A DNA stretch of 64,000 nt, from positions 14,213 through 78,212 of the forward strand of contig JBBQYX010000005.1 of NCBI GenBank assembly GCA_038208295.1, read 5' to 3'. The notes under the pieces are model-generated. The model ran no database searches. It had not been told where the DNA came from and was given only the letters and a program-made list of their open reading frames with translations. The translations under genes were made by a program, and so were the position numbers. This DNA comes from Candidatus Nanopelagicales bacterium. Its GTDB lineage: Bacteria > Actinomycetota > Actinomycetes > S36-B12 > JBBQYX01. Position 1 is the first letter of the stretch. Each line of letters starts with the position of its first letter. This document shows positions 1-64,000 of the stretch, piece after piece.

Positions 1-501
1 CAGCCGTACCCGCTGCCGCCACCAGTCGTGGCGGTCCTCGTTCAGTTGCGCCGCCTGCTCCACCTGGGCGGCGGCGACCTCGGACTCCCCCAGTCCGACG
101 GCGTCGGCTGCCAGCCCCAGCTCGGCGTCAAAGCGCGCCTCGGCGGAGTCCTGTGCGGCATGAAGCGCGGCCTCGTCGTACGTGCGACCCACCGCGTGGC
201 GACCCAGTTGGCGCTGCAGGCTGGCGATCGTCGAGGCGGCAAGGGAGACGAAGGTTGCACGCTCGGACTCGACGGCGGCAAAGCCGGCCAGGGGTTCGAG
301 CACAGTCAGTGCACCGCCGTACCGCCCGCTGGCGCCGAGGCACACCCCCAGCATCCACACCGCCGCGGTCGCCTCGACGGTCCGGTCGGCGGACTGGGCC
401 AACTCCACCGCCTGCCGAAGTCCCGCCACACCGGACGCCGGACGGCCATGGAAGGCGGCCCGCTCGCCGGCCGCCAGCAGCCCAGCGAGTTCGTCGTCCA
501 T
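1..501 (-). CDS. hypothetical alpha-helical protein, N-terminal 167 codons (gene continues past window start)
   Basis: Absent from the ORF track because there is no stop inside the window. Hand translation of the minus strand from ATG 501..499 gives MDDELAGLLAAGERAAFHGRPASGVAGLRQAVELAQSADRTVEATAAVWMLGVCLGASGRYGGALTVLEPLAGF...DWWRQRVRL, open to position 1. GAGGGGAG lies 7 nt upstream of the ATG. Codon third positions are nearly all G/C. Confidence 0.5.
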   Translation of the reverse strand, partial: MDDELAGLLAAGERAAFHGRPASGVAGLRQAVELAQSADRTVEATAAVWMLGVCLGASGRYGGALTVLEPLAGFAAVESERATFVSLAASTIASLQRQLGRHAVGRTYDEAALHAAQDSAEARFDAELGLAADAVGLGESEVAAAQVEQAAQLNEDRHDWWRQRVRL

Positions 502-656
502 CCGACCGCTCCCCTCGACTGTGCGGCCGCGACCCTACCGCGGGCGAGGTGCGCACAGTCGAGTCCCCGGCTCGGCGCGTTCGGGAAGGGTCCCGGTCGG
601 CGCGTCTGGCGCCGCCCTGCACCCCCTGGCTGCGAGCGTTCCGTGCTGTGTCTTGG

Positions 657-1742
657 TCATCCGGCGGCGCGCGCTGCCAATCGGGTGACGGCCTCGGTCA
701 GATCATGGAATCGGGTGACCGCGCCGGGCAATTCGGCGGGCCAGCCAGGGCCGGCGACCGCGAGCAACGGGGCTGGGCGTTGCTCAGGGATCTCGTGCAG
801 CAACGCCAGCTCGCCCTGCGCCGGAGCGTGCGCCCACAGCATCACAGCCGCCGGACCGATCCGGCGGATCGCCGCGACCAGGGCATCGTGCGGTACGCGC
901 GCCCCCAGCACCCGACTGGGGATGCGCCGCTCGGCCAGCGCGGCGGCGGTTGCGAACAGCGGCAGCGAATGCATCTCCTCATCGGCACAGGCGAGCAGGA
1001 CCCCACCGGGTGCCAGCATGCCGGTGCGTACGCCAGATCCGTTGGCGGTGAAGCGATGGGTGATGGAACCCAGCGCCGCCATCAGGGTTTCCGACAGCAG
1101 GTGCTCGACCTCGACACCGCGGCCGGTCTGCTGCCACCGCTGACCAATGGTCACCAGGACGGGAACGAGCACGTTGTCCCAGGTCCAGACCACGCCGCGG
1201 TGCTCGAGCGTGTCCCGGATCAGCGCCCCACACGCCTCGGAGTCCATGGTGCTGGCCGCCCGTAGCAGACCCCTGCTGGCGGCTGCGGCGGCCCGCCCCG
1301 GCGAAGTGACTCCCGCCGATACTGGGTCCGCGACCAGGTGCGGCCTTCGCGGCTGATCGGGTCGATCCGGTCCGGCGTCCTGCGGATATCGCCCCGCGGC
1401 CAGGACGGCTCCAACTGGACCGCGCTCCAGCGATTCGGACGATCCCGCGGCGTCCCACACCGGCTGCGTTCCCACCGACGGCCGCATCGCGGCCCTGGCG
1501 GCATCCGCAGGCGGGATGCCCGTCACTATCAGGCGCCGCATGTGGTCCAGCCGGGCCAGGTCGGCGGCCGTATAACGACGATGCGCCCCAGCCGTGTGCG
1601 CGGACGGACCCAGCCCGTATCTGCGGTCCCAGGTACGCAACGTGGCCGGCGCGATGCCGAGGCGGCGGGCGACCGCCGCGACCGTCAGCCCCAGTTGCCC
1701 GTCATGCGGATCGGCAGCGGTACCAGACGTCGGGGTCGGCAC
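657..1742 (-). CDS. MerR-family transcriptional regulator with C-terminal cobalamin(B12)-binding-like domain
   Basis: ORF 657..1799. N-terminal MerR HTH (LTVAAVARRLGIAPATLRTWDRRYGL, RRYTAADLARLDHMRRL). The C-terminal part follows the B12-binding-domain layout (LLACADEEMHSLPLFATAAALAE...VMLWAH...AVAGPGW). I moved the start to GTG 1742 because GAGGAGG lies 6 nt upstream; 1799 is also possible. Confidence 0.75.
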   Translation of the reverse strand: MPTPTSGTAADPHDGQLGLTVAAVARRLGIAPATLRTWDRRYGLGPSAHTAGAHRRYTAADLARLDHMRRLIVTGIPPADAARAAMRPSVGTQPVWDAAGSSESLERGPVGAVLAAGRYPQDAGPDRPDQPRRPHLVADPVSAGVTSPGRAAAAASRGLLRAASTMDSEACGALIRDTLEHRGVVWTWDNVLVPVLVTIGQRWQQTGRGVEVEHLLSETLMAALGSITHRFTANGSGVRTGMLAPGGVLLACADEEMHSLPLFATAAALAERRIPSRVLGARVPHDALVAAIRRIGPAAVMLWAHAPAQGELALLHEIPEQRPAPLLAVAGPGWPAELPGAVTRFHDLTEAVTRLAARAAG

Positions 1743-1882
1743 CAGCAACCTCCTCGCCCTACGTCGGTGTCGAGCCGGGGCGATTCCCGCTGCCGGCACT
1801 GCTGTTCACTCAATCCTGGCCAGTGTCAGGGCGCCGGGTCATACCTGCCACTCGACGTGCCGATGGATCCCGAAGCAAAACT

Positions 1883-1901
1883 TGTTCACATGCTGTTCAC
1901 A
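1883..1901 (+). promoter_or_regulatory. phased direct repeats TGTTCACA x2 in whiB3 upstream region
   Basis: TGTTCACA occurs at 1883..1890 and 1894..1901 (11-bp phase), and a third TGTTCACT at 1803..1810. The region is locally AT-richer and lies about 100 bp upstream of the whiB3 ATG. Confidence 0.3.
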
Positions 1902-2002
1902 GTTGTATCTTGCACAAGGTGCGAAGCGCTATGTATGGTTACCAACCAACGCGGGCTTCCCTCTGGGGGAGGCGATCGCGGATCATCCACCAGGAGGTCG
2001 TC

Positions 2003-2296
2003 ATGGCCGATGTCTCACGCCTACCCGGTCCGAACACGGACTTCTGGGATTGGCAGATGGACGCTGCGTGCAAGGGCCTGGACTCGGCGGCGTTCTTCCA
2101 TCCGGAAGGCGAACGCGGGCCCGCCCGGACGGCGCGCGAGCGGGCCGCCAAGGAGGTCTGCGCACGCTGCCCCGTGATCGCCCAATGCGCGACGCACGCG
2201 CTGAAGGTCCGCGAGCCCTACGGCGTCTGGGGCGGCATGTCCGAGGACGAGCGCGACAAGGTCCTGCTGCGTATGCGCATCCCCGCCAGCGCCTGA
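2003..2296 (+). CDS. whiB3: WhiB-family Fe-S redox-sensing transcription factor (WhiB3/WhiD orthologue)
   Basis: Inner ATG 2003 of ORF 1823..2296 has AGGAGG at 1993..1998. MADVSRLPGPNTDFWDWQ...C-x29-C-x2-C-x5-C and the GVWGG turn are present. The N-terminus closely resembles remembered WhiD/WhiB3 sequences. Synteny next to groEL1-groES matches mycobacteria. Confidence 0.92.
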   Translation: MADVSRLPGPNTDFWDWQMDAACKGLDSAAFFHPEGERGPARTARERAAKEVCARCPVIAQCATHALKVREPYGVWGGMSEDERDKVLLRMRIPASA

Positions 2297-2324
2297 GACT
2301 GCCGGTCAGTCCCTGCGATACGCC

Positions 2325-2358
2325 GAAGGCCCGACACCCCAGCGGGTGTCGGGCCTTC
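2325..2358. terminator. bidirectional intrinsic terminator hairpin between convergent whiB3 and groEL
   Basis: Perfect 15-bp stem GAAGGCCCGACACCC / GGGTGTCGGGCCTTC with 4-nt loop CAGC. Confidence 0.7.
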
Positions 2359-2373
2359 GGGCTTGACTGACTT

Positions 2374-4011
<1,638 letters not shown>

Positions 4012-4140
4012 TCACGGTGGATCGGCGGCACCGCAGCCGAAAGCCCCGGCGCCCGGCACAGCGGGCAGCCGGGGCTTCGGCGAGCGGTCGTACGCGGGGA
4101 CCTGTCTGGAGACGACAGGGATTACTTGACGACGCCAGAC

Positions 4141-4440
4141 CTACTTGACGACGACAGCGAGCACGTCGCGAGCGGAGAGGATCAGGTATTCCTCGCCGTT
4201 GTACTTGATCTCGGTGCCGCCGTACTTGCTGTAGACGACGACGTCGCCCTCGGCGATGTCCAGCGGAATGCGCTTCTCGCCGTCCTCGTCGAAACGCCCC
4301 GGGCCTACCGCGAGGACCTTGCCCTCCTGGGGCTTCTCCTTCGCGGTGTCCGGGATAACCAGACCGGACGCCGTCGTCTGCTCGGCGTCAAGCGGCTGGA
4401 CCAGGATCCGGTCCTCGAGCGGCTTGATGGTGACCGACAC
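4141..4440 (-). CDS. groES: co-chaperonin GroES
   Basis: 99 aa. [49 protein letters not shown]... is canonical GroES. Confidence 0.97.
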
Positions 4441-4529
4441 GGTCAGACCTCCCCCTTGCGGGATCGATTAAAAAGTATGGGTAATGCGCGCAACGGGCTC
4501 GTCGTCGCGGTGCCGAGCCAGTGCCCACG

Positions 4530-4556
4530 TCGGCACTCACCGGCGGTGAGTGCCAA
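4530..4556. promoter_or_regulatory. CIRCE-like HrcA operator (degenerate copy)
   Basis: TCGGCACTC-N9-GAGTGCCAA versus consensus TTAGCACTC-N9-GAGTGCTAA, about 90 bp upstream of groES. Confidence 0.6.
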
Positions 4557-4575
4557 CGCCACCCTAGGCAAGCGG

Positions 4576-4602
4576 TTAGCACTCCGTCAACCGGAGTGCC
4601 AA
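4576..4602. promoter_or_regulatory. CIRCE HrcA operator
   Basis: TTAGCACTC-CGTCAACCG-GAGTGCCAA has one mismatch to the CIRCE consensus. It lies in the groES/pta divergent intergenic region. Confidence 0.85.
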
Positions 4603-4723
4603 CCGCCCGGCCGGTGCGGCGTACTGCCGATGGCCGCGGCGAACCAGGAAGGGCCGGGAGCGGGCAGGATGGGTCGGCCGTCCCGAGCGCACCGGGCGGC
4701 AGCAACGGCGAGGGAGTGGTTCG

Positions 4724-6973
4724 GTGTCGGACTGCCTATACCTGATGGCAACCGGGGAACGAGCCGGCAAGGCGGTCGTCGCCCTAGGCCTGGTGGAACT
4801 GCTGGCCCGCAACGTGGAACGGGTCGCGGTCTTCCGTCCCCTGGTGAGGTCGCGGGACGCCGACCCGCTGGCCGAGTTGCTCCTGGGTCACTTCCAACTT
4901 CCCCAGACCCACGCAGACGCAGTCGGGCTCAGCTACGCCGAGGCCGACGATCTCATCCAGGGCGGCGACCAGACCCGGTTCATCTCCTACGTCGTGAACC
5001 GGGTCGCCCGACTGCGCGAGAGCCACTCCTTCGTTCTGGTGATCGGCAGCGACTATGCCGGACCGGCGCCGGCGACCGAACTGGACCTGAACGCCGCGCT
5101 GGCGGCCAATGTTGCCGCTGCGGTGCTGGCGGTCGTGCACGGGGGGGCCCGTGACGGCCAGCACGGTCAGCCGTCAGGTCGATCCGGTGCCCGGGCGGAT
5201 GCGCTGGACGCGGCCGTGTCCGCCGCGCGGCACTCGGTGTCCGCGCACGGCGCGAGCCTGGTGGCCACGGTCCTCAACCGGGTTCCCCCCGCCGACCTGC
5301 ACGATCTTCGGCGCCGTTGGGCCAAGGCCGGACCGGCTCCGGTGTATGTGCTGCCGGACCTGCCGCTGATGGCGGCGCTGACCGTGGCCGAGGTCACCGC
5401 TGGCCTGCCCGCCGAGCAGGTGGCCGGTTCCACCCAGGCCCTGGAACGTGAGGTCGAGTCCTACGTCGTGGGCTCCGGGCATCTGCAGACGTTCCTGCCG
5501 CTGCTGACCGACGGCTGTTTCGTGGTGACCTCGGGCGACCGCTCCGACCTCGCCGTCGGCGCTGCGGCGGCTGCCTCGAGTCCTCGGCTACCAACCCCGG
5601 CCGGCATCCTGCTGACCAGCGGGCACATCCCAGATCCGTGGACCCGATCGTTACTGGACAGTTCCAGCCTGCCGGTACTGGCCGTCGACTCCGACACCTA
5701 CCACGCGCTGCACGCGTTGGAGCGGCTGCGCGGAGCCATCCGGCCGACCAGCCGCCGCAAGATCGCCGCCGCTCTGCGCTCCTTCGCAGACGGCGTCGAT
5801 TCCGAGGCGCTGACGGCACGGATCCGGCTGTCTCGCAGCGAGGTGGTGACACCGGCGATGTTCTCCCATGCCCTGCTCGAACGGGCCCGCGCGGATCGGC
5901 GCCACATCGTCCTGCCCGAGTCCGGGGACGAGCGGGTACTGCGGGCGGCGGAGGAACTCAGCCATGCCGGCGTGGTCGACCTGACTCTGCTGGGCAACCC
6001 CGACCACGTCCACGCGCACGCTCAACGCCTCGGTTTGGATCTGTCCAAGGTCACCATCCTCGACCCCGCCACCTCGCCGCTGCGCAGGGAGTTCGCCCAG
6101 TTGTACGCGGAACTGCGCGCGCACAAGGGGGTGACGGTCGACGCCGCCCGCGACGTCGTCCACGACCTGTCCTACTTCGCCACCCTGCTGGTCCATACCG
6201 GCCGGGTCGACGGGATGGTGTCCGGTGCGGCGCACACGACTGCGCACACCATCCGGCCGGCCTTGGAGATCATCCGTACGACGCCAGGTTCGTCCCTGGT
6301 CTCCAGCGCCTTCTTCATGTGCCTGCCCGACCGGGTTCTGGTCTTCGCCGACTGCGCGGTCAACCCCGATCCCACCGCCGAGCAGCTGGCCGACATCGCC
6401 GTGTGCGCGGCGGACACCGGCCAGGCGTTCGGGGTGGAGCCGCGGGTCGCGATGCTGTCGTACTCCACGGGCAGCAGTGGACACGGCAGCGACGTGGACA
6501 AGGTCCGGGCCGCAGTGGAGTCCGTCGCACAGCGCCGACCGGGCCTGCCACTGGTCGGCCCGATCCAGTACGACGCGGCCGTCGATCCCGAGGTCGGCGC
6601 CTCGAAGCTGCCGGGCAACCCGGTCGCCGGGCACGCCTCCGTGTTGATCTTCCCCGACCTCAACAGCGGGAACACCACCTACAAGGCGGTGCAGCGGTCC
6701 TCCGGAGCCATTGCTATCGGCCCGGTGCTCATGGGGCTACGACGCCCGGTCAACGACCTGTCCCGTGGATGCACGGTCGCCGACATCATCAATACCGTGG
6801 CAATCACCGCCGTGCAGGCGCAGCAGGTGGCCCGGCGGGCTGCGTCAGGCGTCGCTGCGCCGCCGGTCGATACGTCGGAGCAGGTCGAACCGTCGGAGCA
6901 GGTCGAACCGGCGGGCCCGGCGCCGGCGGGGTCGCTGGCCGGCTCGGTGAAGGCCGGCTCGGTGAAGAGGTGA
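4724..6973 (+). CDS. pta: phosphate acetyltransferase, long form (N-terminal DRTGG/AAA-like domains plus PTA domain)
   Basis: 749 aa. GTG start with GAGGGAG 8 nt upstream. The C-terminal half ...RHIVLPESGDERVLRAAEEL...VSGAAHTTAHTIRPALEII...FADCAVNPDP... is typical Pta. The C-terminal tail is repetitive. Confidence 0.92.
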   Translation: MSDCLYLMATGERAGKAVVALGLVELLARNVERVAVFRPLVRSRDADPLAELLLGHFQLPQTHADAVGLSYAEADDLIQGGDQTRFISYVVNRVARLRESHSFVLVIGSDYAGPAPATELDLNAALAANVAAAVLAVVHGGARDGQHGQPSGRSGARADALDAAVSAARHSVSAHGASLVATVLNRVPPADLHDLRRRWAKAGPAPVYVLPDLPLMAALTVAEVTAGLPAEQVAGSTQALEREVESYVVGSGHLQTFLPLLTDGCFVVTSGDRSDLAVGAAAAASSPRLPTPAGILLTSGHIPDPWTRSLLDSSSLPVLAVDSDTYHALHALERLRGAIRPTSRRKIAAALRSFADGVDSEALTARIRLSRSEVVTPAMFSHALLERARADRRHIVLPESGDERVLRAAEELSHAGVVDLTLLGNPDHVHAHAQRLGLDLSKVTILDPATSPLRREFAQLYAELRAHKGVTVDAARDVVHDLSYFATLLVHTGRVDGMVSGAAHTTAHTIRPALEIIRTTPGSSLVSSAFFMCLPDRVLVFADCAVNPDPTAEQLADIAVCAADTGQAFGVEPRVAMLSYSTGSSGHGSDVDKVRAAVESVAQRRPGLPLVGPIQYDAAVDPEVGASKLPGNPVAGHASVLIFPDLNSGNTTYKAVQRSSGAIAIGPVLMGLRRPVNDLSRGCTVADIINTVAITAVQAQQVARRAASGVAAPPVDTSEQVEPSEQVEPAGPAPAGSLAGSVKAGSVKR
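6875..6967 (+). repeat. in-frame tandem duplications in the pta 3' end
   Basis: TCGGAGCAGGTCGAACCG x2 (6875..6910) and GCCGGCTCGGTGAAG x2 (6938..6967). They encode SEQVEP-SEQVEP and AGSVK-AGSVK, ending 3 nt before the GTGA pta/ackA junction. Confidence 0.9.
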
Positions 6974-8211
6974 CCCGCACTGCAACTCCCGCCAGCGCGA
7001 AACCCGGCTGGGACCATGCGGCCGGCCCGGTGCTGGTCGTCAACACCGGATCGTCGAGCCTGAAATACCGCCTTGTCGATCCGGGCACGGGTGCCGGGCT
7101 CGCGCACGGCCTGGCCGAGCGCATCGGGCTCCCGGGATCGACCCTGCGGCACGAAGTCCCCGGCGGCCACGTTTCGCAGTCCGAACGGCCGTTGCCCGAC
7201 CACGCCGCAGCACTGGCCGCGATGCTGGAGATGTTTCGGGACCTCGGGCCGAGCCTGGACGGACTGCTGGCCGTCGGCCACCGGGTCGTCCACGGCGGCG
7301 CGGTCTTCACCGAGCCCACGCTGGTGGACGATGCAGTGCAAGCCGCTGTGGAGCGGCTGGTACCGCTGGCACCGCTGCACAATCCGGCCTGCCTGCTGGG
7401 CATCCGGGAACTGCGCCGGCTGCTTCCCGAGGTGCCGCAGGTCGGGGTCTTCGACACGGCATTCCATGCTGGCATGCCGGCATACGCCAGCACGTACGCA
7501 GTACCGCGGGATTGGCGCGAGACCCATGGCGTACGCAAGTACGGCTTCCACGGATCCAGTTACGCCTACGTCACCCGCCGGGCCGCGCAGCTGCTGGGCC
7601 GACCGGTGCACGAAACCAACCTGGTCATCGCCCACCTGGGCAACGGCGCCTCGATAGCGGCGGTGCAGGGCGGCCGCGGGGTCGACACGACGATGGGGCT
7701 GACGCCGCTGCCAGGGCTGGTCATGGGCACCCGCAGCGGTGACGTGGACCCCGCCGTGATCACCCATCTGGGCCGGGTGGCGGGCCTGGACGCGACCGAG
7801 GTCGACCGGCAACTGAACACCGGGTCGGGGCTGCTGGGGCTGGCGGGGGCCTCGGACATGCGCGCCGTACGCAGCGCCGCCGACGCCGGTGATCCCGACG
7901 CGATCCTCGCACTGCAGGTGTACGCGTACCGGATCCGCTGCTACCTCGGTGCTTACCTGGCGGCCGTCCCGGGAGTGCACGCGATCGTGTTCACCGCGGG
8001 CATCGGCGAGAACGACCCACGACTGCGGGCCGACGTATGCGACCCGTTGGCGCACCTGGGTATCACCCTGCGAGCCGAGCACAACGACGGCCCGCGCGGC
8101 GAAGACCGTGCGATCGACGACGGCAGCGGGGCCATCCGAGTCCTGGTGGTCCGCACCGACGAGGAGGCCGAGATCGCCCGCGAGGCCGCCAGCGTCGTGC
8201 GACGAGCCTGA
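6970..8211 (+). CDS. ackA: acetate kinase
   Basis: In-frame tail of ORF 5638..8211. GTG 6970 overlaps the pta stop (GTGA); an alternative GTG is at 7030. VLVVNTGSSSLKYRL, FHGSSYAYV and IAHLGNGASI are acetate kinase motifs. Confidence 0.92.
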   Translation: MTRTATPASAKPGWDHAAGPVLVVNTGSSSLKYRLVDPGTGAGLAHGLAERIGLPGSTLRHEVPGGHVSQSERPLPDHAAALAAMLEMFRDLGPSLDGLLAVGHRVVHGGAVFTEPTLVDDAVQAAVERLVPLAPLHNPACLLGIRELRRLLPEVPQVGVFDTAFHAGMPAYASTYAVPRDWRETHGVRKYGFHGSSYAYVTRRAAQLLGRPVHETNLVIAHLGNGASIAAVQGGRGVDTTMGLTPLPGLVMGTRSGDVDPAVITHLGRVAGLDATEVDRQLNTGSGLLGLAGASDMRAVRSAADAGDPDAILALQVYAYRIRCYLGAYLAAVPGVHAIVFTAGIGENDPRLRADVCDPLAHLGITLRAEHNDGPRGEDRAIDDGSGAIRVLVVRTDEEAEIAREAASVVRRA

Positions 8212-8224
8212 CCCGGCCGCAGCG

Positions 8225-8254
8225 CTGACTCAGGCAGGATCGCTCCTGAGTCAG
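8225..8254. terminator. hairpin between convergent ackA and the 8314..9693 gene
   Basis: 10-bp stem CTGACTCAGG / CCTGAGTCAG with a 10-nt loop, 14 nt after the ackA stop. Confidence 0.6.
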
Positions 8255-8313
8255 CAGGGCAATTCAGCAGGGCGCGTCAAGCAGGGCGCGTCAAGCAGGG
8301 CACTGCCGCCGAC
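8251..8313. repeat. 13-14 bp tandem repeat abutting the stop of the 8314..9693 gene
   Basis: Units are TCAGCAGGGCAAT / TCAGCAGGGCGCG / TCAAGCAGGGCGCG / TCAAGCAGGGCACTGCC.... Each starts with TCA (TGA on the minus strand), directly followed by the real stop at 8314..8316. Confidence 0.8.
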
Positions 8314-9693
8314 TCAGACGTTGGCGCCCGCCTCCTGACCGGCGGCCTCCTGCTCAGTGAGCTGCTCGTCCTGATGGTGCTCGTCCTGGTGCTGGGCGTC
8401 AGTGCCCTCCGGGTCAGTGCCCTCCGGGTCAGTGACTTCCTGCGCAGTGCCCTCCTGCGCAGTGACCTCCTGGGCAGTGATCTGCTGGCCAGTGACGGCA
8501 GCCGCGTCGGCGGCCAGGTCGGTGGCCACATCGGCGGCGGTGAACGCCGACGGCGCGGTCGCCGCCGCGGCGAGGACCGAGGCGCGCCAGCCGGCCAGCG
8601 GCAGCGCGGCCATCGTCCGCTCGCGGGACACGTCGGTCTTCCACTCGGTCCCGTGCACGCCCAGGTCGGCGATCGGCTCCCAGTCCCGGTCACACACCCG
8701 GCGGCCGCGCGAGACGGCGTCCGGCAGAGTCACCCCGCACAGCAAGCAACAGCCACGCGCCGGTGCCCTACGTGCCTCCTGCACCACCGACACCCGCTCC
8801 AGTACGGTCCGTCGGCCTGCCCTGGCATCCTCCGACAGGCCACCGCGATGCACGGCCACCGCCTCGGGCCCGGCGCAGCCGAGCGGGCCGCTGAGCAGCC
8901 CGCACAACACGTACCCGGCCTGCAGGGCATCGGCCACTGGGCGCACCGCGATCACAGCGCCGGGCAGCTGCGCAGCGTCGGTGTCCGCGGCCAGCGCCGC
9001 GTCGGGCTGCCCAAGCCGCTCCGGCTCGGCCGCCGGCCACAGCAACCAGCCCTGCGCAGCCAGGGCCACGGCCAATTCCTGGTCGGCAACCTCGGCACTG
9101 AGCACCCACACCGGGGTCGCGCGGTCCACCAGGTGCACCCGGATCACCAGATCGCCGTCGCCGACGGGCGCGGACACCGCGGTCTGCGGATACAGCAGCA
9201 GTTCGTCGGGACGGAACGTCACTCGCAACCGCTGCTCCAACCCGTGCCAGGTGGGCAACGTGACCTGCCCGGCGGGCAGCGGGCGGGGGTTGGTCAGGAA
9301 ACTGTCGCGCACGTAGTCAGGTCGTTCCGCCGGCCGTACGCCCGCCAGCCATGGGTCGGGCGGCGGTGCCGGGGTCGCCCGGGGCGCTCGCGCTACGCCC
9401 GCCGTGCTCGCCCGAGGCGCGCGGGGCGTAGCGGTCTTCCGGGGTGCGGCGGCCTCCCGTTCGGCCGCGGCGATCCGGGCGGCGGCCACCTCGGCCGTCT
9501 GCCAATGCTCGATCCGCCCCGGCACGCGTACGCAACCGGAGTCCTCCTCGCTGAGCAGGCCGCGAGCCGTCGCGATGTCCAGGACCCGGCCGGTCTGGCG
9601 CATGACGGCAGACTGGAAGTCACCCACCGTCCACGTCGGGCCGGCCAGGGTCGTCATCTGCTGGGCCACTGCGCGTAGGGCCTCATCCATCAT
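8314..9693 (-). CDS. hypothetical protein with Cys cluster and acidic C-terminal 5-residue repeats
   Basis: 459 aa with protein-like composition, whereas the antisense ORFs are Arg/Gly/Pro/His-rich shadows. No family recognised. Contains CCLLCGVTLPDAVSRGRRVC and the C-terminal ITAQE/VTAQE/GTAQE/VTDPE/GTDPE repeats. Confidence 0.7.
   Translation of the reverse strand: MMDEALRAVAQQMTTLAGPTWTVGDFQSAVMRQTGRVLDIATARGLLSEEDSGCVRVPGRIEHWQTAEVAAARIAAAEREAAAPRKTATPRAPRASTAGVARAPRATPAPPPDPWLAGVRPAERPDYVRDSFLTNPRPLPAGQVTLPTWHGLEQRLRVTFRPDELLLYPQTAVSAPVGDGDLVIRVHLVDRATPVWVLSAEVADQELAVALAAQGWLLWPAAEPERLGQPDAALAADTDAAQLPGAVIAVRPVADALQAGYVLCGLLSGPLGCAGPEAVAVHRGGLSEDARAGRRTVLERVSVVQEARRAPARGCCLLCGVTLPDAVSRGRRVCDRDWEPIADLGVHGTEWKTDVSRERTMAALPLAGWRASVLAAAATAPSAFTAADVATDLAADAAAVTGQQITAQEVTAQEGTAQEVTDPEGTDPEGTDAQHQDEHHQDEQLTEQEAAGQEAGANV
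8398..8502 (-). repeat. seven 15-bp in-frame tandem units in the 3' end of the 8314..9693 gene
   Basis: Units of pattern NNCAGTGNCNTCCTG (for example GTCAGTGCCCTCCGG x2 perfect), encoding the acidic pentapeptide repeats. Confidence 0.85.
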
Positions 9694-9717
9694 CGACGCC
9701 GGTCTCCACCCACTAAG

Positions 9718-9762
9718 CCGCCTGCCGGTCAGGCGGTCCCGACCCGGTCAACCGACCGGGTC
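9718..9762. promoter_or_regulatory. two adjacent inverted repeats in divergent intergenic region
   Basis: CCGCCTG-CCGGT-CAGGCGG (9718..9736) and a perfect 9-4-9 palindrome GACCCGGTC-AACC-GACCGGGTC (9741..9762). Confidence 0.3.
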
Positions 9763-9962
9763 CTATGACGACCGTACCCCTGCACCGCGGCGTCACCACC
9801 CAGAAAGACATTCCGGGCATTCAACGAAGCTCCGTGCAAAGACAGCCCGAATCAGGTGGTTTCACGCTCGGCTGAGGTGGGCTGACGCAGAGTTTCGGAC
9901 GCGCGCGCAGGGCACCGCGCGGTAGGCGCGACGGATCGCTACGGTCGCGCCGGAGGTGCCCG

Positions 9963-12638
<2,676 letters not shown>

Positions 12639-12666
12639 GCAGGCCGCTATGGAGCGGAAGGAGGTC

Positions 12667-12700
12667 ACGACACGCCGACGAATGGCAACGACACGCCGAC
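12667..12700 (+). promoter_or_regulatory. 13-bp direct repeat ACGACACGCCGAC x2 upstream of the L,D-transpeptidase gene
   Basis: Perfect copies at 12667..12679 and 12688..12700 (21-bp phase), 70-100 bp upstream of ATG 12772. Confidence 0.3.
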
Positions 12701-12771
12701 TCGCTTGGCCATGCGACACCGCGCCTTGTTACAACGGGGACTGTACGGGCACGGCGGCGGAAGGATCTGAC

Positions 12772-13770
12772 ATGACCACGAGGCGCACTGGTGTGACCTC
12801 CCGAGTCCTGGCGGCCTCAGCGGCGGCGGCGCTGGTTGTCGGCGCCTTGGGTCTGGTCGGGGCATCGGACACCTCGGCGGCCACCGCCACCGCCATCTCG
12901 GCGCTCGATCCGGCACCGACAGACCCGGCTGTCCCCCCGACTGTGCCGTCGCCGACGGACAGCGCGACTCCGACTCCGACTCCGACCGCGTCGCCGACGC
13001 CAACGCCAACCGCAACGCCAACGCCAACGCCAACGCCAACGCCAACGCCAACGCCAACGCCAACGCCAACGACGAAGCCGACACCCAAACCGACTCCGAA
13101 GCCCAAACCCACCCCTAAACCCAAACCCACCCCTAAACCGGCGCCGCTGCCGCCTGTCACCCGCAAGGCGCCCCTGCAACTGCCGTTGAAGTACGGAGTC
13201 CGGCAGTACTCCGTCCTCGTCCTGCAGAATCGACTCAAGTGGCTGGGCTACCCGATCACCGACAAGCCCGGTTACTACCAGCGGTCGACCGAGCGCGCGA
13301 TCACCCGGTTCCAGAGCAAGTTCTTCCTCAACACCAGCGGCGTCGTCACCCGGTCCACCTGGACCAAGGTCGTGTCCGTGAGCGGCCGAGTGAATGCACT
13401 GCCGTCCGCGTGCCGGACCCGTACCTCGCTATGCATCGACAAGCGCGCAAAGGTCCTGCGCTATGTCCGCAACGGCACAGTGCTGACGACCCTGGACGCC
13501 CGGTTCGGGACGTCATCGACGCCCACCCCCAATGGGACCTTCCGGGTCTACCGCAAAAGCCGCGACCACTACTCCAGCCTCTACGGTTCGTGGATGCCGT
13601 ACGCGATGTTCTTCCGTGGCGGTGTGGCGGTGCACTACTCGCCGTACTTCGCCGCTGACGGCTATTACGGCGGCTCGCACGGTTGCGTCAACATCCGGGA
13701 CAAGGCCGGTGTCGCCCGGCTGTACGACCGGGTCCCGATCGGCACCCGGGTCGTCGTCTACGGCCGCTAG
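12772..13770 (+). CDS. L,D-transpeptidase (signal peptide, Thr/Pro/Lys linker, PG-binding domain, YkuD domain)
   Basis: Inner ATG 12772 with GGAAGGA upstream. N-terminus [29 protein letters not shown]_binding_1-like [10 protein letters not shown]...ITRFQSKF. YkuD catalytic GGSHGCVNI. Confidence 0.88.
12997..13068 (+). repeat. hexanucleotide microsatellite (ACGCCA)n in the ldt linker
   Basis: 12 units with one imperfect (ACCGCA at 13009), encoding (TP)n. It is followed by AAACCCAAACCCACCCCT-type repeats to about 13140. Confidence 0.9.
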
Positions 13771-13909
13771 CCGTGGGTGGTTGGCCGGTGTCGACGTGGC
13801 GGTCCAGAGACCGGATGCCACGGTTCCGACGTACGGCTGGGGAGGGGGATGATCGGCAGCGAGCGGCGATGGCATGGTGTGCGCCGCACGACGACTTCCG
13901 GGAGGCAGC

Positions 13910-14419
13910 ATGACGACCGACGAAGCGGACCGGCCGGCTGAGGTGGAGCCGGCGGCGGCCACCGATGGACCCGTGGCCGATCCGATGTTCAGCCAGCTGC
14001 GCAGCCGCCGCGGTGAGCTGAAGCGGGCCATGTCCGACCTGGAGATCGCCATCGGCGCGCCGGCGCCCGGCCGGCTGGACGAATGGGCTGCCGGGGTCGC
14101 CGAGCCGTTGGCGCGGGTCCGGGCAGCGTTCGACATCCATGTGGAGGTCAACGAGGGTCCGCAGGCCTACCACCAGACGATCCTGGCCAGCGCCCCGCGG
14201 TTGGCCGGCCGGGTCAATCGCCTCCAGCGCGAACACGTGATCATGCGCCACGAGCTGGACGAGTTGCAGTCGGCTCTGGACGGGGTCACCCAGGCCGACG
14301 GTGCCGGGGAGGTCCGCAACCGGGCCACCGAGTTCATCGCGACGCTAGTGCGGCATCGGCAGCGAGGTTCCGACCTGGTCTGGGAAGCGTTTAGCGTCGA
14401 CGTCGGCAGCGGCGAATAG
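13910..14419 (+). CDS. hypothetical four-helix protein, possibly hemerythrin-like
   Basis: Inner ATG 13910 with GGGAGG at 13900. FDIHVEVNEGPQAYHQ...LQREHVIMRHELDEL resembles HHE cation-binding motifs. The assignment is tentative. Confidence 0.55.
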   Translation: MTTDEADRPAEVEPAAATDGPVADPMFSQLRSRRGELKRAMSDLEIAIGAPAPGRLDEWAAGVAEPLARVRAAFDIHVEVNEGPQAYHQTILASAPRLAGRVNRLQREHVIMRHELDELQSALDGVTQADGAGEVRNRATEFIATLVRHRQRGSDLVWEAFSVDVGSGE

Positions 14420-15082
14420 ATGGACCCCGTGGCGAGCGGTCGGCGACTGCTGACCGCGGGCGGGCGGGCCTGGAACGATCAGGCACTGCCGCGGCTCACC
14501 GATCTGGTGCTCGCCGGCGAGGGGGTGGCCCGGCTGCGGGCCTGGACCGCACAGGACCTGACGGGCACGGTGCTGGAGATCGGCTCGGGTTCGGGCCGCA
14601 GCTGGAAGCACTTCGGACCCGCCGTGACGCAGATCCTGGCGGTGGAGCCCTCGGACACGGCGTGGGCCCAGGCCGAGCAACTCGCCACCGAGTTGGGCCT
14701 GTCCGTCGAACGGGTGTCCACCGACGCGGCGCACCTGCCGGTGCCCGACGACAGCGTCGACCATGCCGTGTCGATGTTCGCGCTGTGCACCATCCCCGAC
14801 GTGGCGGGCGCCCTCGCCGAGATCGCGCGCACCCTGCGCCCCGGCGGCAGCTTCCGATTCCTCGAACACGGCCGCGCCACGAGCACCGGTGGGCATGCCC
14901 TGCAGCGGTTGATCGAGCCGGTCTGGAAGCCGGTCGCGGGCGGCTGCCATCTCACCCGTAGCCCGGAGGAGCTCGTACGATCCGCCGGCCTCGAGATCGT
15001 GCACGTCCGGCAGCTGGGCACACTCGCGGTGTCACCGTGGAGCTACCTGCGACGTGGCGAGGCGCGCAAACTCGCCCCTTAA
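14420..15082 (+). CDS. class I SAM-dependent methyltransferase
   Basis: VLEIGSGSGRS (motif I), DDSVDHAVSMFALCTIPD, LRPGGSFRFLEHG. The ATG directly abuts the TAG of the upstream gene. Confidence 0.85.
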   Translation: MDPVASGRRLLTAGGRAWNDQALPRLTDLVLAGEGVARLRAWTAQDLTGTVLEIGSGSGRSWKHFGPAVTQILAVEPSDTAWAQAEQLATELGLSVERVSTDAAHLPVPDDSVDHAVSMFALCTIPDVAGALAEIARTLRPGGSFRFLEHGRATSTGGHALQRLIEPVWKPVAGGCHLTRSPEELVRSAGLEIVHVRQLGTLAVSPWSYLRRGEARKLAP

Positions 15083-15118
15083 CCGTCCCCGCAGCACGCC
15101 CCGGACCCGTACGACGGA

Positions 15119-15154
15119 GCAGGCCCGCACTCCCCCCAGGAGGTGCGGGCCTGC
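15119..15154. terminator. hairpin between convergent methyltransferase gene and adhE
   Basis: 12-bp stem GCAGGCCCGCAC / GTGCGGGCCTGC with a 12-nt loop. Confidence 0.65.
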
Positions 15155-15266
15155 ATCTGTCGGGTCGACATCACGTCGACCATGGTCGAACGGTGCCAGC
15201 CCACTGGACCCATCGGCCATCGGCCGCGCGTGCTGAGTTCAGTGGCCCAATAACCCTTCCGCGGAG

Positions 15267-17852
15267 TCAGGATCCGTAGTACGCGGCTCGCAGCAACTGC
15301 TCGATCTCGGCCACCATCGGCATGCGCGGGTTGGTGCGCATCGACACGTCGGCGAAGGAGTTGGCGACCAGTTCGGGCAGCGCGGCCAGGAAGTCCGCCT
15401 CGGGAATCCCCGCAGCGGCGAAGGTCTTCGGCACTCCGACCTCGGCGATGAGACCGTCCACGGCGTCGAACAACCGCTGCCGACGCTCGTCGTCGTCGTG
15501 GCCGCCGAACAGGATGTAGCCGACCTGCGCGTACTTCTCCGGTGCGACGTACGAGGAGTAGCCCGGCGCCGGCATGAACTTCGACGGGATGGCAGCGTTG
15601 TAGCGCAGCACATGCGGCAGCAGGATGGCGTTGGCCTTGCCGTGCGCCACATGGAACTTCGCCCCCACCGAGTGAGCCATGGCGTGGTTGACGCCGATGA
15701 AGGCATTGGAAAAGGCCAACCCGGCGATGGTGGCCGCATTGGCCATCCCCGTACGGGCCTCCATGTCTTCACCGTTGCGCACCGCACGCGGCAGCCACTC
15801 GAAGATCATCCGAATGGCCTGCATGCAGAAGGCGTCGGTGTACGGCGAGGAGAAGATCGAGACCGCGCCCTCCAGCGCGTGGGTCAGGGCGTCCAGGCCG
15901 GTGTCGGCGGTCGCGCTGGGCGGCAAGCCGATCGTGAGCACCGGGTCGACGATGGCCATGTCAGGCACCAGGGAGTAGTCCACCAGACTGGCCTTGCGCC
16001 CATCGACGGTGATGACCGCGGCTGGGGAAACCTCCGAGCCAGTGCCCGAGGTGGTGGGAATGGCGATGAGCTGGACCGTATGCGCGTCCGTGGGGAAGTC
16101 CGCCACCCGCTTGCGCGGGTCCAGGAACGGCAGGGCCAACTCATCGAGTTGCAGGTCCGGGTGCTCGTAGAACAGCCGCATGGCTTTCGCAGCGTCGAGC
16201 ACGGAACCGCCGCCCACGGCCACGACGACGTCCGGCTGGAAGTCCTTCATCAGGGCGACGCCGGTCATGATGGTCTTCTCGTCCGGCTCCGGCAGCACCG
16301 CGGAGAACACCCGGGCGAAGGCGCCCATCGGCAGGTGGCTACGGACCTGCGCCACGATGCCAGCAGTCTCCAGAACCGAGTCGGTGACGATCAGCACCTT
16401 CTCCATCGGGATCGCCCGCAGATTCTCCAGCGCGCCGACGTTGAAGAACGTGGTGGCGGGCACGCGGAACCACTGCGGCGGGGTGGTGCGCCGTGACACG
16501 GTCTTGATGTTCAACAGGTTCTTGTAGTTCACGTTGTCGGTCGTCATGGATCCGCCCCAGGTGCCGCAGCCGAGTGAGAAGGTGGGCGGCAGTGAGTTGT
16601 AGACGCCACCGAGTGCGCCTACCGCCGTGGGCGCGTTGACGAGGATGCGGCCCGTGCGTACGGCTGCCGCATAACGGTCGATCACCGAATCGTCACGTGC
16701 ATAGATGCTGGAGGTGTGGCCGAGGCCGCCGTGTTCGGTCACGCAGACGGCGGCGTCGATGGCGTGCTGCACGGAGGTGGCACGTACCAATCCCAGCACT
16801 GGCATGAGTTTTTCCTGGCGCAGCGTGTGCCGGGTCAGTTCCTCGATGTCACCGGGCAGTTCGGCGAGCAGGACCTTGGTGTCGTCCGGCACGTCCAGTT
16901 TGGCCCGCTTGGCCAACTCAGGTGCCTTCTGGCCCAGAGCCCCCATGTTGACCTTCTCGCCGTCGCCGAAGGCGAACACGGCCAGTTGGGTCGCCTCCTT
17001 CTCGGTCATCAGATAGGCCTTCATCCGGACGAACTCCGCCACGACCTCGTCGTAGACCTCGTCGTCGATGATGATGGTCTGTTCGGCCGGGCAGATGACC
17101 GATGCGTCGAAGGTCTTGGAGATGAGCACGTCGACGACGACGCCCTTGAGGTCGGCGCTCTTGTGTACGTAACAGGGCGCGTTGCCCGGACCGACCGACA
17201 GGCAAGGCTTGCCGGCTTCATTGGTGAGCTGGACGATTCGCGGCCCACCGGTGGTCCACAGGAAGTCGATGCTGGGATGCTTGAACAGGTAGTGCGTGAC
17301 GGTGTGCTCGGGTTGCGGGATCACCTGGACGGCGCCCTTGGGCATACCCGCCGCCTCACCCGCTGCGGCGAGGATCTCCACGACCTTGCTCGCGCTGCCG
17401 GTCGCGATGGGGTGCGCCCGGAAGACGATCGAGTTACGGGTCTTCGCGGCACAAATCGCCTTGAACAGAACCGTGGACGTCGGGTTCGTGATGGGGGTGA
17501 TCGCCATGATCACGCCCATCGGCTCGGCGATATAGGAGAGCCCCAGCTCCGGGTCCTCATCGATGACGCCAACGGTCTTCTTGCCGCGTAGATAGTCGTA
17601 CAGGAACTCAGTGGCGACGAAGTTCTTGATGACCTTGTCCTCGAACACTCCGAAGCCGGTCTCCATGACTGCCAGCAAGGCCAGTTCCCCGGTGGCCCTG
17701 ATGCCCGCACGCACCATGGCGCCGACGATCTCGTCGACCTGCTCCTGATCCATCTGGCGGAATTCGTCGGCTGCTCGACGGGCTAAGGCAACCTGCTCGT
17801 CTACGGACTCGCGAATATCGGACGCGAGGCCCGGGGCTTCGGTCACGGTCAT
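15267..17852 (-). CDS. adhE: bifunctional acetaldehyde-CoA / alcohol dehydrogenase
   Basis: 861 aa. N-terminal ALDH domain plus C-terminal iron-ADH domain (VVAVGGGSVLDAAKAM, HAMAHSVGAKFHVAHG). GGAGGG lies upstream of the ATG. Confidence 0.96.
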   Translation of the reverse strand: MTVTEAPGLASDIRESVDEQVALARRAADEFRQMDQEQVDEIVGAMVRAGIRATGELALLAVMETGFGVFEDKVIKNFVATEFLYDYLRGKKTVGVIDEDPELGLSYIAEPMGVIMAITPITNPTSTVLFKAICAAKTRNSIVFRAHPIATGSASKVVEILAAAGEAAGMPKGAVQVIPQPEHTVTHYLFKHPSIDFLWTTGGPRIVQLTNEAGKPCLSVGPGNAPCYVHKSADLKGVVVDVLISKTFDASVICPAEQTIIIDDEVYDEVVAEFVRMKAYLMTEKEATQLAVFAFGDGEKVNMGALGQKAPELAKRAKLDVPDDTKVLLAELPGDIEELTRHTLRQEKLMPVLGLVRATSVQHAIDAAVCVTEHGGLGHTSSIYARDDSVIDRYAAAVRTGRILVNAPTAVGALGGVYNSLPPTFSLGCGTWGGSMTTDNVNYKNLLNIKTVSRRTTPPQWFRVPATTFFNVGALENLRAIPMEKVLIVTDSVLETAGIVAQVRSHLPMGAFARVFSAVLPEPDEKTIMTGVALMKDFQPDVVVAVGGGSVLDAAKAMRLFYEHPDLQLDELALPFLDPRKRVADFPTDAHTVQLIAIPTTSGTGSEVSPAAVITVDGRKASLVDYSLVPDMAIVDPVLTIGLPPSATADTGLDALTHALEGAVSIFSSPYTDAFCMQAIRMIFEWLPRAVRNGEDMEARTGMANAATIAGLAFSNAFIGVNHAMAHSVGAKFHVAHGKANAILLPHVLRYNAAIPSKFMPAPGYSSYVAPEKYAQVGYILFGGHDDDERRQRLFDAVDGLIAEVGVPKTFAAAGIPEADFLAALPELVANSFADVSMRTNPRMPMVAEIEQLLRAAYYGS

Positions 17853-18095
17853 GCTCGGGACCCTCCATGCTGTGTGAAGTAGGTGCTCACGGACGTGCTG
17901 CTGACTGGGCGGACATGATGCCGCGCCCGCGGACGGCAGCCGGTCGGGCTGGGTCCGCAGACGCAGTGTGCCCCCTACCCAACCCGCTCGTCCCCAGATC
18001 CGGCAGGGTCCTTAGCCGTCCGGGCGGACGCCGTCGGTCCCGGGTCGGCTCGCGGGCCACCGACTCGACACCGCCTGACGGCCACCGGCGGCTGC

Positions 18096-18923
18096 TCAAC
18101 CTGCCGTCGGCCCGGCCGCAAGGTGCAGACGGGCGAAGGCGAGGGCCTCGGCCAGGTCATATTCGCGCTCGGCCCGGGACGCGGCTTTGCGGGTGGACAC
18201 CTCGACCACGACGTTGCCGGTGAAGCTGCGCCGGGCCAGGGACTCCAGCAGCGCGGCCCCGGGCTGATTGCCGCGGCCGGGGATCAGGTGTTCGTCCCGG
18301 GCGGCGCCGGTGCCGTCGGCCAGGTGGATGTGCACCAACCGGTCACCGAGGTCCTCGGCGATCTCCAGGGCGTCAGATCCCGAGACCGAGGTGTGCGACA
18401 GGTCCAGGGTCGTATGCGGATAGTCCTCTGCTCGTACGTCCCAACCCGGGAGGTACGCGGCCAGCTCCCGCGAGCGGGCCCGCCACGGAAACATGTTCTC
18501 CACGGCGAAACGGACCGCGGTCTCCTCGCCCATCCGGTGCAGCCCGGAGACGAACTCTTTGGCGTAGTCCCGCTGCCAGCGGAACGGCGGATGCACGACC
18601 ACGGTCGAGGCGCCGAGGGTCTCGGCGGCGGCCCGGGCCCGGACGAGCTTGCCCCAGGGATCAGTACCCCAGACCCGTTGAGTGACCAGCAGGCAGGGCG
18701 CGTGCACCGCCAGGATCGGCATGCCGTAGTGGTCGGACAGCCGCCGCAGCGACTCCGGATCCTGACTGACCGGGTCGGTCATCACCATGACCTCGATCCC
18801 GTCGTAGCCCAGCCGGGCGGCGATCTCGAAGGCGGCCGCGGTCGACTCGGGGAACACCGAGACGGTGGACAGGATGACCTGGGCGTCCGGGATGGACACG
18901 CTCATGGCGGCTGGCACACTCAT
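18096..18923 (-). CDS. sugar phosphate isomerase/epimerase (xylose isomerase-like TIM barrel)
   Basis: 275 aa. GYDGIEVMV...AVHAP...VVVHPP...FAVENM...LDLSHT...HIHLADG pattern of the AP_endonuc_2 TIM-barrel family. Confidence 0.85.
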
Positions 18924-19008
18924 GACGCCGCCAGATTCATGACGCCGTCAGATTCATGCCGCCGCCAATTTCAAGGCCGCCGCCCAAAGTCATGGCCGCC
19001 GCCAACGG
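18902..19008 (-). repeat. six-unit 17-19 bp tandem array spanning the ATPase stop and the isomerase start
   Basis: Units start at 18902, 18920, 18937, 18954, 18971 and 18990. Five of six begin TCAT (ATGA on the coding strand); the fifth begins TCAA. Confidence 0.9.
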
Positions 19009-21338
19009 TCCGTGACCAGCGTCGCTACCCATACCAGCAACGCTCCCACGCCACCGGCGGCCAGCGCGACCAGGCCGTCCTCGTCATAGGACGGGCTCAG
19101 CGCGAACATGTTGGACAGGAAGGGCACGAACAGGACCAGCAGGAACATCGCCACCATGAGGGCCACGATGGCCAGCCGGATCCCGTTCAACGGTCGGGCG
19201 GACTGCACCAGCACGGTCGTGGTCACGATGAACAGCGTGATGGTGGCCGTCACCCGGGAGGATTCGATGGAATCCGAGCCGACGGTCAGGCTGAGGTAGT
19301 AGGCGACGAAGGCGCTGGCGGCCGCGATCAGTCCCGCCGGCGCCGCGAACAGGACCACCCGCTTGAAGAAGCCCGGGCGGAAGCGTTCGGTGTTGGGCAT
19401 GAGCGCGAGGAAGAACCCGGGTATGCCGATGGTCAGCGCACTGATCAGCGACAGGTGCCGCGGCAGGAAGGGGAACGGGACCGTGAACACGCCGGTCGCG
19501 ATGGCGAGCACCATCGCGTAAAACGACTTGGTCAGGAAGACATCGGACACCCGTTCGATGTTCCCCAGGACCCGACGACCCTCGGCCACCACACTGGGCA
19601 TCACCGAGAACTTGTTGTCCATCAGCACGATCTGGGCGACCGCCCGGGTCGCCGCCGATCCCGACCCCATGGCGATGCCCAGGTCCGCACTCTTCAGCGC
19701 GAGGACGTCGTTGACGCCGTCTCCGGTCATCGCGACCGTATGCCCGCTGTGGTGCAGGGCGTCCACCATCTGCTGTTTCTGGGCAGGTGTGACGCGTCCG
19801 AACACGCTGTGGGTCTCCAGGACGGCGGCCAGCTCGGCGGTGTCGGTCGGCAGCTCCCTGGCATCGACCGGGTCCTGCGCCCGCGGGATCCCCGCCCGGG
19901 CGGCGATGGCGCCCACCGTCACCGGGTTGTCCCCGGAGATCACCTTCAGTTCCACACCCTGGCTCAGGAAGTACGCCACCGTGTCGGGGACGTCCGGGCG
20001 TAACGCCTGGTCGATGACGACCAGCGCCGCCGCGCGCAGCGGTCCAGTCCCCTCTTCTGGGTCCGGCCCCTTGCCATCGGCCGCGGTGGATCGGGCCAGC
20101 AGCAGAACCCTCGCCCCACCGGCGGCCTGCTCATCGGCCAACGCCCGAGCCGGGTCGTCCGCGGGCAGCAGGATCTCCGGAGCACCCAGCAGCCAGCTGC
20201 CCTGCCCGTCGAACGTCGCGGCGGACCATTTGCGGGCGCTGGAGAACGGCACGGTGGCCGTCAACTCCCAACCGCCTGGAGCCTCGTAGGCACTGGCCAC
20301 CGCCGCCAGGGTGGGGTTCGGGCTGTCCTCGCTGCCCCCCAGGGCCCCCAGCGCTGCCGCCACCGGTGCCGCCTCGTCCAGGCGGATCACGTCGCGCACC
20401 TGCATCCCGGGCTGGGTCAGAGTGCCGGTTTTGTCCACGCAGACCGTGTCGACGCGCGCCAGGATCTCCACCGCTGGCATCTCCTGAACCAAGGCTTTGC
20501 GCCCGGCCAGCCGGATGACCGCAACGGCCATCGCGATACTCGTCAGCAACACCAGCCCTTCGGGCACCATCGTCACCATCCCGGCGATTGCGCCGCGGAT
20601 GGCATCGCGCAGGCTCTGGTCGCTGTGCAGCTGGGACCACAGCAGGAGCCCCCCGATGGGGAGCAGGAAGTACGACACGATCCGGATGAACCGCATGATC
20701 GAGTCACGCAGCTCTGATTCGGATAAAACGTACTTCTTGGCCTCGGCGGTCAGCCCGGCAGCGAAGGAGTCGCGACCGATCCGGGTGGCCCGGTAGACCC
20801 CCGAGCCCGCCACCACGAACGACCCGGACATGGCCTGGTCGCCGACCGCCTTGTCCACCGGGTCGGCCTCGCCGGTGAGCAGACTCTCGTCGATCTCCAG
20901 GCCGGTCTCGACCAGGACCTCCCCGTCGACGACGAGTTGGTCGCCGGGGCGCAGCACGATCACGTCGTCCAGGACAACCTGCGGCGGCGAGATCTCCTCC
21001 TCGCGGCCGTCGCGGCGGACCAGCGGCCGAACCTCGCCGAGCACCGACAGTTTCGCCAGCGCCCGCGCCGCCCGGTATTCCTGGATGATCCCGATGCCGG
21101 TGTTGGCCAGGATGACGAAACCGAACAGCGAGTCCTGCCACGGCGCCACGATGATCATGACGATCCACAGCGAGCCGAGCAGCGCGTTGAACCAGGTGAA
21201 GGTGTTGGCCCGGACGATGTCGCCGAGGCTGCGGCCGTGGACGTCGGGGGCGTCGTTGACCTGCCCGTTCGCGACCCGCTCGGCGACCTGCGCGGCGCTC
21301 AGCCCACGGGCGACGGTGTTGTCAACGTCGTGGATCAT
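18990..21338 (-). CDS. cation-translocating P-type ATPase (P2-like, CtpE-like)
   Basis: Inner ATG 21338 (MIHDVDNTVARGLSAAQVAERVANGQVN) of ORF 18990..21908. Motifs LTGEADPV, MVPEGL, CVDKTGTLT and MTGDGVNDVLALK. Confidence 0.9.
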   Translation of the reverse strand: MIHDVDNTVARGLSAAQVAERVANGQVNDAPDVHGRSLGDIVRANTFTWFNALLGSLWIVMIIVAPWQDSLFGFVILANTGIGIIQEYRAARALAKLSVLGEVRPLVRRDGREEEISPPQVVLDDVIVLRPGDQLVVDGEVLVETGLEIDESLLTGEADPVDKAVGDQAMSGSFVVAGSGVYRATRIGRDSFAAGLTAEAKKYVLSESELRDSIMRFIRIVSYFLLPIGGLLLWSQLHSDQSLRDAIRGAIAGMVTMVPEGLVLLTSIAMAVAVIRLAGRKALVQEMPAVEILARVDTVCVDKTGTLTQPGMQVRDVIRLDEAAPVAAALGALGGSEDSPNPTLAAVASAYEAPGGWELTATVPFSSARKWSAATFDGQGSWLLGAPEILLPADDPARALADEQAAGGARVLLLARSTAADGKGPDPEEGTGPLRAAALVVIDQALRPDVPDTVAYFLSQGVELKVISGDNPVTVGAIAARAGIPRAQDPVDARELPTDTAELAAVLETHSVFGRVTPAQKQQMVDALHHSGHTVAMTGDGVNDVLALKSADLGIAMGSGSAATRAVAQIVLMDNKFSVMPSVVAEGRRVLGNIERVSDVFLTKSFYAMVLAIATGVFTVPFPFLPRHLSLISALTIGIPGFFLALMPNTERFRPGFFKRVVLFAAPAGLIAAASAFVAYYLSLTVGSDSIESSRVTATITLFIVTTTVLVQSARPLNGIRLAIVALMVAMFLLVLFVPFLSNMFALSPSYDEDGLVALAAGGVGALLVWVATLVTDRWRRP

Positions 21339-21343
21339 CACGG

Positions 21344-22273
21344 CTACGGCTCCAGGGCATCCAGGCGGCGGAGGATGACACCCTCCCGCAGCGCCCAGGG
21401 GCAGATGTCCACCGAATCGACCTGCAGCAGTTCCATCGCCGCGTGCGCGACCATCGCGCCGGCGATCAGCTGCGCGGCGCGACCCTCGGACACCCCCGGC
21501 AACCCGCGGCGCTCCTTCTCCGGCATCGCAGCCAGCTTCGGTACCCACACGGCCAGGTCGTCCCGGCTCAGGGTCCGTCGGACGAACGGCCCCTCGCTGG
21601 ACGGCGCGGCCCCGGCGATTCGGGCCAGCTGCTTGAAGGTCTTGGAGGTCGCCACCGCCCGCATCGGCGGTCCGCTGCGGACCACCCGGCCGGCGACGTC
21701 GGCCACCGTCGCGCGTACGTGCTTGCGCAGGGCCCGGATCTCCTCGGCCGCGGGCGGGTCGCTGCCGAACCGGTCCCGGGTGAGGCGACCGGCGCCCAAG
21801 GGCAGCGAGACGGCCACCTCCGGCTCCTCGTCCACCCCGTTGGCGATCTCCAGGGAGCCCCCGCCGATGTCCAGGACGAGCAGGCGGCCGGCGGACCATC
21901 CGTACCACCGACGTACGGCGAGGAAGGTCAGACGGGCCTCCTCGTCCCCGGACAGCACCACCAGCTCGACCCCGGTCCGGCGCTGGACCTCTGCCAGGAC
22001 TTCCTCGCCGTTATCCGCCCCACGGATCGCCGAAGTGGCGAAGGCGACGATCTCGGTGACCCCCATGTCCTCGGCCACCTGCATGGCCTCGCTGGCGAAC
22101 TCGCACAGGGCGTTGACCGCCGCCTCGTCGACCCGGTTGTCCGCGTCGAGGTGCTCGGCCAGCCGCAGCGCAATCTTCTGCGAGTAGGCCGGCAGGGGGG
22201 CGGCGCCATAGTGCGCGTCGACCACGAGCAGGTGCACCGTGTTGCTGCCCACGTCCAGAACGCCCAGTCGCAC
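21344..22273 (-). CDS. ppx: exopolyphosphatase (Ppx/GppA family)
   Basis: GTG 22273 gives [17 protein letters not shown]..., then [10 protein letters not shown] and [11 protein letters not shown]. The rest of ORF 21344..24178 is a non-coding extension. The stop is 5 nt before the ATPase ATG. Confidence 0.88.
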
Positions 22274-22312
22274 AGGAGGACCGTACCGGCGTCGGGTCCT
22301 ACGCTGCCTGCC

Positions 22313-23065
22313 GTGTCGGAGGTAACAGGCGAAGTGCCGCGAGCGTGGGTGGAGTTCGTCGATCCGCAGGACCCCGAGCAGGTCTTCCGCTGTGACCTCA
22401 CATTCCTCACATCCGCCTGGACCTGCGTCTTCGGATCGGCCTGCCAGGGCCTGTACGCGGACCGCCCCGACGACGGCTGCTGCACGCTGGGCGCGCACTT
22501 CGCCGAGCCGGCCGACGAGGAGCGGGTGGCCGCGGCCGTGGCCGAACTCACCGACGCCGACTGGCAGTTCCGCCGGCGGTCCCGGCGGGGTGGTTGGGCT
22601 TGCGACGATGGCGACGACCGGGTGACGCGGCTGGTCGACGGGGCGTGCATCTTCCTCAACCGGCCTGGCTTTGCTGGCGGTGCCGGCTGCGCCCTGCACT
22701 CCAGCGCGCTGCGACGCGGCGTGTCGCCGGTGACGACCAAGCCGGACGTGTGCTGGCAGTTGCCGCTGCGCCGGGTGTTCGAGGAGCGGGAGTCCCCCGA
22801 CGGCCGGGTCGTCTCGCTGGTCACCATCACCGAGTACGAGCGCGCCGGGTGGGGGCCTGGTGGCCATGACTTCCACTGGTACTGCAGCGCAAACATCGCC
22901 GCGCATGTTGGCCGCCGGGCCGTGTGGGAGTCCTGCCGGGATGAACTGACGGCGCTGATCGGCGCCGCGGCGTATCAGGTGCTGGCGGGCTATTGCCGAA
23001 CCCATGCCGACCACCCGATTGCGCCGCACCCGGCGACGGTCTTGGCTCGGCAGCGGGATCGGTAG
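22313..23065 (+). CDS. conserved Cys-rich hypothetical protein
   Basis: Tail of ORF 21443..23065 from GTG 22313 (alternative 22334). It has 12 Cys, including [11 protein letters not shown]...[11 protein letters not shown]...GACIFLN...GAGCALH. No family name recalled with confidence. Confidence 0.7.
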
Positions 23066-23137
23066 TTCGGGCGCCCGAAACCGCGGGCCGTTCGTGTCCT
23101 GCGCGGTTGTGTCAGTCCCTGCCCGTACGGTCCCGGT

Positions 23138-24556
23138 ATGGCAGTACGAAGTTCGACCACGCGTTCGACATCCCGCCCGGCCTATCGCTGCGCCGACTGC
23201 GGCTGGACCAGTGCCAAATGGGTGGGCCGCTGCGGGGAATGCCAAACCTGGGGATCGGTCACCGAGGTCGGGGCGCCAACGGTGCGCACGACCGCAGCCG
23301 GCCCGGTGACCACTCCGGCGCGACCGATCGCGGAGATCGACGTGTCCAGCGCGGCCTATCGCCCGACCGGCGTGAGCGAGCTGGATCGTGTCCTTGGTGG
23401 CGGGCTGGTGCCCGGCGCGGTGGTCCTGCTGGCCGGGGAGCCCGGCGTCGGCAAGTCGACGCTGTTGCTGGATGTGGCAGCCCGGGCGGCACGCTCCGGT
23501 GCGCCCTCGCTGTATGTCACGGGGGAGGAGTCCGCCGGGCAGGTGCGCCTGCGAGCAGAGCGGATCGGCGCGGTCGCCGAGCACCTGTTCCTGGCTGCGG
23601 AGACCGATCTGGCCACGGTCCTGGGCCAGATCGAGGCGGTCCGCCCGGCGCTGGTCGTCATCGACTCGGTGCAAACCATGGCCAGCGCATTGGTCGAGGG
23701 GTCCGCCGGCGGGGTCGCTCAGGTGCGGGAGGCGGCGGGGGCGTTGATCCAGGTGGCTAAGTCGACCGGGGTCCCGATCGTGCTCGTGGGTCACGTGACC
23801 AAGGACGGCTCGGTCGCGGGCCCGCGCACCCTGGAACACCTCGTCGACGTCGTCCTCGCCTTCGAGGGCGACCGGCACGCCCGGCTGCGCCTGGTGCGAG
23901 CCACCAAGAACCGCTACGGCACCGCGGAGGAGGTGGGCTGCTTCGAATTGCACGACGCGGGGATCCGCGGGCTGCCCGACCCCAGTGGGCTGTTCCTCAG
24001 CCGGCGCCAGGACCCGGTCCCCGGCACCTGCGTGACGGTCACGCTGGAGGGCCGGCGTCCGTTGGTGACCGAGGTGCAGGCCCTGGTGACACCCGCGGCG
24101 CCCGGCTCCCCCCGCCGGGCCACCAGCGGCCTCGACTCGGCTCGCGTCGCCATGATCATCGCAGTGCTGCTGCGGCACGCCGGCACCGCGCTGCAGCAGG
24201 CCGATACTTATGTCGCGACGGTCGGCGGGGTGAAGATCACTGAGCCGGGTGCGGACCTGTCCATCGCCCTGTCCCTGGCCACCGCGACGGTCGACCTAGC
24301 GCTGCCTTCCGGGCTGGTGGTCATTGGAGAGGTGGGCCTGGCCGGCGATGTACGTCCGGTGACCGGCATCAGCAGACGCCTACAGGAGGCTGCCCGGCTG
24401 GGCTTCACCCACGCTGTGGTCCCGCCGGAGTCCGGGGTGGCTCCCGATGGCTTACTCGTCCGGGAGGTGGCCACCCTTGGCCAAGCCGTCGACCTGGCCG
24501 AGCGTTGGGGCAACTACCCCACGGTGCGGGCACTGCGGCGCAGCCGCTCGGCGTGA
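23138..24556 (+). CDS. radA: DNA repair protein RadA
   Basis: Zinc ribbon [25 protein letters not shown], Walker [15 protein letters not shown] motif and C-terminal Lon-like domain. Confidence 0.95.
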
Positions 24557-24577
24557 CTGCGGCGCAGCCGCTCGTGA
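24533..24577 (+). repeat. tandem duplication of the radA terminal codons including the stop
   Basis: CTGCGGCGCAGCCGCTCG-GCG-TGA is followed by CTGCGGCGCAGCCGCTCG-TGA. Confidence 0.85.
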
Positions 24578-24655
24578 GTCTCGTAGGCTGCGCGCCGAGC
24601 CGACGATGTGCCGCAGGCGCGAGAACCCGTCGGGCGAGGTGCGGGAGGGAGTGTC

Positions 24656-25756
24656 ATGGCGAGCATTCCCACCACCGCCGGCGACATCGATGCCCGATTA
24701 CGCGGGGTTCTGGTGTTGGTGGCCCCGGGGACCGCGCTGCGCGACGGCCTGGAACGTATTCTTCGGGGTCGTACCGGTGGCCTTGTCGTCCTGGGCCATG
24801 ACAAGACGGTGGAGCAGATCGCCACCGGCGGTTTCGCCTTGGACGTGGAGTTCTCCGCAACCCGGCTGCGGGAACTCGCGAAGATGGACGGCGCCGTCAT
24901 CATCGACAAGGACTGCGCGCGACTGCTCCGCGCCGCCGTGCAACTCGTGCCTGATCCCGCGATTCCCACCGAGGAGACCGGCACTCGGCACCGCACTGCG
25001 GATCGGGTTTCCCGACAGACCGATTTCCCGGTCATCAGCGTCAGTAAGTCGATGAACATCATCGCGCTGTACGTCGCCGGGCGGCGTTATGTCCTGGAGG
25101 ACTCGGCGGCAATCCTTAGCCGGGCCAATCAGGCGCTGGCCACCTTGGAGCGGTACAAGCTGCGGCTGGACGAGGTGAGCGGGACGCTGTCCGCCTTGGA
25201 GATCGAGGACCTCGTCACCGTGCGGGACGTGGCCGCCGTCGCCCAACGACTGGAGATGGTCCGGCGCATCGCCCACGAGATCGAGGGTTACGTCGTCGAG
25301 CTTGGCACCGACGGCCGGCTGCTCACCCTGCAACTGAACGAGTTGTTCGCCGGGGTGGAGGCGGATCGAACCCTCATCGTGCGGGATTACGGCCCGGTGG
25401 GCACCGGCAAGAAGGCTCGGACCCCGGAGCAGGTCCTGGCAGATCTGGACTTGCTGTCCTCCGCCGATTTGCTCGATCCTGTCCAGATGGCCAAGGCGGT
25501 GGGATTGGCGACCACCGCGGAGATGCTCGACGCCGCGGTGAGCCCGCGCGGTTTCCGGCTGCTTGCCCGGGTGCCCCGACTGCCCGATGTCGTCGTCGAC
25601 CGGCTGGTGGAGCACTTCGGCGGCCTGCAGAAACTCCTCGCCGCCAGCATCGACGACCTGCAGACCGTGGAGGGCGTCGGCGAGACCCGCGCCCGCTCGG
25701 TCCGGGAGGGCCTGTCCCGGTTGGCGGAGTCCAGCATCCTGGAGAGGTACGTCTGA
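24656..25756 (+). CDS. disA: DNA integrity scanning protein DisA (diadenylate cyclase)
   Basis: Inner ATG 24656 with GGGAGGGA upstream. DAC domain ([10 protein letters not shown]...DGAVIIDKD...GTRHRTA) and C-terminal HhH ([19 protein letters not shown]). Confidence 0.95.
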
Positions 25757-25824
25757 GACGGGATTGTTCGAATGGATCAAGGTCCCAGTCGCGGTGATCA
25801 AGGTCTGGTTGGCACGGTCGGGGC

Positions 25825-26502
25825 TCAGGTCAGCGTGAAAGCGGTCTTCTTGCTGGTGACATCGCCGTTGCGACCAGTCAGGTCGTAGGTGCCCGTCTTG
25901 GCCAACGGCGGATCGGACGGGCAGGACCCTTGGGTGAGCCGGCCCGGCCACGTCACGGTCACCTGGGCGGTGCTGCCCGGCTGCAGGGTCACTACCGAGT
26001 TCTTGCCGCCGGGGCTGCAGTCGTCGCTGGACCACACCGGCACCCCGCCGGAGGTGATCGCGACAGTGTTGGCGGCCGGCCCGACGTCGCGGGTGCAGGC
26101 GTCGGTCCCGCTGTTGGTGATGACCATCGTCAGCCGCGGCGTCGACCCGGCGGCGTAGGTCGCTGAGTCCGTCGTCGCCGTCACGCTGATTGCCGAGTCC
26201 GGGCAGCTCGCCGGCTGGGCATCCGAGCTACCGGAGGTCGGAGTCGGCGAGTCGCCCGCGGATGTGGTCGTGGCGGACCCGGACGGCTGTGGGGACACGG
26301 ATCCCTCGTCGCCGCTGGGGCTCGCACTGGGACTCGTGGTGGTGTCCACCGGCCGGACCCGCGGCTCGTCGCCGCCCCGCAGGAACAGCGCCCAGATCAG
26401 GATGAGGACTAGCAGCAACGCGCCCAGGGCCAGGCCCCGTCGCCGCCAGTACACGCCGACCGGCTCCGGTCCCACTGGCCGTATCCAACTCACGCGCGTC
26501 AC
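25825..26502 (-). CDS. membrane-anchored Ser/Thr/Pro-rich protein (Rv3587c-like position)
   Basis: 225 aa. A single TM (GLALGALLLVLILIWALFL), a low-complexity linker and a C-terminal Cys-containing beta-rich domain. The synteny slot between disA and mutY matches mycobacteria. Confidence 0.7.
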   Translation of the reverse strand: MTRVSWIRPVGPEPVGVYWRRRGLALGALLLVLILIWALFLRGGDEPRVRPVDTTTSPSASPSGDEGSVSPQPSGSATTTSAGDSPTPTSGSSDAQPASCPDSAISVTATTDSATYAAGSTPRLTMVITNSGTDACTRDVGPAANTVAITSGGVPVWSSDDCSPGGKNSVVTLQPGSTAQVTVTWPGRLTQGSCPSDPPLAKTGTYDLTGRNGDVTSKKTAFTLT

Positions 26503-26606
26503 CGTAGCGTCCCGTCGAGCGCTCGATCCGGCGACACCCTACGGTCGTCGCCAGCTGATGAACGGCTCCGTTGGCAGCCGTGGGCAGGTCGACAGGGAGG
26601 AGTCGG

Positions 26607-27533
26607 GTGGCGAGCGATGGGGTACGGGTAGTCAGCACGGCCGAGGAGTCGGTTGCGGCGGTCGTGCGCTGGTTCGACTCCGCCCAGCGCGACCTGCCGT
26701 GGCGTGCCGCCGACCGTACGGCCTGGGGGGTGCTGGTCTCGGAGTTCATGCTGCAGCAGACGCCGGTGGCCCGGGTGCTGCCGGTCTGGCAGGAGTGGCT
26801 CGCGCGCTGGCCAGCGCCGGCTGCATTGGCCGCTGAACCCGCCGGTGCCGCCGTACGGGCGTGGGGGCGGTTGGGTTATCCGCGCCGCGCACTGCGGTTG
26901 CACGCTTCGGCGAGGCAGATCGTAGAAAAACATGCCGGCCAGGTGCCCGAGCAGGCCGCGGATCTGCTTGCGCTGCCCGGGGTCGGTGAATACACCGCAA
27001 ACGCCGTTCTCGCCTTCGCCTTCGGGCGCCGAGCCGTCGTCCTGGACACGAATGTCAGGCGGGTGTTGGCCCGCGCGTTCGATGGTGTCCCAGTAGCCGC
27101 GGCGCACCAGACCCAACGCGAGCGGCTGGCGGCCGACTCGATCTGGCCGGCGGCCGACGACCTGGCTTCGCACTGGTCAGCGGCAGCCATGGAACTCGGC
27201 GCGCTGGTCTGCCTGCCCAGTCCCCGATGCAACGACTGCCCGCTCGCCGAGAGCTGCGCATGGGTGCGCGCCGGGCGCCCGGACACCGCAACCGGCGGTC
27301 CACGCAGCCCGGCCAGGCGACAGCCGACCTTCGCCGACACGGACCGGGCGGCTCGTGGCGCGCTGCTTGCCACCGTACGCGCGCAGGCCGACCCGCTCCC
27401 GGCAATAGCACTGGCCGACGCGTGGGGCCAGCAGGCGCAGCGGGATCGGGCACTGACCAGCCTGGTGACCGACGGCTTGCTCGTCCAGCTGCCGGATGGG
27501 CGGTACGCCCTGCCCGGGGAGCACCGGGCCTGA
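26607..27533 (+). CDS. mutY: A/G-specific adenine DNA glycosylase MutY
   Basis: GTG 26607 with GGGAGGAG 4 nt upstream (ORF 26571..27533). WGVLVSEFMLQQT, HhH LPGVGEYTANAV and the 4Fe-4S Cys cluster CLPSPRCNDCPLAESC. Confidence 0.9.
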   Translation: MASDGVRVVSTAEESVAAVVRWFDSAQRDLPWRAADRTAWGVLVSEFMLQQTPVARVLPVWQEWLARWPAPAALAAEPAGAAVRAWGRLGYPRRALRLHASARQIVEKHAGQVPEQAADLLALPGVGEYTANAVLAFAFGRRAVVLDTNVRRVLARAFDGVPVAAAHQTQRERLAADSIWPAADDLASHWSAAAMELGALVCLPSPRCNDCPLAESCAWVRAGRPDTATGGPRSPARRQPTFADTDRAARGALLATVRAQADPLPAIALADAWGQQAQRDRALTSLVTDGLLVQLPDGRYALPGEHRA

Positions 27534-27543
27534 CCGCAGCCGC

Positions 27544-27625
27544 CGCAGATTAGCCGTCACCGCAGATTTGCCATCACCGCAGATTGCCGTCAACGCAGAT
27601 TGCCGTCAACGCAGATTGCCGTCAA
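27544..27625. repeat. 16-17 bp intergenic tandem repeat (5 units)
   Basis: CGCAGATTAGCCGTCAC / CGCAGATTTGCCATCAC / CGCAGATTGCCGTCAA x3, with degenerate partial copies on both flanks (27534..27640). Confidence 0.9.
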
Positions 27626-27631
27626 GGAAGC

Positions 27632-28126
27632 TCAGCCGTCCACGGCGCCCGCATCCACGGGGGCCTGGCGCGGCATCGGCTGCCGGTCGGACTTGCGGAT
27701 CATGGTGCGGTCACCGACGGGGGCCGACAGCCGTACGTCCACCCAGGTGTGGTCGCCGGCGATCCCGAAACCACTGCACGGGCCGGCGTTGCGGGCGCGT
27801 ACGCGGGAGGCGTCCACCGCGATCCGGTCGCCACCTTCGACCGGGGTGACGCGGACCTCGTCGCCGCTGCACAGGCCCTCGGGGGTGGCCACGGCGACCT
27901 GGACCAGGGTCGCCTCAACCGTGGGCCGCCAAGCGATGGGCCGCAGCGGGGTCTCCTGAACCCCCAGCACGCGCAGCGGACCGACGCCACCGAGGACACC
28001 GGCCATGACGGTGATGACGGCCGCGATCGCGACACTGGCCAGCACCCAGCGCAGAACCCCCGAATTGCGCCGCCGACGGGGGGCGTCGAACTCGCGAATT
28101 CCCGGGATCAGCGGACCCGTACGCAT
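27632..28126 (-). CDS. hypothetical N-terminally membrane-anchored protein
   Basis: 164 aa. TM LRWVLASVAIAAVITVMAGVLGG followed by a beta-rich soluble part. No family recognised. Confidence 0.6.
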   Translation of the reverse strand: MRTGPLIPGIREFDAPRRRRNSGVLRWVLASVAIAAVITVMAGVLGGVGPLRVLGVQETPLRPIAWRPTVEATLVQVAVATPEGLCSGDEVRVTPVEGGDRIAVDASRVRARNAGPCSGFGIAGDHTWVDVRLSAPVGDRTMIRKSDRQPMPRQAPVDAGAVDG

Positions 28127-28278
28127 CGTGTGCCCACCTCCTCACAACCTCACGTCGTGGCCGAGAACTGCCCTCCGGTGGCGCCCATGCAACTGGGACC
28201 CACCGGCCTGATCGAGCAGGCTCCCGACCACGTCGGACGTGCGGTCTCCTGCGCGCCCCGCCTACGCGGCTCCGGCGC

Positions 28279-30780
28279 CTACTCGGTTCCGGCGGCCTGC
28301 ACTGGCGGAGCATCCGGCAGTACTGACTTCGGCTCGCCAGTGAACGTGAACGTGCGTTCGGCGCCCTCACCTTCGACGTCGACCACAACGATCGTCCCCG
28401 ATCCGAGTTCACCGAACAGGATCTTTTCGGACAGGCTGTCCTCGATCTCCCGCTGGATCGTGCGACGCAGCGGCCGGGCGCCGAGCACCGGGTCATAGCC
28501 TCGGTGCGCGAGCAACTGCTTCGCGGCCACCGTCAACTCGATGGCCATGTCCTTGTCCTTCAGCCGGTCGTCGAGTTTCGCCAGCATCAGGTCGACGATC
28601 TCGACGATCTCTGCCTCGGACAACTGGTGGAACACCACGATGTCGTCGATACGGTTGAGGAACTCGGGTCGGAAGTGCTGCTTCAGTTCGTCGTTGACCT
28701 TCGTCTTCATCTTCTCGTAGTTGCTCTTCGTCGTGTCGCCGCCAGCGAACCCGAGGTTCTGGCCCTTGGCGATGTCACGAGTGCCGAGGTTGGTCGTCAT
28801 GATGATGACGGTGTTCTTGAAGTCGATGACCCGCCCCTGGGAGTCGGTCAGGCGGCCGTCCTCCAAAATCTGCAGCAGCGAGTTGAAGATGTCCGGGTGA
28901 GCCTTCTCGACCTCGTCGAACAGCACGACCGAGAACGGCTTGCGCCGCACCTTCTCGGTCAGCTGACCACCCTCCTCGTACCCGACATAGCCCGGAGGCG
29001 ACCCGAACAGCCGGGAGACGGTGTGCTTCTCGGAGTATTCGCTCATGTCGAGCTGGATGAGCGCGTCCTCGTCCCCGAAGAGGAATTCGGCAAGAGTCTT
29101 GGACAGCTCCGTCTTCCCGACGCCGGACGGCCCGGCGAAGATGAATGAGCCGCCGGGGCGCTTGGGATCCTTCAGACCTGCCCGGGTCCGGCGGATGGCC
29201 TGGGACAGGGCGTGAATGGCCTGCTCCTGACCGATGACGCGCTTGTGCAGCTCGGACTCCATCCGCAGCAGTCGCTGGGACTCCTCCTCGGTGAGCTTGA
29301 AGACCGGGATACCGGTGGCCGTGGCCAGGACCTCGGCGATGAGGTCCTCGTCGACCTCGGCGACGACGTCCATGTCGCCGGCCTTCCACTCCCGTTCCCG
29401 CTGGGCCTTCTCGGCGAGCAGGTTCTTCTCCTTGTCCCGCAGCGAGGCGGCTTTCTCGAAGTCCTGCGCGTCGATCGCGGACTCCTTGTCGCGCCGGACA
29501 TTGGCGATGCGCTCGTCGAACTCGCGCAGATCCGGCGGCGCGGTCATCCGGCGGATCCGCAGCCGGGACCCGGCCTCGTCGATCAGGTCGATCGCCTTGT
29601 CCGGCAGGAATCGGTCGGAGATGTAGCGGTCGGCCAGGGTCGCGGCAGCGACCAGCGCCCCGTCGGTGATCGAGACCCGGTGGTGAGCCTCGTAGCGGTC
29701 GCGCAGGCCCTTGAGGATCTCGATGGTGTGCGCCAAAGTCGGCTCGGCGACCTGAATCGGCTGGAACCGCCGCTCCAGCGCGGCGTCCTTCTCGACGTAC
29801 TTGCGGTATTCGTCCAGCGTGGTGGCCCCGATGGTCTGCAGCTCGCCACGGGCCAGCATGGGCTTGAGAATGCTGGCGGCGTCGATCGCGCCTTCGGCCG
29901 CACCCGCGCCGACCAGCGTGTGCATCTCGTCGATGAACAAGATGATGTCGCCGCGGGTACGGATCTCCTTGAGGACCTTTTTCAGCCGCTCCTCGAAGTC
30001 ACCGCGGTAACGGCTGCCGGCGACCAGAGCGCCGAGGTCGAGTGTGTAGAGCTGCTTGTCCTTCAGCGTCTCCGGCACCTCGCCCTTGATGATCATCTGG
30101 GCGAGGCCCTCGACGACGGCTGTCTTACCGACGCCGGGCTCCCCGATCAGGACCGGGTTGTTCTTGGTGCGGCGGGACAGGATCTGCATGACCCGCTCGA
30201 TCTCCTTCTCCCGGCCGATGACCGGGTCCAGCTTGCCCTCCCGGGCGGCCTGGGTGAGGTTGCGACCGAACTGGTCGAGCACCAGCGAGGTGGACGGGGT
30301 GCCCTCAGAGGGGCCGGCCCCGGCGGCGGCTGGCTCCTTGCCCTGATAGCCCGACAGCAGCTGGATGACCTGCTGACGCACCTTGTTCAGGTCGGCGCCG
30401 AGCTTGACCAAGACCTGCGCGGCGACGCCTTCGCCCTCGCGGATCAGGCCCAGCAGGATGTGCTCGGTGCCGATGTAGTTGTGACCTAATTGCAACGCCT
30501 CGCGCAGCGAGAGCTCCAGGACCTTCTTGGCCCGCGGCGTGAAGGGGATGTGGCCACTTGGCGCCTGCTGGCCCTGGCCGATGATCTCCTCGACCTGCTG
30601 CCGTACGGCGTCCAGCGAGATGCCCAGGCTCTCCAGGGCCTTGGCGGCGACACCCTCGCCCTCGTGGATCAGGCCCAGCAGGATGTGCTCGGTGCCGATG
30701 TAGTTGTGGTTGAGCATCCGCGCTTCTTCTTGCGCCAGGACGACAACCCGCCGCGCACGGTCAGTGAACCTCTCGAACAT
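28279..30780 (-). CDS. clpC1: ATP-dependent Clp protease ATP-binding subunit ClpC1
   Basis: [21 protein letters not shown]..., two AAA+ modules ([18 protein letters not shown]) and a UVR motif. I prefer ATG 30780 over the GTG at 30783 in the track. Confidence 0.97.
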
Positions 30781-30935
30781 CACTCACGCTCCGTCCTCGG
30801 CGCCGGATGGCGTCGCCGTACCCCTGGTGAGTCAGCTGGGGCCGACGTATCGCCTTCCGCCGCATGCTAGCCCGCTGGCGGGAATGTCGTATTCGTCAAC
30901 CGAGGCCCGGCCGCCGGTGTTCCGTATCCGCCCTA

Positions 30936-30949
30936 CGCCCACGGCGAAC
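30936..30949 (-). promoter_or_regulatory. candidate ClgR operator upstream of clpC1
   Basis: On the clpC1 coding strand this reads GTTCGC-CGTGG-GCG, which matches the remembered actinobacterial ClgR consensus GTTCGC-N5-GCG. It lies about 156 bp upstream of the start. Confidence 0.45.
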
Positions 30950-31032
30950 GGATCGCCGGTCGGTCCCGGCCCGGACGCAGGCCGCCCCCGCAGCCGACGG
31001 CTACGGGGGCGAGCTGGCTGATTTGGCCTACC

Positions 31033-31398
31033 TCAGCCGTGCGCCTCGATGTACTCCGCGATTAGGTCCGCGGGGACTCGGCCGCGGTCGCTGACCGGCC
31101 GGCCCGTCTCACGCGCCCACGCCCGGACCTCCTTGGGATCGGGGGTGGCATCCCCCTTGCGGGCCTTGACCGGCTCGGCCGGCCGCGACCGCTGGGCCCG
31201 GGTGGACCGCGCGCGACCCTCACGACCGACCCGGCGGGCGGCACCGACGTAGGGTGCGAAAGAGTCCCGCAACTGCTGCGCATTCTCCGCGTTGACGTCG
31301 ATCTCGTAGGTCACGCCATCGACCGCGAAGGTCATCGTCTCGTCGGCGGGGCCGCCGTCGAGGTCGTCCTCGAGCACCACATGCACCTTGCGAGCCAT
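31033..31398 (-). CDS. lsr2: nucleoid-associated protein Lsr2
   Basis: Inner ATG 31398. MARKVHVVLEDDLDGGPADETMTFAVDGVTYEIDV... with C-terminal DPKEVRAWARETGRPVSDRGRVPADLIAEY (RGR AT-hook-like). Confidence 0.93.
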   Translation of the reverse strand: MARKVHVVLEDDLDGGPADETMTFAVDGVTYEIDVNAENAQQLRDSFAPYVGAARRVGREGRARSTRAQRSRPAEPVKARKGDATPDPKEVRAWARETGRPVSDRGRVPADLIAEYIEAHG

Positions 31399-31531
31399 TT
31401 CGTACGTCCTCGGGGTGAGTCGGATGGAATTACCGGACCGGCGGCGCGCCGCGTGACACACAATGAGATTCGTCGGGCCAGACGGATAGTGAATCATACA
31501 CAAACACTGTGGCAAATGCCCGGGTGCGGTT

Positions 31532-32044
31532 TTAGCGGACCAGCTGCCGCAGCATTCGGTGATTGCCCAGCGTGTTCGGCTTCACCCGTTCGAGATCGAG
31601 GAATTCCGCCACGCCCTCGTCGTAGGACTGCAGCAGCTGCTCGAACACGTCATGGTCGACCGGCGCCCCATCGATCTCGGCGAAGCCGTGCCGGGTAAAG
31701 AAGCTGGTCTCGAAGGTCAGGCAGAACAGTCGCTGCACCCCCAGGTCACCAGCCCTGGTCATCAGGTCGGTGAGCAGCCGGTGGCCGACCCCCTGGCCAC
31801 GTACCTGCGGCAGGACCGCGATAGTGCGGACCTCGGCGAGGTCCTCCCACATCACATGGATGGCACCGCATCCCAGCACCTGGCCCGCGCCGTCATCAGC
31901 GACCAGGAACTCCTGGATGTCCTCGTACAGGGTGACGGTGGCTTTGGACAGCAGCCGGCGGTCGGGGGCATAGGTGTCCACCAGACCCCGGATGTCGCGC
32001 ACATCGGATGTACGGGCCGGGCGCACGACCAGCTGATTTATCAC
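31532..32044 (-). CDS. GNAT amino-acid N-acetyltransferase (short-form N-acetylglutamate synthase-like)
   Basis: GTG 32044 overlaps the lysS stop (GTGA). [21 protein letters not shown]...[19 protein letters not shown]...[15 protein letters not shown]...[17 protein letters not shown] resembles the remembered mycobacterial Rv2747 ArgA. Confidence 0.85.
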
Positions 32045-33624
32045 CGGCGAGTGTCGGGCTTGACCAGCGGGAACAGAACGGTCTCCCTGATCCCCAAACC
32101 AGTCAGCGCCATCAGCAACCGGTCGATACCCATGCCGACCCCGCCGCTGGGTGGCATGCCGTATTCGAGCGCCCGTAGAAAGTCCTCGTCCACGCTCATT
32201 GCCTCCACGTCGCCGCCGGCGCGAAGTGCAGCCTGGGCGACGAGTCGCTCCCGCTGCACGACCGGGTCGACCAACTCGGAGTATCCGGTGGCCAGCTCGA
32301 ACCCGGCGACGTACAGATCCCACTTCTCCACCGCTCCTGGCAGTGACCGGTGCGCGCGCACCAGCGGGGAGGTGTCCTCGGGGTAGTCCCGTACGAAGGT
32401 CGGGGCCTGCAGCCCCGCCACGACGTGGTGCTCCAGCAACTCCTCGACATACTTTCCGGGCACCCAGCCGGCCTGGGCCTCGATACCCACCTGGGCGCAC
32501 AGCCCCTGCAATGCAGTGATCGGGGTTTCGGGCGTGATCTGCTGCCCGACGGCCGCGCTGACAGCCGGGTAGACCTCGACGGTGTCCCACGGCCCGGACA
32601 AGTCCCGTTCGCTGCCGTCGGCGAGGGCGAACAGCAGCGACCCGTGCACCGCGAGCGCGGCAGCCTGGATGACCTCGCGCGTGGTGGTCGCCATCACGTC
32701 GTAGTCGGCGTACGCCTGATAGAACTCCAGCATCGCGAACTCCGGGGAGTGCGAGGTGTCTGCACCCTCGTTCCGGAAGTTTCGGTTGATCTCGAAGACC
32801 CGCTCCAGGCCACCCACGACGCAGCGCTTGAGGAACAGTTCCGGCGCGATGCGCAGGTACAGGTCCAGATCGAAGGCGTTGGAGTGCGTGACGAAAGGCC
32901 GCGCCGTCGCCCCGCCGTGCATCGTCTGCAGCATCGGAGTCTCGACCTCGAGGTAGTCCCGGTCCACGAAGGACCGCCGCAGGCTGGCGACCGTATTCAC
33001 CCGCAGCCGTGCGGTCCGCTGCGCCTCGGGACGTACGATCAGGTCGACATACCGCTGCCGGGCGCGGGTCTCCTCGTTCAGCGGCCGGTGCGCAACGGGC
33101 AATGGCCGCAATGCCTTCGCGGCGATGACCCAATTGTCGGCGAGGACACTGAGTTCGCCGCGGCGGCTGCTGATGACCTCTCCGTGCACGAACACGTGGT
33201 CGCCGATGTCGACCAGTGACTTCCACTCGGCCAGGGACTCTTCGCCGACCCCGGCCAGGCTGATCATCGCCTGGAGTTCCGTACCGTCACCGGACCGCAG
33301 TGTGGCGAAACACAACTTGCCGCCGTTGCGCAGGAACATCACCCGCGCGGCCACCCCGACGTGCTCGCCGCTGGCACTGTCGGTCGCGAGGTGCCCGAAC
33401 TGCGTGCGTACCTGCGCGAGGGTGTGCGTCACGGGCACCGACACCGGGTAGGCCTGCGCACCGGATTCCAGTAGGCGGGACCGCTTCTCCCGCCGGACCC
33501 GCAACTGCTCGGGCAGGTCAGCGTCAACCTCGACTGCTTCCGCGATGTCGAGCAGGGCCGGGTCGACAGGTGAGTTCGAGGGCGGGTCAGTGGCGGTCAC
33601 AGGGGCGGTCACAGGGGCGGTCAC
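32041..33624 (-). CDS. lysS: lysine--tRNA ligase (class II)
   Basis: 527 aa. OB-fold anticodon-binding region and class II motifs ([26 protein letters not shown]). Three alternative GTG starts result from the junction repeat. Confidence 0.95.
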
Positions 33625-33630
33625 AGGGGC
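33595..33630 (-). repeat. perfect 12-bp x3 tandem repeat at the coaX stop / lysS start junction
   Basis: GGTCACAGGGGC x3; each unit carries GTGA on the coding strand. Confidence 0.9.
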
Positions 33631-34400
33631 GAAGGGTAACCGGCCGGGGTATTCCGGTCGAAGACCAGCCGCAGGCCGATGAGGGTGAGGTCGGGTTCGT
33701 AGACGGTGATGGTCTCCGACTCCGGCACCACCAGCGGAGCCAGCCCGCCGGTCGCGATGACCGCGGTCACCGGGCCCGTCTCGGCGACGATGCGTCGCAC
33801 CAGGCCGTCCACCTGGCCGGCGAACCCGTACAACGCCCCGGATTGCAGCGCCTCGACGGTGTTCTTGCCGATCACGGATCGCGGCCGGACGAGGTCGACC
33901 TTGCGCAGTTGCGCTGCCCGCGCAGCGAGGGCGTCCAGGGAGATTTCGATGCCCGGAGCCAGCGCGCCACCCAAGAAGGCGCCGCTGGCCGAAATCACGT
34001 CCAGGTTCGTCGAGGTGCCGAAGTCGACCACGATCGAAGGCCCGCCGTACAGGTGGTGGGCAGCCATGGTGTTCACGATCCGGTCGGCACCGACCTCCTT
34101 AGGATTATCGGTGAGTACGGAGACCCCGGTGCGGGTGCCCGGTTCGACGATGACCGCCGGGACGTGGTCGTAATACCGCGTGAGCATGGCGCGCATCTCG
34201 CGCAGGACCGACGGCACCGTCGAACACAACGCGACACCGGTCACGGTCGGGACGTCGGTGAGCAGGCCCCGGAACGTCAGGACCGTCTCGTCGGCGGTCG
34301 AGCGGGCGTCGGTCTTGATCCGCCAGGAATGCTGCAACTTGTCCCCGTCGAACAGGCCGAGGACCGTGTTGGTGTTTCCTACGTCGATGGCGAGCAGCAT
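33621..34400 (-). CDS. coaX: type III pantothenate kinase
   Basis: Inner ATG 34400 ([17 protein letters not shown]...). [16 protein letters not shown] and IATGGLA motifs. ATGA overlap with the nadC stop. Confidence 0.92.
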
Positions 34401-35290
34401 CAGCCGTGCTCCGTGCGTAGATCGGCGCCGATGTCCAGCACCGGGGCGGAATGGGTGAGGGCGCCGACGGCGAGGTAGTCCACGCCGGTGGCGGCGACCT
34501 GCGCGGCAGTGTCGAGGCTCAGCCCCCCGGATGCCTCCAGCCGTGCCCGACCGGCAGTTCTGCGTACCGCCTCGACCATGTCGGGCACCGCGAAGTTGTC
34601 CAGCAGGACCAGATCCGCGCCGGCCGCCAGCGCCTCGTCGAGTTCGGTCAGGTCGTCGACCTCGACCTCCACCGGAACTCCCGGGAACTTCACGCGGACT
34701 GCCTCGAACGCCGCCGCGACACCACCGGCCGCGGCAACGTGGTTGTCCTTCACCAGCGCCGCATCCGACAACGACATCCGGTGATTCACGCCGCCGCCAC
34801 AGCGCACCGCATATTTCTCCAGCGCGCGCAGGCCGGGAGTGGTTTTTCGCGTGTCCCGGATCGCGGCGGACGTACCCGTGATCTCCCGGACCCATTGCGC
34901 AGTCAGCGTCGCGATGCCCGACAGGTGGCCGAGCAGGTTCAGCGCCGTACGTTCCCCGGTCAGCAGCGACCGGGTCGGCCCGCGGACACCGAGAACAACC
35001 TCGCCCGCTGCCACGTGAGCACCGTCGGGCTTTTGTTCCTGGACGACGAGTTCCGGTCCAACGACCAGTTCGAAGACGGCCCGGGCCACCGGAACGCCAG
35101 CCGTGACTCCCGACGCGCGAGCGGACAGTTCCAGCACGGCCCACTGATCCGGCGGGACGGTCGCCTCGGACGTGACATCGACCCCGCCGGCCAGGTCCTC
35201 CGCGATGGCCGCGCGGATCAGTTCCGCCACCGCGTCGGCGTCCAGGCCGACCGCACCCAGAGAGTCCCGCACTTCGTTGCTCAGTTTCAT
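34400..35290 (-). CDS. nadC: nicotinate-nucleotide pyrophosphorylase (carboxylating)
   Basis: Inner ATG 35290. ...ERTALNLLGHLSGIAT...IRDTRKTTPGLR...KYAVRCGGGVNHR... Confidence 0.93.
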   Translation of the reverse strand: MKLSNEVRDSLGAVGLDADAVAELIRAAIAEDLAGGVDVTSEATVPPDQWAVLELSARASGVTAGVPVARAVFELVVGPELVVQEQKPDGAHVAAGEVVLGVRGPTRSLLTGERTALNLLGHLSGIATLTAQWVREITGTSAAIRDTRKTTPGLRALEKYAVRCGGGVNHRMSLSDAALVKDNHVAAAGGVAAAFEAVRVKFPGVPVEVEVDDLTELDEALAAGADLVLLDNFAVPDMVEAVRRTAGRARLEASGGLSLDTAAQVAATGVDYLAVGALTHSAPVLDIGADLRTEHG

Positions 35291-35344
35291 GTCGCTACCT
35301 CGCCCAGCCGTCGCATTCCCGCTCGTGCGATCCATGGTCTCTCG

Positions 35345-37018
35345 TCACTCCGTCGGCGGGCCGGCCACCGGCTCCGACGTGGTCGTCAGGTGGCCGTCGG
35401 GACTCTGCACCGCTACGAGCCGTACCCGCCAGTGGGCATCGTCTGGTGCGGGAAAGTCTTCTCGCCAGTGTGATCCGCGGGTTTCTCGCCGCGCGGCGGC
35501 GTGGTCCACCAGGACGCTGGCCAGGGTGTGCAGGTTGGTCGACTCCCAACTATCCGTACACGGCTGCCCCGGCTGACCGTGGGTCAGCTCGTCGAGTTCG
35601 GTCGCCGTTGCCGCCAGGGACTTCTCACTGCGGAGAACTCCGGCACCGTGCGCCATGAGTTGCTGCAGGGGACGCCGTACGGCACCGGGCAGCGCAATCC
35701 CCGGCCCCGCGTCCGAGGGCTGCGGCTCACGCCGGGTCGGCAGTCCCTGGGCGAGTACCGCGCCGATCCGCTCGGCGAAGACCAAGCCCTCCAGGAGCGA
35801 GTTCGACGCCAGCCGGTTTGCCCCATGGACGCCGCTGCACGCCACCTCACCGCAAGCGAACAGCCCGGGCACCGACGCCCGGCCGTCGACGTCGGTCCGC
35901 ACCCCACCGCTGGCGTAATGCTGGGCAGGTGCCACCGGGATGAGGTCCACCACCGGGTCGATGCCGTGCTCCCGGCAAGAATCGAGAATGGTGGGGAACC
36001 GCCGGCGCCACAGCGCTTCGCCGAATCGGCGCCCGTCCAGCCACACGTGTGCGGCCCCCGTCTGCAACATCCGGTGCATGATCGCCTTGGCGACCACGTC
36101 CCGCGGGGCGAGTTCGGCCAGCGGGTGCTGGCCCAGCATGAATCGGACCCCGTCGTCGTCGACGAGGACCGCCCCCTCGCCGCGGACGGCCTCGCTGACC
36201 AGCGGCTGCTGACCCCGGGCATCGGCGCCCAGATACATCACGGTCGGGTGGAACTGCACGAACTCCAGATCCGCGATGGCAGCACCCGCACGCAGCGCGA
36301 GCGCGACCCCGTCGCCGGTCGCAACAGACGGATTCGTCGTCTGCGCGAAGACCTGCCCCAAGCCGCCGGTCGCCAGCACCACCGCGGGCGCCAGGGCGGC
36401 GCCAACACCGTCGCCGCGGCCCTCACCCATGACGTGCAAGCTGACGCCCTGCGCGGCTCCGGTGGCATCGCGCAGTAGGTCCAGGGCGAGTGCCTGCTCG
36501 ACCAGTTCAATGCCGAGATCCAGGGCCACCGCAGCCACCAGCGCGCGGGAAATCTCCGCGCCCGTCGCGTCCCCGCCGGCATGCGCGATCCGATCCCGCA
36601 GATGCCCGCCCTCGCGGGTCAGCTCGATGCCGCCGGCCGCGTCGGTGTCGAACCGGGCACCGATCGTGATCAGCCGGCGTACTGCGTCAGGTCCCTGGGT
36701 GACCAGGATGCGTACGGCCTCGGGATCGCACAGCCCCGCCCCGGCCACCAACGTGTCCCGCAGATGCTCCTGCGGGGAGTCCTCCTCCGACAGCGCCGCC
36801 GCGATCCCGCCCTGTGCCCAGCGCGTCGAGCCCTCGTCGACCCGGGCCTTGGTGACCAGCAGCACCCGCAGCCCCACCTGTCGGGCCTGCAAGGCGACCG
36901 ACAACCCGGCGACCCCGGAACCGACGACGACCACATCGGCCGTTGTGGTCCAGCCCGGCTCGGCGGCCCGTAACCGCCGGGGCAGCACCAGCGGGCCGGC
37001 GTCGTGACGGCCGGTCAT
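35345..37018 (-). CDS. nadB: L-aspartate oxidase
   Basis: 557 aa. FAD motif VVVVGSGVAGLS, AQGGIAA, HPT...EA(V)RGEGA. Confidence 0.95.
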   Translation of the reverse strand: MTGRHDAGPLVLPRRLRAAEPGWTTTADVVVVGSGVAGLSVALQARQVGLRVLLVTKARVDEGSTRWAQGGIAAALSEEDSPQEHLRDTLVAGAGLCDPEAVRILVTQGPDAVRRLITIGARFDTDAAGGIELTREGGHLRDRIAHAGGDATGAEISRALVAAVALDLGIELVEQALALDLLRDATGAAQGVSLHVMGEGRGDGVGAALAPAVVLATGGLGQVFAQTTNPSVATGDGVALALRAGAAIADLEFVQFHPTVMYLGADARGQQPLVSEAVRGEGAVLVDDDGVRFMLGQHPLAELAPRDVVAKAIMHRMLQTGAAHVWLDGRRFGEALWRRRFPTILDSCREHGIDPVVDLIPVAPAQHYASGGVRTDVDGRASVPGLFACGEVACSGVHGANRLASNSLLEGLVFAERIGAVLAQGLPTRREPQPSDAGPGIALPGAVRRPLQQLMAHGAGVLRSEKSLAATATELDELTHGQPGQPCTDSWESTNLHTLASVLVDHAAARRETRGSHWREDFPAPDDAHWRVRLVAVQSPDGHLTTTSEPVAGPPTE

Positions 37019-37914
37019 CCGCGTATCCCCGGCCGGTCGGCCAGCGAGTCCAACAGCGCGGCTGCCTTATCGGGCCGCAAAACACCCTGCGCCAGGGCGC
37101 GATCCGCAGACAGCCGCGCCAGGGCGACATAGGCCGCGGTCGCGGTGCCACCCTCGGCCGCCAAGGCCTGCAGGTCGCTGCGTACGGCATCCGCATCCGC
37201 TCGCACCACCGGACCGTCCAACAGGGCGCCGCTGTCCGCTGCGGCGGCATCGGCGGCCGCCTGCACCAGGGGGCCCAGGACCCGCTCGGGCCGGCCGATC
37301 CCGGCGCTGCGCAATACGTCCCACGCCTCGCCGACCAGGGCGCGCAGGTGGGGCCCGACCAGCACCAGCGCCGCGTGCAACGCCGGGCGGGCCTCCTCCG
37401 GCACCCAGACCGGCTCCCCGCCCATCTCCACCGCCAGCGCCTCGGCCACCGGCCGAAGTGCGGGCGGGGCGGTCACCGCGATCGGGCAGCCGTCCAGCCG
37501 CGTCACATCCAGGCTGGTCCCGGTCAGGCTCAGCATCGGGTGCAGGGCCAGCGGCAGTGCGCCCGCAGAGGTGGCGCGGTCCAGCACCGCCGTGCCGTAC
37601 CGGGGCGAGGCATGCAGCCAAAACGCCCCCGGCCGCAGCGCACCGGTGTCCACCAGCCCCATCACCAGCCGCGGCAGCTCCTCGTCCGGGACCGTGAGCA
37701 GGACGAGATCAGCATCGGCCACCACCTCCGCCGGGGGCAGCACTCGCGCGTGCGGCAGAAACTCCTCGACTCGATCCCGGCTCGCCTGGGACACGGCAGT
37801 CACGGCCGTCACCCGATGTCCGGCCCTGTTCAGGGCCGCCCCGAGCAGGCAGCCCGCGCGGCCCGCGCCGAGGACGCCGACCGTCAACCGGGCCGGCGCG
37901 GTCGGTGGGGACAC
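37015..37914 (-). CDS. Rossmann-fold NAD(P)-binding protein with DUF2520-type C-terminus
   Basis: GVLGAGRAGCLLGAALNRAGHRV...DLVLLTVPDEEL. ATGA overlap with the nadB start. Same synteny slot as the mycobacterial DUF2520 gene. Confidence 0.75.
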   Translation of the reverse strand: MSPPTAPARLTVGVLGAGRAGCLLGAALNRAGHRVTAVTAVSQASRDRVEEFLPHARVLPPAEVVADADLVLLTVPDEELPRLVMGLVDTGALRPGAFWLHASPRYGTAVLDRATSAGALPLALHPMLSLTGTSLDVTRLDGCPIAVTAPPALRPVAEALAVEMGGEPVWVPEEARPALHAALVLVGPHLRALVGEAWDVLRSAGIGRPERVLGPLVQAAADAAAADSGALLDGPVVRADADAVRSDLQALAAEGGTATAAYVALARLSADRALAQGVLRPDKAAALLDSLADRPGIRG

Positions 37915-38096
37915 GGAGAGCCTCTCGCGATACGTCGGTGTTGGCGCTCGGGATGCGTGCCAGTGCTGTCGTCGTACGGGGCATCAGGCGACCGCCGAGC
38001 CGCAGGTTCACGGGTCGAGCCCGGCCACCCGCTCTCAGCCGCCGCGTCAGCGTAGCCCCGCGCCGCAACTAGCCGAGTGGTGGCCTATGGCTGCGC

Positions 38097-39287
38097 TTGC
38101 ACGATCCAACTCGACCACGCCCGACCACTCGCAACGTCCGTCTCAGGGGCTGCGACGATCGGGCGGTGCCCAGCGACATCGTGACCGGGACGGACCCGAC
38201 GGGCCCGGAGGGACCGAATGGTGCGCCGGTAAGTCCCGTTGGCTGGCAGACGGCGTGGTCGCAGTCGCTGCAATCCTGGGCGGCCGACCCCGAAGGTCTG
38301 CCGGTCGAGCACTTCCGTACGTCAGTGCACGTCGGGGCAGAGTTCTTCGCCGCGCTGGCGCGCGTCGCGGTCGAGGTCGATGCCGGCCTGGGTCACCCAG
38401 ATAACCTCGACATCGTCGACGTCGGGGCAGGGGGCGGCGAACTGCTCGTCGGGCTGCTCTCGCACCTGCCAGCTGACGTCGCTGACCGGGTCCATTCAGT
38501 GGCGATCGACCTGAGAGCGCGTCCGGCATCGCTGGATGCCCGGGTGACGTGGCGGCGAGGTGCCGCTGATCAAGTCCTGCGCCAGGAGTTTCCCGAAGGG
38601 GTACGCGGGCTGCTGATCGCCCACGAGTTCCTCGACGAGATTCCCCTTGACGTCGTGCAGCGGGATGCCGACGGCGTGCGGCGACTCGTACTCGTTGACC
38701 CCGCCGCGGAGCTCGACGCAGCGCCGGTCGAGTTTCTCGGGCCAGCGCTGGACGACGGCGGCCGCTGTGCGCGGTTCGGCGTGGACGCCGCCCGCGCTCG
38801 AGCCTGGTTGGACACCTGGTGGCCGGACGACGGCAAACTCGACGGGTATCGAGCCGAAGTGGGCTGGCCACGGGACGAGGCATGGTCAGCACTCGTCGGG
38901 TCGGTGCGCGCTGGTACGGCACTCGCCATGGACTACGGCCACAGCCGGTCCGAACGAACGTCTGGCCGCCGACGACACGGCTCCCTCGCCGGTTACCGCC
39001 GCGGTCGGCACGTGGCGCCCTTACCCGATGGCCGCCGCAACCTCACCGCACACGTGGCCATCGATGCCTGCGTCGCCGCAGCGCCGCCGGGCTTCCGGAC
39101 AGTTGTGCAGTCGCAGCGAGAAGTTCTCCAGGAACTGGTCGACGACCTCCGGAACGCCGAAACCCTCGCCACCCAACTGCAGCGCACCAACGACCGTCGG
39201 GTGCTGATGGCACCGGCCGGCCTGGGCGCCATGATCTGGCTACGGCACGACCGGGTCGGACCAACTAACTCATCGGCATCCGACTGA
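38097..39287 (+). CDS. SAM-dependent methyltransferase, MidA/DUF185-like
   Basis: IVDVGAGGGELL...LIAHEFLDEIPLDVV...ALAMDYGH pattern. The start is uncertain (TTG 38097 or GTG 38166). Confidence 0.65.
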   Translation: MHDPTRPRPTTRNVRLRGCDDRAVPSDIVTGTDPTGPEGPNGAPVSPVGWQTAWSQSLQSWAADPEGLPVEHFRTSVHVGAEFFAALARVAVEVDAGLGHPDNLDIVDVGAGGGELLVGLLSHLPADVADRVHSVAIDLRARPASLDARVTWRRGAADQVLRQEFPEGVRGLLIAHEFLDEIPLDVVQRDADGVRRLVLVDPAAELDAAPVEFLGPALDDGGRCARFGVDAARARAWLDTWWPDDGKLDGYRAEVGWPRDEAWSALVGSVRAGTALAMDYGHSRSERTSGRRRHGSLAGYRRGRHVAPLPDGRRNLTAHVAIDACVAAAPPGFRTVVQSQREVLQELVDDLRNAETLATQLQRTNDRRVLMAPAGLGAMIWLRHDRVGPTNSSASD

Positions 39288-39319
39288 GCGAGATCCGCAC
39301 GCCGGCACGGGACCTGAAC

Positions 39320-40546
39320 TCAGCCGGTCACCGGCAACGTCTCGTAGCCACGCAGCACGAAGGACGGTCTGCGCACCGGGGCGGCCGCCAACTGCAGGCC
39401 CGGCAGCCGTTCCAGCAATATGGGCAGCGAGGTGGTGAGTTCCACCCGCGCCAGGGGCGCACCGAGGCAGAAGTGGATACCCACGCCGAAGGATAGGTGC
39501 GGGTTCGGGTCCCGCCGGGCATCGAAGGAGTCCGGCTCGGCGAATACCTCGGGGTCCCGGTTCGCCGAACCCAGCAGTGCGGAGATCTTGTCACCGGCCT
39601 GCAGCCGAACGCCGGCGACCTCGGTGTCGACCTTGGCGGTCCGCTCGAACAGGTGCAACGGGGAGTCGAAACGCAGCATCTCCTCCACTGTCGACGGGGC
39701 CAGGCCCCAGGGATCGGCGACGACAGCCGCCAATTGGTCCGGGTGCTGCAGCAGGGCGACGACACCATTGCCGAAACCATTGACGCTGGCCTCGTGCCCG
39801 GCGTTCAACAGCAACACGGCAGTCGCGATGAGTTCCTGCTCCGACAGGCGTTCACCCTCGACCCGGGCCTGCGCCAGGTCCGTGAGCAGGTCCTCCCCGG
39901 GGTGCCGCGTCCGGTCGGCGGCGAGTTCGCGCACGTATTGGGAGAACTCGGCGCACGCCCGCTGGGCACGGTCGTCCTGCTCGGGAGTCCGGTCGAGTTC
40001 GTACATCGCCACGATGTCCTGGGACCACGGACGCAACAGCGGCCGATCGGCGGCCGGGAAGCCAAGGAGTTCCGCGATGATGATGACCGGCAGCGGTTCG
40101 GCATAGTCAGCGAGCAGGTCGAACTGGCCGGTGTCCCGCAATTTCTCGGTCGCCGAGTCCAGCAGTCCCGCTGATGCCGCGCGGACCCGCGGCCGAAGCC
40201 GCTCGACATGCCCCCGGCCGAACGCCTGGGCGACCAGGCGGCGCAGCCGAGTGTGTTTGGGCGGTTCGGAGTCGAGGATCGAATCGGCGTGCAGCCAGTT
40301 GAACGTGTCCCACAACTCGATTGGTTCACGGGTGGTGAAGATGCGGCCCAGGTCCTTGTGCCGCAACACCGCGTTGACGTCGGCGTGCCGAGCCGCCAGC
40401 CAGCTGCCGGAGTCGGTGTCTCGCACCGGAGCGCCGACCGAGCGCATCCGGGCGAAAGCCGGGTAGGGGTCGGTCACGAACTCCGGGTCCGCGGGCCGGA
40501 AGCCAGCTGCTGCCGCATCCGGTGCAGTTGGCGAGTCGGCGGTCAC
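39320..40546 (-). CDS. cytochrome P450
   Basis: 408 aa. ExxR (VEEMLRFDSP) and the heme-thiolate loop FGVGIHFCLGAPLA. Its GTG overlaps the stop of the upstream gene (GTGA). Confidence 0.93.
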   Translation of the reverse strand: MTADSPTAPDAAAAGFRPADPEFVTDPYPAFARMRSVGAPVRDTDSGSWLAARHADVNAVLRHKDLGRIFTTREPIELWDTFNWLHADSILDSEPPKHTRLRRLVAQAFGRGHVERLRPRVRAASAGLLDSATEKLRDTGQFDLLADYAEPLPVIIIAELLGFPAADRPLLRPWSQDIVAMYELDRTPEQDDRAQRACAEFSQYVRELAADRTRHPGEDLLTDLAQARVEGERLSEQELIATAVLLLNAGHEASVNGFGNGVVALLQHPDQLAAVVADPWGLAPSTVEEMLRFDSPLHLFERTAKVDTEVAGVRLQAGDKISALLGSANRDPEVFAEPDSFDARRDPNPHLSFGVGIHFCLGAPLARVELTTSLPILLERLPGLQLAAAPVRRPSFVLRGYETLPVTG

Positions 40547-41919
40547 GATTCCGCTGCTCGGTTACCGGGCTCCGCCGACGCCATCCAACGCTGGGTGCCC
40601 GCGGCCGTGCGTGCGGCAGCCGCGCGCCGCAGTTGCGCCTCGGCGATGGCCCGTGCCTCGGCTGCCGGGCGGTGCAGCCCGCTGATCTGTACCGGTCCCG
40701 GGGTGGAGTCGACGTGGACCGATGCCAGTCCCAGCGCGCGTTCCCACGGCCCCTGGGTCACCCGTACGGACTGCGTACGGGCATGCGGGATCAGCGCCAG
40801 GTGATGCACCACCCGGCCACGAGCCGCTGCGAAGACATGCGCGTCGTGGCCGACCAGCAATCGGCGAAACTGGATCGGGGCTCGCCGCCGGGCGCGGCTG
40901 GGAACTGCGTGCATTTCCAGGGCGGTGACATCCACGCCGGGCAGGACGCGGGCGACCACGGACAGAGCGACCGGCCACGGCGCCACCGGCAGCAGGACGT
41001 TCTCCGTGTACGCGTCGTTGCCACTTCCCTGACTGCCCGTACCGACGCCGGCGACGTTGAGGGAAACTCGTACCCACCCTCGGCTGCGCCACAACCACGG
41101 CTCGGTGAACCCGACCGCCTGCACCCGGCCGGGTGGAACTGTCTGGGCCGACGTCTGCAGCAGCCCGTGCCGCAGTCGGAGTCCGTCAGGTGAATCGGCC
41201 ACGGTGAAGCCGAAGAACTTCGCGAACTCACTGAATACGGTCAGCAGTGGCAATCCACCGCCGATAATCACCAGCAGACCGGCCGTCCCGGCGGTGGCGA
41301 GCGCACCGACGACCACCAGGATCGTGAGCAGGAACAGCATGACCGTGGTGCCGCGCAACAACAACGACTTCAGTAGGTCACCGGTGGGCACCTGCACGAG
41401 GATCTGTTCCGGTGCCGCTCCTGCATCGTGCCGCAACCCCGCGGACCGGGCGATGATCTCGTCTCGCAGCACCTGTGCCTGGGCGACTGTCAGGTATTCC
41501 AGCGTCAGGCGCGAGTCGCCGGCGCCGGCGGCCTCGACGTGCAGGGCGGCCATACCTGCAATCCGGGCGATCAGCGGTTGGGTGACATCCACACTCTGCA
41601 ACCGTGACAACTGCAACCGCCGCTCGTTGCGGAACCAGACACCCGAGTTCATCCGCAGGTCGCCGTCCGCGTCGAACCAGAACGTCAACCGCCGCCAGGC
41701 GATCCAGCGGTAGGCCGCCACCAGCAGCCCGGCACCCACCGCCGTCCCGAACGCCACCGCGACACCGAGACCGGGAACTCCCGCACTCCACTGGGAGCCG
41801 AACGCGATCATTCCGATCAGCACAGCGGGCACGATTCGAGCGCCGTGCACGAACGGCGAGATGCGACTTACCCGTCGCGGTTCCCCCGATGCCGGGGGCT
41901 GCGTACCGCTCATGCTCAC
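40543..41919 (-). CDS. membrane protein with three bacterial PH (bPH_2) domains, YdbT-like
   Basis: 458 aa. Repeated TM hairpin plus the ...RLQLSRLQSVDVTQPLIARIAGMAALHVEAAG... type modules characteristic of YdbT. Confidence 0.8.
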   Translation of the reverse strand: MSMSGTQPPASGEPRRVSRISPFVHGARIVPAVLIGMIAFGSQWSAGVPGLGVAVAFGTAVGAGLLVAAYRWIAWRRLTFWFDADGDLRMNSGVWFRNERRLQLSRLQSVDVTQPLIARIAGMAALHVEAAGAGDSRLTLEYLTVAQAQVLRDEIIARSAGLRHDAGAAPEQILVQVPTGDLLKSLLLRGTTVMLFLLTILVVVGALATAGTAGLLVIIGGGLPLLTVFSEFAKFFGFTVADSPDGLRLRHGLLQTSAQTVPPGRVQAVGFTEPWLWRSRGWVRVSLNVAGVGTGSQGSGNDAYTENVLLPVAPWPVALSVVARVLPGVDVTALEMHAVPSRARRRAPIQFRRLLVGHDAHVFAAARGRVVHHLALIPHARTQSVRVTQGPWERALGLASVHVDSTPGPVQISGLHRPAAEARAIAEAQLRRAAAARTAAGTQRWMASAEPGNRAAES

Positions 41920-42485
41920 AACCCTGCGGACCGCTGCTCGCCCAGCGCAGCCAGCCGATCTCGCAGCCCGGCGGCGACATCCGGCGGAAGGCCGGGGATC
42001 GTGGCATCGGTGGTGGCGGCAGCGGTGTGCAACTGGACAGTGGCCACTCCCATCGCCCGGTCCAGCGGGCCGGCGGCGAGGTCGACGAGTTGCATCCGTC
42101 CGTACGGCACGATGACCAGGCGCCGGAACAGCACCCCGCTGGTGACCAGCAGGTCATCTGCTCGCTCGCTGTAACCGAACGAGGCAACGCGGCGGCCGAT
42201 GAACCACCAGCCCCACAGCACCCCGACGGCAGTCGCAGCGAGCACGAGGGCACCGATCCACTTCGGCACCGCCGGGAGCAGGAGCAGGAGCACCGCGGCG
42301 GCCAGCGGGAACACGGCCGTGATGGCCAGGCTGATGCGCCGAGCGGTGGCCAGTCGCGGGGACACCGGCGTCCACGGCGTACCGGCCGGTGCGAACGGGT
42401 CCGCGGCGCCTCGGTCCTGAAGTCCAACCGCCGACGCCGGATCCGGCGATTGCTGCTCGGCAGGCTGCGGCGCGTCAGGGGACAT
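41916..42485 (-). CDS. membrane protein with single bPH domain, YdbS-like
   Basis: 189 aa. TM hairpin then LLVTSGVLFRRLVIVPYGRMQLVDLAAGPLDRAMGVATVQLHTAA. GTGA overlap with the YdbT-like gene. Confidence 0.75.
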   Translation of the reverse strand: MSPDAPQPAEQQSPDPASAVGLQDRGAADPFAPAGTPWTPVSPRLATARRISLAITAVFPLAAAVLLLLLPAVPKWIGALVLAATAVGVLWGWWFIGRRVASFGYSERADDLLVTSGVLFRRLVIVPYGRMQLVDLAAGPLDRAMGVATVQLHTAAATTDATIPGLPPDVAAGLRDRLAALGEQRSAGL

Positions 42486-42555
42486 TCGTCGAGCCTACGG
42501 GTCGCTCCGGTGGCCGAGGTGCGGCCGGAGAGGGCTTTCGATCCCGCGTGGCAGC

Positions 42556-43872
42556 ATGCCGAGCGTGAGCCATTACGCGACGCCTGCTGCGACGCCTGCT
42601 GTGACGCCTGCTGGACCGTCCGCAGGCGAGGACCTGCTGGTCGGTGTGGGCGCGGTCCACGATGTCGACCTACTCCTCGATCTTGGGCCACTGCATCCGT
42701 CCGCGCACGGGGCGCTGCGACTGGCGCTGCGGCTGGACGGGGACCGGATCGTCGCCGTCGACCCGCGAGTCGGGGCACTGCACCGGGGGGCCGAGAAGCT
42801 GTTCGAGGTACGCGATTACCGCCAGGTGCTCATGTTGGCTGACCGGCACGACTGGCTGTCCGCCTTCGCCTCCGAGCTGCCCATCGCGCTGGCCGCGGAG
42901 TCCCTGCTCGGGATGCAGGTTCCGGCGCGCGCCACCTGGGCCCGCACCCTGCTCGCCGAACTCACCCGGGTGTCGGCGTCCCTGGCGTTCCTGGCCGCCA
43001 TCCCGGCCCCGACTGTGACCCCTGAACTCGGCGCTTCCCCAGGCGTATCTGCGGGCGTATCTTCGGGCGTATCTGCGGGCGTGTCTGCGGGCGAGTCTGC
43101 GGGCGCTGCTGAGCAACCTCCCCCGGCCTCGATCCCGGCCTACGCGACCGCGGGCACCGCCGCCCGGGAGGCGGTGCTGACCGCCTTCGAGCGAGCCACC
43201 GGTGGGCGCATCCACCTGATGGCCAACCGGGTCGGGGGCCTGGAGTACGACCTGTCCGCACAGTGGCTGGCCGAATTGCCCGCCGTCGTGAGCACGGTGC
43301 GGGCTGCGATGGAGCAGGTGTACGCGCTGCTGCGGAGCCCGCAGTTTCACCGGATGTACGCCGGCATCGGAGTGCTCGACCGGGATACCGCCATCGGCTT
43401 CGGAGTGTCCGGCCCGGTCGCCCGGGCCAGCGGGGTCGATACCGACCTGCGCCGTGACGAGCCACTGCTGGCCTACCCCGACCTGGGCGACTCGATGACC
43501 GTGGTGACCCGTACGGCAGGGGATGCGGCGGCCCGGCTGGAGGTGCTGGCCGATCAGGTCGAGGTGTCCCTACGCCTGGCGCTGGCGTGCGCCCAGCGGT
43601 TGGCGTCCTTACCGGCGGGAGTGGCGTTGCGGTTGCCCAAGGTGCTGCGGGTCCCGGTCGGCGCAACGTACGTGTGGACCGAGGCGCCGCTCGGCGTCAA
43701 CGGCTGCTACCTGGTGTCCCGTGGGGACCGGACTCCGTGGCGCTGCAAACTGCGTACCCCGTCCTTCGCCCACGCGCAGGCCCTGCCAGCGGTCCTCACC
43801 GGCGCCCGGCTGGCCGACCTGACCCCGATCCTGGCGTCGATGTTCTTTGTGATCGGCGACATCGACCGTTGA
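42556..43872 (+). CDS. stand-alone NuoD-like protein (complex I 49-kDa / NiFe-hydrogenase large subunit fold)
   Basis: 438 aa. LDLGPLHPSAHGALRLALRLDGDRIV...LHRGAEKL...RIHLMANRVGG... and the C-terminal LRTPSFAHAQALPAVLTGARLADLTPILASMFFVIGDIDR align along the whole remembered NuoD/Nqo4 sequence. No other nuo gene is in the window. Confidence 0.85.
   Translation: MPSVSHYATPAATPAVTPAGPSAGEDLLVGVGAVHDVDLLLDLGPLHPSAHGALRLALRLDGDRIVAVDPRVGALHRGAEKLFEVRDYRQVLMLADRHDWLSAFASELPIALAAESLLGMQVPARATWARTLLAELTRVSASLAFLAAIPAPTVTPELGASPGVSAGVSSGVSAGVSAGESAGAAEQPPPASIPAYATAGTAAREAVLTAFERATGGRIHLMANRVGGLEYDLSAQWLAELPAVVSTVRAAMEQVYALLRSPQFHRMYAGIGVLDRDTAIGFGVSGPVARASGVDTDLRRDEPLLAYPDLGDSMTVVTRTAGDAAARLEVLADQVEVSLRLALACAQRLASLPAGVALRLPKVLRVPVGATYVWTEAPLGVNGCYLVSRGDRTPWRCKLRTPSFAHAQALPAVLTGARLADLTPILASMFFVIGDIDR
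43042..43113 (+). repeat. 12-bp x6 in-frame tandem repeat inside the NuoD-like gene
   Basis: GGCGTATCTGCG-type units encoding GVSA/GVSS/GESA low complexity, inserted between conserved NuoD blocks. Confidence 0.9.
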
Positions 43873-43899
43873 GCGGTCGACGAGGCGCCAGCGACCTCG

Positions 43900-44343
43900 T
43901 CAGCGCATCGATGGTCGCCGTGGAATGACGGGCGGCCACGGGTCGGCCACTGAGCCCAACACCACCGTACGGTCATCGTCGCGGCCGTCGACCTGACCCA
44001 CCCGATCAGCCAGCGCCCGCGCAAGGTGGTCGCTCAGGCCCGTGGCGGCATCAAGGCGTCGGCGCAGGTCGGTGACCTGGGACATGAGCAGCGCGATCTG
44101 GCCGCTCGGATCCGTCGCACCCGGCATCGTCGCAGTGTCCGCCGGCGCGACCGGCCGGCTGTCCAGCCGATGCTGCAACGCGGCGAGGTGCGCCTGCAGC
44201 CCCGCGACCGTGGCCGCGGACTCAGACCGGACCGCCCGCAGTTGGCTACGCGCCTGAGCCGTCTCCCGCTCCAGCCGTCCTAGTTCGGCGCGCAGCGCTG
44301 AGCGGCGGCGGGGACGTCGATGCCGTGCGGCGGTGTCGGGCAT
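43900..44343 (-). CDS. hypothetical coiled-coil protein
   Basis: 147 aa. Heptad-like LRAELGRLERETAQARSQLRAVRSE...LQAHLAALQHRL. Third-position GC is only moderately coding-like. No family recognised. Confidence 0.45.
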   Translation of the reverse strand: MPDTAARHRRPRRRSALRAELGRLERETAQARSQLRAVRSESAATVAGLQAHLAALQHRLDSRPVAPADTATMPGATDPSGQIALLMSQVTDLRRRLDAATGLSDHLARALADRVGQVDGRDDDRTVVLGSVADPWPPVIPRRPSMR

Positions 44344-44402
44344 GGCAGTCAGGGTAGGTCAGCGCGGCCCCCGGCAAGCCCTGCTACCCCCGGCAAGCCT
44401 TC

Positions 44403-45413
44403 CTACAGCAGGCCCTTGCTGCGCAGGTAGTCCTCGGCGACCGTCTTGGGGTCCTTGCGGTCGATGTCGACGGCCTTGTTCAACTCGATCAGCTCGTCGG
44501 TCGTCAACGCCGCGGAGACGCCGTTCAACGCATCCACCAGCGGCGCTTGGCTTCCCAGGTCACCGGAAACCACCGGGATGATGTTGTCGACGGTCTGCAG
44601 CTTCTTGTCGTCGTCCAGTACCTGCAGCCCCAGCGCCGAGACTCCCCCGTCGGAGGAGAACACCAGGCCAACGTCGATACTGCCCTGCTGCAGGGCCTTC
44701 TTGGTCAGCGGGCCGCCGGTGTCCAGCGACTTGAAACCGGCAAACTTCATGCCGTACGTGTTCTCCAGACCCTGCTGGCAGAACGGCCGGGTCGGGCACT
44801 CCGGCGGGCCACCGAGGGTGACGTCGTTCGACTTCGAATAGGCCGCCAGATCCGACAACGTGGTCAGATTGTTCTTGGTGGCGAACTCCTGGGTGACCGC
44901 AAACGCGTTCTGGTCAGCAGCCGGTGACGCTTCTAGCACTGTCAGATTCAGGGGTTCGGCCAGTGACCGCAGCGCCGTCACGGTGGCATCCAGGTCACCG
45001 GAGGCCATGGGCTTGGCCTGCGGACCGTTGGCCGCCTTGTTCAGAAACTCGGTCAAGGTGCCGACGTACTCGGGCGCCACCTGCACCTCGCCCTTCTGCA
45101 GCGCGGGCTGGACGACCTCGCGGGTGGTGAGTTCCTTGACGTCGGCGTTATATCCGGCCTTGTCGAGGACCGCCGCATACATCGACGCAATGATCTTGCT
45201 CTCGCCGAAGTTGAACGCCGCGATGGTCACGTCGCCGCTGCCCATCGCGGTGCTCTCCGACGGGCTGCTCGACGCCGCGGTCGTCTCAGTGGCGCTGGTC
45301 GCCGGGGTTGTGTCGCTTCCGCTGGACGACCCGCAACCGGTCAGAGCCAGGGCAAACGCCGCCAACGCCACCACCGGGAAGAGCCGGGACGCGCGTGATC
45401 GCGACAGATTCAT
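44403..45413 (-). CDS. glycine betaine/choline-type ABC transporter substrate-binding lipoprotein
   Basis: Inner ATG 45413. Lipobox ALALTGCGSS. OpuAC-family body (NFGESKIIASMYAAVL...PEYVGTL...). Confidence 0.88.
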   Translation of the reverse strand: MNLSRSRASRLFPVVALAAFALALTGCGSSSGSDTTPATSATETTAASSSPSESTAMGSGDVTIAAFNFGESKIIASMYAAVLDKAGYNADVKELTTREVVQPALQKGEVQVAPEYVGTLTEFLNKAANGPQAKPMASGDLDATVTALRSLAEPLNLTVLEASPAADQNAFAVTQEFATKNNLTTLSDLAAYSKSNDVTLGGPPECPTRPFCQQGLENTYGMKFAGFKSLDTGGPLTKKALQQGSIDVGLVFSSDGGVSALGLQVLDDDKKLQTVDNIIPVVSGDLGSQAPLVDALNGVSAALTTDELIELNKAVDIDRKDPKTVAEDYLRSKGLL

Positions 45414-45414
45414 G

Positions 45415-45476
45415 TTCGGTCCCGCCTTCTGTGTCCCGTGCGCTGGAAGCACACGCGTGTCTGGCGCGGGACCGAA
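45415..45476 (-). other. stem-loop abutting the SBP start codon
   Basis: Perfect 11-bp stem TTCGGTCCCGC (45415..45425) / GCGGGACCGAA (45466..45476). The arm nearest the gene ends 1 nt from the ATG and covers part of the GAAGGCGGG SD-like region. Confidence 0.35.
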
Positions 45477-45591
45477 GTGCCCCGCAGATGGCCTAGAACA
45501 CCACGGCATACGTAACAGCGCAATCCGCCATTCCCGGATCGTGACGCAGCGCACTCATCGGCCGGACGACCTGACAACCCCCCGGGAACTG

Positions 45592-46281
45592 TCACAGCAG
45601 CGTTGGGACACTGGTCAATCGCAGCGGCGGTGGGGTGACCCAGCGCTGCACGACTGCCAGGACGAGCTCGGTGACAACGCTGAGCAACGCGACGAGCACG
45701 ACGCCGGCCAGCAGCAGGGTGGTGTCCTGACGCCCGAAACCGTCCACGACGTAGCGGCCGAGTCCGCCACCACCGACCAAGGCGGCGAGCGTCGCGGTGG
45801 CAACAACCTGGACCACCGCGGTACGTGCCCCGGCGGCGAGCAGCGGGACGGCCATCGGAAACTCGACGCGCCGCAGCACCTGCCCGCCGGTCATGCCCAT
45901 CCCGCGCGCGGCGTCCAGGCTGTCGGGGTCCACGTCGCGGATGCCGACGTAGGTGTTGGTCAGCAACGGCGGGATGGCGAAGACGGCCAGCGCGACGATC
46001 GCGGCGGTGTTGCTGACACCGATGCTGTCCCAGGACGCCAGGATGACCAGCACGGCAAACACCGGGACCGCCCGACCGAGGTTGCCCAGCGTGGTGATCA
46101 GGCCGCCGAAGCGGCGCAGATGTCCGGTGATCACACCCGTTGGAATCGCGATCACGGCGGCCGCGAGCAGGGCGTACGCGCTGATCTGCAGATGCTCCAG
46201 GAGCCGGGCCGGGACGCCTTCGGCCCCGGACCAGTTGTCCGGATCGGTGAACCACGCAATCAGACCGCTCAAGAGGATCAC
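45592..46281 (-). CDS. ABC transporter permease (Opu/Pro type)
   Basis: GTG 46281 overlaps the upstream permease stop (GTGA). BPD_transp_1 EAA-like region DAARGMGMTGGQVLRRVEFPMAVP. Confidence 0.88.
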   Translation of the reverse strand: MILLSGLIAWFTDPDNWSGAEGVPARLLEHLQISAYALLAAAVIAIPTGVITGHLRRFGGLITTLGNLGRAVPVFAVLVILASWDSIGVSNTAAIVALAVFAIPPLLTNTYVGIRDVDPDSLDAARGMGMTGGQVLRRVEFPMAVPLLAAGARTAVVQVVATATLAALVGGGGLGRYVVDGFGRQDTTLLLAGVVLVALLSVVTELVLAVVQRWVTPPPLRLTSVPTLL

Positions 46282-46985
46282 CCAACCGTCGCACGGGCCC
46301 GGGCCCAGGGGGTAAGCACCCGTTCCAGGCCCAGCAGGGCCACCTCGAAGGCCACCGCGAGAACGACACACGCCAACGTCGCCGTCATGATCTTGGCGTG
46401 GTAGAAGTTGTCGACGAACCCCCCGAGGATCATGGTGCCGAAGCCGCCGTGGCCGACCAGCGCACCGATGGTGACCAGACCGACGGTGGACACCGTCGCC
46501 AACCGCACCCCCGCCAGGATCGAGGGCAGCGCAAGCGGCACCTCGACCCGCCAGAGCAACCGGTTGCGGCCGTACCCCATCCCGACGGCGGCATCGACCA
46601 CATCGACGGGCACCCCGGCGAGGCCGACCAGCATGTTGCGCAGCACGATCAGCAGCGCGTACACCGCCAGGGCGACGATCACCGTCACCGGCGACAGGCC
46701 GAAGACCGGCCACAGGACGGTGATCAGCGCGAGCGACGGGATCGTATAGAGGATCCCGGAGACCCCGAGCACTGCCGGCTCCAGCCGCCGGTAGCGTCGC
46801 ACCAGGACCGTCACCGGCAGCGCCACCAGGATCGCCAGCAGCACCGACGCGATCGTGATCACGATGTGCTCACGGCCAGCGGTCAGGAGTTCGCCGGTGT
46901 GCTCGCGCACATAGGTGAGGTCGAACCAGGGGTTCGGCGGCGGCTCGTAGCCGTCCAGAGCCCGCACACCGATCGCGAGGAGCAC
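46278..46985 (-). CDS. ABC transporter permease (Opu/Pro type)
   Basis: 235 aa. DAAVGMGYGRNRLLWRVEVPLALP. The start is uncertain (46985, 46967 or 46910). Confidence 0.85.
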   Translation of the reverse strand: MLLAIGVRALDGYEPPPNPWFDLTYVREHTGELLTAGREHIVITIASVLLAILVALPVTVLVRRYRRLEPAVLGVSGILYTIPSLALITVLWPVFGLSPVTVIVALAVYALLIVLRNMLVGLAGVPVDVVDAAVGMGYGRNRLLWRVEVPLALPSILAGVRLATVSTVGLVTIGALVGHGGFGTMILGGFVDNFYHAKIMTATLACVVLAVAFEVALLGLERVLTPWARARATVG

Positions 46986-46987
46986 GG

Positions 46988-47962
46988 GTGGACGCTACCC
47001 CGCAGGCGATGATCCGCCTGGACGGAGTGCGCAAGGAGTATCCCGACGGCACCGTCGCGGTGCACGAGTTGTCCCTGACGGTCGGCGTCGGCGAGATCTG
47101 TGTCCTGGTCGGGCCGTCCGGCTGCGGCAAGACGACCACCATGCGGATGATCAACAGGCTGGTGGAGCCCAGCGCCGGCGTCATCGAGATCGACGGGCAG
47201 GACATCACCGCGGTCGACCGGGTCGAGTTGCGGCGGCGGATCGGGTACGTGATCCAACAAGTCGGCCTGTTTCCGCACCAGACGGTCCGCAAGAACGTGG
47301 CGACCGTCTGCGACCTGCTGGGCTGGGACAAGCGGCGTACCCGCGACCGGGTCGACGAGTTGCTCAGCCTGGTCGGCCTGGAACCAGCGAAATACGGTGA
47401 CCGCTACCCGCATCAGCTGTCCGGCGGCCAGCGCCAGCGGGTCGGCGTCGCCCGCGCGTTGGCCGCCGATCCGCCGGTGCTGCTGATGGACGAGCCGTTC
47501 GGCGCGGTCGACCCGATCGCCCGCGACCGGTTGCAGGCGGAGTTCCTGAAACTGCAGGAGCAGGTCCACAAGACCGTCGTGTTCGTCACTCACGACATCG
47601 ACGAGGCGGTCCGCCTCGGCGACCGCATCGCGGTGATGCGCCAGGGCGGCTGGCTGGAGCAGTACGCCGCCCCCGCGGTCATCCTGGGTGCGCCCGCGAC
47701 GGACTTCGTGGCCGGCTTCGTGGGCAGTGACCGTACGGTCAAGCGGCTGGCCGTCACCCCGGTTGCGGCCGACGCCCTCGATCCGCTGGACGACGATGCC
47801 GCGACGCTGCCCCGGGTGCCAGATGACGCCACCCTGCGCGATGCGCTGGCAGCTTTGCTGGAGTCCCCCGACGGGCGCGCGGTCGTGATGGACGAGGACG
47901 GCGCCGACGGGGTGCTGAGCCTGGACGGCCTACGCCGGATCATGGCTCGCCCGCCGGTCTGA
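46988..47962 (+). CDS. ABC transporter ATP-binding protein (OpuCA/ProV-like, C-terminal CBS-like region)
   Basis: Walker A GPSGCGKTT, signature LSGGQRQR, Walker B LLMDEPFGAVD. The likely true start is ATG 47009 (MIRLDGV). Confidence 0.92.
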   Translation: MDATPQAMIRLDGVRKEYPDGTVAVHELSLTVGVGEICVLVGPSGCGKTTTMRMINRLVEPSAGVIEIDGQDITAVDRVELRRRIGYVIQQVGLFPHQTVRKNVATVCDLLGWDKRRTRDRVDELLSLVGLEPAKYGDRYPHQLSGGQRQRVGVARALAADPPVLLMDEPFGAVDPIARDRLQAEFLKLQEQVHKTVVFVTHDIDEAVRLGDRIAVMRQGGWLEQYAAPAVILGAPATDFVAGFVGSDRTVKRLAVTPVAADALDPLDDDAATLPRVPDDATLRDALAALLESPDGRAVVMDEDGADGVLSLDGLRRIMARPPV

Positions 47963-47978
47963 GTGTGCTGCGCCTGCC

Positions 47979-48263
47979 TCAGCCGTGCTCGCGCAGATAG
48001 GTGCTGAAACGGGCCCGGAACAGCGGTTCGAGCTCGCCGACCGACTCGTGACCGAAGGCCTCCCGCGCGGCGCGCACCGTCTCGATGATGCTGCCCCCGA
48101 TCTCCCCGAGCGACCCGCCCTCGTCGGCGACGGCGGTCATCCCCTGGGTGTGCCGGAACAGGTTCAGGAAGAAGCTGAGGTCGTGCCGGGACTCGGCCAG
48201 ATGGAACGCCCGCTCCCGCAGTTCCTCGTACGGGAGATCCTCGAAGACTTCCTGCTCGCTCAT
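47979..48263 (-). CDS. small conserved-looking hypothetical protein
   Basis: 94 aa. MSEQEVFEDLPYEELRERAFHLAESRHDLSFFLNLFRHTQGM... has a balanced, protein-like composition. Confidence 0.65.
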   Translation of the reverse strand: MSEQEVFEDLPYEELRERAFHLAESRHDLSFFLNLFRHTQGMTAVADEGGSLGEIGGSIIETVRAAREAFGHESVGELEPLFRARFSTYLREHG

Positions 48264-48288
48264 GGCCGTGAGCCTAGCCGCGGGCGTC

Positions 48289-48852
48289 TCAGGTCACGCC
48301 GGGCTCAGTCGCACGCGCCTCCGCCCGCCGGGTCTGGGCCGGCCAGGTGTTGTCGTCGATGTCGTCGACGAGATCCCGTGAGGTGCCCAGGGAGGTCGCC
48401 GCGTCCGGGTCCTCGGGGAGTCGGCACATCCGTTCGATCCACAAGGCGATGACCACCAGGCCGACAGCGCCCACCGCGCTGAGGACCGAAGCCCAGACCC
48501 GCTGCTGGCCCGCCTCGGTGCCGTACGCCGGCACCAGGCCCACCGCAGCACCGAGATAGAACCCGGCCACCAGCGACCCGGTCCGGGACGCGGCCATCGC
48601 CAGGGCGGCGGTCCGGGCGGCCATTAGGGGGTCCATGGGCCGCGCGTCCGGCTTGCGCTGCAGCCGCGGCCGGGCCAGCGCCCCCCACATGAACAGCGCG
48701 ATCGCGAACACCCACAGGGCGACGGGAGCGGTCCACGGCACGGGCAGTTGACGGTTTGCGGCTGCGTCGATGATCTGAACCAGACCCCAGCCGCCCACAG
48801 CGGCGACCGCGGCCCACACCAGCAGCACACGAACGCGGGTGGGGGTCATCAC
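48289..48852 (-). CDS. DUF3180 membrane protein
   Basis: Four predicted TM segments. It sits immediately downstream of folK, as in other actinobacteria. Confidence 0.8.
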   Translation of the reverse strand: MMTPTRVRVLLVWAAVAAVGGWGLVQIIDAAANRQLPVPWTAPVALWVFAIALFMWGALARPRLQRKPDARPMDPLMAARTAALAMAASRTGSLVAGFYLGAAVGLVPAYGTEAGQQRVWASVLSAVGAVGLVVIALWIERMCRLPEDPDAATSLGTSRDLVDDIDDNTWPAQTRRAEARATEPGVT

Positions 48853-49961
48853 TCCACCTTACGAGGCTGCTCGACGCCGCCATGAGACATCCAGCCGGGA
48901 TCAGACATCCGGCCGCCCGTTGGCAACCGCAGCTCCAGGTCGTCGCGCCGACGACAGGCAGGCCGCCCGGCCGGCCCTGCGGAGTCGTCGGCAGGATCAC
49001 GAACAAGGTCGCCACCGCGGTGGTCACGTGAGTCGTCAACGAGGTCGCCAACAAGTGCGGCGGCGAGCGTACGAACCGGGCCGTGCCCGGGCAGGTACGC
49101 CGTCGGATCGGCTTCGGCCCAGGGGATGAGGACGAACCCGCGGGAGTGCGCCCGCGGATGCGGCAGCGTCAACGCCGGCTCGTCGCAGACCAGGTCCCCC
49201 ACCGCCAGCACGTCGACATCCAGCGTCCGAGGCCCCCAGCGGACTGCCCGTTCACGCTGCCACGCCCGCTCGGCGCGCTGGGCGGCCGCCAGCAACTCGC
49301 CCGGATCCAACTCGGACTGAACGACGAGGACCGCGTTGAGATAGTCAGGCTGCTCCGGACCGCCGACCGGAGTCGTCTCGTACACCCCGGACACCGCCAC
49401 CGCCTCGATCCCGGGCGTCGCGCACAGCAACGCGACCGCACCCTGCAAGGCTGCAGCCGGGTCGCCCACGTTGGCGCCCAGCCCGAAGGCGGCCCGTCGC
49501 GGGCTGACGGCGGCCGGCTGCGGGGTGGGCGATGGGACCGAGGGCGCCGTCACAGCAGGTCCTGGTCCGTTGCCGGGCGCAGGCGGCGCATCGTCCCGGG
49601 TCCGTCGGATCGAGACGATCAGGTCGGTGAACGGCACCGGAACCGGCGCCTGCGGCTTGTGGACCCGCACCTGAACCCACGCGACCAGCCGGTGCGTCAG
49701 GCAGCCGTCGGCGATGCGCTGGGCCAGTGTCTCGATCAGGTCGACCGGCGGGCCCTCGATCACCGCGACCACGTCCTGGGCCAGCGTCCCGTAGTCGACC
49801 GTCATCGACAGGTCGTCCCCGGCGGCAGCCGTCCGGGTGTCCAGTCCGATGACCACATCCACGACGAACTCCTGCCCATCGCGCCGCTCGTGCGCGAAGA
49901 CGCCGTGATGGCCCCGCCCCCGTAGCCCGACCAATTCGATACGGTCCGCCGGCTCGTTCAC
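48849..49961 (-). CDS. fused dihydroneopterin aldolase / HPPK (FolB-FolK)
   Basis: N-terminal DRIELVGLRGRGHHGVFAHERRDGQEFVVDV (FolB). A Pro-rich linker. Then AAFGLGANVGDPAAAL...YETTPVGGPEQPDYLNAV...WGPRTLDVDVL...LPHPRAHSRGFVLIPW (FolK), plus an approximately 70-aa tail. Confidence 0.88.
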   Translation of the reverse strand: MNEPADRIELVGLRGRGHHGVFAHERRDGQEFVVDVVIGLDTRTAAAGDDLSMTVDYGTLAQDVVAVIEGPPVDLIETLAQRIADGCLTHRLVAWVQVRVHKPQAPVPVPFTDLIVSIRRTRDDAPPAPGNGPGPAVTAPSVPSPTPQPAAVSPRRAAFGLGANVGDPAAALQGAVALLCATPGIEAVAVSGVYETTPVGGPEQPDYLNAVLVVQSELDPGELLAAAQRAERAWQRERAVRWGPRTLDVDVLAVGDLVCDEPALTLPHPRAHSRGFVLIPWAEADPTAYLPGHGPVRTLAAALVGDLVDDSRDHRGGDLVRDPADDSAGPAGRPACRRRDDLELRLPTGGRMSDPGWMSHGGVEQPRKVE

Positions 49962-50869
49962 CCCCCCACCCCGACCGACTCCGCTCGTCCCGGCGAGGAA
50001 TCCGCAGCAGCCGCGCTGCCCCGTCGCCAGGCGGCGGCCACCCGTACGGCATCAGCAGTTCCGCGTACGTCGTGCACGCGTACGCACCACGCGCCCGCAC
50101 CGGCGGCCAGCGCCGAGATCGCGTCGGTGGCCTGGTCTCGGTCGGTCACCGGCCGCGGGCCGTCGCTGTCAGCCAGTAGCGCGCCGAGGAACCGTTTGCG
50201 GGATGCGCCCAGGAGCAGCGGACGGCCCAGCGCGACGAAAACATCCAATCGCTGCAGCAGGGCCCAGTTGTGCTCCACGGTCTTGGCGAACCCCAGGCCA
50301 GGGTCGAGCACGATCCGGTCGACATCGACGCCCGCCGCGACGGTGGCGGCCAGCCGCTGCTCCAACTCCGCGGCCACATCGCGGACCACGTCGTCGTAGT
50401 GCGCGAGGTCTGCCATGGTCGCCGCGGTGCCCCGCCAGTGCATAAGGACGTACGGAACCTGGAGACTCGCCAGCACATCGGCCATCGCCGGGTCGCCCAG
50501 CCCGCCGCTCACGTCGTTGATCAGGCACGCCCCGGCCGCCACGGCGGCTTCAGCGACCGCGGCGCGCATCGTGTCGATGCTGACCGGCACCCCGGCCTCG
50601 ACCAGGCCGGTCACGACCGAAAGGACCCGGCGCAGTTCCTCCGCCACCGGCACCCGGGTGGCGCCGGGCCGGGTGGACTCACCGCCCACATCGACCAGGT
50701 CAGCACCGTGCCGGTGCAGCGCGATCCCGTGCGCGACGGCCACCTCGCCGTCCAGCCAGCGGCCGCCATCGGAGAACGAGTCGGGGGTGACATTGAGGAT
50801 GCCCATCACCAGGGCCCGATCCAGCTTGCCGAGGGACGCGGGCAGTCCACGCGGGTGACACGTGGTCAT
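49958..50869 (-). CDS. folP: dihydropteroate synthase
   Basis: VMGILNVTPDSFSDGG, DVGGESTRPGA, INDVSGG, LDPGLGFAK. Confidence 0.93.
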   Translation of the reverse strand: MTTCHPRGLPASLGKLDRALVMGILNVTPDSFSDGGRWLDGEVAVAHGIALHRHGADLVDVGGESTRPGATRVPVAEELRRVLSVVTGLVEAGVPVSIDTMRAAVAEAAVAAGACLINDVSGGLGDPAMADVLASLQVPYVLMHWRGTAATMADLAHYDDVVRDVAAELEQRLAATVAAGVDVDRIVLDPGLGFAKTVEHNWALLQRLDVFVALGRPLLLGASRKRFLGALLADSDGPRPVTDRDQATDAISALAAGAGAWCVRVHDVRGTADAVRVAAAWRRGSAAAADSSPGRAESVGVGG

Positions 50870-50879
50870 CGAAGGCCCA

Positions 50880-51488
50880 TCAGCGGCCGTACATCAGCGA
50901 CATCGCTTCGGCCCGGGTGGCCGGATCCCGCAATTGGCCGCGGACGGCGCTGGTCACGGTGCGCGCCCCGGGCTTGCGGACACCGCGCATGCTCATGCAC
51001 AGGTGTTCGCACTCGAGGACAACGATGACCCCGCGCGGCTCCAGGATCCGGACCAGCGCATCGGCGACCTGGCTGGTCAGCCGCTCCTGGACTTGTGGGC
51101 GCTTGGCGAAGACGTCGACCAGCCGGGCCAGTTTGGACAGCCCGGTGATCCTCCCCGACGCATCCGGTATGTACCCCACGTGCGCCACCCCGTGGAACGG
51201 GACCAAGTGGTGCTCGCAGGTGGAATAGACCTCGATGTCGCGAACCAGCACGAGCTCGTCATGCCCGAGGTCGAACGTGGTTGTGAGCACGTCGTCGGGG
51301 CTCATCCGCAGCCCGGCGAACGTCTCGGCATAGGCGCGGGCAACCCGGGCGGGGGTCTCGCGCAGGCCGTCGCGGTCGGGGTCCTCCCCGACCGCGATCA
51401 GCAGCTCGCGGACGGCTCGTTCGGCCCGGGCCTGGTCGTAGGGCCGCTGCGACCAGGCCTGCGGGATCGTTACCGGATCGATCGCCAC
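50880..51488 (-). CDS. folE: GTP cyclohydrolase I
   Basis: GTG 51488 (202 aa). [45 protein letters not shown]. Confidence 0.93.
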
Positions 51489-51495
51489 GCGACGA

Positions 51496-53580
51496 TCACT
51501 CCTGCGGCGGGACCGGGTCGGGCAGCGGGAACACCGGCCCGCTCGGCGGCGACGGGAACACCGGCCCGCTCGGGGGCTGCGCCGGGACCGCGCCGACGGG
51601 GGAACCCTGATGACTGCCGCCATTGAGCGCCCCGTGCGCGGAGCCGTTGGCGCCGGTCAGAGCGGCCGTGCCGGCGAGTTCTTTCGGGCTGGTGACCGGA
51701 CCACGGTCGGAGGGCCGACGGCGAGCTGACCCGGTCCAGGCGGGGCGTCGTTCGCGCAACTTCAACTCGGCGAAGATGCGCTGGATGTCGTCCTTGGCGA
51801 GCGTCTCCTTGTCGAGCAGTTCCAGCACGAGGGCGTCCAGCACGTCGCGGTTCTCGACCAGCGCGTCGTACGCCTCCTGGTGCGCCGCCTCCACGAACTT
51901 GCGTACCTCCTCATCGATCGCCGCCGCGATCTCCTCGGAGTAGTCGCGACCATGCCCCATGTCGCGGCCGAGGAAGACCTCCCCGCCCTGATCCTGGCCG
52001 TAGCGGATCGCACCGAGACGTTCGGTCATGCCGTACTGGGTGACCATCGCCCGTGCCACTGCGGTCGCCTTCTCGATGTCGTTCGACGCCCCCGTGGTGG
52101 GGTCGTGAAACACCATCTCCTCGGCCGCTCGACCACCGAGCATGTATGCCAGCTGGTTGAGCATCTCGCTGCGCGTGGTGCTGTATTTGTCCTGATCCGG
52201 CAGCACCATCGTGTAACCGAGAGCGCGACCCCGGGGCAGAATCGTGATCTTGTGTACGGGGTCGCCGCCCGGCAACGCCGCCGCCACCAAGGCATGGCCT
52301 CCCTCGTGGTAGGCCGTGATCTTCTTCTCCCGCTCGTCCATCACCCGGGTGCGCTTTTGCGGCCCGGCGATGACCCGATCGATGGCCTCGTCCAGGGCGC
52401 GATCGTCGACCAGTTGGGCGCCGGACCGCGCGGTCAGCAGCGCGGCCTCGTTGAGCACGTTGGCCAGGTCGGCGCCGGTGAATCCCGGGGTCCGCTTGGC
52501 CACCGCCCGCAGGTCCACGCCGTCGGCCAACGGCTTGCCGCGCGCATGCACCGACAGGATCGCCTCGCGGCCGTTCAGGTCGGGGGACTCCACCGCGATC
52601 TGCCGGTCGAATCGGCCCGGCCGCAGCAGCGCGGGGTCAAGGATGTCCGGCCGGTTCGTGGCCGCGATCAGGATGACGCCCCCCGTGACGTCGAAGCCGT
52701 CCATCTCGACCAGCAACTGGTTCAGGGTCTGCTCGCGCTCGTCGTGCCCACCGCCGAGCCCGGCGCCGCGGTGGCGACCCACCGCGTCGATCTCGTCGAC
52801 GAAAACGATCGCCGGGGCGTTGGCCTTGGCCTGTTCGAACAGATCGCGGACACGGCTGGCGCCCACGCCGACGAACATCTCCACGAAGTCGGAGCCGGAG
52901 ATGGAGTAGAACGGCACCCCCGCCTCACCGGCGACCGCGCGTGCGAGCAGGGTCTTGCCGGTGCCGGGTGGCCCGTACAGCAGGACGCCTTTGGGGATCT
53001 TGGCTCCCACCGCCTGGAACTTGGCGGGCTCCTCCAGGAACTCCTTGATCTCCTGCAGTTCCTCCACGGCCTCATTGGCACCGGCCACGTCGGCGAATGT
53101 GGTCTTGGGCATGTCCTTGGACACGACCTTGGCCTTGGACTTGCCGAAATTCATGACCCGCGAGCCGCCGCCCTGCATCCGGCTCATGAAGAAGAAGAGC
53201 AGACCCAGGATCAAGACGATGGGCAGGAATGAGACCAGCAGCGTGACGAGCAGTGAATCCTGCGGGTTGGTCACGTTGTAACTGGTGATCTGCTCGGCAT
53301 CGAGCTTGGACTGCAGCAGTTCCTGCAGCTTCACACCCTGGCCGTCGATGTACTGCGTGGTCTCCTTGCTGCCGTCCTTGAGCGTGAGGTCCAGCCGCTG
53401 CTCGCGGTTGTCCAGCAATGCCGTCTCGACCTGATTCGCGTTGATCGTTGCCACCGCGGCACCGGTGTCGACCCGCTTCGGGCCGGACAGATCGGACACC
53501 ACACTGGTGCCAATGATGACCAGCACCACGGCCAGGACGATCCAGAAGATCGGCCCACGGAGGATTCGCCTGATATCCAT
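51496..53580 (-). CDS. ftsH: ATP-dependent zinc metalloprotease FtsH
   Basis: 694 aa. Two N-terminal TM segments, Walker [12 protein letters not shown], and zinc site HEGGHAL. Confidence 0.97.
51527..51580 (-). repeat. 27-bp tandem duplication in the ftsH 3' end
   Basis: GGGAACACCGGCCCGCTCGG occurs at 51527 and 51554, encoding PSGPVFP twice just before the stop. Confidence 0.85.
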
Positions 53581-53587
53581 TGAACGC

Positions 53588-53604
53588 GGGGCGCCGGGCG
53601 CCCC
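53588..53604 (-). promoter_or_regulatory. GC palindrome between the SD-like element and the ftsH start codon
   Basis: GGGGCGCC-G-GGCGCCCC. On the mRNA the order is GAGGAGGA, this palindrome, GCGTTCA, then ATG. Confidence 0.3.
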
Positions 53605-53613
53605 GTCCTCCTC

Positions 53614-53649
53614 ATCGGTGTCGGTACTGTCGTATCGGTGTCGGTACTG
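53614..53649. repeat. 20-bp-phased direct repeat in the ftsH upstream region
   Basis: ATCGGTGTCGGTACTG at 53614 and 53634. The GGTACTG core recurs twice more up to 53670. A separate 14-bp x2 repeat (GCGGGTGCCTGCG) lies at 53783..53809. Confidence 0.8.
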
Positions 53650-53928
53650 CTGCTATTGGTATAGGTACTGCGTAGTCAGCCGGAAGTCAGTCGATGGCGC
53701 CAGCCGCCGTCCGGCCGGCCCCGGCTCAGCCGGTCACCAGCGCTTCGACGGTACACGCCGGGCGCCACCCGCGCCGGTGCGAGCGGGTGCCTGCGGGCGG
53801 GTGCCTGCGAGGTAGTGCTCTGGGGAAACGATCGCGAGGCCTCCCGTGTTCCCGCCGACACCGCGTCGGGCAGTGCCGCTGGACGGGTACGCGCCTACCG
53901 CTGGCTCAGCCCCCGACTCAGCCGCGCC

Positions 53929-54483
53929 TCAACCGCCATAGACGTGCGGGGCCAGGGTGCCGACGACCTTGAGGTTGCGGTAGCGCTCGGCGTAGTCCAG
54001 GCCGTAGCCGACCACGAACTCGTTGGGGATGTCGAAGCCGACATACCGCGGCGAGATGTCAACCTTCACCGCCTCCGGCTTACGCAGCAACGTGCAGACC
54101 TCAACCGATGCCGGACCGCGCGACCCGAGGTTGCGCAGCAGCCAATTCAGCGTCAGACCGGAGTCGAGGATGTCTTCCACGACCAGGACGTCCAGGCCGG
54201 CGATGTCCCGGTCGAGGTCCTTCAGGATGCGCACGACGCCGCTGCTCTTGGTCCCCGAGCCGTAGGACGAGACCGCCATCCAGTCCATCTCGACCGGCAT
54301 GTGCATCGCCCGCGCGAGGTCGGCCATGACCATGACGGCGCCCTTGAGGACCCCGACGAGCAGCAGCGGCCGGCCCGCGTAGTCGGCCTCGATCTGGTCG
54401 GACAGTTCACGGATACGAGCGCCGATGGCGTTTTCGTCGAGCAGCACCCGCTCGAGATCGGCGCCAAGGTCACTGGCCTCCAC
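53929..54483 (-). CDS. hpt: hypoxanthine phosphoribosyltransferase
   Basis: 184 aa. PRPP-binding loop [14 protein letters not shown]. Confidence 0.93.
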
Positions 54484-54581
54484 TGGGACCCTCCGAGTTC
54501 GGTGCGCCGGCTCGACGCACGAGTTGCGTTGGTACGGAAGCGGTGCGAAAGACGTCAGGCCACATTCGAGGCGGCTCGGGC

Positions 54582-55712
54582 TCAGCCGCTGCTAACAGGG
54601 CGATCCGGTCGGTGCTCACGAAGCACCGTCAGCCTCCCATACGCGCGGTGCGCGGTAACGCCCGCGGGCAGCCGGATCGGGCCCTGCCCGTGCCAGTTGG
54701 CGACAAGCGCGTCCGTCGCCACCAGGTGTACCGCCGTCAGCGCCGCGTGCGACCCAGTGGCAGCCACGGCTAGCCGGTAGATACGCCTGCGTACCGCCGC
54801 CGGCAGCCCGCCCACGGACGCGACGTCCAAATCGACCTGACCGTCGCCATGGTCAGCAGTCCTACCGGCCGTCGTTGTCGTATTGGTGGGGTCGAAAACA
54901 CCATCAACGGGCGGTACGCACGTGGCAGCGGCGAACGCGTCCGCAGCCCACTCGTCCAACGCAGCGGCATCGTCGGCGAGCAGTCCGGCCGTACGGGCCA
55001 GCGCGTCCGCCACCCCGGGTCCAAGATCCCGTTCGAGGACGGGGAGTACGTCGTGCCGCACCCGTACGCGGGCGTAGCGGCGGTCGTCGTTGTGCGGGTC
55101 GTCCCACACCGGCAGGCCGAGGGCAGCAGCGGCACTGCGTACCGTGTCCCGCGACAGGCCCAGCAGCGGGCGCAGCCAGCGGCCGGAGTCGGCGGGCATC
55201 CCGGCCAGGGATCGCGTCCCCGACCCACGGGCCAGGCCGAGCAGGACCGTCTCCGCCTGATCGTCGCGAGTGTGCCCCAGCAGCACCCGGGTGGCACCGA
55301 CCTCGTCGGCAACCTCGTTGAGCGCCGCCAGCCGGGCCGTCCGGGCAGCCGCCTCCGGTCCCCCGGAGCCGGCGACCGTGACGGCGACGACGAGCACCGG
55401 ATCGAGCCCGAGTGATCGGCAGGCCGTGGCTGTCCGATCGGCGACGTCACCCGAACCGAACTGCAGGCGGTGGTCCACGACGACGGCCCCGGCGCGCAGC
55501 CCGAGCAGCGGCGCCTCCCGAGCCGTCGCGGCGGCCAGCGCCACGGAATCGGCACCCCCTGAGCAGGCGACCAGGACAATCAGTGGCTCAGCTGCATCAC
55601 GCGGGGCGCCCAGCGCAGCGAGCGCCCGGCGGACGGCAACGCGTACCGCCAGCACCTCAGGCGGCTGCCATGTCGTACGGGCAGTGCCGGCACCAGGGCT
55701 CACGACGGTCAC
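54582..55712 (-). CDS. tilS: tRNA(Ile)-lysidine synthetase
   Basis: PP-loop [17 protein letters not shown] 55712 (or 55703) was chosen because the upstream gene stops at 55729. The rest of ORF 54582..55955 overlaps that gene. Confidence 0.85.
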
Positions 55713-55728
55713 TGTGCCCGATGCTGTG

Positions 55729-56811
55729 TCAACCGTGAACGCGGGCGACCCAGGCGGCCGGGTCGGTGATCTCCGCCCGGGTCGGCAGGGTCTGCGGCGA
55801 TTCCCATACCCGGTTGAAGCCGTCCCGGCCGACCTGGTCGGTGACGCCCCGGACGAACGCGGCGCCGTCGGAGTACTGCCGCAGCTTCGCGTCCAGGCCG
55901 AGCAGGCGGCGGGCCAGGCCGTCCACAGCGCTGGGCTCGGCGCGGCGCCGCTCAAAGCGTTCCCGGATGGTGGCGACCGTGGGGATCACCCGCGGACCGA
56001 CGTCGTCCATGACGTGGTCGGCGTGCCCCTCCAACAAGGACATCAGGCCGGTGAGCCGGTCGAACACCGCCCGCTGCGCCGGGGTCTGCACCGATTCGAT
56101 CAGGCTGGCGTCGGGATCGCCGCGCAGCACCCGGATCAGCGTGAAGACCATCGCGGCGGCCCGTTTGACGGCGTCCCCAGCACCGGTGTCGGCGGCGTCC
56201 AGGAACTCGTGCACCTGGCCGGTGAAATAGTCCGCGAGCCAGGGGACCGCGCCGAATTGCACCCGGTGGGTCTCTTCGTGCATGCAGACCCAGAGCCGGA
56301 AATCCCTCGGTACGACATCCAGCTGACGCTCGACGGTCACGATATTGGGCGCCACCAGCAGCAGCCGTCGTGGCTGACCGGGCGGGGTGAACACCTCGAA
56401 CTGGCCGAGCACCTTGCCGGACAGCCAGGCCAGCACGCCCCCGAGCTGCAACGCAGTCGCGCGGCTCCCCACGGCCGCGACGGCGGGATTCGTGCTGCCT
56501 TGCTTGTCCTCCAGTCGCTCCACGAGTGGGGAGAGCACCACAGCGAACCCGGCGACGTTGGAGCGGATCCACTCCGACCGGTCCACCACCACGGTCGTCG
56601 GCGCATCGGGGGCGACCGAGTCACCCCCGGCCGCGCTGCTCGGGTCGGCCACCAGGCCGGTGGCCTCCCGTACGTGCCCGACCGCTTGGTCAGCGAGATC
56701 CCGCAGCTCGCGTACGACGGCACGCGCCTGCTCGGCGGGCATGTCGGGTCCGCCGGGCGCCAGCCGGACACCCATCGCCGTCGCCAGCCCGAAGTCCACA
56801 ACATCTGCCAT
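55729..56811 (-). CDS. zinc-dependent metalloprotease-like protein (Rv3626c-like)
   Basis: Inner ATG 56811 (MADVVDFGLATAMG...). HExxH present as MHEETHRVQF. The synteny slot between dacB and tilS is conserved. Confidence 0.8.
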   Translation of the reverse strand: MADVVDFGLATAMGVRLAPGGPDMPAEQARAVVRELRDLADQAVGHVREATGLVADPSSAAGGDSVAPDAPTTVVVDRSEWIRSNVAGFAVVLSPLVERLEDKQGSTNPAVAAVGSRATALQLGGVLAWLSGKVLGQFEVFTPPGQPRRLLLVAPNIVTVERQLDVVPRDFRLWVCMHEETHRVQFGAVPWLADYFTGQVHEFLDAADTGAGDAVKRAAAMVFTLIRVLRGDPDASLIESVQTPAQRAVFDRLTGLMSLLEGHADHVMDDVGPRVIPTVATIRERFERRRAEPSAVDGLARRLLGLDAKLRQYSDGAAFVRGVTDQVGRDGFNRVWESPQTLPTRAEITDPAAWVARVHG

Positions 56812-56869
56812 GCCATCGACCCTACGTTGGCTGTTCCCGACCGCCACCCAGCCGTACGGCAGCATCCCG

Positions 56870-58270
56870 TCAGCGGCAGCCGCAGCCAGCGATCTTCGCG
56901 GCGGTCCGGTCCAGCACCTCACGGGCGCCCGGAATCGAGGTAATTCGGTCGGCCAGCACGGCAAAGGAAACCAAGCGACCGTCGACCGTCCGGGTGAACC
57001 CGGCCAGGGCCGACACACCGGTCAGGGTTCCCGTCTTGGCCCGTACCACCCCCGCGCCCGCCCGGGTCGCGAGCCCGGTGAACCGGTCGGCGAGGGTTCC
57101 GGTGAAGCCGGCCACCGGTAGGCCGGTGAGCATCGGCCAGGCGTACGGGGCCTTGCCGGCGACAACGGCCGCCAGGGTGCGGGTGAGGGTGGTGGCCGCG
57201 ACGGCGTCCTGCCGGGAGAGCCCGCTGCCGTCCACCAGCCGAAGCCCCGCGGTCGGAACACCCAGCTGGCTCAGCACCTTCGCGATGGCGGCCGCGCCAC
57301 CGGTGAACGAGCCACCGCCGCCCAGCTTCGCTCCCGCGAGCCGGTTCAGCGCTTCGGCCAGGTCGTTGTCGGACTCGGTCAGGGTGCGCTCGACCAGGTC
57401 GGCCACCGTGGGCGAATAGACCGCGGCCACCGGCTTGGCATCGGCGGGGGCGACGCCCTCGGACACCCCGGATACGGTGATCCCGTTGCTGCGCAGGGCA
57501 TCGGCGAAGACCTGCCCGGCTCGCGCGACCGGGTCGGCGACCCGGGACTTCCCGTCGGCCGACGCCCGGCCGGAGTCCACCGTCAGCGCGACCACGGGCG
57601 AGGCGATGCCGAGCGCGGGGTAGGACGACGCCCAGCCCGGCGCCAGCCGCGGCCCGCTGAACAGCGACGCGTCCAGGATCACCCGTACGGACGTGGTCTG
57701 CTGCTTGACCAGGGCGGCGGCGGTGCGCCGGGCGAGTTCGGGCAACGACGCGACGGCTTCAGGCCCGGAGCCGGTCCGCGCCCGAGAGGACAGAGTCGTG
57801 TCACCCGCCCCGACCAGCACGATCTCCCCCGGCGCGCTGGCAACCGTCCGGGTCGCCAACCGAGCGTTCGGGCCGAGCGCCCGCAGCGCCGCCACCGTGG
57901 TGAGGATCTTCAGGGTGGAGGCGGGGGTCGCCGGGGTTGCACCCGCGTCGTCGAGCAACGCCGTGCCCGTCGCGATGTCCAGCACGCTGGTCGACGTCCT
58001 CGACCCCAACGCCGCATCGGACAGCAGCGGTTTCAGGGCGGTCGCCAGCCCGGCAGTGGTGGGTACGGGTGCCCGGGACCCGGCAACCGCTGTGGGCGGC
58101 AGGACATTCGCGGGCGGCGCTGGCGCTGGTGCGGTAAGCGCAGCGGGCACCGCGATGGCCGGGGCAACTCCGATCGAAGCGGGGACCCCGCTCGCAGCCC
58201 CGGTGCTCGCATATCCGAGCGTCGCAACCAGCACGGCGGCGACCCCCGACGCACGGCCCAACCGCTGCAC
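56870..58270 (-). CDS. dacB: D-alanyl-D-alanine carboxypeptidase/endopeptidase (PBP4 family)
   Basis: Signal peptide, SxxK as PASTLK, and length and order typical of the S13 peptidase family. Confidence 0.88.
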
Positions 58271-58465
58271 TGCACCTCCCCGCGCCGCTCCCGTACCGCC
58301 GAGCGGCCATCATCGGTCACGACCTGGGCGTTCCGGTATTCCAGGCCGCTGGCAGCCGATCCTCCCCCGCTCGGCGTGCCCGACGGCCGGCCGAGACGAT
58401 GTGACCCGGCGGGTGCGGGAGACTGTGCGCCACGCCCGTCCCGACGCCGTGTCCGAGGAGTCCCC

Positions 58466-58981
58466 GTGGAGCCGCTGCAATTCGATGTGACCGTCGAGAT
58501 CCCCGCCGGAAGCCGCAACAAGTATGAGGTGGACCACCACACCGGTCGGATCAGGCTGGACCGGATGCTGTTCACGTCCACGCGCTACCCGCACGACTAC
58601 GGGTTCATCGACGACACTCTCGGCTTGGACAGCGACCCGCTGGACGCTCTGGTCATCCTGGAGGAGCCGACGTTCCCCGGGTGCGTCATCCGCTGCCGGG
58701 CGATCGGGATGTTCCGCATGACCGACGAGGCGGGTGGGGACGATAAGGTCCTGTGCGTGCCGGTGGCCGATCCCCGGATCGAGCATCTGCGCGACATCCA
58801 CCATGTCTCGGAGTTCGACCGCCTGGAGATCCAGCACTTCTTCGGCGTCTACAAGGACCTCGAACCCGGCAAGTCGGTCGAGGGTGCGGAATGGGTGGGC
58901 CGCACCGAGGCCGAGGCGGAGGTCCGCGCGTCGTTCGAGCGCAAGCGGGCCCAGGACGACGTCGAGATCGTCCGCCACTGA
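58466..58981 (+). CDS. ppa: inorganic pyrophosphatase
   Basis: GTG 58466 with GAGGAG at 58455. [30 protein letters not shown]-like DSDPLDALV. Confidence 0.95.
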
Positions 58982-58993
58982 GGAAGGCGCAAC

Positions 58994-59043
58994 GCGACCG
59001 GCGCCGCCGGGGCCTGCTCCGGCCGGGTGACGGCGCCGGTCGC
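58994..59043. terminator. hairpin between convergent ppa and the dsrE-like gene
   Basis: 13-bp stem GCGACCGGCGCCG / CGGCGCCGGTCGC with a 24-nt loop. Confidence 0.55.
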
Positions 59044-59056
59044 GTCCAACTCGACG

Positions 59057-59587
59057 TCAGATGAACAGCAACTGCGCGCCGGTGGTGAGTTCGATGAAGT
59101 CCGCTGCGCTGATGATGCCCTCGACCCCCTCGAACAGGTCGTTCTCGGTCATTTTCATCATGTCCGCGGATAGCCGACAGGCCCAGAGATGACCCCCGGC
59201 GTCAACGATCTGCTGCAGGAAATCCGGCACCTCTGGCACACCGAGATCGGCGATCTGCTTCTTCATCATCGAGGTCGCCATGGCCTGCATGCCCGGTAGG
59301 CCGCCGACGAGCTGCGGGACCCGGACGCCGCCGAGCTGCTCCATGTGCATGGCGGTATTGCCTACGGGGGTAAATTTCAGGTCCCGCATCCGCGACTTAG
59401 CGATCATGTCCAAGCCCCAGAAGGTGAAGAAGAGGTGCAGTTCGACGCCCTCCCCCAGAGCCGCATTGCCCATGATCAACCCTGGGTAGGCCATGTCCAG
59501 GTTGCCCTTTGAGCAGATGATGGCCAGTTTGCGCTCGTCGTCGTCGTCGCCGAACGACGGGATGATGGCTTGCGATTTCTCGCTCAT
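59057..59587 (-). CDS. DsrE/DsrF-family sulfur-relay-like protein
   Basis: 176 aa. KLAIICSKGNLDMAYPGLIMGNAA...HLFFTFWGLDM...GGHLWACRLSADMM is typical of the DsrE-like (COG2210) family. GAGGAG lies upstream. Confidence 0.85.
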   Translation of the reverse strand: MSEKSQAIIPSFGDDDDERKLAIICSKGNLDMAYPGLIMGNAALGEGVELHLFFTFWGLDMIAKSRMRDLKFTPVGNTAMHMEQLGGVRVPQLVGGLPGMQAMATSMMKKQIADLGVPEVPDFLQQIVDAGGHLWACRLSADMMKMTENDLFEGVEGIISAADFIELTTGAQLLFI

Positions 59588-59638
59588 GCGAGTTCTCCTC
59601 GGTTGTTGCGGACGTTCGGCAGGCTGCCTCGAGCGGGT

Positions 59639-59953
59639 TCAGACGCACCCACGCGGCTTCGGCAAACCCGCGATGTACGCCATCTTCTTGGCGGGCTTCT
59701 TCGGGAACAGCGCGAACTGCTGTTTCGTCGGGACGCCGCCGACGGCCTGGACGCGGCGCGTCGTGGCCGTTTCTCCCTGCACCGCGAAGTCCTCGCGCAG
59801 GAAGTGGATGACCTTCCAATGCTCGTCCGCCAACTCGATGGCGATGTTGGCGGCGAGCACCTTGGCGAGGTCTTCGTCCCACTCGGAGAACTCGGTCAGG
59901 AAACCTTCCGCGTCGACGTGGACGTCGCGACCGTTGATCGTGGTGACGGGCAT
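59639..59953 (-). CDS. TusE/DsrC-family sulfur carrier (single C-terminal Cys)
   Basis: Inner ATG 59953 (104 aa). EHWKVIHFLREDF...AYIAGLPKPRGCV carries the family signature with the penultimate Cys. Confidence 0.88.
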   Translation of the reverse strand: MPVTTINGRDVHVDAEGFLTEFSEWDEDLAKVLAANIAIELADEHWKVIHFLREDFAVQGETATTRRVQAVGGVPTKQQFALFPKKPAKKMAYIAGLPKPRGCV

Positions 59954-60005
59954 GTCGGACAACTCCCTTGCATTGGAGAGAACGAGCGAAATGGATGGAG
60001 CCGCG

Positions 60006-60668
60006 TCACGGCCGGAATCCGAGTTGACGGACGACCTGAAGCGCCCGGCCCAGGCCACGCCGGGTCGCCGGATCACGGACCTGGCCGGCGAGCGCGAGCA
60101 GCGAGGGCGGCGCTTCGGGCGCATCGGCTGCCAGCGGCACCAGGAGTTGGCCCACCAGCGTCAGGACACGTTCGTCGGCCAGCGCCCGCAGCAGGGCGAC
60201 GACTCGGGGGGCGGCGGCGATCGCCGCGGCGGCGTCGTCCTCGCAGTACTCGGCGACCACGGCCTCGGCTAATTGCCGGACGCCGCGGGCGGCGCTGAAC
60301 CAGCCGGTCCGCTCCGCCTCGGCGAGCACCTCCGAGACCTTCGCCACACCGGCTCCGCTGATCGACGTGACCTCTTCGATCAACTCCGCCAGGCTGTCCA
60401 GGGTGACTAGCATCGCCTCCAGCTTGGGTAGTGATCGGGCGGCGGTACGCAAGAATCGGACCGCGTCGTCCACCGTGACGTCATCGGCCAGGTCGCCCAA
60501 CTCCCGGCTGGCCACGTCGAAGGCGTCGCGGGTGACCGGCACGAGGGTGTGAGCCAGTTCCTGCCACTTCTCCTTCTCCTGGCGCTGGCAGCGCAGCTCG
60601 GCCGAGATCTCGTCGATCTGAGCCGACATCCGGGCCAGCTGGTCGCTCACCGGTTCGGTCGCGGCCAT
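60006..60668 (-). CDS. DUF1641 domain protein
   Basis: Start at ATG 60668, or GTG 60677 overlapping the upstream stop. The C-terminal SLLALAGQVRDPATRRGLGRALQVVRQLG matches the remembered DUF1641 signature. Confidence 0.8.
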   Translation of the reverse strand: MAATEPVSDQLARMSAQIDEISAELRCQRQEKEKWQELAHTLVPVTRDAFDVASRELGDLADDVTVDDAVRFLRTAARSLPKLEAMLVTLDSLAELIEEVTSISGAGVAKVSEVLAEAERTGWFSAARGVRQLAEAVVAEYCEDDAAAAIAAAPRVVALLRALADERVLTLVGQLLVPLAADAPEAPPSLLALAGQVRDPATRRGLGRALQVVRQLGFRP

Positions 60669-60673
60669 CGCGG

Positions 60674-61912
60674 TCACGACAGGTCCTCGGTCTGCTTGCC
60701 AGCCATCGACATCAGCGCCGGCAGCGGCAGCTCCTTGCCAGGCAGCAGAATGTTCCAGTACATCCAACGGAACATCACTTTGCCCCAGTGATTCATCTCG
60801 GTCTCCTTCAGCAGGCTGAAGGGGCCGATCCCGGGCAACGGGTACTTGCCGGGCAACGGTTCGGTTTCGTAGTTGAAGTCGATCAGCAGACCCTTGCCGT
60901 GACCCGTCTCGATGAAGCAGTTGGCGTGGCCATCGAAGCGCTCGGTCATGTGAAGTCCGGCGATGTGCCGCATGAAGTTGGCGCCGAAGAGATCCATCGC
61001 GAAGTGGGCCACTGAGCCGGCCTTGGATGCCGGGATGTTGGAGGCGTCCCCGACGGCGAAGATGTTGTCGTACTGGGTGGACAGCAGGGTTTCCTTGTCC
61101 ACCGGCACGTAGTTCAGCTCGTCGCCGAGACCGGACTTGGCAATGTAGTCAGCTCCCATGTTGACCGGCACCGTGACCAACATGTCGTAGGCGATCTCGC
61201 GCTCGTCGTAGGACACGATGCTCTTCGCCTGCGGGTCGATGCTCTCCACCATGAAGTCCGACTCCAGCGTGATGCCGCGTTCGGTGAGCATGCTGCCGAG
61301 GTACTTCGAGGACACCGGCTTGGTGAACGCGCCGGGCAGCGGCGTCACGTATGTCATCTCAACCTTGTCACGCATCCCCTGCTCGGCGAAGAAGGCGTCG
61401 GCGAGGAACGTGAACTCCAGCGGGGCGACCGGACATTTGATCGGCATCTCCGCAATGTGCACCACCAGTTTGCCGCCGGGCCAGGTCTTGAGCGACTCGG
61501 CCAGCCGAGTGGCACCCGCGTACGTGTAGAACTCGTGGACGCTGCCGCCCATGTCCTCGGCCATTCCGGGCGTCTCGTCCGGTCGCGGCGTCGTACCGGT
61601 CGCGATGATGAGGTAGTCGTAGCCCAGCCTCGTGCCGTCGCCCAGCAGGACGCTGTTCTCCTCGGGGAACACCTGCTCGATCTGCGCCTGGATCAGGTCC
61701 ACCCCGGATGGGATGAAGCGCTTGCTGGGTTTCTTCACCTCGTCCGGTCGGTAGATCCCGAACGGGATGAAGAGGTAGCCCGGTTGGTAATAGTGGGTGT
61801 CGCTGGCGTCGACGACCGTGATCTTCCATTCGTCGCGCGGCAGCATCGGACGCAGTTTGTTCACCGCCATCGTGCCCGCGGTACCGGTGCCGAGGACGAG
61901 CAGCCGATTCAT
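60674..61912 (-). CDS. FAD-dependent pyridine nucleotide-disulfide oxidoreductase, sulfide:quinone oxidoreductase-like
   Basis: Inner ATG 61912 with GGAGG upstream (412 aa). GTGTAG dinucleotide fold, IKCPVAPLEF, FAVGDA, HANCFIETG, and a C-terminal amphipathic tail HWGKVMFRWMYWNILL. Confidence 0.85.
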   Translation of the reverse strand: MNRLLVLGTGTAGTMAVNKLRPMLPRDEWKITVVDASDTHYYQPGYLFIPFGIYRPDEVKKPSKRFIPSGVDLIQAQIEQVFPEENSVLLGDGTRLGYDYLIIATGTTPRPDETPGMAEDMGGSVHEFYTYAGATRLAESLKTWPGGKLVVHIAEMPIKCPVAPLEFTFLADAFFAEQGMRDKVEMTYVTPLPGAFTKPVSSKYLGSMLTERGITLESDFMVESIDPQAKSIVSYDEREIAYDMLVTVPVNMGADYIAKSGLGDELNYVPVDKETLLSTQYDNIFAVGDASNIPASKAGSVAHFAMDLFGANFMRHIAGLHMTERFDGHANCFIETGHGKGLLIDFNYETEPLPGKYPLPGIGPFSLLKETEMNHWGKVMFRWMYWNILLPGKELPLPALMSMAGKQTEDLS

Positions 61913-61934
61913 GGGTTCTACCTCCGGGTCATGG

Positions 61935-62666
61935 TCACGCGGGTAAACGGGATGAGGTCCGAGCGCCACCCGCGGGCGCGGACACGGCCCGGGACAGCGC
62001 TGCGGCGACAGTGGGCAATGCGTTCAGCACCATTGCCCTGCGTACGGGGTCCAGTTGGTAGAGGTCCGAGGCGGGATCGCCTGCGGGCGCGATCCCGCCG
62101 ACGAGCACCATGCCGATCAGTTCCCGGCCGACCCGGATGAAGGAGCGGGCGCACTCGAAGCCGAGATGTCCCACCGAGAAGCGGGCCTGCAGGTCGACAT
62201 CCTCGGCTAGCGCGCGCCACTCGGCCGCGCAGGAGGCGACGACGTCCGGGTCGTCACCGGATGCCACGAAGCGCGGGCACGGGTTGAACACCCGGGTGAC
62301 CGGGTGAGCGGCCATGTCGGTCACGACCAGCATCACCCCGAGCAGGTCGGCGGCCAGTTCCATGATGATCGAGACCAGGTCGGAGCCCAGGGCCGCTACT
62401 GCCTCGAGTGCCGGGGTGGTCGCGCCGCTCGGCGACTCGGTTGTGGCCGGGCTGCCCGTGCGGCCCCAGCGGTCGTCGGACACGGGTACGGGGCCGGTGG
62501 CCCGAAGGAGTTCCTGCAGCCGGTCGGCCGGGAACCGCCATTGCCGACCGACCTTGATCGCGGGCAGCCGGCCGTCCGCAGCCATCCGGTACACCGTGGA
62601 CGCATCGACGGACAGCAGGTCCTGCACCTCCGCGACGGTGAGCGGGGGTGGCTGGGAGCGAGGCAC
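61935..62666 (-). CDS. transcriptional regulator: excisionase/MerR-type HTH fused to a PocR sensory domain
   Basis: LTVAEVQDLLSVDASTVYRMAADGRLPAIKVGRQWRF (HTH_17), then NPCPRFV...C...GHLGFECARSFIRVGRELIGMVLVGG (PocR pattern). Confidence 0.8.
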   Translation of the reverse strand: MPRSQPPPLTVAEVQDLLSVDASTVYRMAADGRLPAIKVGRQWRFPADRLQELLRATGPVPVSDDRWGRTGSPATTESPSGATTPALEAVAALGSDLVSIIMELAADLLGVMLVVTDMAAHPVTRVFNPCPRFVASGDDPDVVASCAAEWRALAEDVDLQARFSVGHLGFECARSFIRVGRELIGMVLVGGIAPAGDPASDLYQLDPVRRAMVLNALPTVAAALSRAVSAPAGGARTSSRLPA

Positions 62667-62839
62667 ACCTGCAGGTTATGCGGGAGATGTGGGTCTATGC
62701 AGGGTCGAATGGCCTGAGCTCACATGATGTGGGCAGTATTCTGCAGTTTGTACCCGGAAGTGCCTACTCCTGCGTGGCCGACCCATGTCGTCACGATGGC
62801 AGCGTGCGTCGGGCCGCACGGCACGGCAGGATCGCGCGC

Positions 62840-63661
62840 ATGTCCGATGAGCAGCCCCACCGCGCGGGGGGATCCGCGCCCGGAGCGGGAACCACAGTCG
62901 ACAACCCACGCCCCCTCGGCCGCCGCGACCTGATCAGCGAGATGCTGCTGGTGCTGGGGGTGTCCGTCGGTGCCAGCGCGCTGCGATCCGGCCTGTCGCT
63001 GGTGGACTCGCTGACAGTGGGCCGGCCGCTGTCCCAGCAGTCCCGCTCGCTGGTCATCTCCTACACCCCGGACCGACCCTGGCTGGACCTGGCACACCAC
63101 CTGGTGGCCATCGGTTTGGCGCTGGTACCGGTCGCCCTGGTCGTCCATCTGCTGGCCCGCAGCGGGGAGGGCCGGCGCGCGATCGGTTTCGACGCCAGCC
63201 AACCCGGTCGGGATCTGTTGCGCGGTGCCGTGGTAGCCGCCGTCGTCGGCGGGATCGGGTTGCTGGTCTATATCGGTGCGTACCAAGCGGGTTTCAGCGT
63301 ACGGATCGCTGCGGTCACCGCCGAGGACCGCTGGTACACCGTTCCGGTGCTGTTGCTCTCCGCCCTGGAGAATGGGGTTCTCGAGGAGGTCATCGTCCTG
63401 GGTTATCTGCTGCACCGGCTGGCCCAACTCGGCGTACGGCCCTGGCGCGCGATCGGCATCAGCGCCCTGCTACGCGGCAGTTATCACCTCTATCAGGGCT
63501 TCGGGGGGTTCTTCGGAAACCTCGCGATGGGCATTCTGTTCGGCATCCTCTACCGCCGTTGGGGTCGCTGTATGCCCCTGGTGGTCGCGCACACCCTCAT
63601 CGATGCAGTCGCCTTCGTCGGCTACTTCTACCTGCGCGGCACGGTGTCCTGGCTGCCCTGA
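62840..63661 (+). CDS. CPBP family intramembrane glutamic endopeptidase (CAAX protease-like)
   Basis: Inner ATG 62840. Motifs ENGVLEEVIVLGYL, RGSYHLYQG, VAHTLIDAV. Confidence 0.85.
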   Translation: MSDEQPHRAGGSAPGAGTTVDNPRPLGRRDLISEMLLVLGVSVGASALRSGLSLVDSLTVGRPLSQQSRSLVISYTPDRPWLDLAHHLVAIGLALVPVALVVHLLARSGEGRRAIGFDASQPGRDLLRGAVVAAVVGGIGLLVYIGAYQAGFSVRIAAVTAEDRWYTVPVLLLSALENGVLEEVIVLGYLLHRLAQLGVRPWRAIGISALLRGSYHLYQGFGGFFGNLAMGILFGILYRRWGRCMPLVVAHTLIDAVAFVGYFYLRGTVSWLP

Positions 63662-63677
63662 TCGTCGTGCCGTCAAC

Positions 63678-64000
63678 TCAACGACGCCGGTTCAACACCA
63701 GGGACACCGCCCGGGCAAGCTGCGGGCGCAGGGGTAGATCCCACTCCCCCAGATACTCCACGCAGTCGCCACCCAGGCCGAGTTTGAATCGCAGCAGCCC
63801 CAGGTGCGGATCGTCGGCGGACAATCCGTCGCCGATGCCGCGCAGGTCGTACGCCGAGGCCCCGGACTCCACCGAGTCGGTCAACATCTGCCACTGCATC
63901 GCGTTGCTGGGCCGCAGGTCCCGGCCGGCATCCGAGGAACCCCCGTAGGTGTAGGACACCCGCTGCCCCGTGCGTACCCACCAGGCGGCGGCGTGCGTGA
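63678..64000 (-). CDS. FemAB-family peptidoglycan bridge-forming aminoacyltransferase, C-terminal part (gene continues past window end)
   Basis: The frame stays open upstream of the track ORF: ...AAAWWVRTGQRVSYTYGGSSDAGRDLRPSNAMQWQM...YDLRGI...LLRFKLGLGG. Confidence 0.8.
   Translation of the reverse strand, partial: THAAAWWVRTGQRVSYTYGGSSDAGRDLRPSNAMQWQMLTDSVESGASAYDLRGIGDGLSADDPHLGLLRFKLGLGGDCVEYLGEWDLPLRPQLARAVSLVLNRRR

Follow-up and report, generated by a model that had tools for sequence, protein, structure and literature searches.

The locus lies on the minus strand of the window, as we call the whole 64-kb stretch of DNA analyzed here, where the end of a Ppx/GppA-like gene is followed by genes encoding a HAD-IC P-type ATPase and a xylose-isomerase-like TIM-barrel protein, with a tandem array at the junction between the latter two (Table 1). 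The C-terminal peptide of the Ppx/GppA-like gene matches the Pfam Ppx-GppA gene of Actinopolymorpha alba DSM 45243 (locus L051), and only 2 nt separate its stop codon from the ATPase start, in keeping with tight operon packing. At its maximum extent the ATPase ORF covers 18990..21908 (972 codons); ATPase homologues align only from about residue 195 of this ORF, and the true start is taken to be GTG 21341 or ATG 21338. The encoded protein ends in ...TLVTDRWRRP, followed by the stop codon TGA 18992-18990. The isomerase-like protein (275 aa when counted from ATG 18923, the start to which the array would relay; identical to P0001) is encoded by an intact ORF that shares 82-85% identity with its relatives and carries no signs of decay. 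A further ATG in the same frame, at 18905 (MSVSIPDA...), corresponds to the orthologous start of the related locus L082 (VSVRIPDA).

Table 1. Features of the ATPase-isomerase locus in the window, and repeats of stop-start junctions at other loci.
Feature	Positions	Strand	Description and basis
Ppx/GppA-like gene, 3' end	21344..21420	minus	Stop TAG 21346-21344; sequence reading
HAD-IC P-type ATPase gene	18990..21341	minus	Pfam E1-E2_ATPase and Hydrolase; NCBIfam TIGR01494 above cut-off
Tandem array	18902..19002	minus	Six junction-like units GGCGGCGKC-xTGA-NNYTG; sequence reading and Tandem Repeats Finder
Junction 1	18990..18993	minus	ATGA; ATPase stop and ancestral start position of the downstream gene; 22/33 syntenic relatives
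Mini-ORF 1	18937..18993	minus	18 codons and stop TGA 18939-18937; opens at ATG 18993
Mini-ORF 2	18920..18940	minus	MNLAAS, 6 codons and stop TGA 18922-18920; frame reading
Degenerate TTGA unit, alternative 6-codon ORF	18954..18974	minus	Opens at TTG 18974; chain 18974 to 18957 to 18940 to 18923
Possible mRNA hairpin	18905..18967	minus	UGGCGGCGGCAUGA... paired with ...GCCAGCCGCCA; folding
Xylose-isomerase-like TIM-barrel gene	18096..18923	minus	Sugar phosphate isomerase/epimerase family; Pfam PF01261
L022 array	4797-4860		11 nt, four copies, GGTCGTC(A/G)TGA; mini-ORFs MRSS, MRSS, VRSS; between isomerase and ABC-transporter ATPase
L051 array (Actinopolymorpha alba DSM 45243)	2757-2859		TGAs exactly 17 nt apart, six times; between Ppx/GppA and BadF-type ATPase
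L028 duplication	1635-1685		32 nt, clean; chimeric ORF MIDVKL-DGLPS-stop (ATPase N-terminus and Ppx C-terminus)
L016 duplication (Streptomyces)	3885-3935		23 nt, relative to L015
L456 duplication (Nonomuraea)	~42270-42330	minus	47 nt; 16-codon chimeric ORF before AspRS-like gene
L080 partial case	4805-4845		26 nt; chain ends at a 21-codon ORF, not at a long gene

The xTGA tetranucleotides of the six array units lie at 18993, 18974, 18957, 18940, 18923 and 18905, with spacings of 19, 17, 17, 17 and 18 nt; all of them read ATGA except the one at 18974, which is TTGA. On the minus strand the array runs ...ACGGACCGTTGGCGGCGGCC ATGA CTTTGGGCGGCGGCC TTGA AATTGGCGGCGGC ATGA ATCTGACGGCGTC ATGA ATCTGGCGGCGTC ATGA GTGTGCCAGCCGCC ATGA GCGTGTCCATCCCG... 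Tandem Repeats Finder reported positions 18920-19005 as a repeat with a period of 17, 4.9 copies, 80% matches and a score of 89, which places the array among VNTRs or minisatellites in the sense of head-to-tail units of 10-100 bp. On the minus strand of the window, ATGA reaches its highest density here, with five in 92 nt against a background of 1.9 per kb. When the array unit was searched for across the 64 kb, three matches were obtained, all of them within the array, compared with 0.12 expected.

Junction 1 joins the ATPase stop to mini-ORF 1, the ATG of mini-ORF 2 overlaps the mini-ORF 1 stop, and the TGA of mini-ORF 2 overlaps the isomerase ATG 18923. The original prediction had described this chain, and its coordinates, reading frames, two mini-ORFs and ATGA overlaps all proved correct on the minus strand, as did its count of six tandem units of 17-19 bp and its arithmetic, according to which a 17-nt period (2 mod 3) chains ATGA junctions. 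The ATG at 18957 is an in-frame Met codon inside mini-ORF 1. It is also the point at which a second path enters the chain, as the alternative ORF from TTG 18974 ends at a TGA (18956-18954) that overlaps ATG 18957, giving two converging relay paths. Since TGAs occupy all three frames, a single indel cannot open a continuous frame across the array. It should be noted that chains of overlap-linked mini-ORFs are as frequent in shuffled sequences (three links, 140 real versus 144 shuffled; four links, 30 versus 23), and the mini-ORF chain by itself is therefore not evidence. The non-random features at this locus are the repeat structure and its exact placement between two real genes.

Origin of the array

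Using the isomerase protein as query, we collected 80 loci from species-representative genomes (best identity 84%), mostly Micrococcales, Nanopelagicales and other Actinomycetes MAGs, together with Streptomyces, Actinomadura and Actinopolymorpha. The same P-type ATPase is located directly upstream of the isomerase in 33 of the 80 loci. In 22 of these 33 syntenic loci the isomerase frame starts exactly at a -4 overlap (ATGA or GTGA) with the ATPase stop, and the ATPase ends in ...TDRWRR(A/P) followed by the stop codon, as it does in the window. Three further loci (L007, L014 and L020) harbor a single 3-codon bridge ORF at the ATPase-isomerase junction.

The relative that is closest at the N-terminus (L082; 84% identity) has a lone GTGA junction, ...TGGCGGCGTCC GTGA GCGTTCGCATCCCCGAC..., also given as ...GACCGCTGGCGGCGTCC GTGA GCGTTCGCATCCCCGACGCC... 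This junction encodes TDRWRRP-stop and VSVRIPDA, and the window has the corresponding flanks, TDRWRRP-stop and MSVSIPDA, 88 nt apart. Each array unit consists of the last ~9 nt of the ATPase gene (GGCGGCGKC) and an xTGA, and the last units also include the first isomerase codons, with MSVPAA standing beside MSVSIP at the isomerase start. Because the relatives have single overlaps, L082 has the same flanks and the units are derived from the junction itself, the array is best read as a lineage-specific tandem duplication, and we consider it very probable that it arose by duplication of the ancestral stop-start junction. This agrees with the part of the original prediction that invoked repeated duplication of an ancestral ATGA junction, as the relatives have a single ATGA or GTGA; the other part, in which selection keeps the coupling intact, is not supported by this locus taken alone.

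Additional copies of the locus were sought in several collections. The 90%-identity protein cluster of the isomerase has one member, and other members of the species were not found there; an exact-protein look-up yielded nothing beyond a Logan contig of 1.3 kb, which stops within the array, and no copy-number variant; and DNA scans of the JGI metagenomes for the flank peptide pattern and for a two-unit pattern gave zero matches.

In the nearest 40 isomerase homologues the protein opens with an N-terminal linker that is not conserved; it is about 3-45 residues long and almost always begins with MT, MS or MN, that is, with what an ATGA start encodes. Given that this linker is variable among homologues, the 6-residue extension resulting from the use of ATG 18923 should be harmless. 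We also observed that the isomerase N-termini (P0002-P0040; loci L001-L004 and L083) are hypervariable and of low complexity, and they might be in-frame remnants of junction expansions.

Possible translation across the array

At the array starts, no Shine-Dalgarno-like match above background was found (dG of -1.8 to -6.3 versus -3.95 +/- 2.6 kcal/mol). Neither a sigma-70-like promoter nor an intrinsic terminator was found in the array, which also had no match in Rfam. Inside the possible hairpin would lie ATGs 18957, 18940 and 18923, and its end coincides with the A of ATG 18905. The fold of 136 nt has an MFE of -64.7 kcal/mol (z = -1.82), a value equalled by 10 of 200 shuffled sequences, so that the predicted structure is weak and barely exceeds shuffled sequence. 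With a 4-nt share of stop and start, co-directional genes, and no terminator or promoter found between them, the locus has the sequence layout of an NTGA-coupled pair; the lack of a Shine-Dalgarno-like match is an indirect sign that isomerase translation may depend on that of the ATPase.

Translation of the downstream gene has been reported to be strictly coupled to upstream-gene translation in 13 of 14 overlapping gene pairs (Huber et al.; PMC6728339). Reinitiation drops off sharply as the distance grows, with almost none left by ~20-38 nt, whereas the final 15 nt of the upstream ORF are enough to sustain it (Huber et al.; PMC10666635); its efficiency is variable and set by distance and context (PMC10666635, PMC6728339). 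In M. tuberculosis, NUGA overlaps dominate and 58% of the ORFs starting there lack a canonical Shine-Dalgarno sequence, a uORF can itself overlap another uORF, and Rho-dependent termination may be kept down by tight coupling (bioRxiv 10.1101/2022.06.01.494293). Since reinitiation fades by ~20-38 nt, an untranslated gap of 70-88 nt should uncouple the isomerase from the ATPase.

We propose that slipped-strand or tandem duplication of an NTGA overlap gave rise to a lineage-specific micro-VNTR, in which each copied unit comprises the last ~9 nt of the ATPase gene, an overlapping stop and start, and a short run of downstream sequence. With a unit of 17 nt (2 mod 3), the ORF opened at each start closes at the TGA of the next unit, and the 70-88 nt between the two genes thus constitute a chain of -4 overlaps rather than an untranslated spacer. 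Ribosomes terminating on the ATPase could then arrive at the isomerase after terminating and reinitiating three times in succession, passing from the ATPase stop and ATG 18993 through the 18-codon ORF to the TGA overlapping ATG 18940, and from there through the 6-codon ORF to the TGA overlapping ATG 18923, where the isomerase begins. Such a relay would keep some translational coupling, which a plain gap of equal length would abolish, and junction duplications may persist because coupling is kept. In the light of these published findings, the chain of -4 overlaps through the 18- and 6-codon ORFs is the only layout that could preserve termination-reinitiation at this locus. We favor, with moderate confidence, a functional and possibly attenuated ribosome relay from the ATPase to the isomerase. 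Three serial reinitiations may be inefficient; if so, the effect of the array may mostly be to lower isomerase output.

The intact state of this relay can be examined by arithmetic. To do this, all 3^5 residue classes of the five spacings were enumerated, and variants of the real sequence were also simulated. By overlaps or in-frame reading, the isomerase frame can be reached from the ATPase stop in 227 of the 243 abstract spacing combinations. When the real sequence was altered, such a path was kept by 27 of 30 variants that lost or gained whole units, by 334 of 420 with a single-base indel and by 236 of 252 with a substitution. As the path survives most variants, finding the relay intact here does not speak for selection: any unit with an NTGA and a length of 2 mod 3 relays by construction, and an intact relay is the default outcome. 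The claim of the original prediction that selection maintains coupling is therefore not supported by the locus alone, where nearly all copy-number variants keep the path. The periods found at other loci, which are 2 or 0 mod 3 and in no case 1, lend modest indirect support to selection on coupling.

Junction duplications at other loci

We surveyed 2.0 Mb of sequence, including the window and related loci (0.70 Mb) and 1.3 Mb of independent DNA from Nonomuraea gerenzanensis and Streptomyces sp. NBC_01384. Genes were called heuristically, as long ORFs with high GC3 and with GC1 > GC2. Tandem arrays between co-directional genes, for which the original prediction had suggested a genome-wide scan, do recur: the 2.0 Mb contain five further clean gene-to-gene NTGA junction duplications and one partial case, L080 (Table 1). 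The array of A. alba DSM 45243 (L051) comprises five ORFs of 5-6 codons joined by GTGA or TGATG, and its sister species (L060) has one GTGA at this junction, followed by a downstream protein that is 81% identical. Similarly, the junction duplicated in L028 is single-copy in its relatives L031, L034 and L040. The periods of 11, 17, 32, 23, 26 and 47 nt (L022, L051, L028, L016, L080 and L456, respectively) are all 2 mod 3.

A seventh case is located in the window itself (33588-33631, minus strand, GTGA 33624), where an in-frame junction duplication of 12 nt (CCGCCCCTGTGA) is present in 3.7 copies with 96% matches. The upstream gene ends in ...GYPSPL-stop on the first GTGA, at which the downstream gene of 527 codons also starts, so that this gene gains a (VTAP)n N-terminus. 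It is the sole 0-mod-3 case in the survey, and a 1-mod-3 period was not found among the gene-to-gene junction duplications of the 2.0 Mb. In comparison, the four gene-following NTGA repeats that reach no downstream gene have periods of 28, 41, 69 and 21 nt, which cover all mod-3 classes.

With the window's array left out, as it was ascertained by its relay, six of the seven junction duplications fall in class 2 (binomial p ~0.007 versus a uniform distribution, a post hoc test). Two survey cases surfaced first in a relay-based scan and were later recovered by an unbiased scan. Across the whole survey, about 8 of the 546 coding ORFs with an NTGA end have a junction duplication; the independent 1.3 Mb yielded a clean case at 1 of 344 NTGA-ending ORFs, which indicates that junction duplication is uncommon. 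Taken together, the periods are suggestive of a filter that favors coupling-preserving duplications, a pattern drawn from 6-7 loci with heuristic gene calls and in part post hoc. As a counter-point, 0-mod-3 duplications should be tolerated equally, yet the one at window position 33624 is the only one found. In IMG/VR, scans for four or five ATGA spaced by 17 or by 16 nt gave at least 120 matches each, many of them on AT-rich giant-virus contigs, and among the matches listed the fetched loci that passed a strict junction test numbered two for the 17-nt spacing versus two for the 16-nt spacing.

Several candidates were discarded as junction duplications. Those at L446+ 24976, L446- 32816, L459- 39635 and L462- 33894 reach no downstream coding gene, and the one at window position 4126 is an antisense shadow of groEL that actually corresponds to a duplicated 3' end of groES.

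Other repeats and bridges were noted during this analysis. The groES-groEL spacer (~4110-4145, minus strand) carries a 19-nt duplication of the groES 3' end and stop, ...GTCGTCAAGTAG GTCTGG CGTCGTCAAGTAA...; both genes (groES 4141-4467, groEL 2374-4011) were confirmed by Pfam. At 27544-27625 of the window, a 16-nt unit is repeated five times in tandem (CGCAGATTGCCGTCAA; 91% matches) directly behind an HhH-GPD DNA-repair gene's stop (gene at 26571-27533, plus strand); this array lies between apparently convergent genes, contains TTGA or GTGA on the minus strand and forms no gene-to-gene relay. A 4-codon bridge ORF, MGLR-stop, at 50869-50880 (minus strand) joins a TGATG stop to a folP-like ATGA start (MTTCHPRG...VMGILNVTPDSFSDGG), with no obvious duplication, and resembles the bridge GTGA-VSTS-stop-GTGA at 46862-46873. 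Dense short tandem repeats at 8266-8612 (periods of 12, 14, 15, 30 and 45 nt) and 12963-13139 (periods of 6, 18 and 24 nt) are probably repetitive coding sequence. In Nonomuraea and Streptomyces, NTGA repeats with periods of 28, 41 and 69 nt (L446 minus ~32700-32830, L459 minus ~39480-39640 and L462 minus ~33760-33900, respectively) are located just downstream of a gene's NTGA stop, with no coding gene at their far end; the repeat unit of L462 includes TTGACA and has the look of a promoter region that was duplicated. Finally, the 11.85-Mb N. gerenzanensis replicon NZ_LT559118.1 is filed in PLSDB as "plasmid I", although it is chromosome-sized.

Alternative explanations and known analogues

The array could be a neutral VNTR, a tolerated product of slippage, with the isomerase initiated de novo at ATG 18923 or 18905 in a Shine-Dalgarno-independent manner and the mini-ORF chain as a by-product. 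A relay is indeed the default result of duplicating an NTGA junction, and the same genome has arrays with non-multiple-of-3 periods and no coding role, such as those at 27544-27625 and at the groES 3' end. Furthermore, a canonical Shine-Dalgarno sequence is missing from many actinobacterial ORFs, and initiation independent of it is common in Actinobacteria. However, the relatives start the isomerase at a -4 overlap, a configuration that was strictly coupled in 13/14 pairs (PMC6728339), no Shine-Dalgarno-like match or promoter that would serve independent initiation was found in the array, and the periods of independent junction duplications are unevenly spread over the mod-3 classes. We therefore regard a neutral origin with de novo initiation as rather unlikely. 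It seems improbable that the array instead attenuates or decouples the isomerase, through three lossy reinitiations or a sequestering hairpin, either as tuning or as a mildly deleterious mutation. The variable, distance- and context-dependent efficiency of reinitiation would allow for such an effect, and the hairpin (18967-18905) could mask starts, but this hairpin is marginal when compared with shuffles (z = -1.82) and the isomerase ORF is intact, without decay, at 82-85% identity to its relatives. Attenuation is, besides, a question of extent and does not conflict with the relay model.

A non-multiple-of-3 tandem repeat at the 5' end of a gene also recalls phase-variable contingency loci, in which slippage would toggle isomerase expression on and off. 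In this array the frame is not toggled, as 27 of 30 whole-unit copy-number changes keep the path, and units that are only ~80% alike would be poor slippage substrates; a change in copy number without frame switching rules out this type of variation, to which we assign a very low probability. The MAG-like source contig and the Logan contig that breaks inside the array might point to an error of assembly or sequencing in a metagenome-assembled genome. Against this, Logan contig L081 (SRR19962013), an independent assembly, is identical to the window from 18958 downstream and reproduces 18958-18902 exactly, the array of ~100 nt is below read length and its diverged units provide unique k-mers, and such arrays are present in genomes of isolates (A. 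alba DSM 45243 and Nonomuraea gerenzanensis); an artefact is thus hardly credible.

The functional relay from the ATPase to the isomerase, which we favor, shares features with several described systems. Mycobacterial interspersed elements known as MIRUs are ~40-100 bp long and form a dispersed, apparently mobile family in Mycobacterium, with a common sequence at many loci. By analogy of layout, the MIRU is the closest described analogue of the array. According to a 2025 review, MIRUs occupy start codons and contain an ORF that is coupled at -4 nt, so that downstream translation changes little when one is inserted (PMC12548453, citing Supply et al., 1997). Both are tandem repeats placed between co-directional operon genes or at a start codon, and, as in a MIRU, the internal ORFs of the array overlap the flanking stop and start by -4 (ATGA 18993, 18940 and 18923). 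Unlike MIRUs, it is not dispersed, with no copies outside the array in the 64 kb and none in the JGI metagenomes; its units measure 17-19 nt (11-47 nt in the other cases) and derive from the local junction, with codons of the gene on either side; the units of different junction arrays are unrelated in sequence between loci; and the relatives belong to Micrococcales, Nanopelagicales and other Actinomycetes (MAGs) rather than to mycobacteria.

In relation to NTGA (-4) coupling (Huber et al., 2019, 2023; PMC6728339, PMC10666635), each link of the array is a canonical ATGA and the ancestral junction is a single overlap. The known cases are, however, single overlaps of two protein-coding genes, whereas here three overlaps run through ORFs of 18 and 6 codons, and the links in L022 run through ORFs of only 4 codons. 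The mycobacterial "delivery" ORFs or uORFs are alike in that a short non-functional ORF serves solely to pass the ribosome on at a 1- or 4-nt overlap, but these sources place them in 5' leaders and do not present them as tandem copies of gene junctions (Shell et al., 2015, via PMC12548453; bioRxiv 10.1101/2022.06.01.494293). Simple-sequence contingency loci share with the array a non-multiple-of-3 tandem repeat at the 5' end of a gene, although a change in copy number preserves the expression potential here and produces no switching. An earlier description of junction-derived tandem arrays was not found in our literature search, from which the older literature was largely absent.

A wider reading, which we put forward only tentatively and consider possible but doubtful, is that junction micro-VNTRs form a general, unrecognized class in high-GC Actinobacteria, in which stop-start overlaps undergo tandem duplication time and again, only arrays with a period of 2 mod 3 (keeping a -4 relay) or 0 mod 3 (keeping the frame) persist through selected coupling, the copy number tunes the ratio of downstream to upstream protein, and the hypervariable N-terminal MT/MS linkers of downstream genes are fossils of former expansions. 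If the relay works, operons with stop-start overlaps would tolerate insertions at their most sensitive point, since duplicating the junction also duplicates the coupling signal. The arrays would then represent natural constructs with which to address the minimal ORF able to pass on a ribosome (4 codons in L022), the dependence of efficiency on the number of links, and a possible protection from polarity by unbroken translation of the gap, questions that reporter studies have so far approached only with engineered spacers. The mod-3 pattern, if confirmed genome-wide, would provide a readout of selection on translational coupling from sequence only. For the annotation of high-GC genomes, such arrays account for odd gaps between the genes of an operon and for starts that are ambiguous.

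Follow-up and report, generated by a model that had tools for sequence, protein, structure and literature searches.

In mitochondria, NDUFAF7 symmetrically dimethylates an arginine of NDUFS2, the counterpart of bacterial NuoD and Nqo4, and this arginine is equivalent to Arg77 of the protein analyzed here (PMC3829151). In Y. lipolytica complex I, the second coordination sphere of cluster N2 includes R121, R141, and H226, and H226 hydrogen-bonds the cluster (PMC8042128). In bacteria, an 11-subunit ("ancestral") complex I-like operon has been described in Ca. Actinomarina (bioRxiv 10.1101/2021.02.01.429150). This operon, nuoABCDHIJKLMN, is followed by a gene for a methyltransferase of family PF02636, and its NuoD carries a tryptophan (NRIDW) at the position of the quinone-ligating tyrosine. 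The Ca. Actinomarina operon with NDUFAF7 behind it is noted briefly in one preprint; a search of the literature found no description of the stand-alone protein family treated here, named RHDW for its signature, or of its link to a methyltransferase.

Trp-type NuoD proteins form a large family of uncharacterized function in actinobacteria. Here, one member of this family and its surroundings were analyzed in a 64-kb stretch of DNA (the window) and compared with related loci in other genomes and in metagenomes.

A stand-alone NuoD homolog and its neighboring genes

The gene under study encodes an intact, full-length homolog of NuoD (the 49-kDa subunit) outside any nuo operon, in agreement with the original prediction. 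It matches PF00346 (Complex1_49kDa) with an E value of 8.5e-52, and when all 13 Nuo proteins of E. coli were compared with the window by tblastn, the NuoD part alone gave a match and no other Nuo homolog was found. The GC content at its three codon positions (0.76/0.54/0.84) is typical for genes of this window, which has 69% GC. The top matches in a HMMER search of PDB sequences were NDUFS2/NuoD chains (~190 bits), and an AF2 model (pTM 0.85) likewise had NuoD chains as its top Foldseek matches (TM 0.74–0.85). Model confidence was low at the HRG loop and at the C-terminus, as could be expected were a partner absent. The architecture is of the short type, with one contiguous match to PRK12322/FpoD-type models and a segment of 16–17 aa compared to 42 in E. 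coli.

The protein scored below every NCBIfam equivalog cut-off for NuoD, with 276 bits against 360 for NF004739 and 269 against 459 for TIGR01962. The former shortfall supports, at the level of sequence, the view that the protein does not serve as the catalytic NuoD of complex I. It had been proposed that function in complex I would be impossible and that the protein would be a repurposed ligand-binding module; the noncatalytic part of that proposal stands, and the remainder goes beyond the data, given the N2-facing residues and the Ca. Actinomarina operon. An assignment to the large subunits of group 4 [NiFe]-hydrogenases (HycE, EchE, Mbh) was rejected, as the N- and C-terminal nickel-binding CxxC motifs are absent, with HRGAEK and GDIDR in their places. 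Hydrogenase models matched the protein with an E value of 0.0086 at best, and hydrogenases in PDB with 7e-4 or worse.

A P450-bPH-bPH operon diverges from the NuoD-like gene across the predicted gap of 70 bp (Table 1). No sigma-70-like promoter or terminator was matched in this gap, and scanning the region and the window for promoters, terminators, and Rfam families gave no matches. On the other side of the operon, 3.3 kb upstream of the NuoD-like gene, lies a gene for an NDUFAF7/MidA-type methyltransferase. This neighbor, the most informative one, was missing from the original prediction. Its real start is probably later than position 38097, with the conserved region beginning near 38235. The encoded enzyme keeps a class I SAM motif (VDVGAGGGELL), HFRTS, and EFLDEIP, lacks the N-terminal ALYG/GFY motif, and has a median identity of 39% to its relatives. 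It is a very divergent member of the NDUFAF7/MidA family: a PDB search with the single sequence gave no match, whereas the family profile (A2) matched 4f3n (7e-24), 1zkd (9e-20), and 5ztz, the Dictyostelium NDUFAF7 homolog (1.4e-14).

Table 1. Features of the NuoD-like gene and its upstream region (window coordinates)
Feature	Position	Strand	Details and basis
NDUFAF7/MidA-family methyltransferase (PF02636, Methyltransf_28)	38097..39287	+	Pfam E 1e-18, 68 bits (cut-off 23)
P450	39320..40546	-	Pfam
bPH_2 x3 protein	40543..41919	-	Pfam
bPH_2 protein	41916..42485	-	Pfam
Divergent intergenic region	42486..42555	.	70 bp; coordinates
Trp-type stand-alone NuoD-related protein	42556..43872	+	438 aa, ATG start; PF00346; NuoD fold; RHDW clade
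12-bp tandem repeat, N-terminal tail	42577..42613	+	3.1 copies (ATPAATPAVTPA); TRF
HPSAH: His47 and His51, beta1-beta2 loop	42694..42708	+	E. coli H224/H228 (old numbering); alignments
HRGAE motif	42781..42795	+	Includes Arg77 at 42784-42786; alignment offsets
RHDW signature: Arg97, His98, Asp99, Trp100	42844..42855	+	Alignments and clade counts
Expanded loop, residues 151-203	43006..43164	+	Predicted disordered; family loop lengths and pLDDT
12-bp tandem repeat in expanded loop	43042..43105	+	5.3 copies; encodes GVSA GVSS GVSA GVSA GESA G; TRF score 100, 92% matches
His220, equivalent of Y. lipolytica H226	43213..43215	+	Alignment

A remodeled quinone site beside conserved N2-facing residues

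Alignments to PDB chains and to E. coli NuoCD identify His51 as the equivalent of T. thermophilus His38, so that the predicted retention of this residue in HPSAHG holds. Across the RHDW clade, His47 is conserved and His51 is found in only 48 of 83 representatives. The predicted exchange of the quinone tyrosine was also confirmed: the canonical DRLDY aligns with DRHDW, both where HMMER aligned the protein to PDB chains and where MAFFT aligned it to E. coli NuoCD, placing Trp100 at the position of the quinone-ligating tyrosine (T. thermophilus Tyr87, bovine Tyr108, E. coli Tyr277). This tryptophan is a trait of the family and not special to the gene, as it occupies the position in 82/83 and 83/83 relatives in two samples. 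The preceding His98 is present in all 83 clade representatives and is specific to the clade, other NuoD-type proteins having Leu, Met, or Ile there and Tyr at the Trp100 site. Asp87 is also clade specific and invariant.

On the side of cluster N2, Arg77 is equivalent to NDUFS2 Arg85 and Y. lipolytica R121, and is an arginine in 83/83 clade representatives. Arg97 corresponds to Y. lipolytica R141 and E. coli R274, and His220 is found in 82 of 83 clade representatives compared to 6 of 45 other sampled NuoD-type proteins. The RHDW family thus preserves the NuoD fold and all of the residues that face the NuoB cluster N2 in complex I (Arg77, Arg97, His220). The site for the quinone head group, meanwhile, is remodeled, as shown by tryptophan in place of tyrosine, the new His98, a His38 equivalent that is dispensable in deeper branches, and a hypervariable adjoining loop.

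This loop follows Glu157, the equivalent of Asp139/Asp160, and is hypervariable throughout the family. It spans 53 aa in the window protein (pLDDT <50 across residues 156–178 of the AF2 model), compared to 13–19 aa in 78 of 114 relatives and 24–60 aa in the other 36. The 12-bp repeat predicted in this part of the gene is present, in 5.3 copies by TRF instead of six. It does not interrupt a conserved helix-loop, as had been thought, and instead lengthens the variable loop, where approximately one-third of clade members carry low-complexity expansions; the insertion is therefore, like the tryptophan, a family trait. A second 12-bp repeat lies in the N-terminal tail, a region that varies from 18 to 77 aa across the family and is predicted to be disordered in the window protein (pLDDT <50 for residues 1–19).

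The RHDW family and its chromosomal setting

The RHDW (Trp-type) family is a large monophyletic group of stand-alone, short-type NuoD paralogs, found in at least 589 species and restricted to Actinomycetota as far as sampled. The window protein bears the marks of the clade, ADRHDW (motif [AN][ND]RHDW) and His220, and falls within it in a neighbor-joining (NJ) tree. The bipartition was recovered in 40/40 bootstraps when relative P0147, which reads RQDW, was counted as a member; under a motif rule that leaves P0147 out, it was recovered in 0/50 and then 0/40, with P0147 the sole violator in all 40 replicates. This clade support comes from the NJ distance method alone. In NCBI, members are sometimes named "NuoD-related protein," and many records read "NADH-quinone oxidoreductase subunit D." Hundreds of Actinomycetota genomes, including those of Streptomyces and other antibiotic producers, carry the gene, usually annotated "NuoD," an annotation that inflates or confuses inventories of complex I as well as metabolic models.

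Clade genes always occupy one conserved chromosomal slot, with DUF2520 and pan-nad genes on one side and DUF3180-folK-folB-folP on the other, and in none of 85 related loci does another nuo gene lie within 10 kb. The order in the window is nadB-DUF2520, the methyltransferase, P450-bPH-bPH, the NuoD-like gene, ABC, and DUF3180-folBK-folP-folE-ftsH. Among the best 80 genome loci, which do not include the window genome, the methyltransferase gene is no more than 10 kb from the NuoD-like gene in 68, and in 15 of those 68 the two share a strand with no gene between them. In the same 80 loci, a bPH pair diverges from the NuoD-like gene in 35 and a P450 is present in 29. A reverse search with the methyltransferase profile found the NuoD-like gene in 31 of the 33 metagenome loci whose downstream sequence reached 2.5 kb or more; among the metagenome loci, it was directly downstream on the same strand in 23 and immediately downstream on the opposite strand in ~15. 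In most lineages, then, an NDUFAF7/MidA-type methyltransferase gene is a direct or close neighbor of the NuoD-like gene. This link has exceptions, since three deep clade members (P0139, P0160, and P0184) have no methyltransferase gene within 8 kb, although they occupy the same slot.

No copy in a sample of close relatives is more divergent than that of the window, and the same is true of its methyltransferase; the window copy has 24 private changes at columns that are at least 95% conserved, compared to no more than 9 elsewhere. It nonetheless retains the 29 columns that are invariant in 83 relatives and the 85 columns that are invariant in a further alignment (A3). The idea that this copy evolves unusually fast is weakened by two comparisons. 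In a tree of the broad family, its branch of 0.46, against a median of 0.67, is not a long one, and housekeeping genes of the window are also more distant, folP showing 64% identity to the comparison set against a median of 75%.

Possible roles and comparison with known systems

The reading put forward here, tentatively and with a chance judged to fall somewhat short of even, is that the Trp-type protein is a methylation-linked surrogate of NuoD, docked to a NuoB-type subunit and not engaged in canonical quinone chemistry. The methyltransferase would dimethylate Arg77, as NDUFAF7 does the equivalent residue of NDUFS2, and the methylated protein would then dock on an N2-bearing NuoB-type subunit, which in this genome may be that of a canonical complex I encoded elsewhere. 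There it could serve as an alternative, regulatory, or assembly-stage subunit of the Q module, without Tyr/His-assisted protonation of quinone. The protein would probably be what remains of an ancestral 11-subunit complex I-like enzyme. In the window, insertion of the P450-bPH-bPH operon may have split a two-gene module, and slippage of the 12-bp unit may have lengthened the variable loop.

Judging from sequence, pairing with a NuoB-type subunit is likely because the N2 second-sphere residues are invariant and a Trp-type NuoD is encoded inside the 11-subunit operon of Ca. Actinomarina. No dedicated NuoB or NuoC gene lies alongside the gene for the Trp-type protein. A more far-reaching version, considered rather unlikely, holds that the Trp-type NuoD and the methyltransferase form a module, previously unrecognized and widespread in actinobacteria, that survives as the core of the ancestral 11-subunit enzyme, itself still intact in Ca. 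Actinomarina. The methylated paralog would here exchange with canonical NuoD on NuoB/N2, or substitute for it, and thereby control the assembly or activity of complex I. The N2-facing residues could instead be kept for intramolecular reasons, part of the methyltransferase linkage could be passive synteny since the region as a whole is inherited vertically as a backbone, and the divergence of the window copy and its methyltransferase could reflect relaxed constraint.

The strongest competitor, possible though doubtful, is a soluble protein that acts independently of complex I, its hydrogenase-like fold repurposed for a small ligand in the Trp100/His98 pocket and the methyltransferase either modifying it for that role or being unrelated. 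The absence of other nuo genes within 10 kb in 85 loci fits such a protein, as do the altered quinone ligands with a variable His38 equivalent, the invariance of the clade-specific His98 and Asp87, the deep members without a nearby methyltransferase, and conservation within a pan/fol housekeeping region, which suggests a general cellular role. An independent protein is, however, difficult to reconcile with invariant residues that include the N2-facing Arg77, Arg97, and His220, or with a Trp-type NuoD inside the full nuo operon of Ca. Actinomarina, and a hypervariable pocket loop with disordered, low-complexity inserts would be odd for a selected ligand site. No large subunit of the hydrogenase-like fold is known to be stable in the absence of its small-subunit partner, which also counts against it. 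A different challenge concerns the methyltransferase, whose position could be passive synteny in a vertically inherited backbone, its substrate being canonical NuoD or another protein. The deep members lacking it are compatible with that view, panC, DUF2520, DUF3180, and the fol genes are equally syntenic and functionally unrelated, and the bPH pair, the P450, an ABC transporter, or DoxX often lies between the two genes. Yet the pair persists through inversion and rearrangement of the block (e.g., tail-to-tail in Streptomyces), is directly adjacent in many families and in Kitasatospora, and reappears in a very different setting with the nuo operon of Ca. Actinomarina, at its end; moreover, the sole known substrate of the eukaryotic ortholog is the NuoD ortholog (PMC3829151). 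Passive synteny is held to be improbable.

Two further alternatives concern the status of the window gene itself. That it is a decaying duplicate, or a relic on which selection has relaxed in this lineage, could be read from its divergence among close relatives, with private changes N96D, H142S, and Y384C at conserved sites, from two in-frame microsatellite-like expansions, and from the partner methyltransferase, which likewise diverges to an unusual degree and no longer has the N-terminal ALYG/GFY motif. The ORF of 438 codons is uninterrupted, however, with a gene-like GC3 of 0.84; every clade-invariant residue is retained; the branch is not long family-wide; the repeats fall in regions that vary across the whole family; and the distance of folP and other genes indicates that much of the divergence is phylogenetic distance, making decay very improbable. 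The original prediction had named a decaying duplicate, or a conserved tyrosine together with adjacent nuo genes, as outcomes that would count against it; what was found is an intact ORF with its invariant columns kept, tryptophan at the tyrosine position, and no nuo neighbors. A true catalytic NuoD from a split operon, with the other genes outside the window, would agree with the many database records for "NADH-quinone oxidoreductase subunit D" and with one relative (P0080) that clears an NCBIfam NuoD cut-off. It was rejected on signature, tree, and synteny and is given hardly any chance: the window protein falls below all of the equivalog cut-offs, tryptophan replaces the essential tyrosine, the family clade is separate from operon-encoded NuoDs, and the identical orphan position recurs across hundreds of species, Streptomyces among them, in which complete nuo operons are known from elsewhere in the genome.

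Through its link to an NDUFAF7/MidA homolog, the NuoD-like gene would offer a genetically tractable system in bacteria for studying recognition of the 49-kDa subunit by this methyltransferase and the effect of arginine dimethylation beside cluster N2. The tryptophan at the quinone-tyrosine position in the otherwise complete 11-subunit operon of Ca. Actinomarina shows that a membrane complex can accommodate this substitution, and it hints at a form of Q-site chemistry or regulation as yet unexplored.

Compared with NuoD, Nqo4, and NDUFS2, the window protein shares PF00346, the fold, the HRGxE motif with the methyl-acceptor arginine, the beta1-beta2 loop histidines, Arg97, His220, and a C-terminal GDxDR. 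Unlike them, it is encoded outside a nuo operon, has tryptophan for the quinone tyrosine and a new invariant histidine before Asp-Trp, carries a hypervariable loop after the Asp139 equivalent, and scores below the NCBIfam equivalog cut-offs; it also lacks the ~25-residue helix of long-type NuoD from E. coli and mitochondria. As with NDUFAF7/MidA and NDUFS2, a PF02636 enzyme is associated with a NuoD-type protein, here encoded beside it, that retains the arginine methylated by NDUFAF7 (PMC3829151). In contrast to that pair, the partner is a noncanonical stand-alone paralog, and methylation of the bacterial protein is putative. A conceptual precedent for a subunit paralog as a placeholder in complex I assembly is provided by NDUFAF2, an assembly factor paralogous to NDUFA12, whose place it takes; these have no sequence relationship to the Trp-type protein, for which an assembly role would be by analogy. 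The short-type NuoD of the 11-subunit Ca. Actinomarina operon is the nearest operon-encoded relative, 46% identical to the stand-alone protein of Nonomuraea, and shares with the window protein the short architecture, the tryptophan, and the pairing with PF02636. It differs in having Ile at the His98 site of the clade, in falling outside the RHDW clade in the NJ tree, and in being encoded together with NuoA, B, C, and H–N, whereas the window protein is encoded alone.

Fold and family membership of the NuoD-like protein

As the original prediction held, the gene encodes a full-length NuoD homolog: the protein matches PF00346 (Complex1_49kDa; E 8.5e-52), its top solved-structure relatives are NDUFS2/NuoD chains (~190 bits), and its AlphaFold2 model, computed from an input alignment of 114 relatives, has the NuoD fold (pTM 0.85) and is placed by Foldseek with complex I NuoD chains (TM 0.74-0.85). 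GC by codon position (0.76/0.54/0.84) is usual for genes of this 69% GC window. The predicted absence of nuo neighbors was borne out by tblastn, run with all 13 E. coli Nuo proteins against the 64-kb window, where only the NuoD part matched; likewise, the operon said to diverge at 70 bp encodes two bPH_2 proteins and a P450, HPSAHG is present, and the claimed replacement of the quinone-ligating Tyr by Trp is seen in DRHDW, aligned to canonical DRLDY/DRIEY by HMMER (PDB chains) and MAFFT (E. coli NuoCD). The 12-bp tandem repeat is real, with 5.3 copies (Tandem Repeats Finder) rather than 6, and its insertion site, taken for a conserved helix-loop, is a loop of varying length among the 114 relatives. 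Thus, on the ORF, homology, tblastn, alignment and repeat checks, the earlier description is correct except on how many copies the repeat has and what kind of site it occupies.

This loop follows the Asp139-equivalent (Glu157 in the window protein); it is 13-19 residues long in 78 of the 114 relatives and has 24-60 residues of Ala/Gly/Glu-rich low complexity in 36. The (GVSA)n expansion of the window protein, predicted as disordered in the AlphaFold2 model, is another independent case of loop lengthening, and the repeat insertion taken alone is ordinary.

Features of the NuoD-like locus and of the Ca. Actinomarina operon
Feature	Position	Strand	Remarks
DUF2520 directly abutted by nadB	35345-37914	-	
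PF02636 methyltransferase	38097-39287	+	NDUFAF7/MidA family
YdbS/YdbT-like bPH_2 pair and P450	39320-42485	-	divergent operon, 70 bp from NuoD-like gene
NuoD-like gene	42556-43872	+	ORF, 438 residues
12-bp tandem repeat	43042-43105	+	5.3 copies, 92% matches (Tandem Repeats Finder)
Second 12-bp repeat	N-terminal tail of NuoD-like protein		3.1 copies (Tandem Repeats Finder)
Putative 147-aa ORF	43900-44343	-	no Pfam match; GC3 filter failed
OpuAC gene	44403-45554	-	glycine-betaine-type substrate-binding
FolB-FolK ORF	48849-49961	-	370 aa; FolB residues 8-118, HPPK/FolK residues 160-285
Ca. Actinomarina nuo operon	contigs L175/L176, 8603-19597		11 subunits, Trp-type NuoD

The closest database relative is only 55% identical; thousands of further actinobacterial relatives (380-450 aa) were found in the database search, and when one genome was scanned for each species, relatives turned up in at least 589 species. 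The best 80 of these are all Actinomycetota except for one contig from a MAG labeled Gemmatimonadota, and include Streptomyces, Kitasatospora, Nonomuraea, Actinomadura, Streptosporangium, Nocardioidaceae, Geodermatophilaceae, Kineosporiaceae and a Micromonospora MAG. When 1.84 billion representatives at 50% identity were searched, about 100 of the 150 top-scoring clusters had the signature [AN][ND]RHDW, and RHDW-type sequences form a single clade in a neighbor-joining tree (bipartition in 40/40 bootstrap replicates, counting the RQDW representative P0147 as a member). By sequence, the window protein is a family member rather than an oddity. It scores 276 bits against the NCBIfam NuoD equivalog (cut-off 360), and NCBIfam has no dedicated model for RHDW-clade proteins; one relative is named NuoD because it exceeds that cut-off, and a few records carry the name "NuoD-related protein".

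Outside the clade, two longer NuoD-type representatives, P0244 (519 aa) and P0260 (500 aa), read DRMDW and have Thr at the His220 position; they may be fused or extended proteins in which Tyr changed to Trp independently.

Residues facing cluster N2 and the quinone

Equivalences were taken from the MAFFT alignment with E. coli NuoCD, and conservation was counted in 83 clade representatives. Arg77 (HRGxE; 83/83) corresponds to Y. lipolytica R121 and bovine Arg85, which lies 3.7 Å from N2 and is symmetrically dimethylated by NDUFAF7; Arg97 (82/83) to Y. lipolytica R141 and E. coli R274, in the second sphere of N2; and His220 (82/83) to Y. lipolytica H226, which hydrogen-bonds N2 (PMC8042128, PMC3829151). 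Trp100, invariant as Trp (83/83), occupies the position of T. thermophilus Tyr87, a ligand of the quinone head group, and His51 that of the T. thermophilus quinone-site His38 (PMC8042128, PMC3829151); His51 is kept in only 48 of 83. His98 (83/83), which is Leu/Met/Ile in other NuoD types, is new and clade-specific. A separate sample of 83 locus-derived sequences has Trp at the Tyr position in 82 and both loop histidines in all. These counts indicate that the N2-facing side is held by selection in the RHDW clade and the quinone head-group site let go.

Genomic slot and methyltransferase linkage

In the window, clpC-lsr2-lysS-nadC-nadB-DUF2520(-) is followed by the PF02636 methyltransferase(+), P450-bPH-bPH(-), NuoD-like(+), the OpuAC ABC transporter and DUF3180-folB/K-folP-folE-ftsH(-). 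The slot between pan/nad and fol genes is held by the NuoD-like gene in essentially every related locus, and no other nuo gene lies within 10 kb of it in any of 85 loci. At 35 of the 80 genome loci the YdbS/YdbT-like membrane protein pair is divergently upstream, in many cases together with a P450; this may reflect functional coupling or merely shared residence in a conserved region.

The window has a single FolB-FolK ORF, which may encode a fused bifunctional enzyme, where most related loci have folB and folK as separate genes. Related loci usually have panC between or beside DUF2520 and nadB; tblastn with a panC query detected none in the window. The OpuAC gene, with a local GC dip (0.635-0.66 vs 0.69-0.72 around it) and unusually low first-position GC (0.61), may be a more recent acquisition.

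The profile of actinobacterial methyltransferases matches PDB 4f3n, 1zkd and 5ztz (Dictyostelium NDUFAF7 homolog; E 1.4e-14). The window methyltransferase retains the SAM motif and diverges more than any other of about 70 relatives (median identity 39%): it lacks the family N-terminal ALYG...GFY motif and has an internal insertion and a C-terminal deletion, and its ORF, with an uncertain start, runs ~45 codons beyond the conserved region on the upstream side. Of 80 genome loci, 68 have a methyltransferase within 10 kb of the NuoD-like gene, and in 15 it is the immediate upstream neighbor on the same strand; the minimal arrangement is panC-DUF2520, methyltransferase-NuoD-like, DUF3180-folK. When metagenomes were scanned with the methyltransferase profile, 33 loci had at least 2.5 kb of sequence downstream, and 31 of these carried the NuoD-like gene; it was the next gene downstream on the same strand in 23 loci and immediately downstream on the opposite strand in ~15, as in Streptomyces. 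The P450-bPH-bPH operon splits the two genes in the window and in Actinomadura and Actinoallomurus loci. The link is not universal, no methyltransferase being found within 8 kb at three deep clade members (P0160, P0139 and P0184; L167-L172). These deep members occupy the same pan/lsr2-fol slot, one lineage having only 51% GC; the His38-equivalent is Ala in P0160 and P0184 and His in P0139, which reads HRS instead of HRG.

Possible function and relation to known complexes

A mechanism can be proposed around the observed family membership, residue signature, orphan position, methyltransferase linkage and operon relative: the neighboring methyltransferase would dimethylate Arg77, and the NuoD-like protein would dock on an N2 subunit of the NuoB type and serve as a Q-module component, whether alternative, regulatory or assembly-stage, that is unable to perform Tyr/His-assisted quinone protonation. 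This joint reading is tentative, at somewhat below an even chance. The main rival, the complex I-independent ligand-binding protein of the original prediction, is rather unlikely. Passive synteny with the methyltransferase would fit a region that is conserved backbone in its entirety, and is improbable. Decay of the window gene is very improbable because the ORF is intact, all clade invariants are kept and the copy forms no long branch in the family-wide tree, even counting the 24 substitutions private to it at positions that its close relatives conserve, and the likewise divergent window methyltransferase.

The operon relative, P0187 (NRIDW, HRG, His220), comes from Candidatus Actinomarina, as its 97% identity to a named record shows, and is the NuoD there; it is among the closest relatives outside the RHDW clade and shares 46% identity over its full length with a stand-alone Nonomuraea member. 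Its gene lies within nuoA-B-C-D-H-I-J-K-L-M-N on a 34% GC contig, beside heliorhodopsin, and directly after the operon come, in this order, a PF02636 gene, htpX and a rhodanese; operon and NDUFAF7 gene were already noted in a preprint, with the Trp not mentioned (bioRxiv 10.1101/2021.02.01.429150). Thus, a Trp-type NuoD exists in a complete complex I-like enzyme with a methyltransferase, which argues that Tyr-to-Trp alone does not take the protein out of a NuoB-containing complex, and suggests that the stand-alone genes derive from such an 11-subunit system.

No description of the RHDW family or of its MidA-type methyltransferase linkage was found in the literature; the family is an uncharacterized form of a well-known protein kind, new to the literature as searched. 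A helix of ~25 residues found in NuoD of E. coli and of mitochondria is absent throughout the clade, which aligns in one piece with short-type NuoD/FpoD models.

Follow-up and report, generated by a model that had tools for sequence, protein, structure and literature searches.

The window analyzed here, a 64,000-nucleotide stretch of DNA from a Candidatus Nanopelagicales bacterium, carries a five-gene operon on the minus strand with a sulfide:quinone oxidoreductase (SQR) and two small sulfur-carrier proteins at its center. The reading toward which we lean, by a modest degree, is that this cassette is a self-contained unit for sulfide oxidation and detoxification, in which the carriers would take the persulfide product and a DUF1641 protein would give the enzyme access to menaquinone. 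The most informative features of the locus are the identity of the DUF1641 protein and the 9-bp operator repeats. The features of the locus are as follows.

58992..59045, no strand: G+C-rich hairpin separating the convergent ppa and dsrE2-like genes, probably a bidirectional terminator lacking a U-tract
59057..59587, minus strand: DsrE2-like (DrsE_2 family) putative sulfurtransferase, 176 aa, Cys25 and Cys137 (HLWAC137R); PF13686, NF047629
59639..59953, minus strand: DsrC/TusE-family sulfur carrier, 104 aa, single penultimate Cys103 (...PKPRGCV); PF04358, TIGR03342
60006..60677, minus strand: DUF1641 protein, 223 aa from the GTG at 60677 (alternative ATG at 60668), predicted SQR partner subunit homologous to ForE and Ncp; PF07849, family profile
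60674..61912, minus strand: type III SQR, 412 aa, catalytic Cys160 and Cys332, C-terminal amphipathic tail (about residues 356-400); NF049943, SQOR alignment, Cys invariance
61935..62666, minus strand: regulator (REG), 243 aa, with an N-terminal BldC/excisionase-type winged HTH (wHTH; residues 1-56), a disordered linker and a C-terminal GAF/PAS-like (PocR-like) sensor domain (residues 85-230); HTH_17, TIGR01764, AF2/Foldseek
62664..62701, minus strand: degenerate TGCA(G/T) 9-bp direct-repeat array, putative REG operator, abutting the REG start; repeat comparison with related loci
62667..62839, no strand: divergent intergenic region between REG and an Rce1-like/CPBP protease gene, with repeats and a weak DosR-box-like element

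The first-pass annotation had described a single five-gene operon, and our results support this reading. All of its coordinates that we checked were correct, as was the spacing of the genes (22 bp; a GTGA overlap, or 5 bp with the ATG start; 52 bp; 51 bp). The operon is bounded, as had been noted, by a strong hairpin on one side and a divergent intergenic region on the other. The hairpin has perfect 15-nt arms (58992-59006 and 59031-59045) and a dG of -49.9 kcal/mol (z = -3.97), and none of 200 shuffled sequences was equally stable; a consensus terminator scan does not call it because it has no T-run. In the divergent region 62667..62839, a promoter-consensus scan found no sigma-70 consensus, and the weak DosR-box-like element, GGCCATTCGACCC, lies at 62702-62714. 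The REG, SQR, DsrC/TusE-like and DsrE2-like products (243, 412, 104 and 176 aa) and the 223-aa DUF1641 product are exact matches to recorded proteins, all from one NCBI contig. The neighbors within about 10 kb are housekeeping genes (Rce1-like/CPBP, FemAB, ppa, DacB, zincin, hpt, FtsH, FolE and FolP), and a profile scan over this distance found no rhodanese, TusA, PDO, Hdr or Dsr proteins, in agreement with the first reading.

The assignment of the flavoprotein as an SQR is supported. The protein scores 632 bits against NF049943 (type III SQR; cut-off 525) and matches human SQOR over residues 4-392 with E=5e-45. It contains exactly two cysteines, C160 (IKCPVAPLEF) and C332 (HANCFIETG), and both align with the SQR redox pair in the KC(A)GAP and TSC motifs of human SQOR, as had been proposed. 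Both cysteines are invariant in 81 of 81 sequences. In canonical type III SQRs the corresponding pair is Cys159/Cys339 (PMC13047784). We propose that H2S would be oxidized by the type III SQR at the Cys160/Cys332-FAD site, with two electrons passing to menaquinone. Among solved structures, human SQOR, a type II enzyme, is the best full-length match, C-terminal membrane helices included, and it has the same two catalytic cysteines and, as here, no further ones. Human SQOR needs an external thiophilic acceptor, GSH or sulfite. Whereas the acceptor of the human enzyme is a small molecule, we infer that the sulfane-sulfur product passes here to protein thiols, since the enzyme has only two cysteines.

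The candidate acceptors are Cys137 of the DsrE2-like protein and, on the TusE-like protein, Cys103 at its flexible C terminus. The DsrC/TusE-like protein matches PF04358 (DsrC) with 108 bits and TIGR03342 with 81 bits (cut-off 53.5). Its single cysteine, C103, is invariant in 77 of 77 sequences, and alignment to the DsrC structures 1sau and 1yx3 places a Met at the position of the second DsrC cysteine. The last gene of the operon encodes, as first thought, a DsrE-family protein, which scores 111 bits against PF13686 (DrsE_2) and has 2qs7 and 3pnx as its nearest solved structures. Among 70 orthologues C137 is fully conserved and C25 is conserved in 90%. Both carriers fall under the NCBIfam equivalog cut-offs (TusE, 70.6 bits versus 191; DsrE2 NF047629, 123 bits versus 210). 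DsrE2 proteins studied elsewhere are without demonstrated function. Transfer from DsrEFH to DsrC is established (PMC3397948), the direction in A. vinosum being DsrE to DsrC. Carrier hand-off, modeled on the donor-acceptor pairs TusD-TusE and DsrE-DsrC, would avoid the release of free polysulfide. Like the Tus and Dsr relays (TusBCD to TusE; Rhd to TusA to DsrEFH to DsrC), the cassette pairs a DsrE-superfamily protein with a DsrC/TusE-family protein bearing a penultimate cysteine on a C-terminal arm. In contrast to these relays, the DsrE member is a single DrsE_2/DsrE2-type gene rather than DsrEFH or TusBCD, DsrAB, MnmA, rhodanese and TusA are absent near the cassette, and the DsrC trisulfide cannot form because the DsrC-family member has no second cysteine.

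The gene order of SQR followed by single-Cys DsrC/TusE-like and DsrE2-like genes was present in all 63 complete related loci from Actinomycetota and Chloroflexota. Hundreds of other bacteria carry this very widespread, conserved core. An accessory pair is formed by the DUF1641 gene and the regulator: 28 loci have both and 27 have neither. A neighborhood survey found no other conserved neighbor of the core, the best being present in at most 11 of 80 loci. Thus the earlier remark that no characterized pathway with this gene set is known was overstated, since the core is so widespread and Methylacidiphilum is documented to have a type III SQR-TusA-DsrE2 operon that responds to sulfide by induction (PMC10205796). 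In M. fumariolicum SolV this operon (MFUM_v2_0219-0221) is up-regulated in sulfide-adapted cells oxidizing H2S to S0 (PMC10205796). There too, a type III SQR gene is followed directly by genes for a small sulfur carrier and a DsrE2-type protein; the middle carrier is TusA, whereas here it is a single-Cys DsrC/TusE-family protein, and the present locus, known from its sequence, adds the DUF1641 gene and a dedicated regulator. Type III SQRs generally, such as that of Caldivirga maquilingensis, are among the closest known systems.

The first-pass annotation missed that DUF1641 is a structurally characterized family of quinone-transport scaffolds comprising ForE, Ncp and HucM. The protein scores 23.2 bits against PF07849 (cut-off 21), and its family profile matches ForE1 (8rqz, E=5e-5) and YjlC/Ncp (9snk/9pxk, E=0.005-0.013); the monomer model is poor (pLDDT 49.7) and gave no structural match. 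ForE and Ncp/YjlC form quinone-transporting tubes or complexes (PMC13524794; PMC8808070). Translational coupling to the SQR gene, as first suggested, is evident from the GTG start overlapping the SQR stop as GTGA, and an overlap of 4 nt or 1 nt was found in 29 of 41 related loci. The protein would be made in a fixed ratio with SQR through this overlap and is predicted to form a subunit of the enzyme, just as Ncp serves NDH-2, ForE serves formate dehydrogenase and HucM serves the Huc hydrogenase. By this analogy it would form an all-helical oligomer that acts as a quinone conduit for SQR, with its basic C-terminal DUF1641 head at the membrane; the DUF1641 core has a charge of +3.4, whereas the whole protein has a net charge of -12. 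As in Ndh-Ncp of B. subtilis, ForCE and Huc, a gene for a small, predicted all-helical protein ending in DUF1641 adjoins, and would be co-expressed with, that of a quinone-reducing enzyme. SQR and NDH-2 are both monotopic flavoproteins that meet the membrane or a partner through the C-terminal region. The present protein differs from these in its predicted SQR partner, in its length (220 aa versus 140-186 aa), in being known from sequence, and in its taxa, Actinomycetota and Chloroflexota rather than Bacillota. The sources consulted on DUF1641 quinone-transport complexes contain no report of an SQR as partner.

REG scores 55.5 bits against HTH_17 and 50.6 bits against TIGR01764, with a sub-threshold match to HTH_BldC (23 bits). 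The PocR label given to it at first is borderline: about half of its homologues have a Pfam PocR match, but REG itself, at 20.6 bits, is under the 23.9 cut-off. Its AF2 model (pLDDT 85.4) is matched best in Foldseek by IclR-family regulators and GAF domains. In the sensor domain, C146 and C172 are invariant and C130 is at least 90% conserved among 63 homologues. Arrays of 9-bp ATGCAG direct repeats precede REG in related loci, occur only in loci with REG and are absent upstream of SQR in loci without it. These loci contain 118 repeat motifs compared with 14.9+-4.0 in shuffles (8-fold enriched), with 36 spacings of exactly 9 bp and no reading-frame preference. The array in the window is degenerate (TGCAT, 62701-62697; CGCAT, 62682-62678; TGCAG, 62673-62669; a further TGCAG, 62745-62741); one of its motifs is a near-motif and three are exact, and a single step measures 9 bp. 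BldC binds head-to-tail, with one protomer on each 9-bp direct repeat (PMC5859096), and REG, through its BldC-type wHTH, would bind in the same arrangement on 9-bp ATGCA(G/T) direct repeats. The likeness to the BldC family of small MerR-like/excisionase-type wHTH proteins lies in the HTH_17/excisionase-type wHTH and in arrays of variable number with a 9-bp unit. BldC itself is a 68-residue stand-alone wHTH recognizing AATTNNNNC, whereas REG adds the Cys-bearing GAF/PAS-like domain, through which it would respond, probably to reactive sulfur or redox state, and its putative repeat core is ATGCA(G/T).

The Firmicute cst and yrk clusters (S. aureus cstR-cstA-cstB-sqr; B. licheniformis yrkD...nreBC-sqr-pdo) likewise group SQR with carriers of the DsrE and TusA types and a regulator responsive to sulfane sulfur. 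The B. licheniformis cluster is under dual control, with a CstR-type repressor acting alongside a response regulator of the NarL family (PMC9918477), resembling the presence of CsoR-like palindromes and DosR-like boxes upstream in loci related to the cassette. The present locus differs in lacking PDO, rhodanese and TauE, in carrying DUF1641, and in both its SQR type and its regulator family.

Two alternatives concern the enzyme and its partner. Because SQR and NDH-2 belong to one superfamily of flavoproteins with two dinucleotide-binding domains, and a DUF1641 partner has been demonstrated for the NDH-2 family, the flavoprotein could in vivo be NDH-2-like, or a quinol-dependent persulfide/polysulfide reductase acting on carrier persulfides, and not a sulfide oxidase. 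We consider this highly improbable: the protein passes the cut-off for type III SQR, the match to NDH-2 structures is confined to the N-terminal FAD fold (residues 3-120, E ~1e-6), and a catalytic cysteine occupies the loop of the NDH-2 NADH-binding motif, both cysteines being invariant. It is possible, if on balance unlikely, that DUF1641 only stabilizes SQR, helps it assemble or tethers it to the membrane, without a quinone lumen, and that SQR uses its own amphipathic tail to take quinone directly from the bilayer. The first description of ForE was as an "essential subunit" required for stability and activity (PMC8808070), and DUF1641 is absent from 27-29 of the 63 loci; since about half of the related loci do without it, SQR function as such does not depend on it. 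The aromatic amphipathic character of the tail is retained with and without DUF1641, and therefore direct membrane binding may persist. Against this, HucM, ForE and Ncp, all three with structural study, are reported to mediate quinone access, and the tail itself covaries with the partner. Half of the positions that best separate SQRs with and without DUF1641 (total-variation score >=0.55; 11 of 22) lie within residues 356-412; E372 is present in 42 of 44 loci with DUF1641 and 1 of 33 without, and tracks its presence in 7 of 8 phylogenetically discordant taxa. The net charge of the tail is +1.7 with DUF1641 and +4.3 without (p=1e-13, uncorrected for phylogeny), although these statistics are inflated by shared ancestry because SQRs with DUF1641 are largely one clade. 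The charge shift suggests that a membrane-contact role has moved to the DUF1641 partner.

The other alternatives concern the role and origin of the cassette. Homologues of TusE and TusD take part in tRNA thiolation, and the SQR might load the two carriers mainly to supply the biosynthesis of thiolated tRNA, cofactors and cysteine, and not to detoxify sulfide or gain energy. The absence of PDO, rhodanese and a sulfite exporter nearby and the presence of the cassette in Nanopelagicales-type genomes would fit this assimilatory or trafficking role, but we judge it unlikely, as the neighborhood survey found no conserved biosynthetic acceptor gene beside the cassette, the one related operon with physiological data is induced while sulfide is oxidized to S0, and the DosR-like and CsoR-like boxes point to stress or redox control. 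A distinct origin had been suggested from GC counts of 0.61 at 61021-61120 and 0.73 at 20001-20100. The counts are exact, and operon GC (65.9% versus 69.6% for the rest of the window) is near the minimum of all 3.6-kb windows; the cassette also lies in unrelated genomic contexts in different taxa. However, the low GC resides in codon positions 1 and 2, reflecting the amino-acid composition of strongly conserved proteins, while GC3 of the five genes (0.85-0.90) is within the host range of 0.78-0.91, and we saw neither an integrase nor a tRNA or repeat boundary at the locus. A recent foreign origin is thus not supported, and a recently acquired island is quite improbable.

Under the favored reading, in which the cassette oxidizes and detoxifies sulfide, the presence of DUF1641 next to SQR would make this locus a candidate for a kind of sulfide-oxidizing complex that is open to direct testing.

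We conclude that the locus belongs to a large, uncharacterised yet recognisable family of SQR cassettes, of which the window holds the full five-gene form:

61935-62666, minus strand, regulator gene (243-aa product)
60674-61912, minus strand, SQR flavoprotein gene (412 aa)
60006-60677, minus strand, DUF1641 gene (223 aa on record)
59639-59953, minus strand, DsrC/TusE-like gene, encoding a single-Cys putative carrier (104 aa)
59057-59587, minus strand, DsrE2-like gene, encoding a putative sulfurtransferase of the DrsE_2 family (176 aa)

Gene models bear out the positions that the first-pass annotation had assigned to these five reading frames, and the 243-, 412-, 104- and 176-aa products exactly match proteins recorded from one 84,034-bp NCBI contig. 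The recorded DUF1641 product starts at GTG 60677, which overlaps the SQR stop codon as GTGA; an alternative start at ATG 60668 would give a 5-bp gap to SQR. The remaining intergenic gaps are 22, 52 and 51 bp, in agreement with the earlier count. Shine-Dalgarno-like sequences precede four genes of the cassette, and none was found upstream of the regulator.

With each GTDB species represented by one genome, a scan returned at least 561 confirmed relatives. The best 80 of these were kept (61-84% identity), and they come from Actinomycetes, Acidimicrobiia and Chloroflexota. Iterated profiles built from the five proteins of the window were run against the stop-to-stop ORFs of the related loci, 63 of which had sufficient flank. 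The gene-neighbourhood co-occurrence check that had been proposed found the core kept in 63/63 complete loci, each with the DsrC-like and then the DsrE2-like gene directly 3' of SQR. A DUF1641 gene lies between SQR and the DsrC-like gene in 34 of the 63, and the regulator is immediately upstream of SQR in 30. Both genes are present in 28 loci and neither in 27, with DUF1641 alone in 6 and the regulator alone in 2, an association with a Fisher p of 8e-10 when loci are counted regardless of kinship. These counts indicate a three-gene core (SQR, TusE-like and DsrE2-like genes) to which a two-gene accessory set is optionally added; a Nocardioides, for example, has the three-gene form and a Kineosporia-like strain the five-gene form. 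The earlier remark that no characterised pathway with this gene set was known is too strong, since the core is widespread and recognisable.

No further conserved sulfur genes surround the cassette in the 80 best relatives. The commonest extra neighbours (an ABC ATPase, USP-like, DUF302, WhiB, TrpD and ppa) each occur in at most 11 of the 80 loci. Directly 3' of the dsrE2-like gene, five related loci from other genomes (L025, L029, L032, L051 and L079) carry an ORF family of about 176 aa, DUF302-like as judged by eye, and nine loci have a tandem universal-stress-protein-like ORF 3' of the cassette, its family likewise judged by eye.

The flavoprotein is a type III SQR by family score and by its cysteine pair, and sulfide:quinone activity is predicted from the sequence. 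It scores 632 bits against NCBIfam NF049943 (type III SQR, cut-off 525) over model positions 2-406 of 406, and among solved structures it is closest to human SQOR (E = 5e-45, residues 4-392). In the alignment to SQOR, C160 and C332, the sole cysteines of the protein, both fell on the SQR redox pair, at the catalytic cysteines of the motifs PVKCAGAP and YTSCPLVTG. Both are invariant in 81/81 sequences and agree with the canonical type III pair Cys159/Cys339 (PMC13047784). An NDH-2 identity was rejected: the NDH-2 structures 5na1, 4nwz and 9pxk_C match residues 3-120 only (E 5e-7 to 5e-6), a similarity confined to the N-terminal FAD fold.

The full name of NF049943 is "type III SQR, selenoprotein subtype", and some relatives presumably use selenocysteine; the window SQR has Cys rather than Sec at both catalytic positions and no in-frame TGA. 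A second, divergent SQR-like ORF is present in two related loci (L009 1763-3262 and L080 1895-3280, both on the minus strand). These ORFs score 195-258 bits against the SQR profile and are encoded on the other strand, roughly 4-5 kb upstream.

Since SQR has its catalytic cysteine pair only and human SQOR requires an external acceptor, the most economical reading is that sulfane sulfur would pass from SQR to the two carriers. The DsrC/TusE-like protein falls within the TusE/DsrC/DsvC superfamily (PF04358, 108 bits; TIGR03342, 81.3 bits against a cut-off of 53.5) and ends in ...PKPRGCV, where the penultimate Cys, C103, is invariant in 77/77 sequences. It is not a DsrC sensu stricto. DsrC has two cysteines in its C-terminal arm, CysB standing about 10 residues before the penultimate CysA, whereas the window protein has the CysA equivalent alone, with Met91 at the CysB position in alignments to 1sau and 1yx3. 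Nor does it score as the TusE tRNA-thiolation equivalog (NF008562, 70.6 bits against a cut-off of 191), and neither tusBCD nor mnmA was found near the cassette in the related neighbourhoods or in the surroundings within the window. The DsrE2-like protein matches PF13686 (DrsE_2) at 111 bits, retains C137 in 100% of orthologues and falls under the NCBIfam DsrE2 equivalog cut-off (NF047629, 123 bits against 210). Its closest solved structures are 2qs7, termed DsrE2B in the literature, and 3pnx; DsrE2 proteins from other organisms have no proven role.

The placement of a DsrE-superfamily gene beside a TusE/DsrC-family gene reproduces the known donor-acceptor pairs of the Tus and Dsr relays, TusD to TusE and DsrE to DsrC. 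The nearest documented operon is MFUM_v2_0219-0221 of Methylacidiphilum fumariolicum, which encodes a type III SQR, TusA and DsrE2 and is up about 1.7-fold in sulfide-adapted cells oxidising H2S to S0 (PMC10205796).

The DUF1641 domain of the third product is C-terminal (PF07849, 23.2 bits against a cut-off of 21, residues 183-217), and its RDPxxRRGL core is conserved in 43 orthologues. A profile built from 22 SQR-linked orthologues matched ForE1 (8rqz) with E = 5e-5 over profile positions 108-226, about 120 positions. The match of this profile to YjlC/Ncp was weaker (E = 0.005-0.013) and covered the C-terminal part only. The SQR and DUF1641 genes share 4 nt or 1 nt at their junction in 29 of 41 loci, where the start of the second runs into the stop of the first. 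The monomer model is all-helical with a poor pLDDT of 49.7, and a Foldseek search with this model gave no structural match.

In published systems, proteins of the DUF1641 family serve quinone-reducing enzymes as partner subunits. ForC depends on ForE for menaquinone binding and for its formate:menadione activity (PMC8808070). Ncp/YjlC forms with B. subtilis NDH-2 a 4:4 tube-like complex that sequesters lipids and menaquinone and contacts the membrane via a positively charged DUF1641 head, and HucM has an equivalent role in Huc (PMC13524794). With these ForE, Ncp and HucM scaffolds the window protein shares the C-terminal DUF1641 domain and a gene that adjoins a quinone-reducing enzyme, here SQR, and its homology to the solved member ForE1 reaches past the 39-aa domain. 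In papers mentioning DUF1641 we found no functional link of this domain to SQR or to sulfide; an Ignicoccus proteomics table lists DUF1641 and an FAD-dependent pyridine nucleotide-disulfide oxidoreductase as an adjacent pair, Iho_0672/0673.

Within SQR, the positions that discriminate most strongly between loci with DUF1641 and loci without it concentrate in the C-terminal tail. Residue E372 is found in 42 of 44 loci with DUF1641 and in 1 of 33 without it, M380 stands against A or G, and E/D394 against P. The spacing of residues 372, 376 and 380 is i, i+4, i+8. Furthermore, E372 tracks the presence of DUF1641 in 7 of the 8 taxa whose DUF1641 state conflicts with their place in the SQR tree. 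The net charge of the tail (residues 356-400) is +1.7 in loci with DUF1641 and +4.3 in those without, and the DUF1641 protein has a net charge of -12 with a core at +3.4. These covariation and charge statistics overstate independence, because the SQRs linked to DUF1641 are largely one clade. We read these observations, on the model of Ndh-Ncp, as a shift of membrane contact from the SQR tail to the DUF1641 head.

It is possible, if somewhat doubtful, that SQR and DUF1641 would join Huc, ForCE and Ndh-Ncp as a fourth class of quinone-transport complex built with DUF1641, coupled to obligatory persulfide off-loading through the DsrE2-like and TusE-like proteins and controlled by a new, sensor-bearing relative of BldC that would polymerise on 9-bp repeats. 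If so, a protein conduit for quinone would extend to sulfide oxidation in Actinomycetota and Chloroflexota.

The regulator has a winged-helix DNA-binding domain of the MerR-like/excisionase type (HTH_17, 55.5 bits; TIGR01764, 50.6 bits against a cut-off of 28.8). BldC is the prototype of the small regulators with such a domain, and the window protein lies outside the BldC subfamily, since it scores 23 bits on the BldC model against a cut-off of 77. Its candidate PocR domain (PF10114) scores 20.6 bits, under the gathering score of 23.9, and about half of the listed regulator homologues have a precomputed match to PF10114. In a confident AF2 model (pLDDT 85.4), the winged helix (residues 1-56) is joined by a disordered linker to an alpha/beta sensor domain. 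Foldseek returned IclR-type regulators and the GAF domains of CodY, SpoVT and DosT, and the sensor fold is GAF/PAS-like. Three cysteines of the sensor domain are conserved, C146 and C172 without exception and C130 at a level of at least 90%.

Within 250 bp upstream of the regulator, TGCA(G/T) occurs 118 times in 37 loci, an 8-fold excess over shuffled sequences (14.9 +/- 4.0). Successive motifs are separated by an exact 9-bp step in 36 cases, the next commonest steps being 18, 19 and 28 bp, and the chains consist of 2-6 units (e.g. L038, L023, L037, L067, L078 and L003). The unit consensus is a-N-A-T-G-C-A-(G/T)-a, and it is directional, with 54 ATGCAG against 18 CTGCAT. A coding origin of the repeats, as an (MQx)n leader peptide or N-terminal extension, was rejected: the motifs favour no frame relative to the regulator start (49/35/34) and the frame varies between array ends, which argues that the repeats are DNA elements. 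Upstream of SQR in the 41 loci without a regulator there are 0.44 TGCA(G/T) per locus and no 9-bp motif pairs. The window carries one further TGCAG at 62741-62745 in addition to this element:

62664-62701, minus strand, degenerate repeat array next to the regulator start, found by motif match (TGCAT 62701-62697, CGCAT 62682-62678, TGCAG 62673-62669)

On DNA, BldC protomers line up head to tail in arrays of variable length, each occupying one 9-bp direct repeat (PMC5859096). This protomer site equals the period of the arrays upstream of the regulator, and the degenerate array of the window is a putative operator.

Two further elements precede the related cassettes. A DosR-box-like palindrome, GGGAC-N4-GTCCC with at least 9/10 positions, is present in 29 of 78 upstream regions against 1.5 expected. 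It lies 50-140 bp before the first cassette gene in loci with and without the regulator (e.g. L012 CTAGGGACTTTGGTCCCGGC, L030, L017 and L025), and a weak version lies in the window at 62702-62714. ATACCCC..GGGGTAT palindromes with a GC core flanked by AT stand 10-125 bp upstream of SQR in at least 14 of the 44 loci that lack the regulator (e.g. L062 ACCCCCGGGGGT, L012/L013 TATACCCTGGGGGGTAT, L053 and L057). We take these to resemble CsoR/CstR operators, and a signature regex found no CsoR/CstR-like gene within 7 kb of them. DosR reads GGGACT/TGTCCC (PMC13486717), and in B. licheniformis a CstR-type sensor of sulfane sulfur and a response regulator of the NarL family both control the sqr cluster (PMC9918477). 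The DosR-box-like sites suggest that a NarL-family regulator would govern the cassette of related loci in response to hypoxia or redox state.

The first-pass annotation had proposed a distinct origin for the operon from its GC content. Its hand counts are exact, and the operon has 65.9% GC against 69.6% for the remainder of the window. A foreign origin was rejected on GC3, which is 0.85-0.90 in the cassette genes and within the host range of 0.78-0.91. Since the deficit sits in GC1 and GC2 of the SQR, DsrC-like and DsrE2-like genes and GC3 is host-like, the low GC reflects amino-acid composition and not foreign codon usage. In a 1-kb composition profile, an isolated AT-skew peak of +0.288 stands far above the remaining sequence at 46001-47000.

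The hairpin described at the 3' boundary is real, with 15-nt perfect arms at 58992-59006 and 59031-59045 (dG -49.9 kcal/mol, z = -3.97), and it lies between the convergent dsrE2-like and ppa genes. A consensus terminator scan does not call it because it has no U-tract; in this high-GC organism the sigma-70 and terminator consensus scans gave little information, and an Rfam scan gave no match at E<=1. The neighbours within about 10 kb are housekeeping genes (Rce1-like/CPBP protease, FemAB, ppa, DacB, zincin-like peptidase, hpt, FtsH, FolE and FolP). The ppa gene (58376-58981) adjoins the cassette convergently and in five other loci is upstream on the same strand (e.g. L077 5109-5684), a hint that the insertion neighbourhood is semi-conserved in some Actinomycetes.

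The functional reading first offered, a sulfide-linked SQR with persulfide carriers, was right in outline as a prediction from sequence. The five-gene form adds two features that the literature searched does not describe, a DUF1641 partner linked to SQR and a BldC-type regulator that bears a sensor domain and is accompanied by putative 9-bp operator arrays. From the evidence presented here we infer an SQR-DUF1641 complex, a persulfide relay and a signal for the regulator. To our knowledge, no SQR class is less well understood than type III. Three questions could be addressed in the compact and genetically isolated system that this locus and the hundreds of similar ones provide. The first is by what route organisms that lack glutathione clear the persulfide produced by a two-Cys SQR. 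The second is whether quinone conduits of the DUF1641 kind, recently discovered for hydrogenase, formate dehydrogenase and NDH-2, also serve another family of monotopic flavoproteins. The third is how a BldC-type DNA-binding domain behaves once it is joined to a domain that senses a ligand or redox state. Loci with and without DUF1641 and the regulator form natural built-in controls, and SQR E372, W376, M380 and E394 are specific residues to mutate. Abundant Actinomycetota of fresh water and soil commonly carry the cassette, and it may also contribute to heterotrophic sulfide oxidation in the environment.
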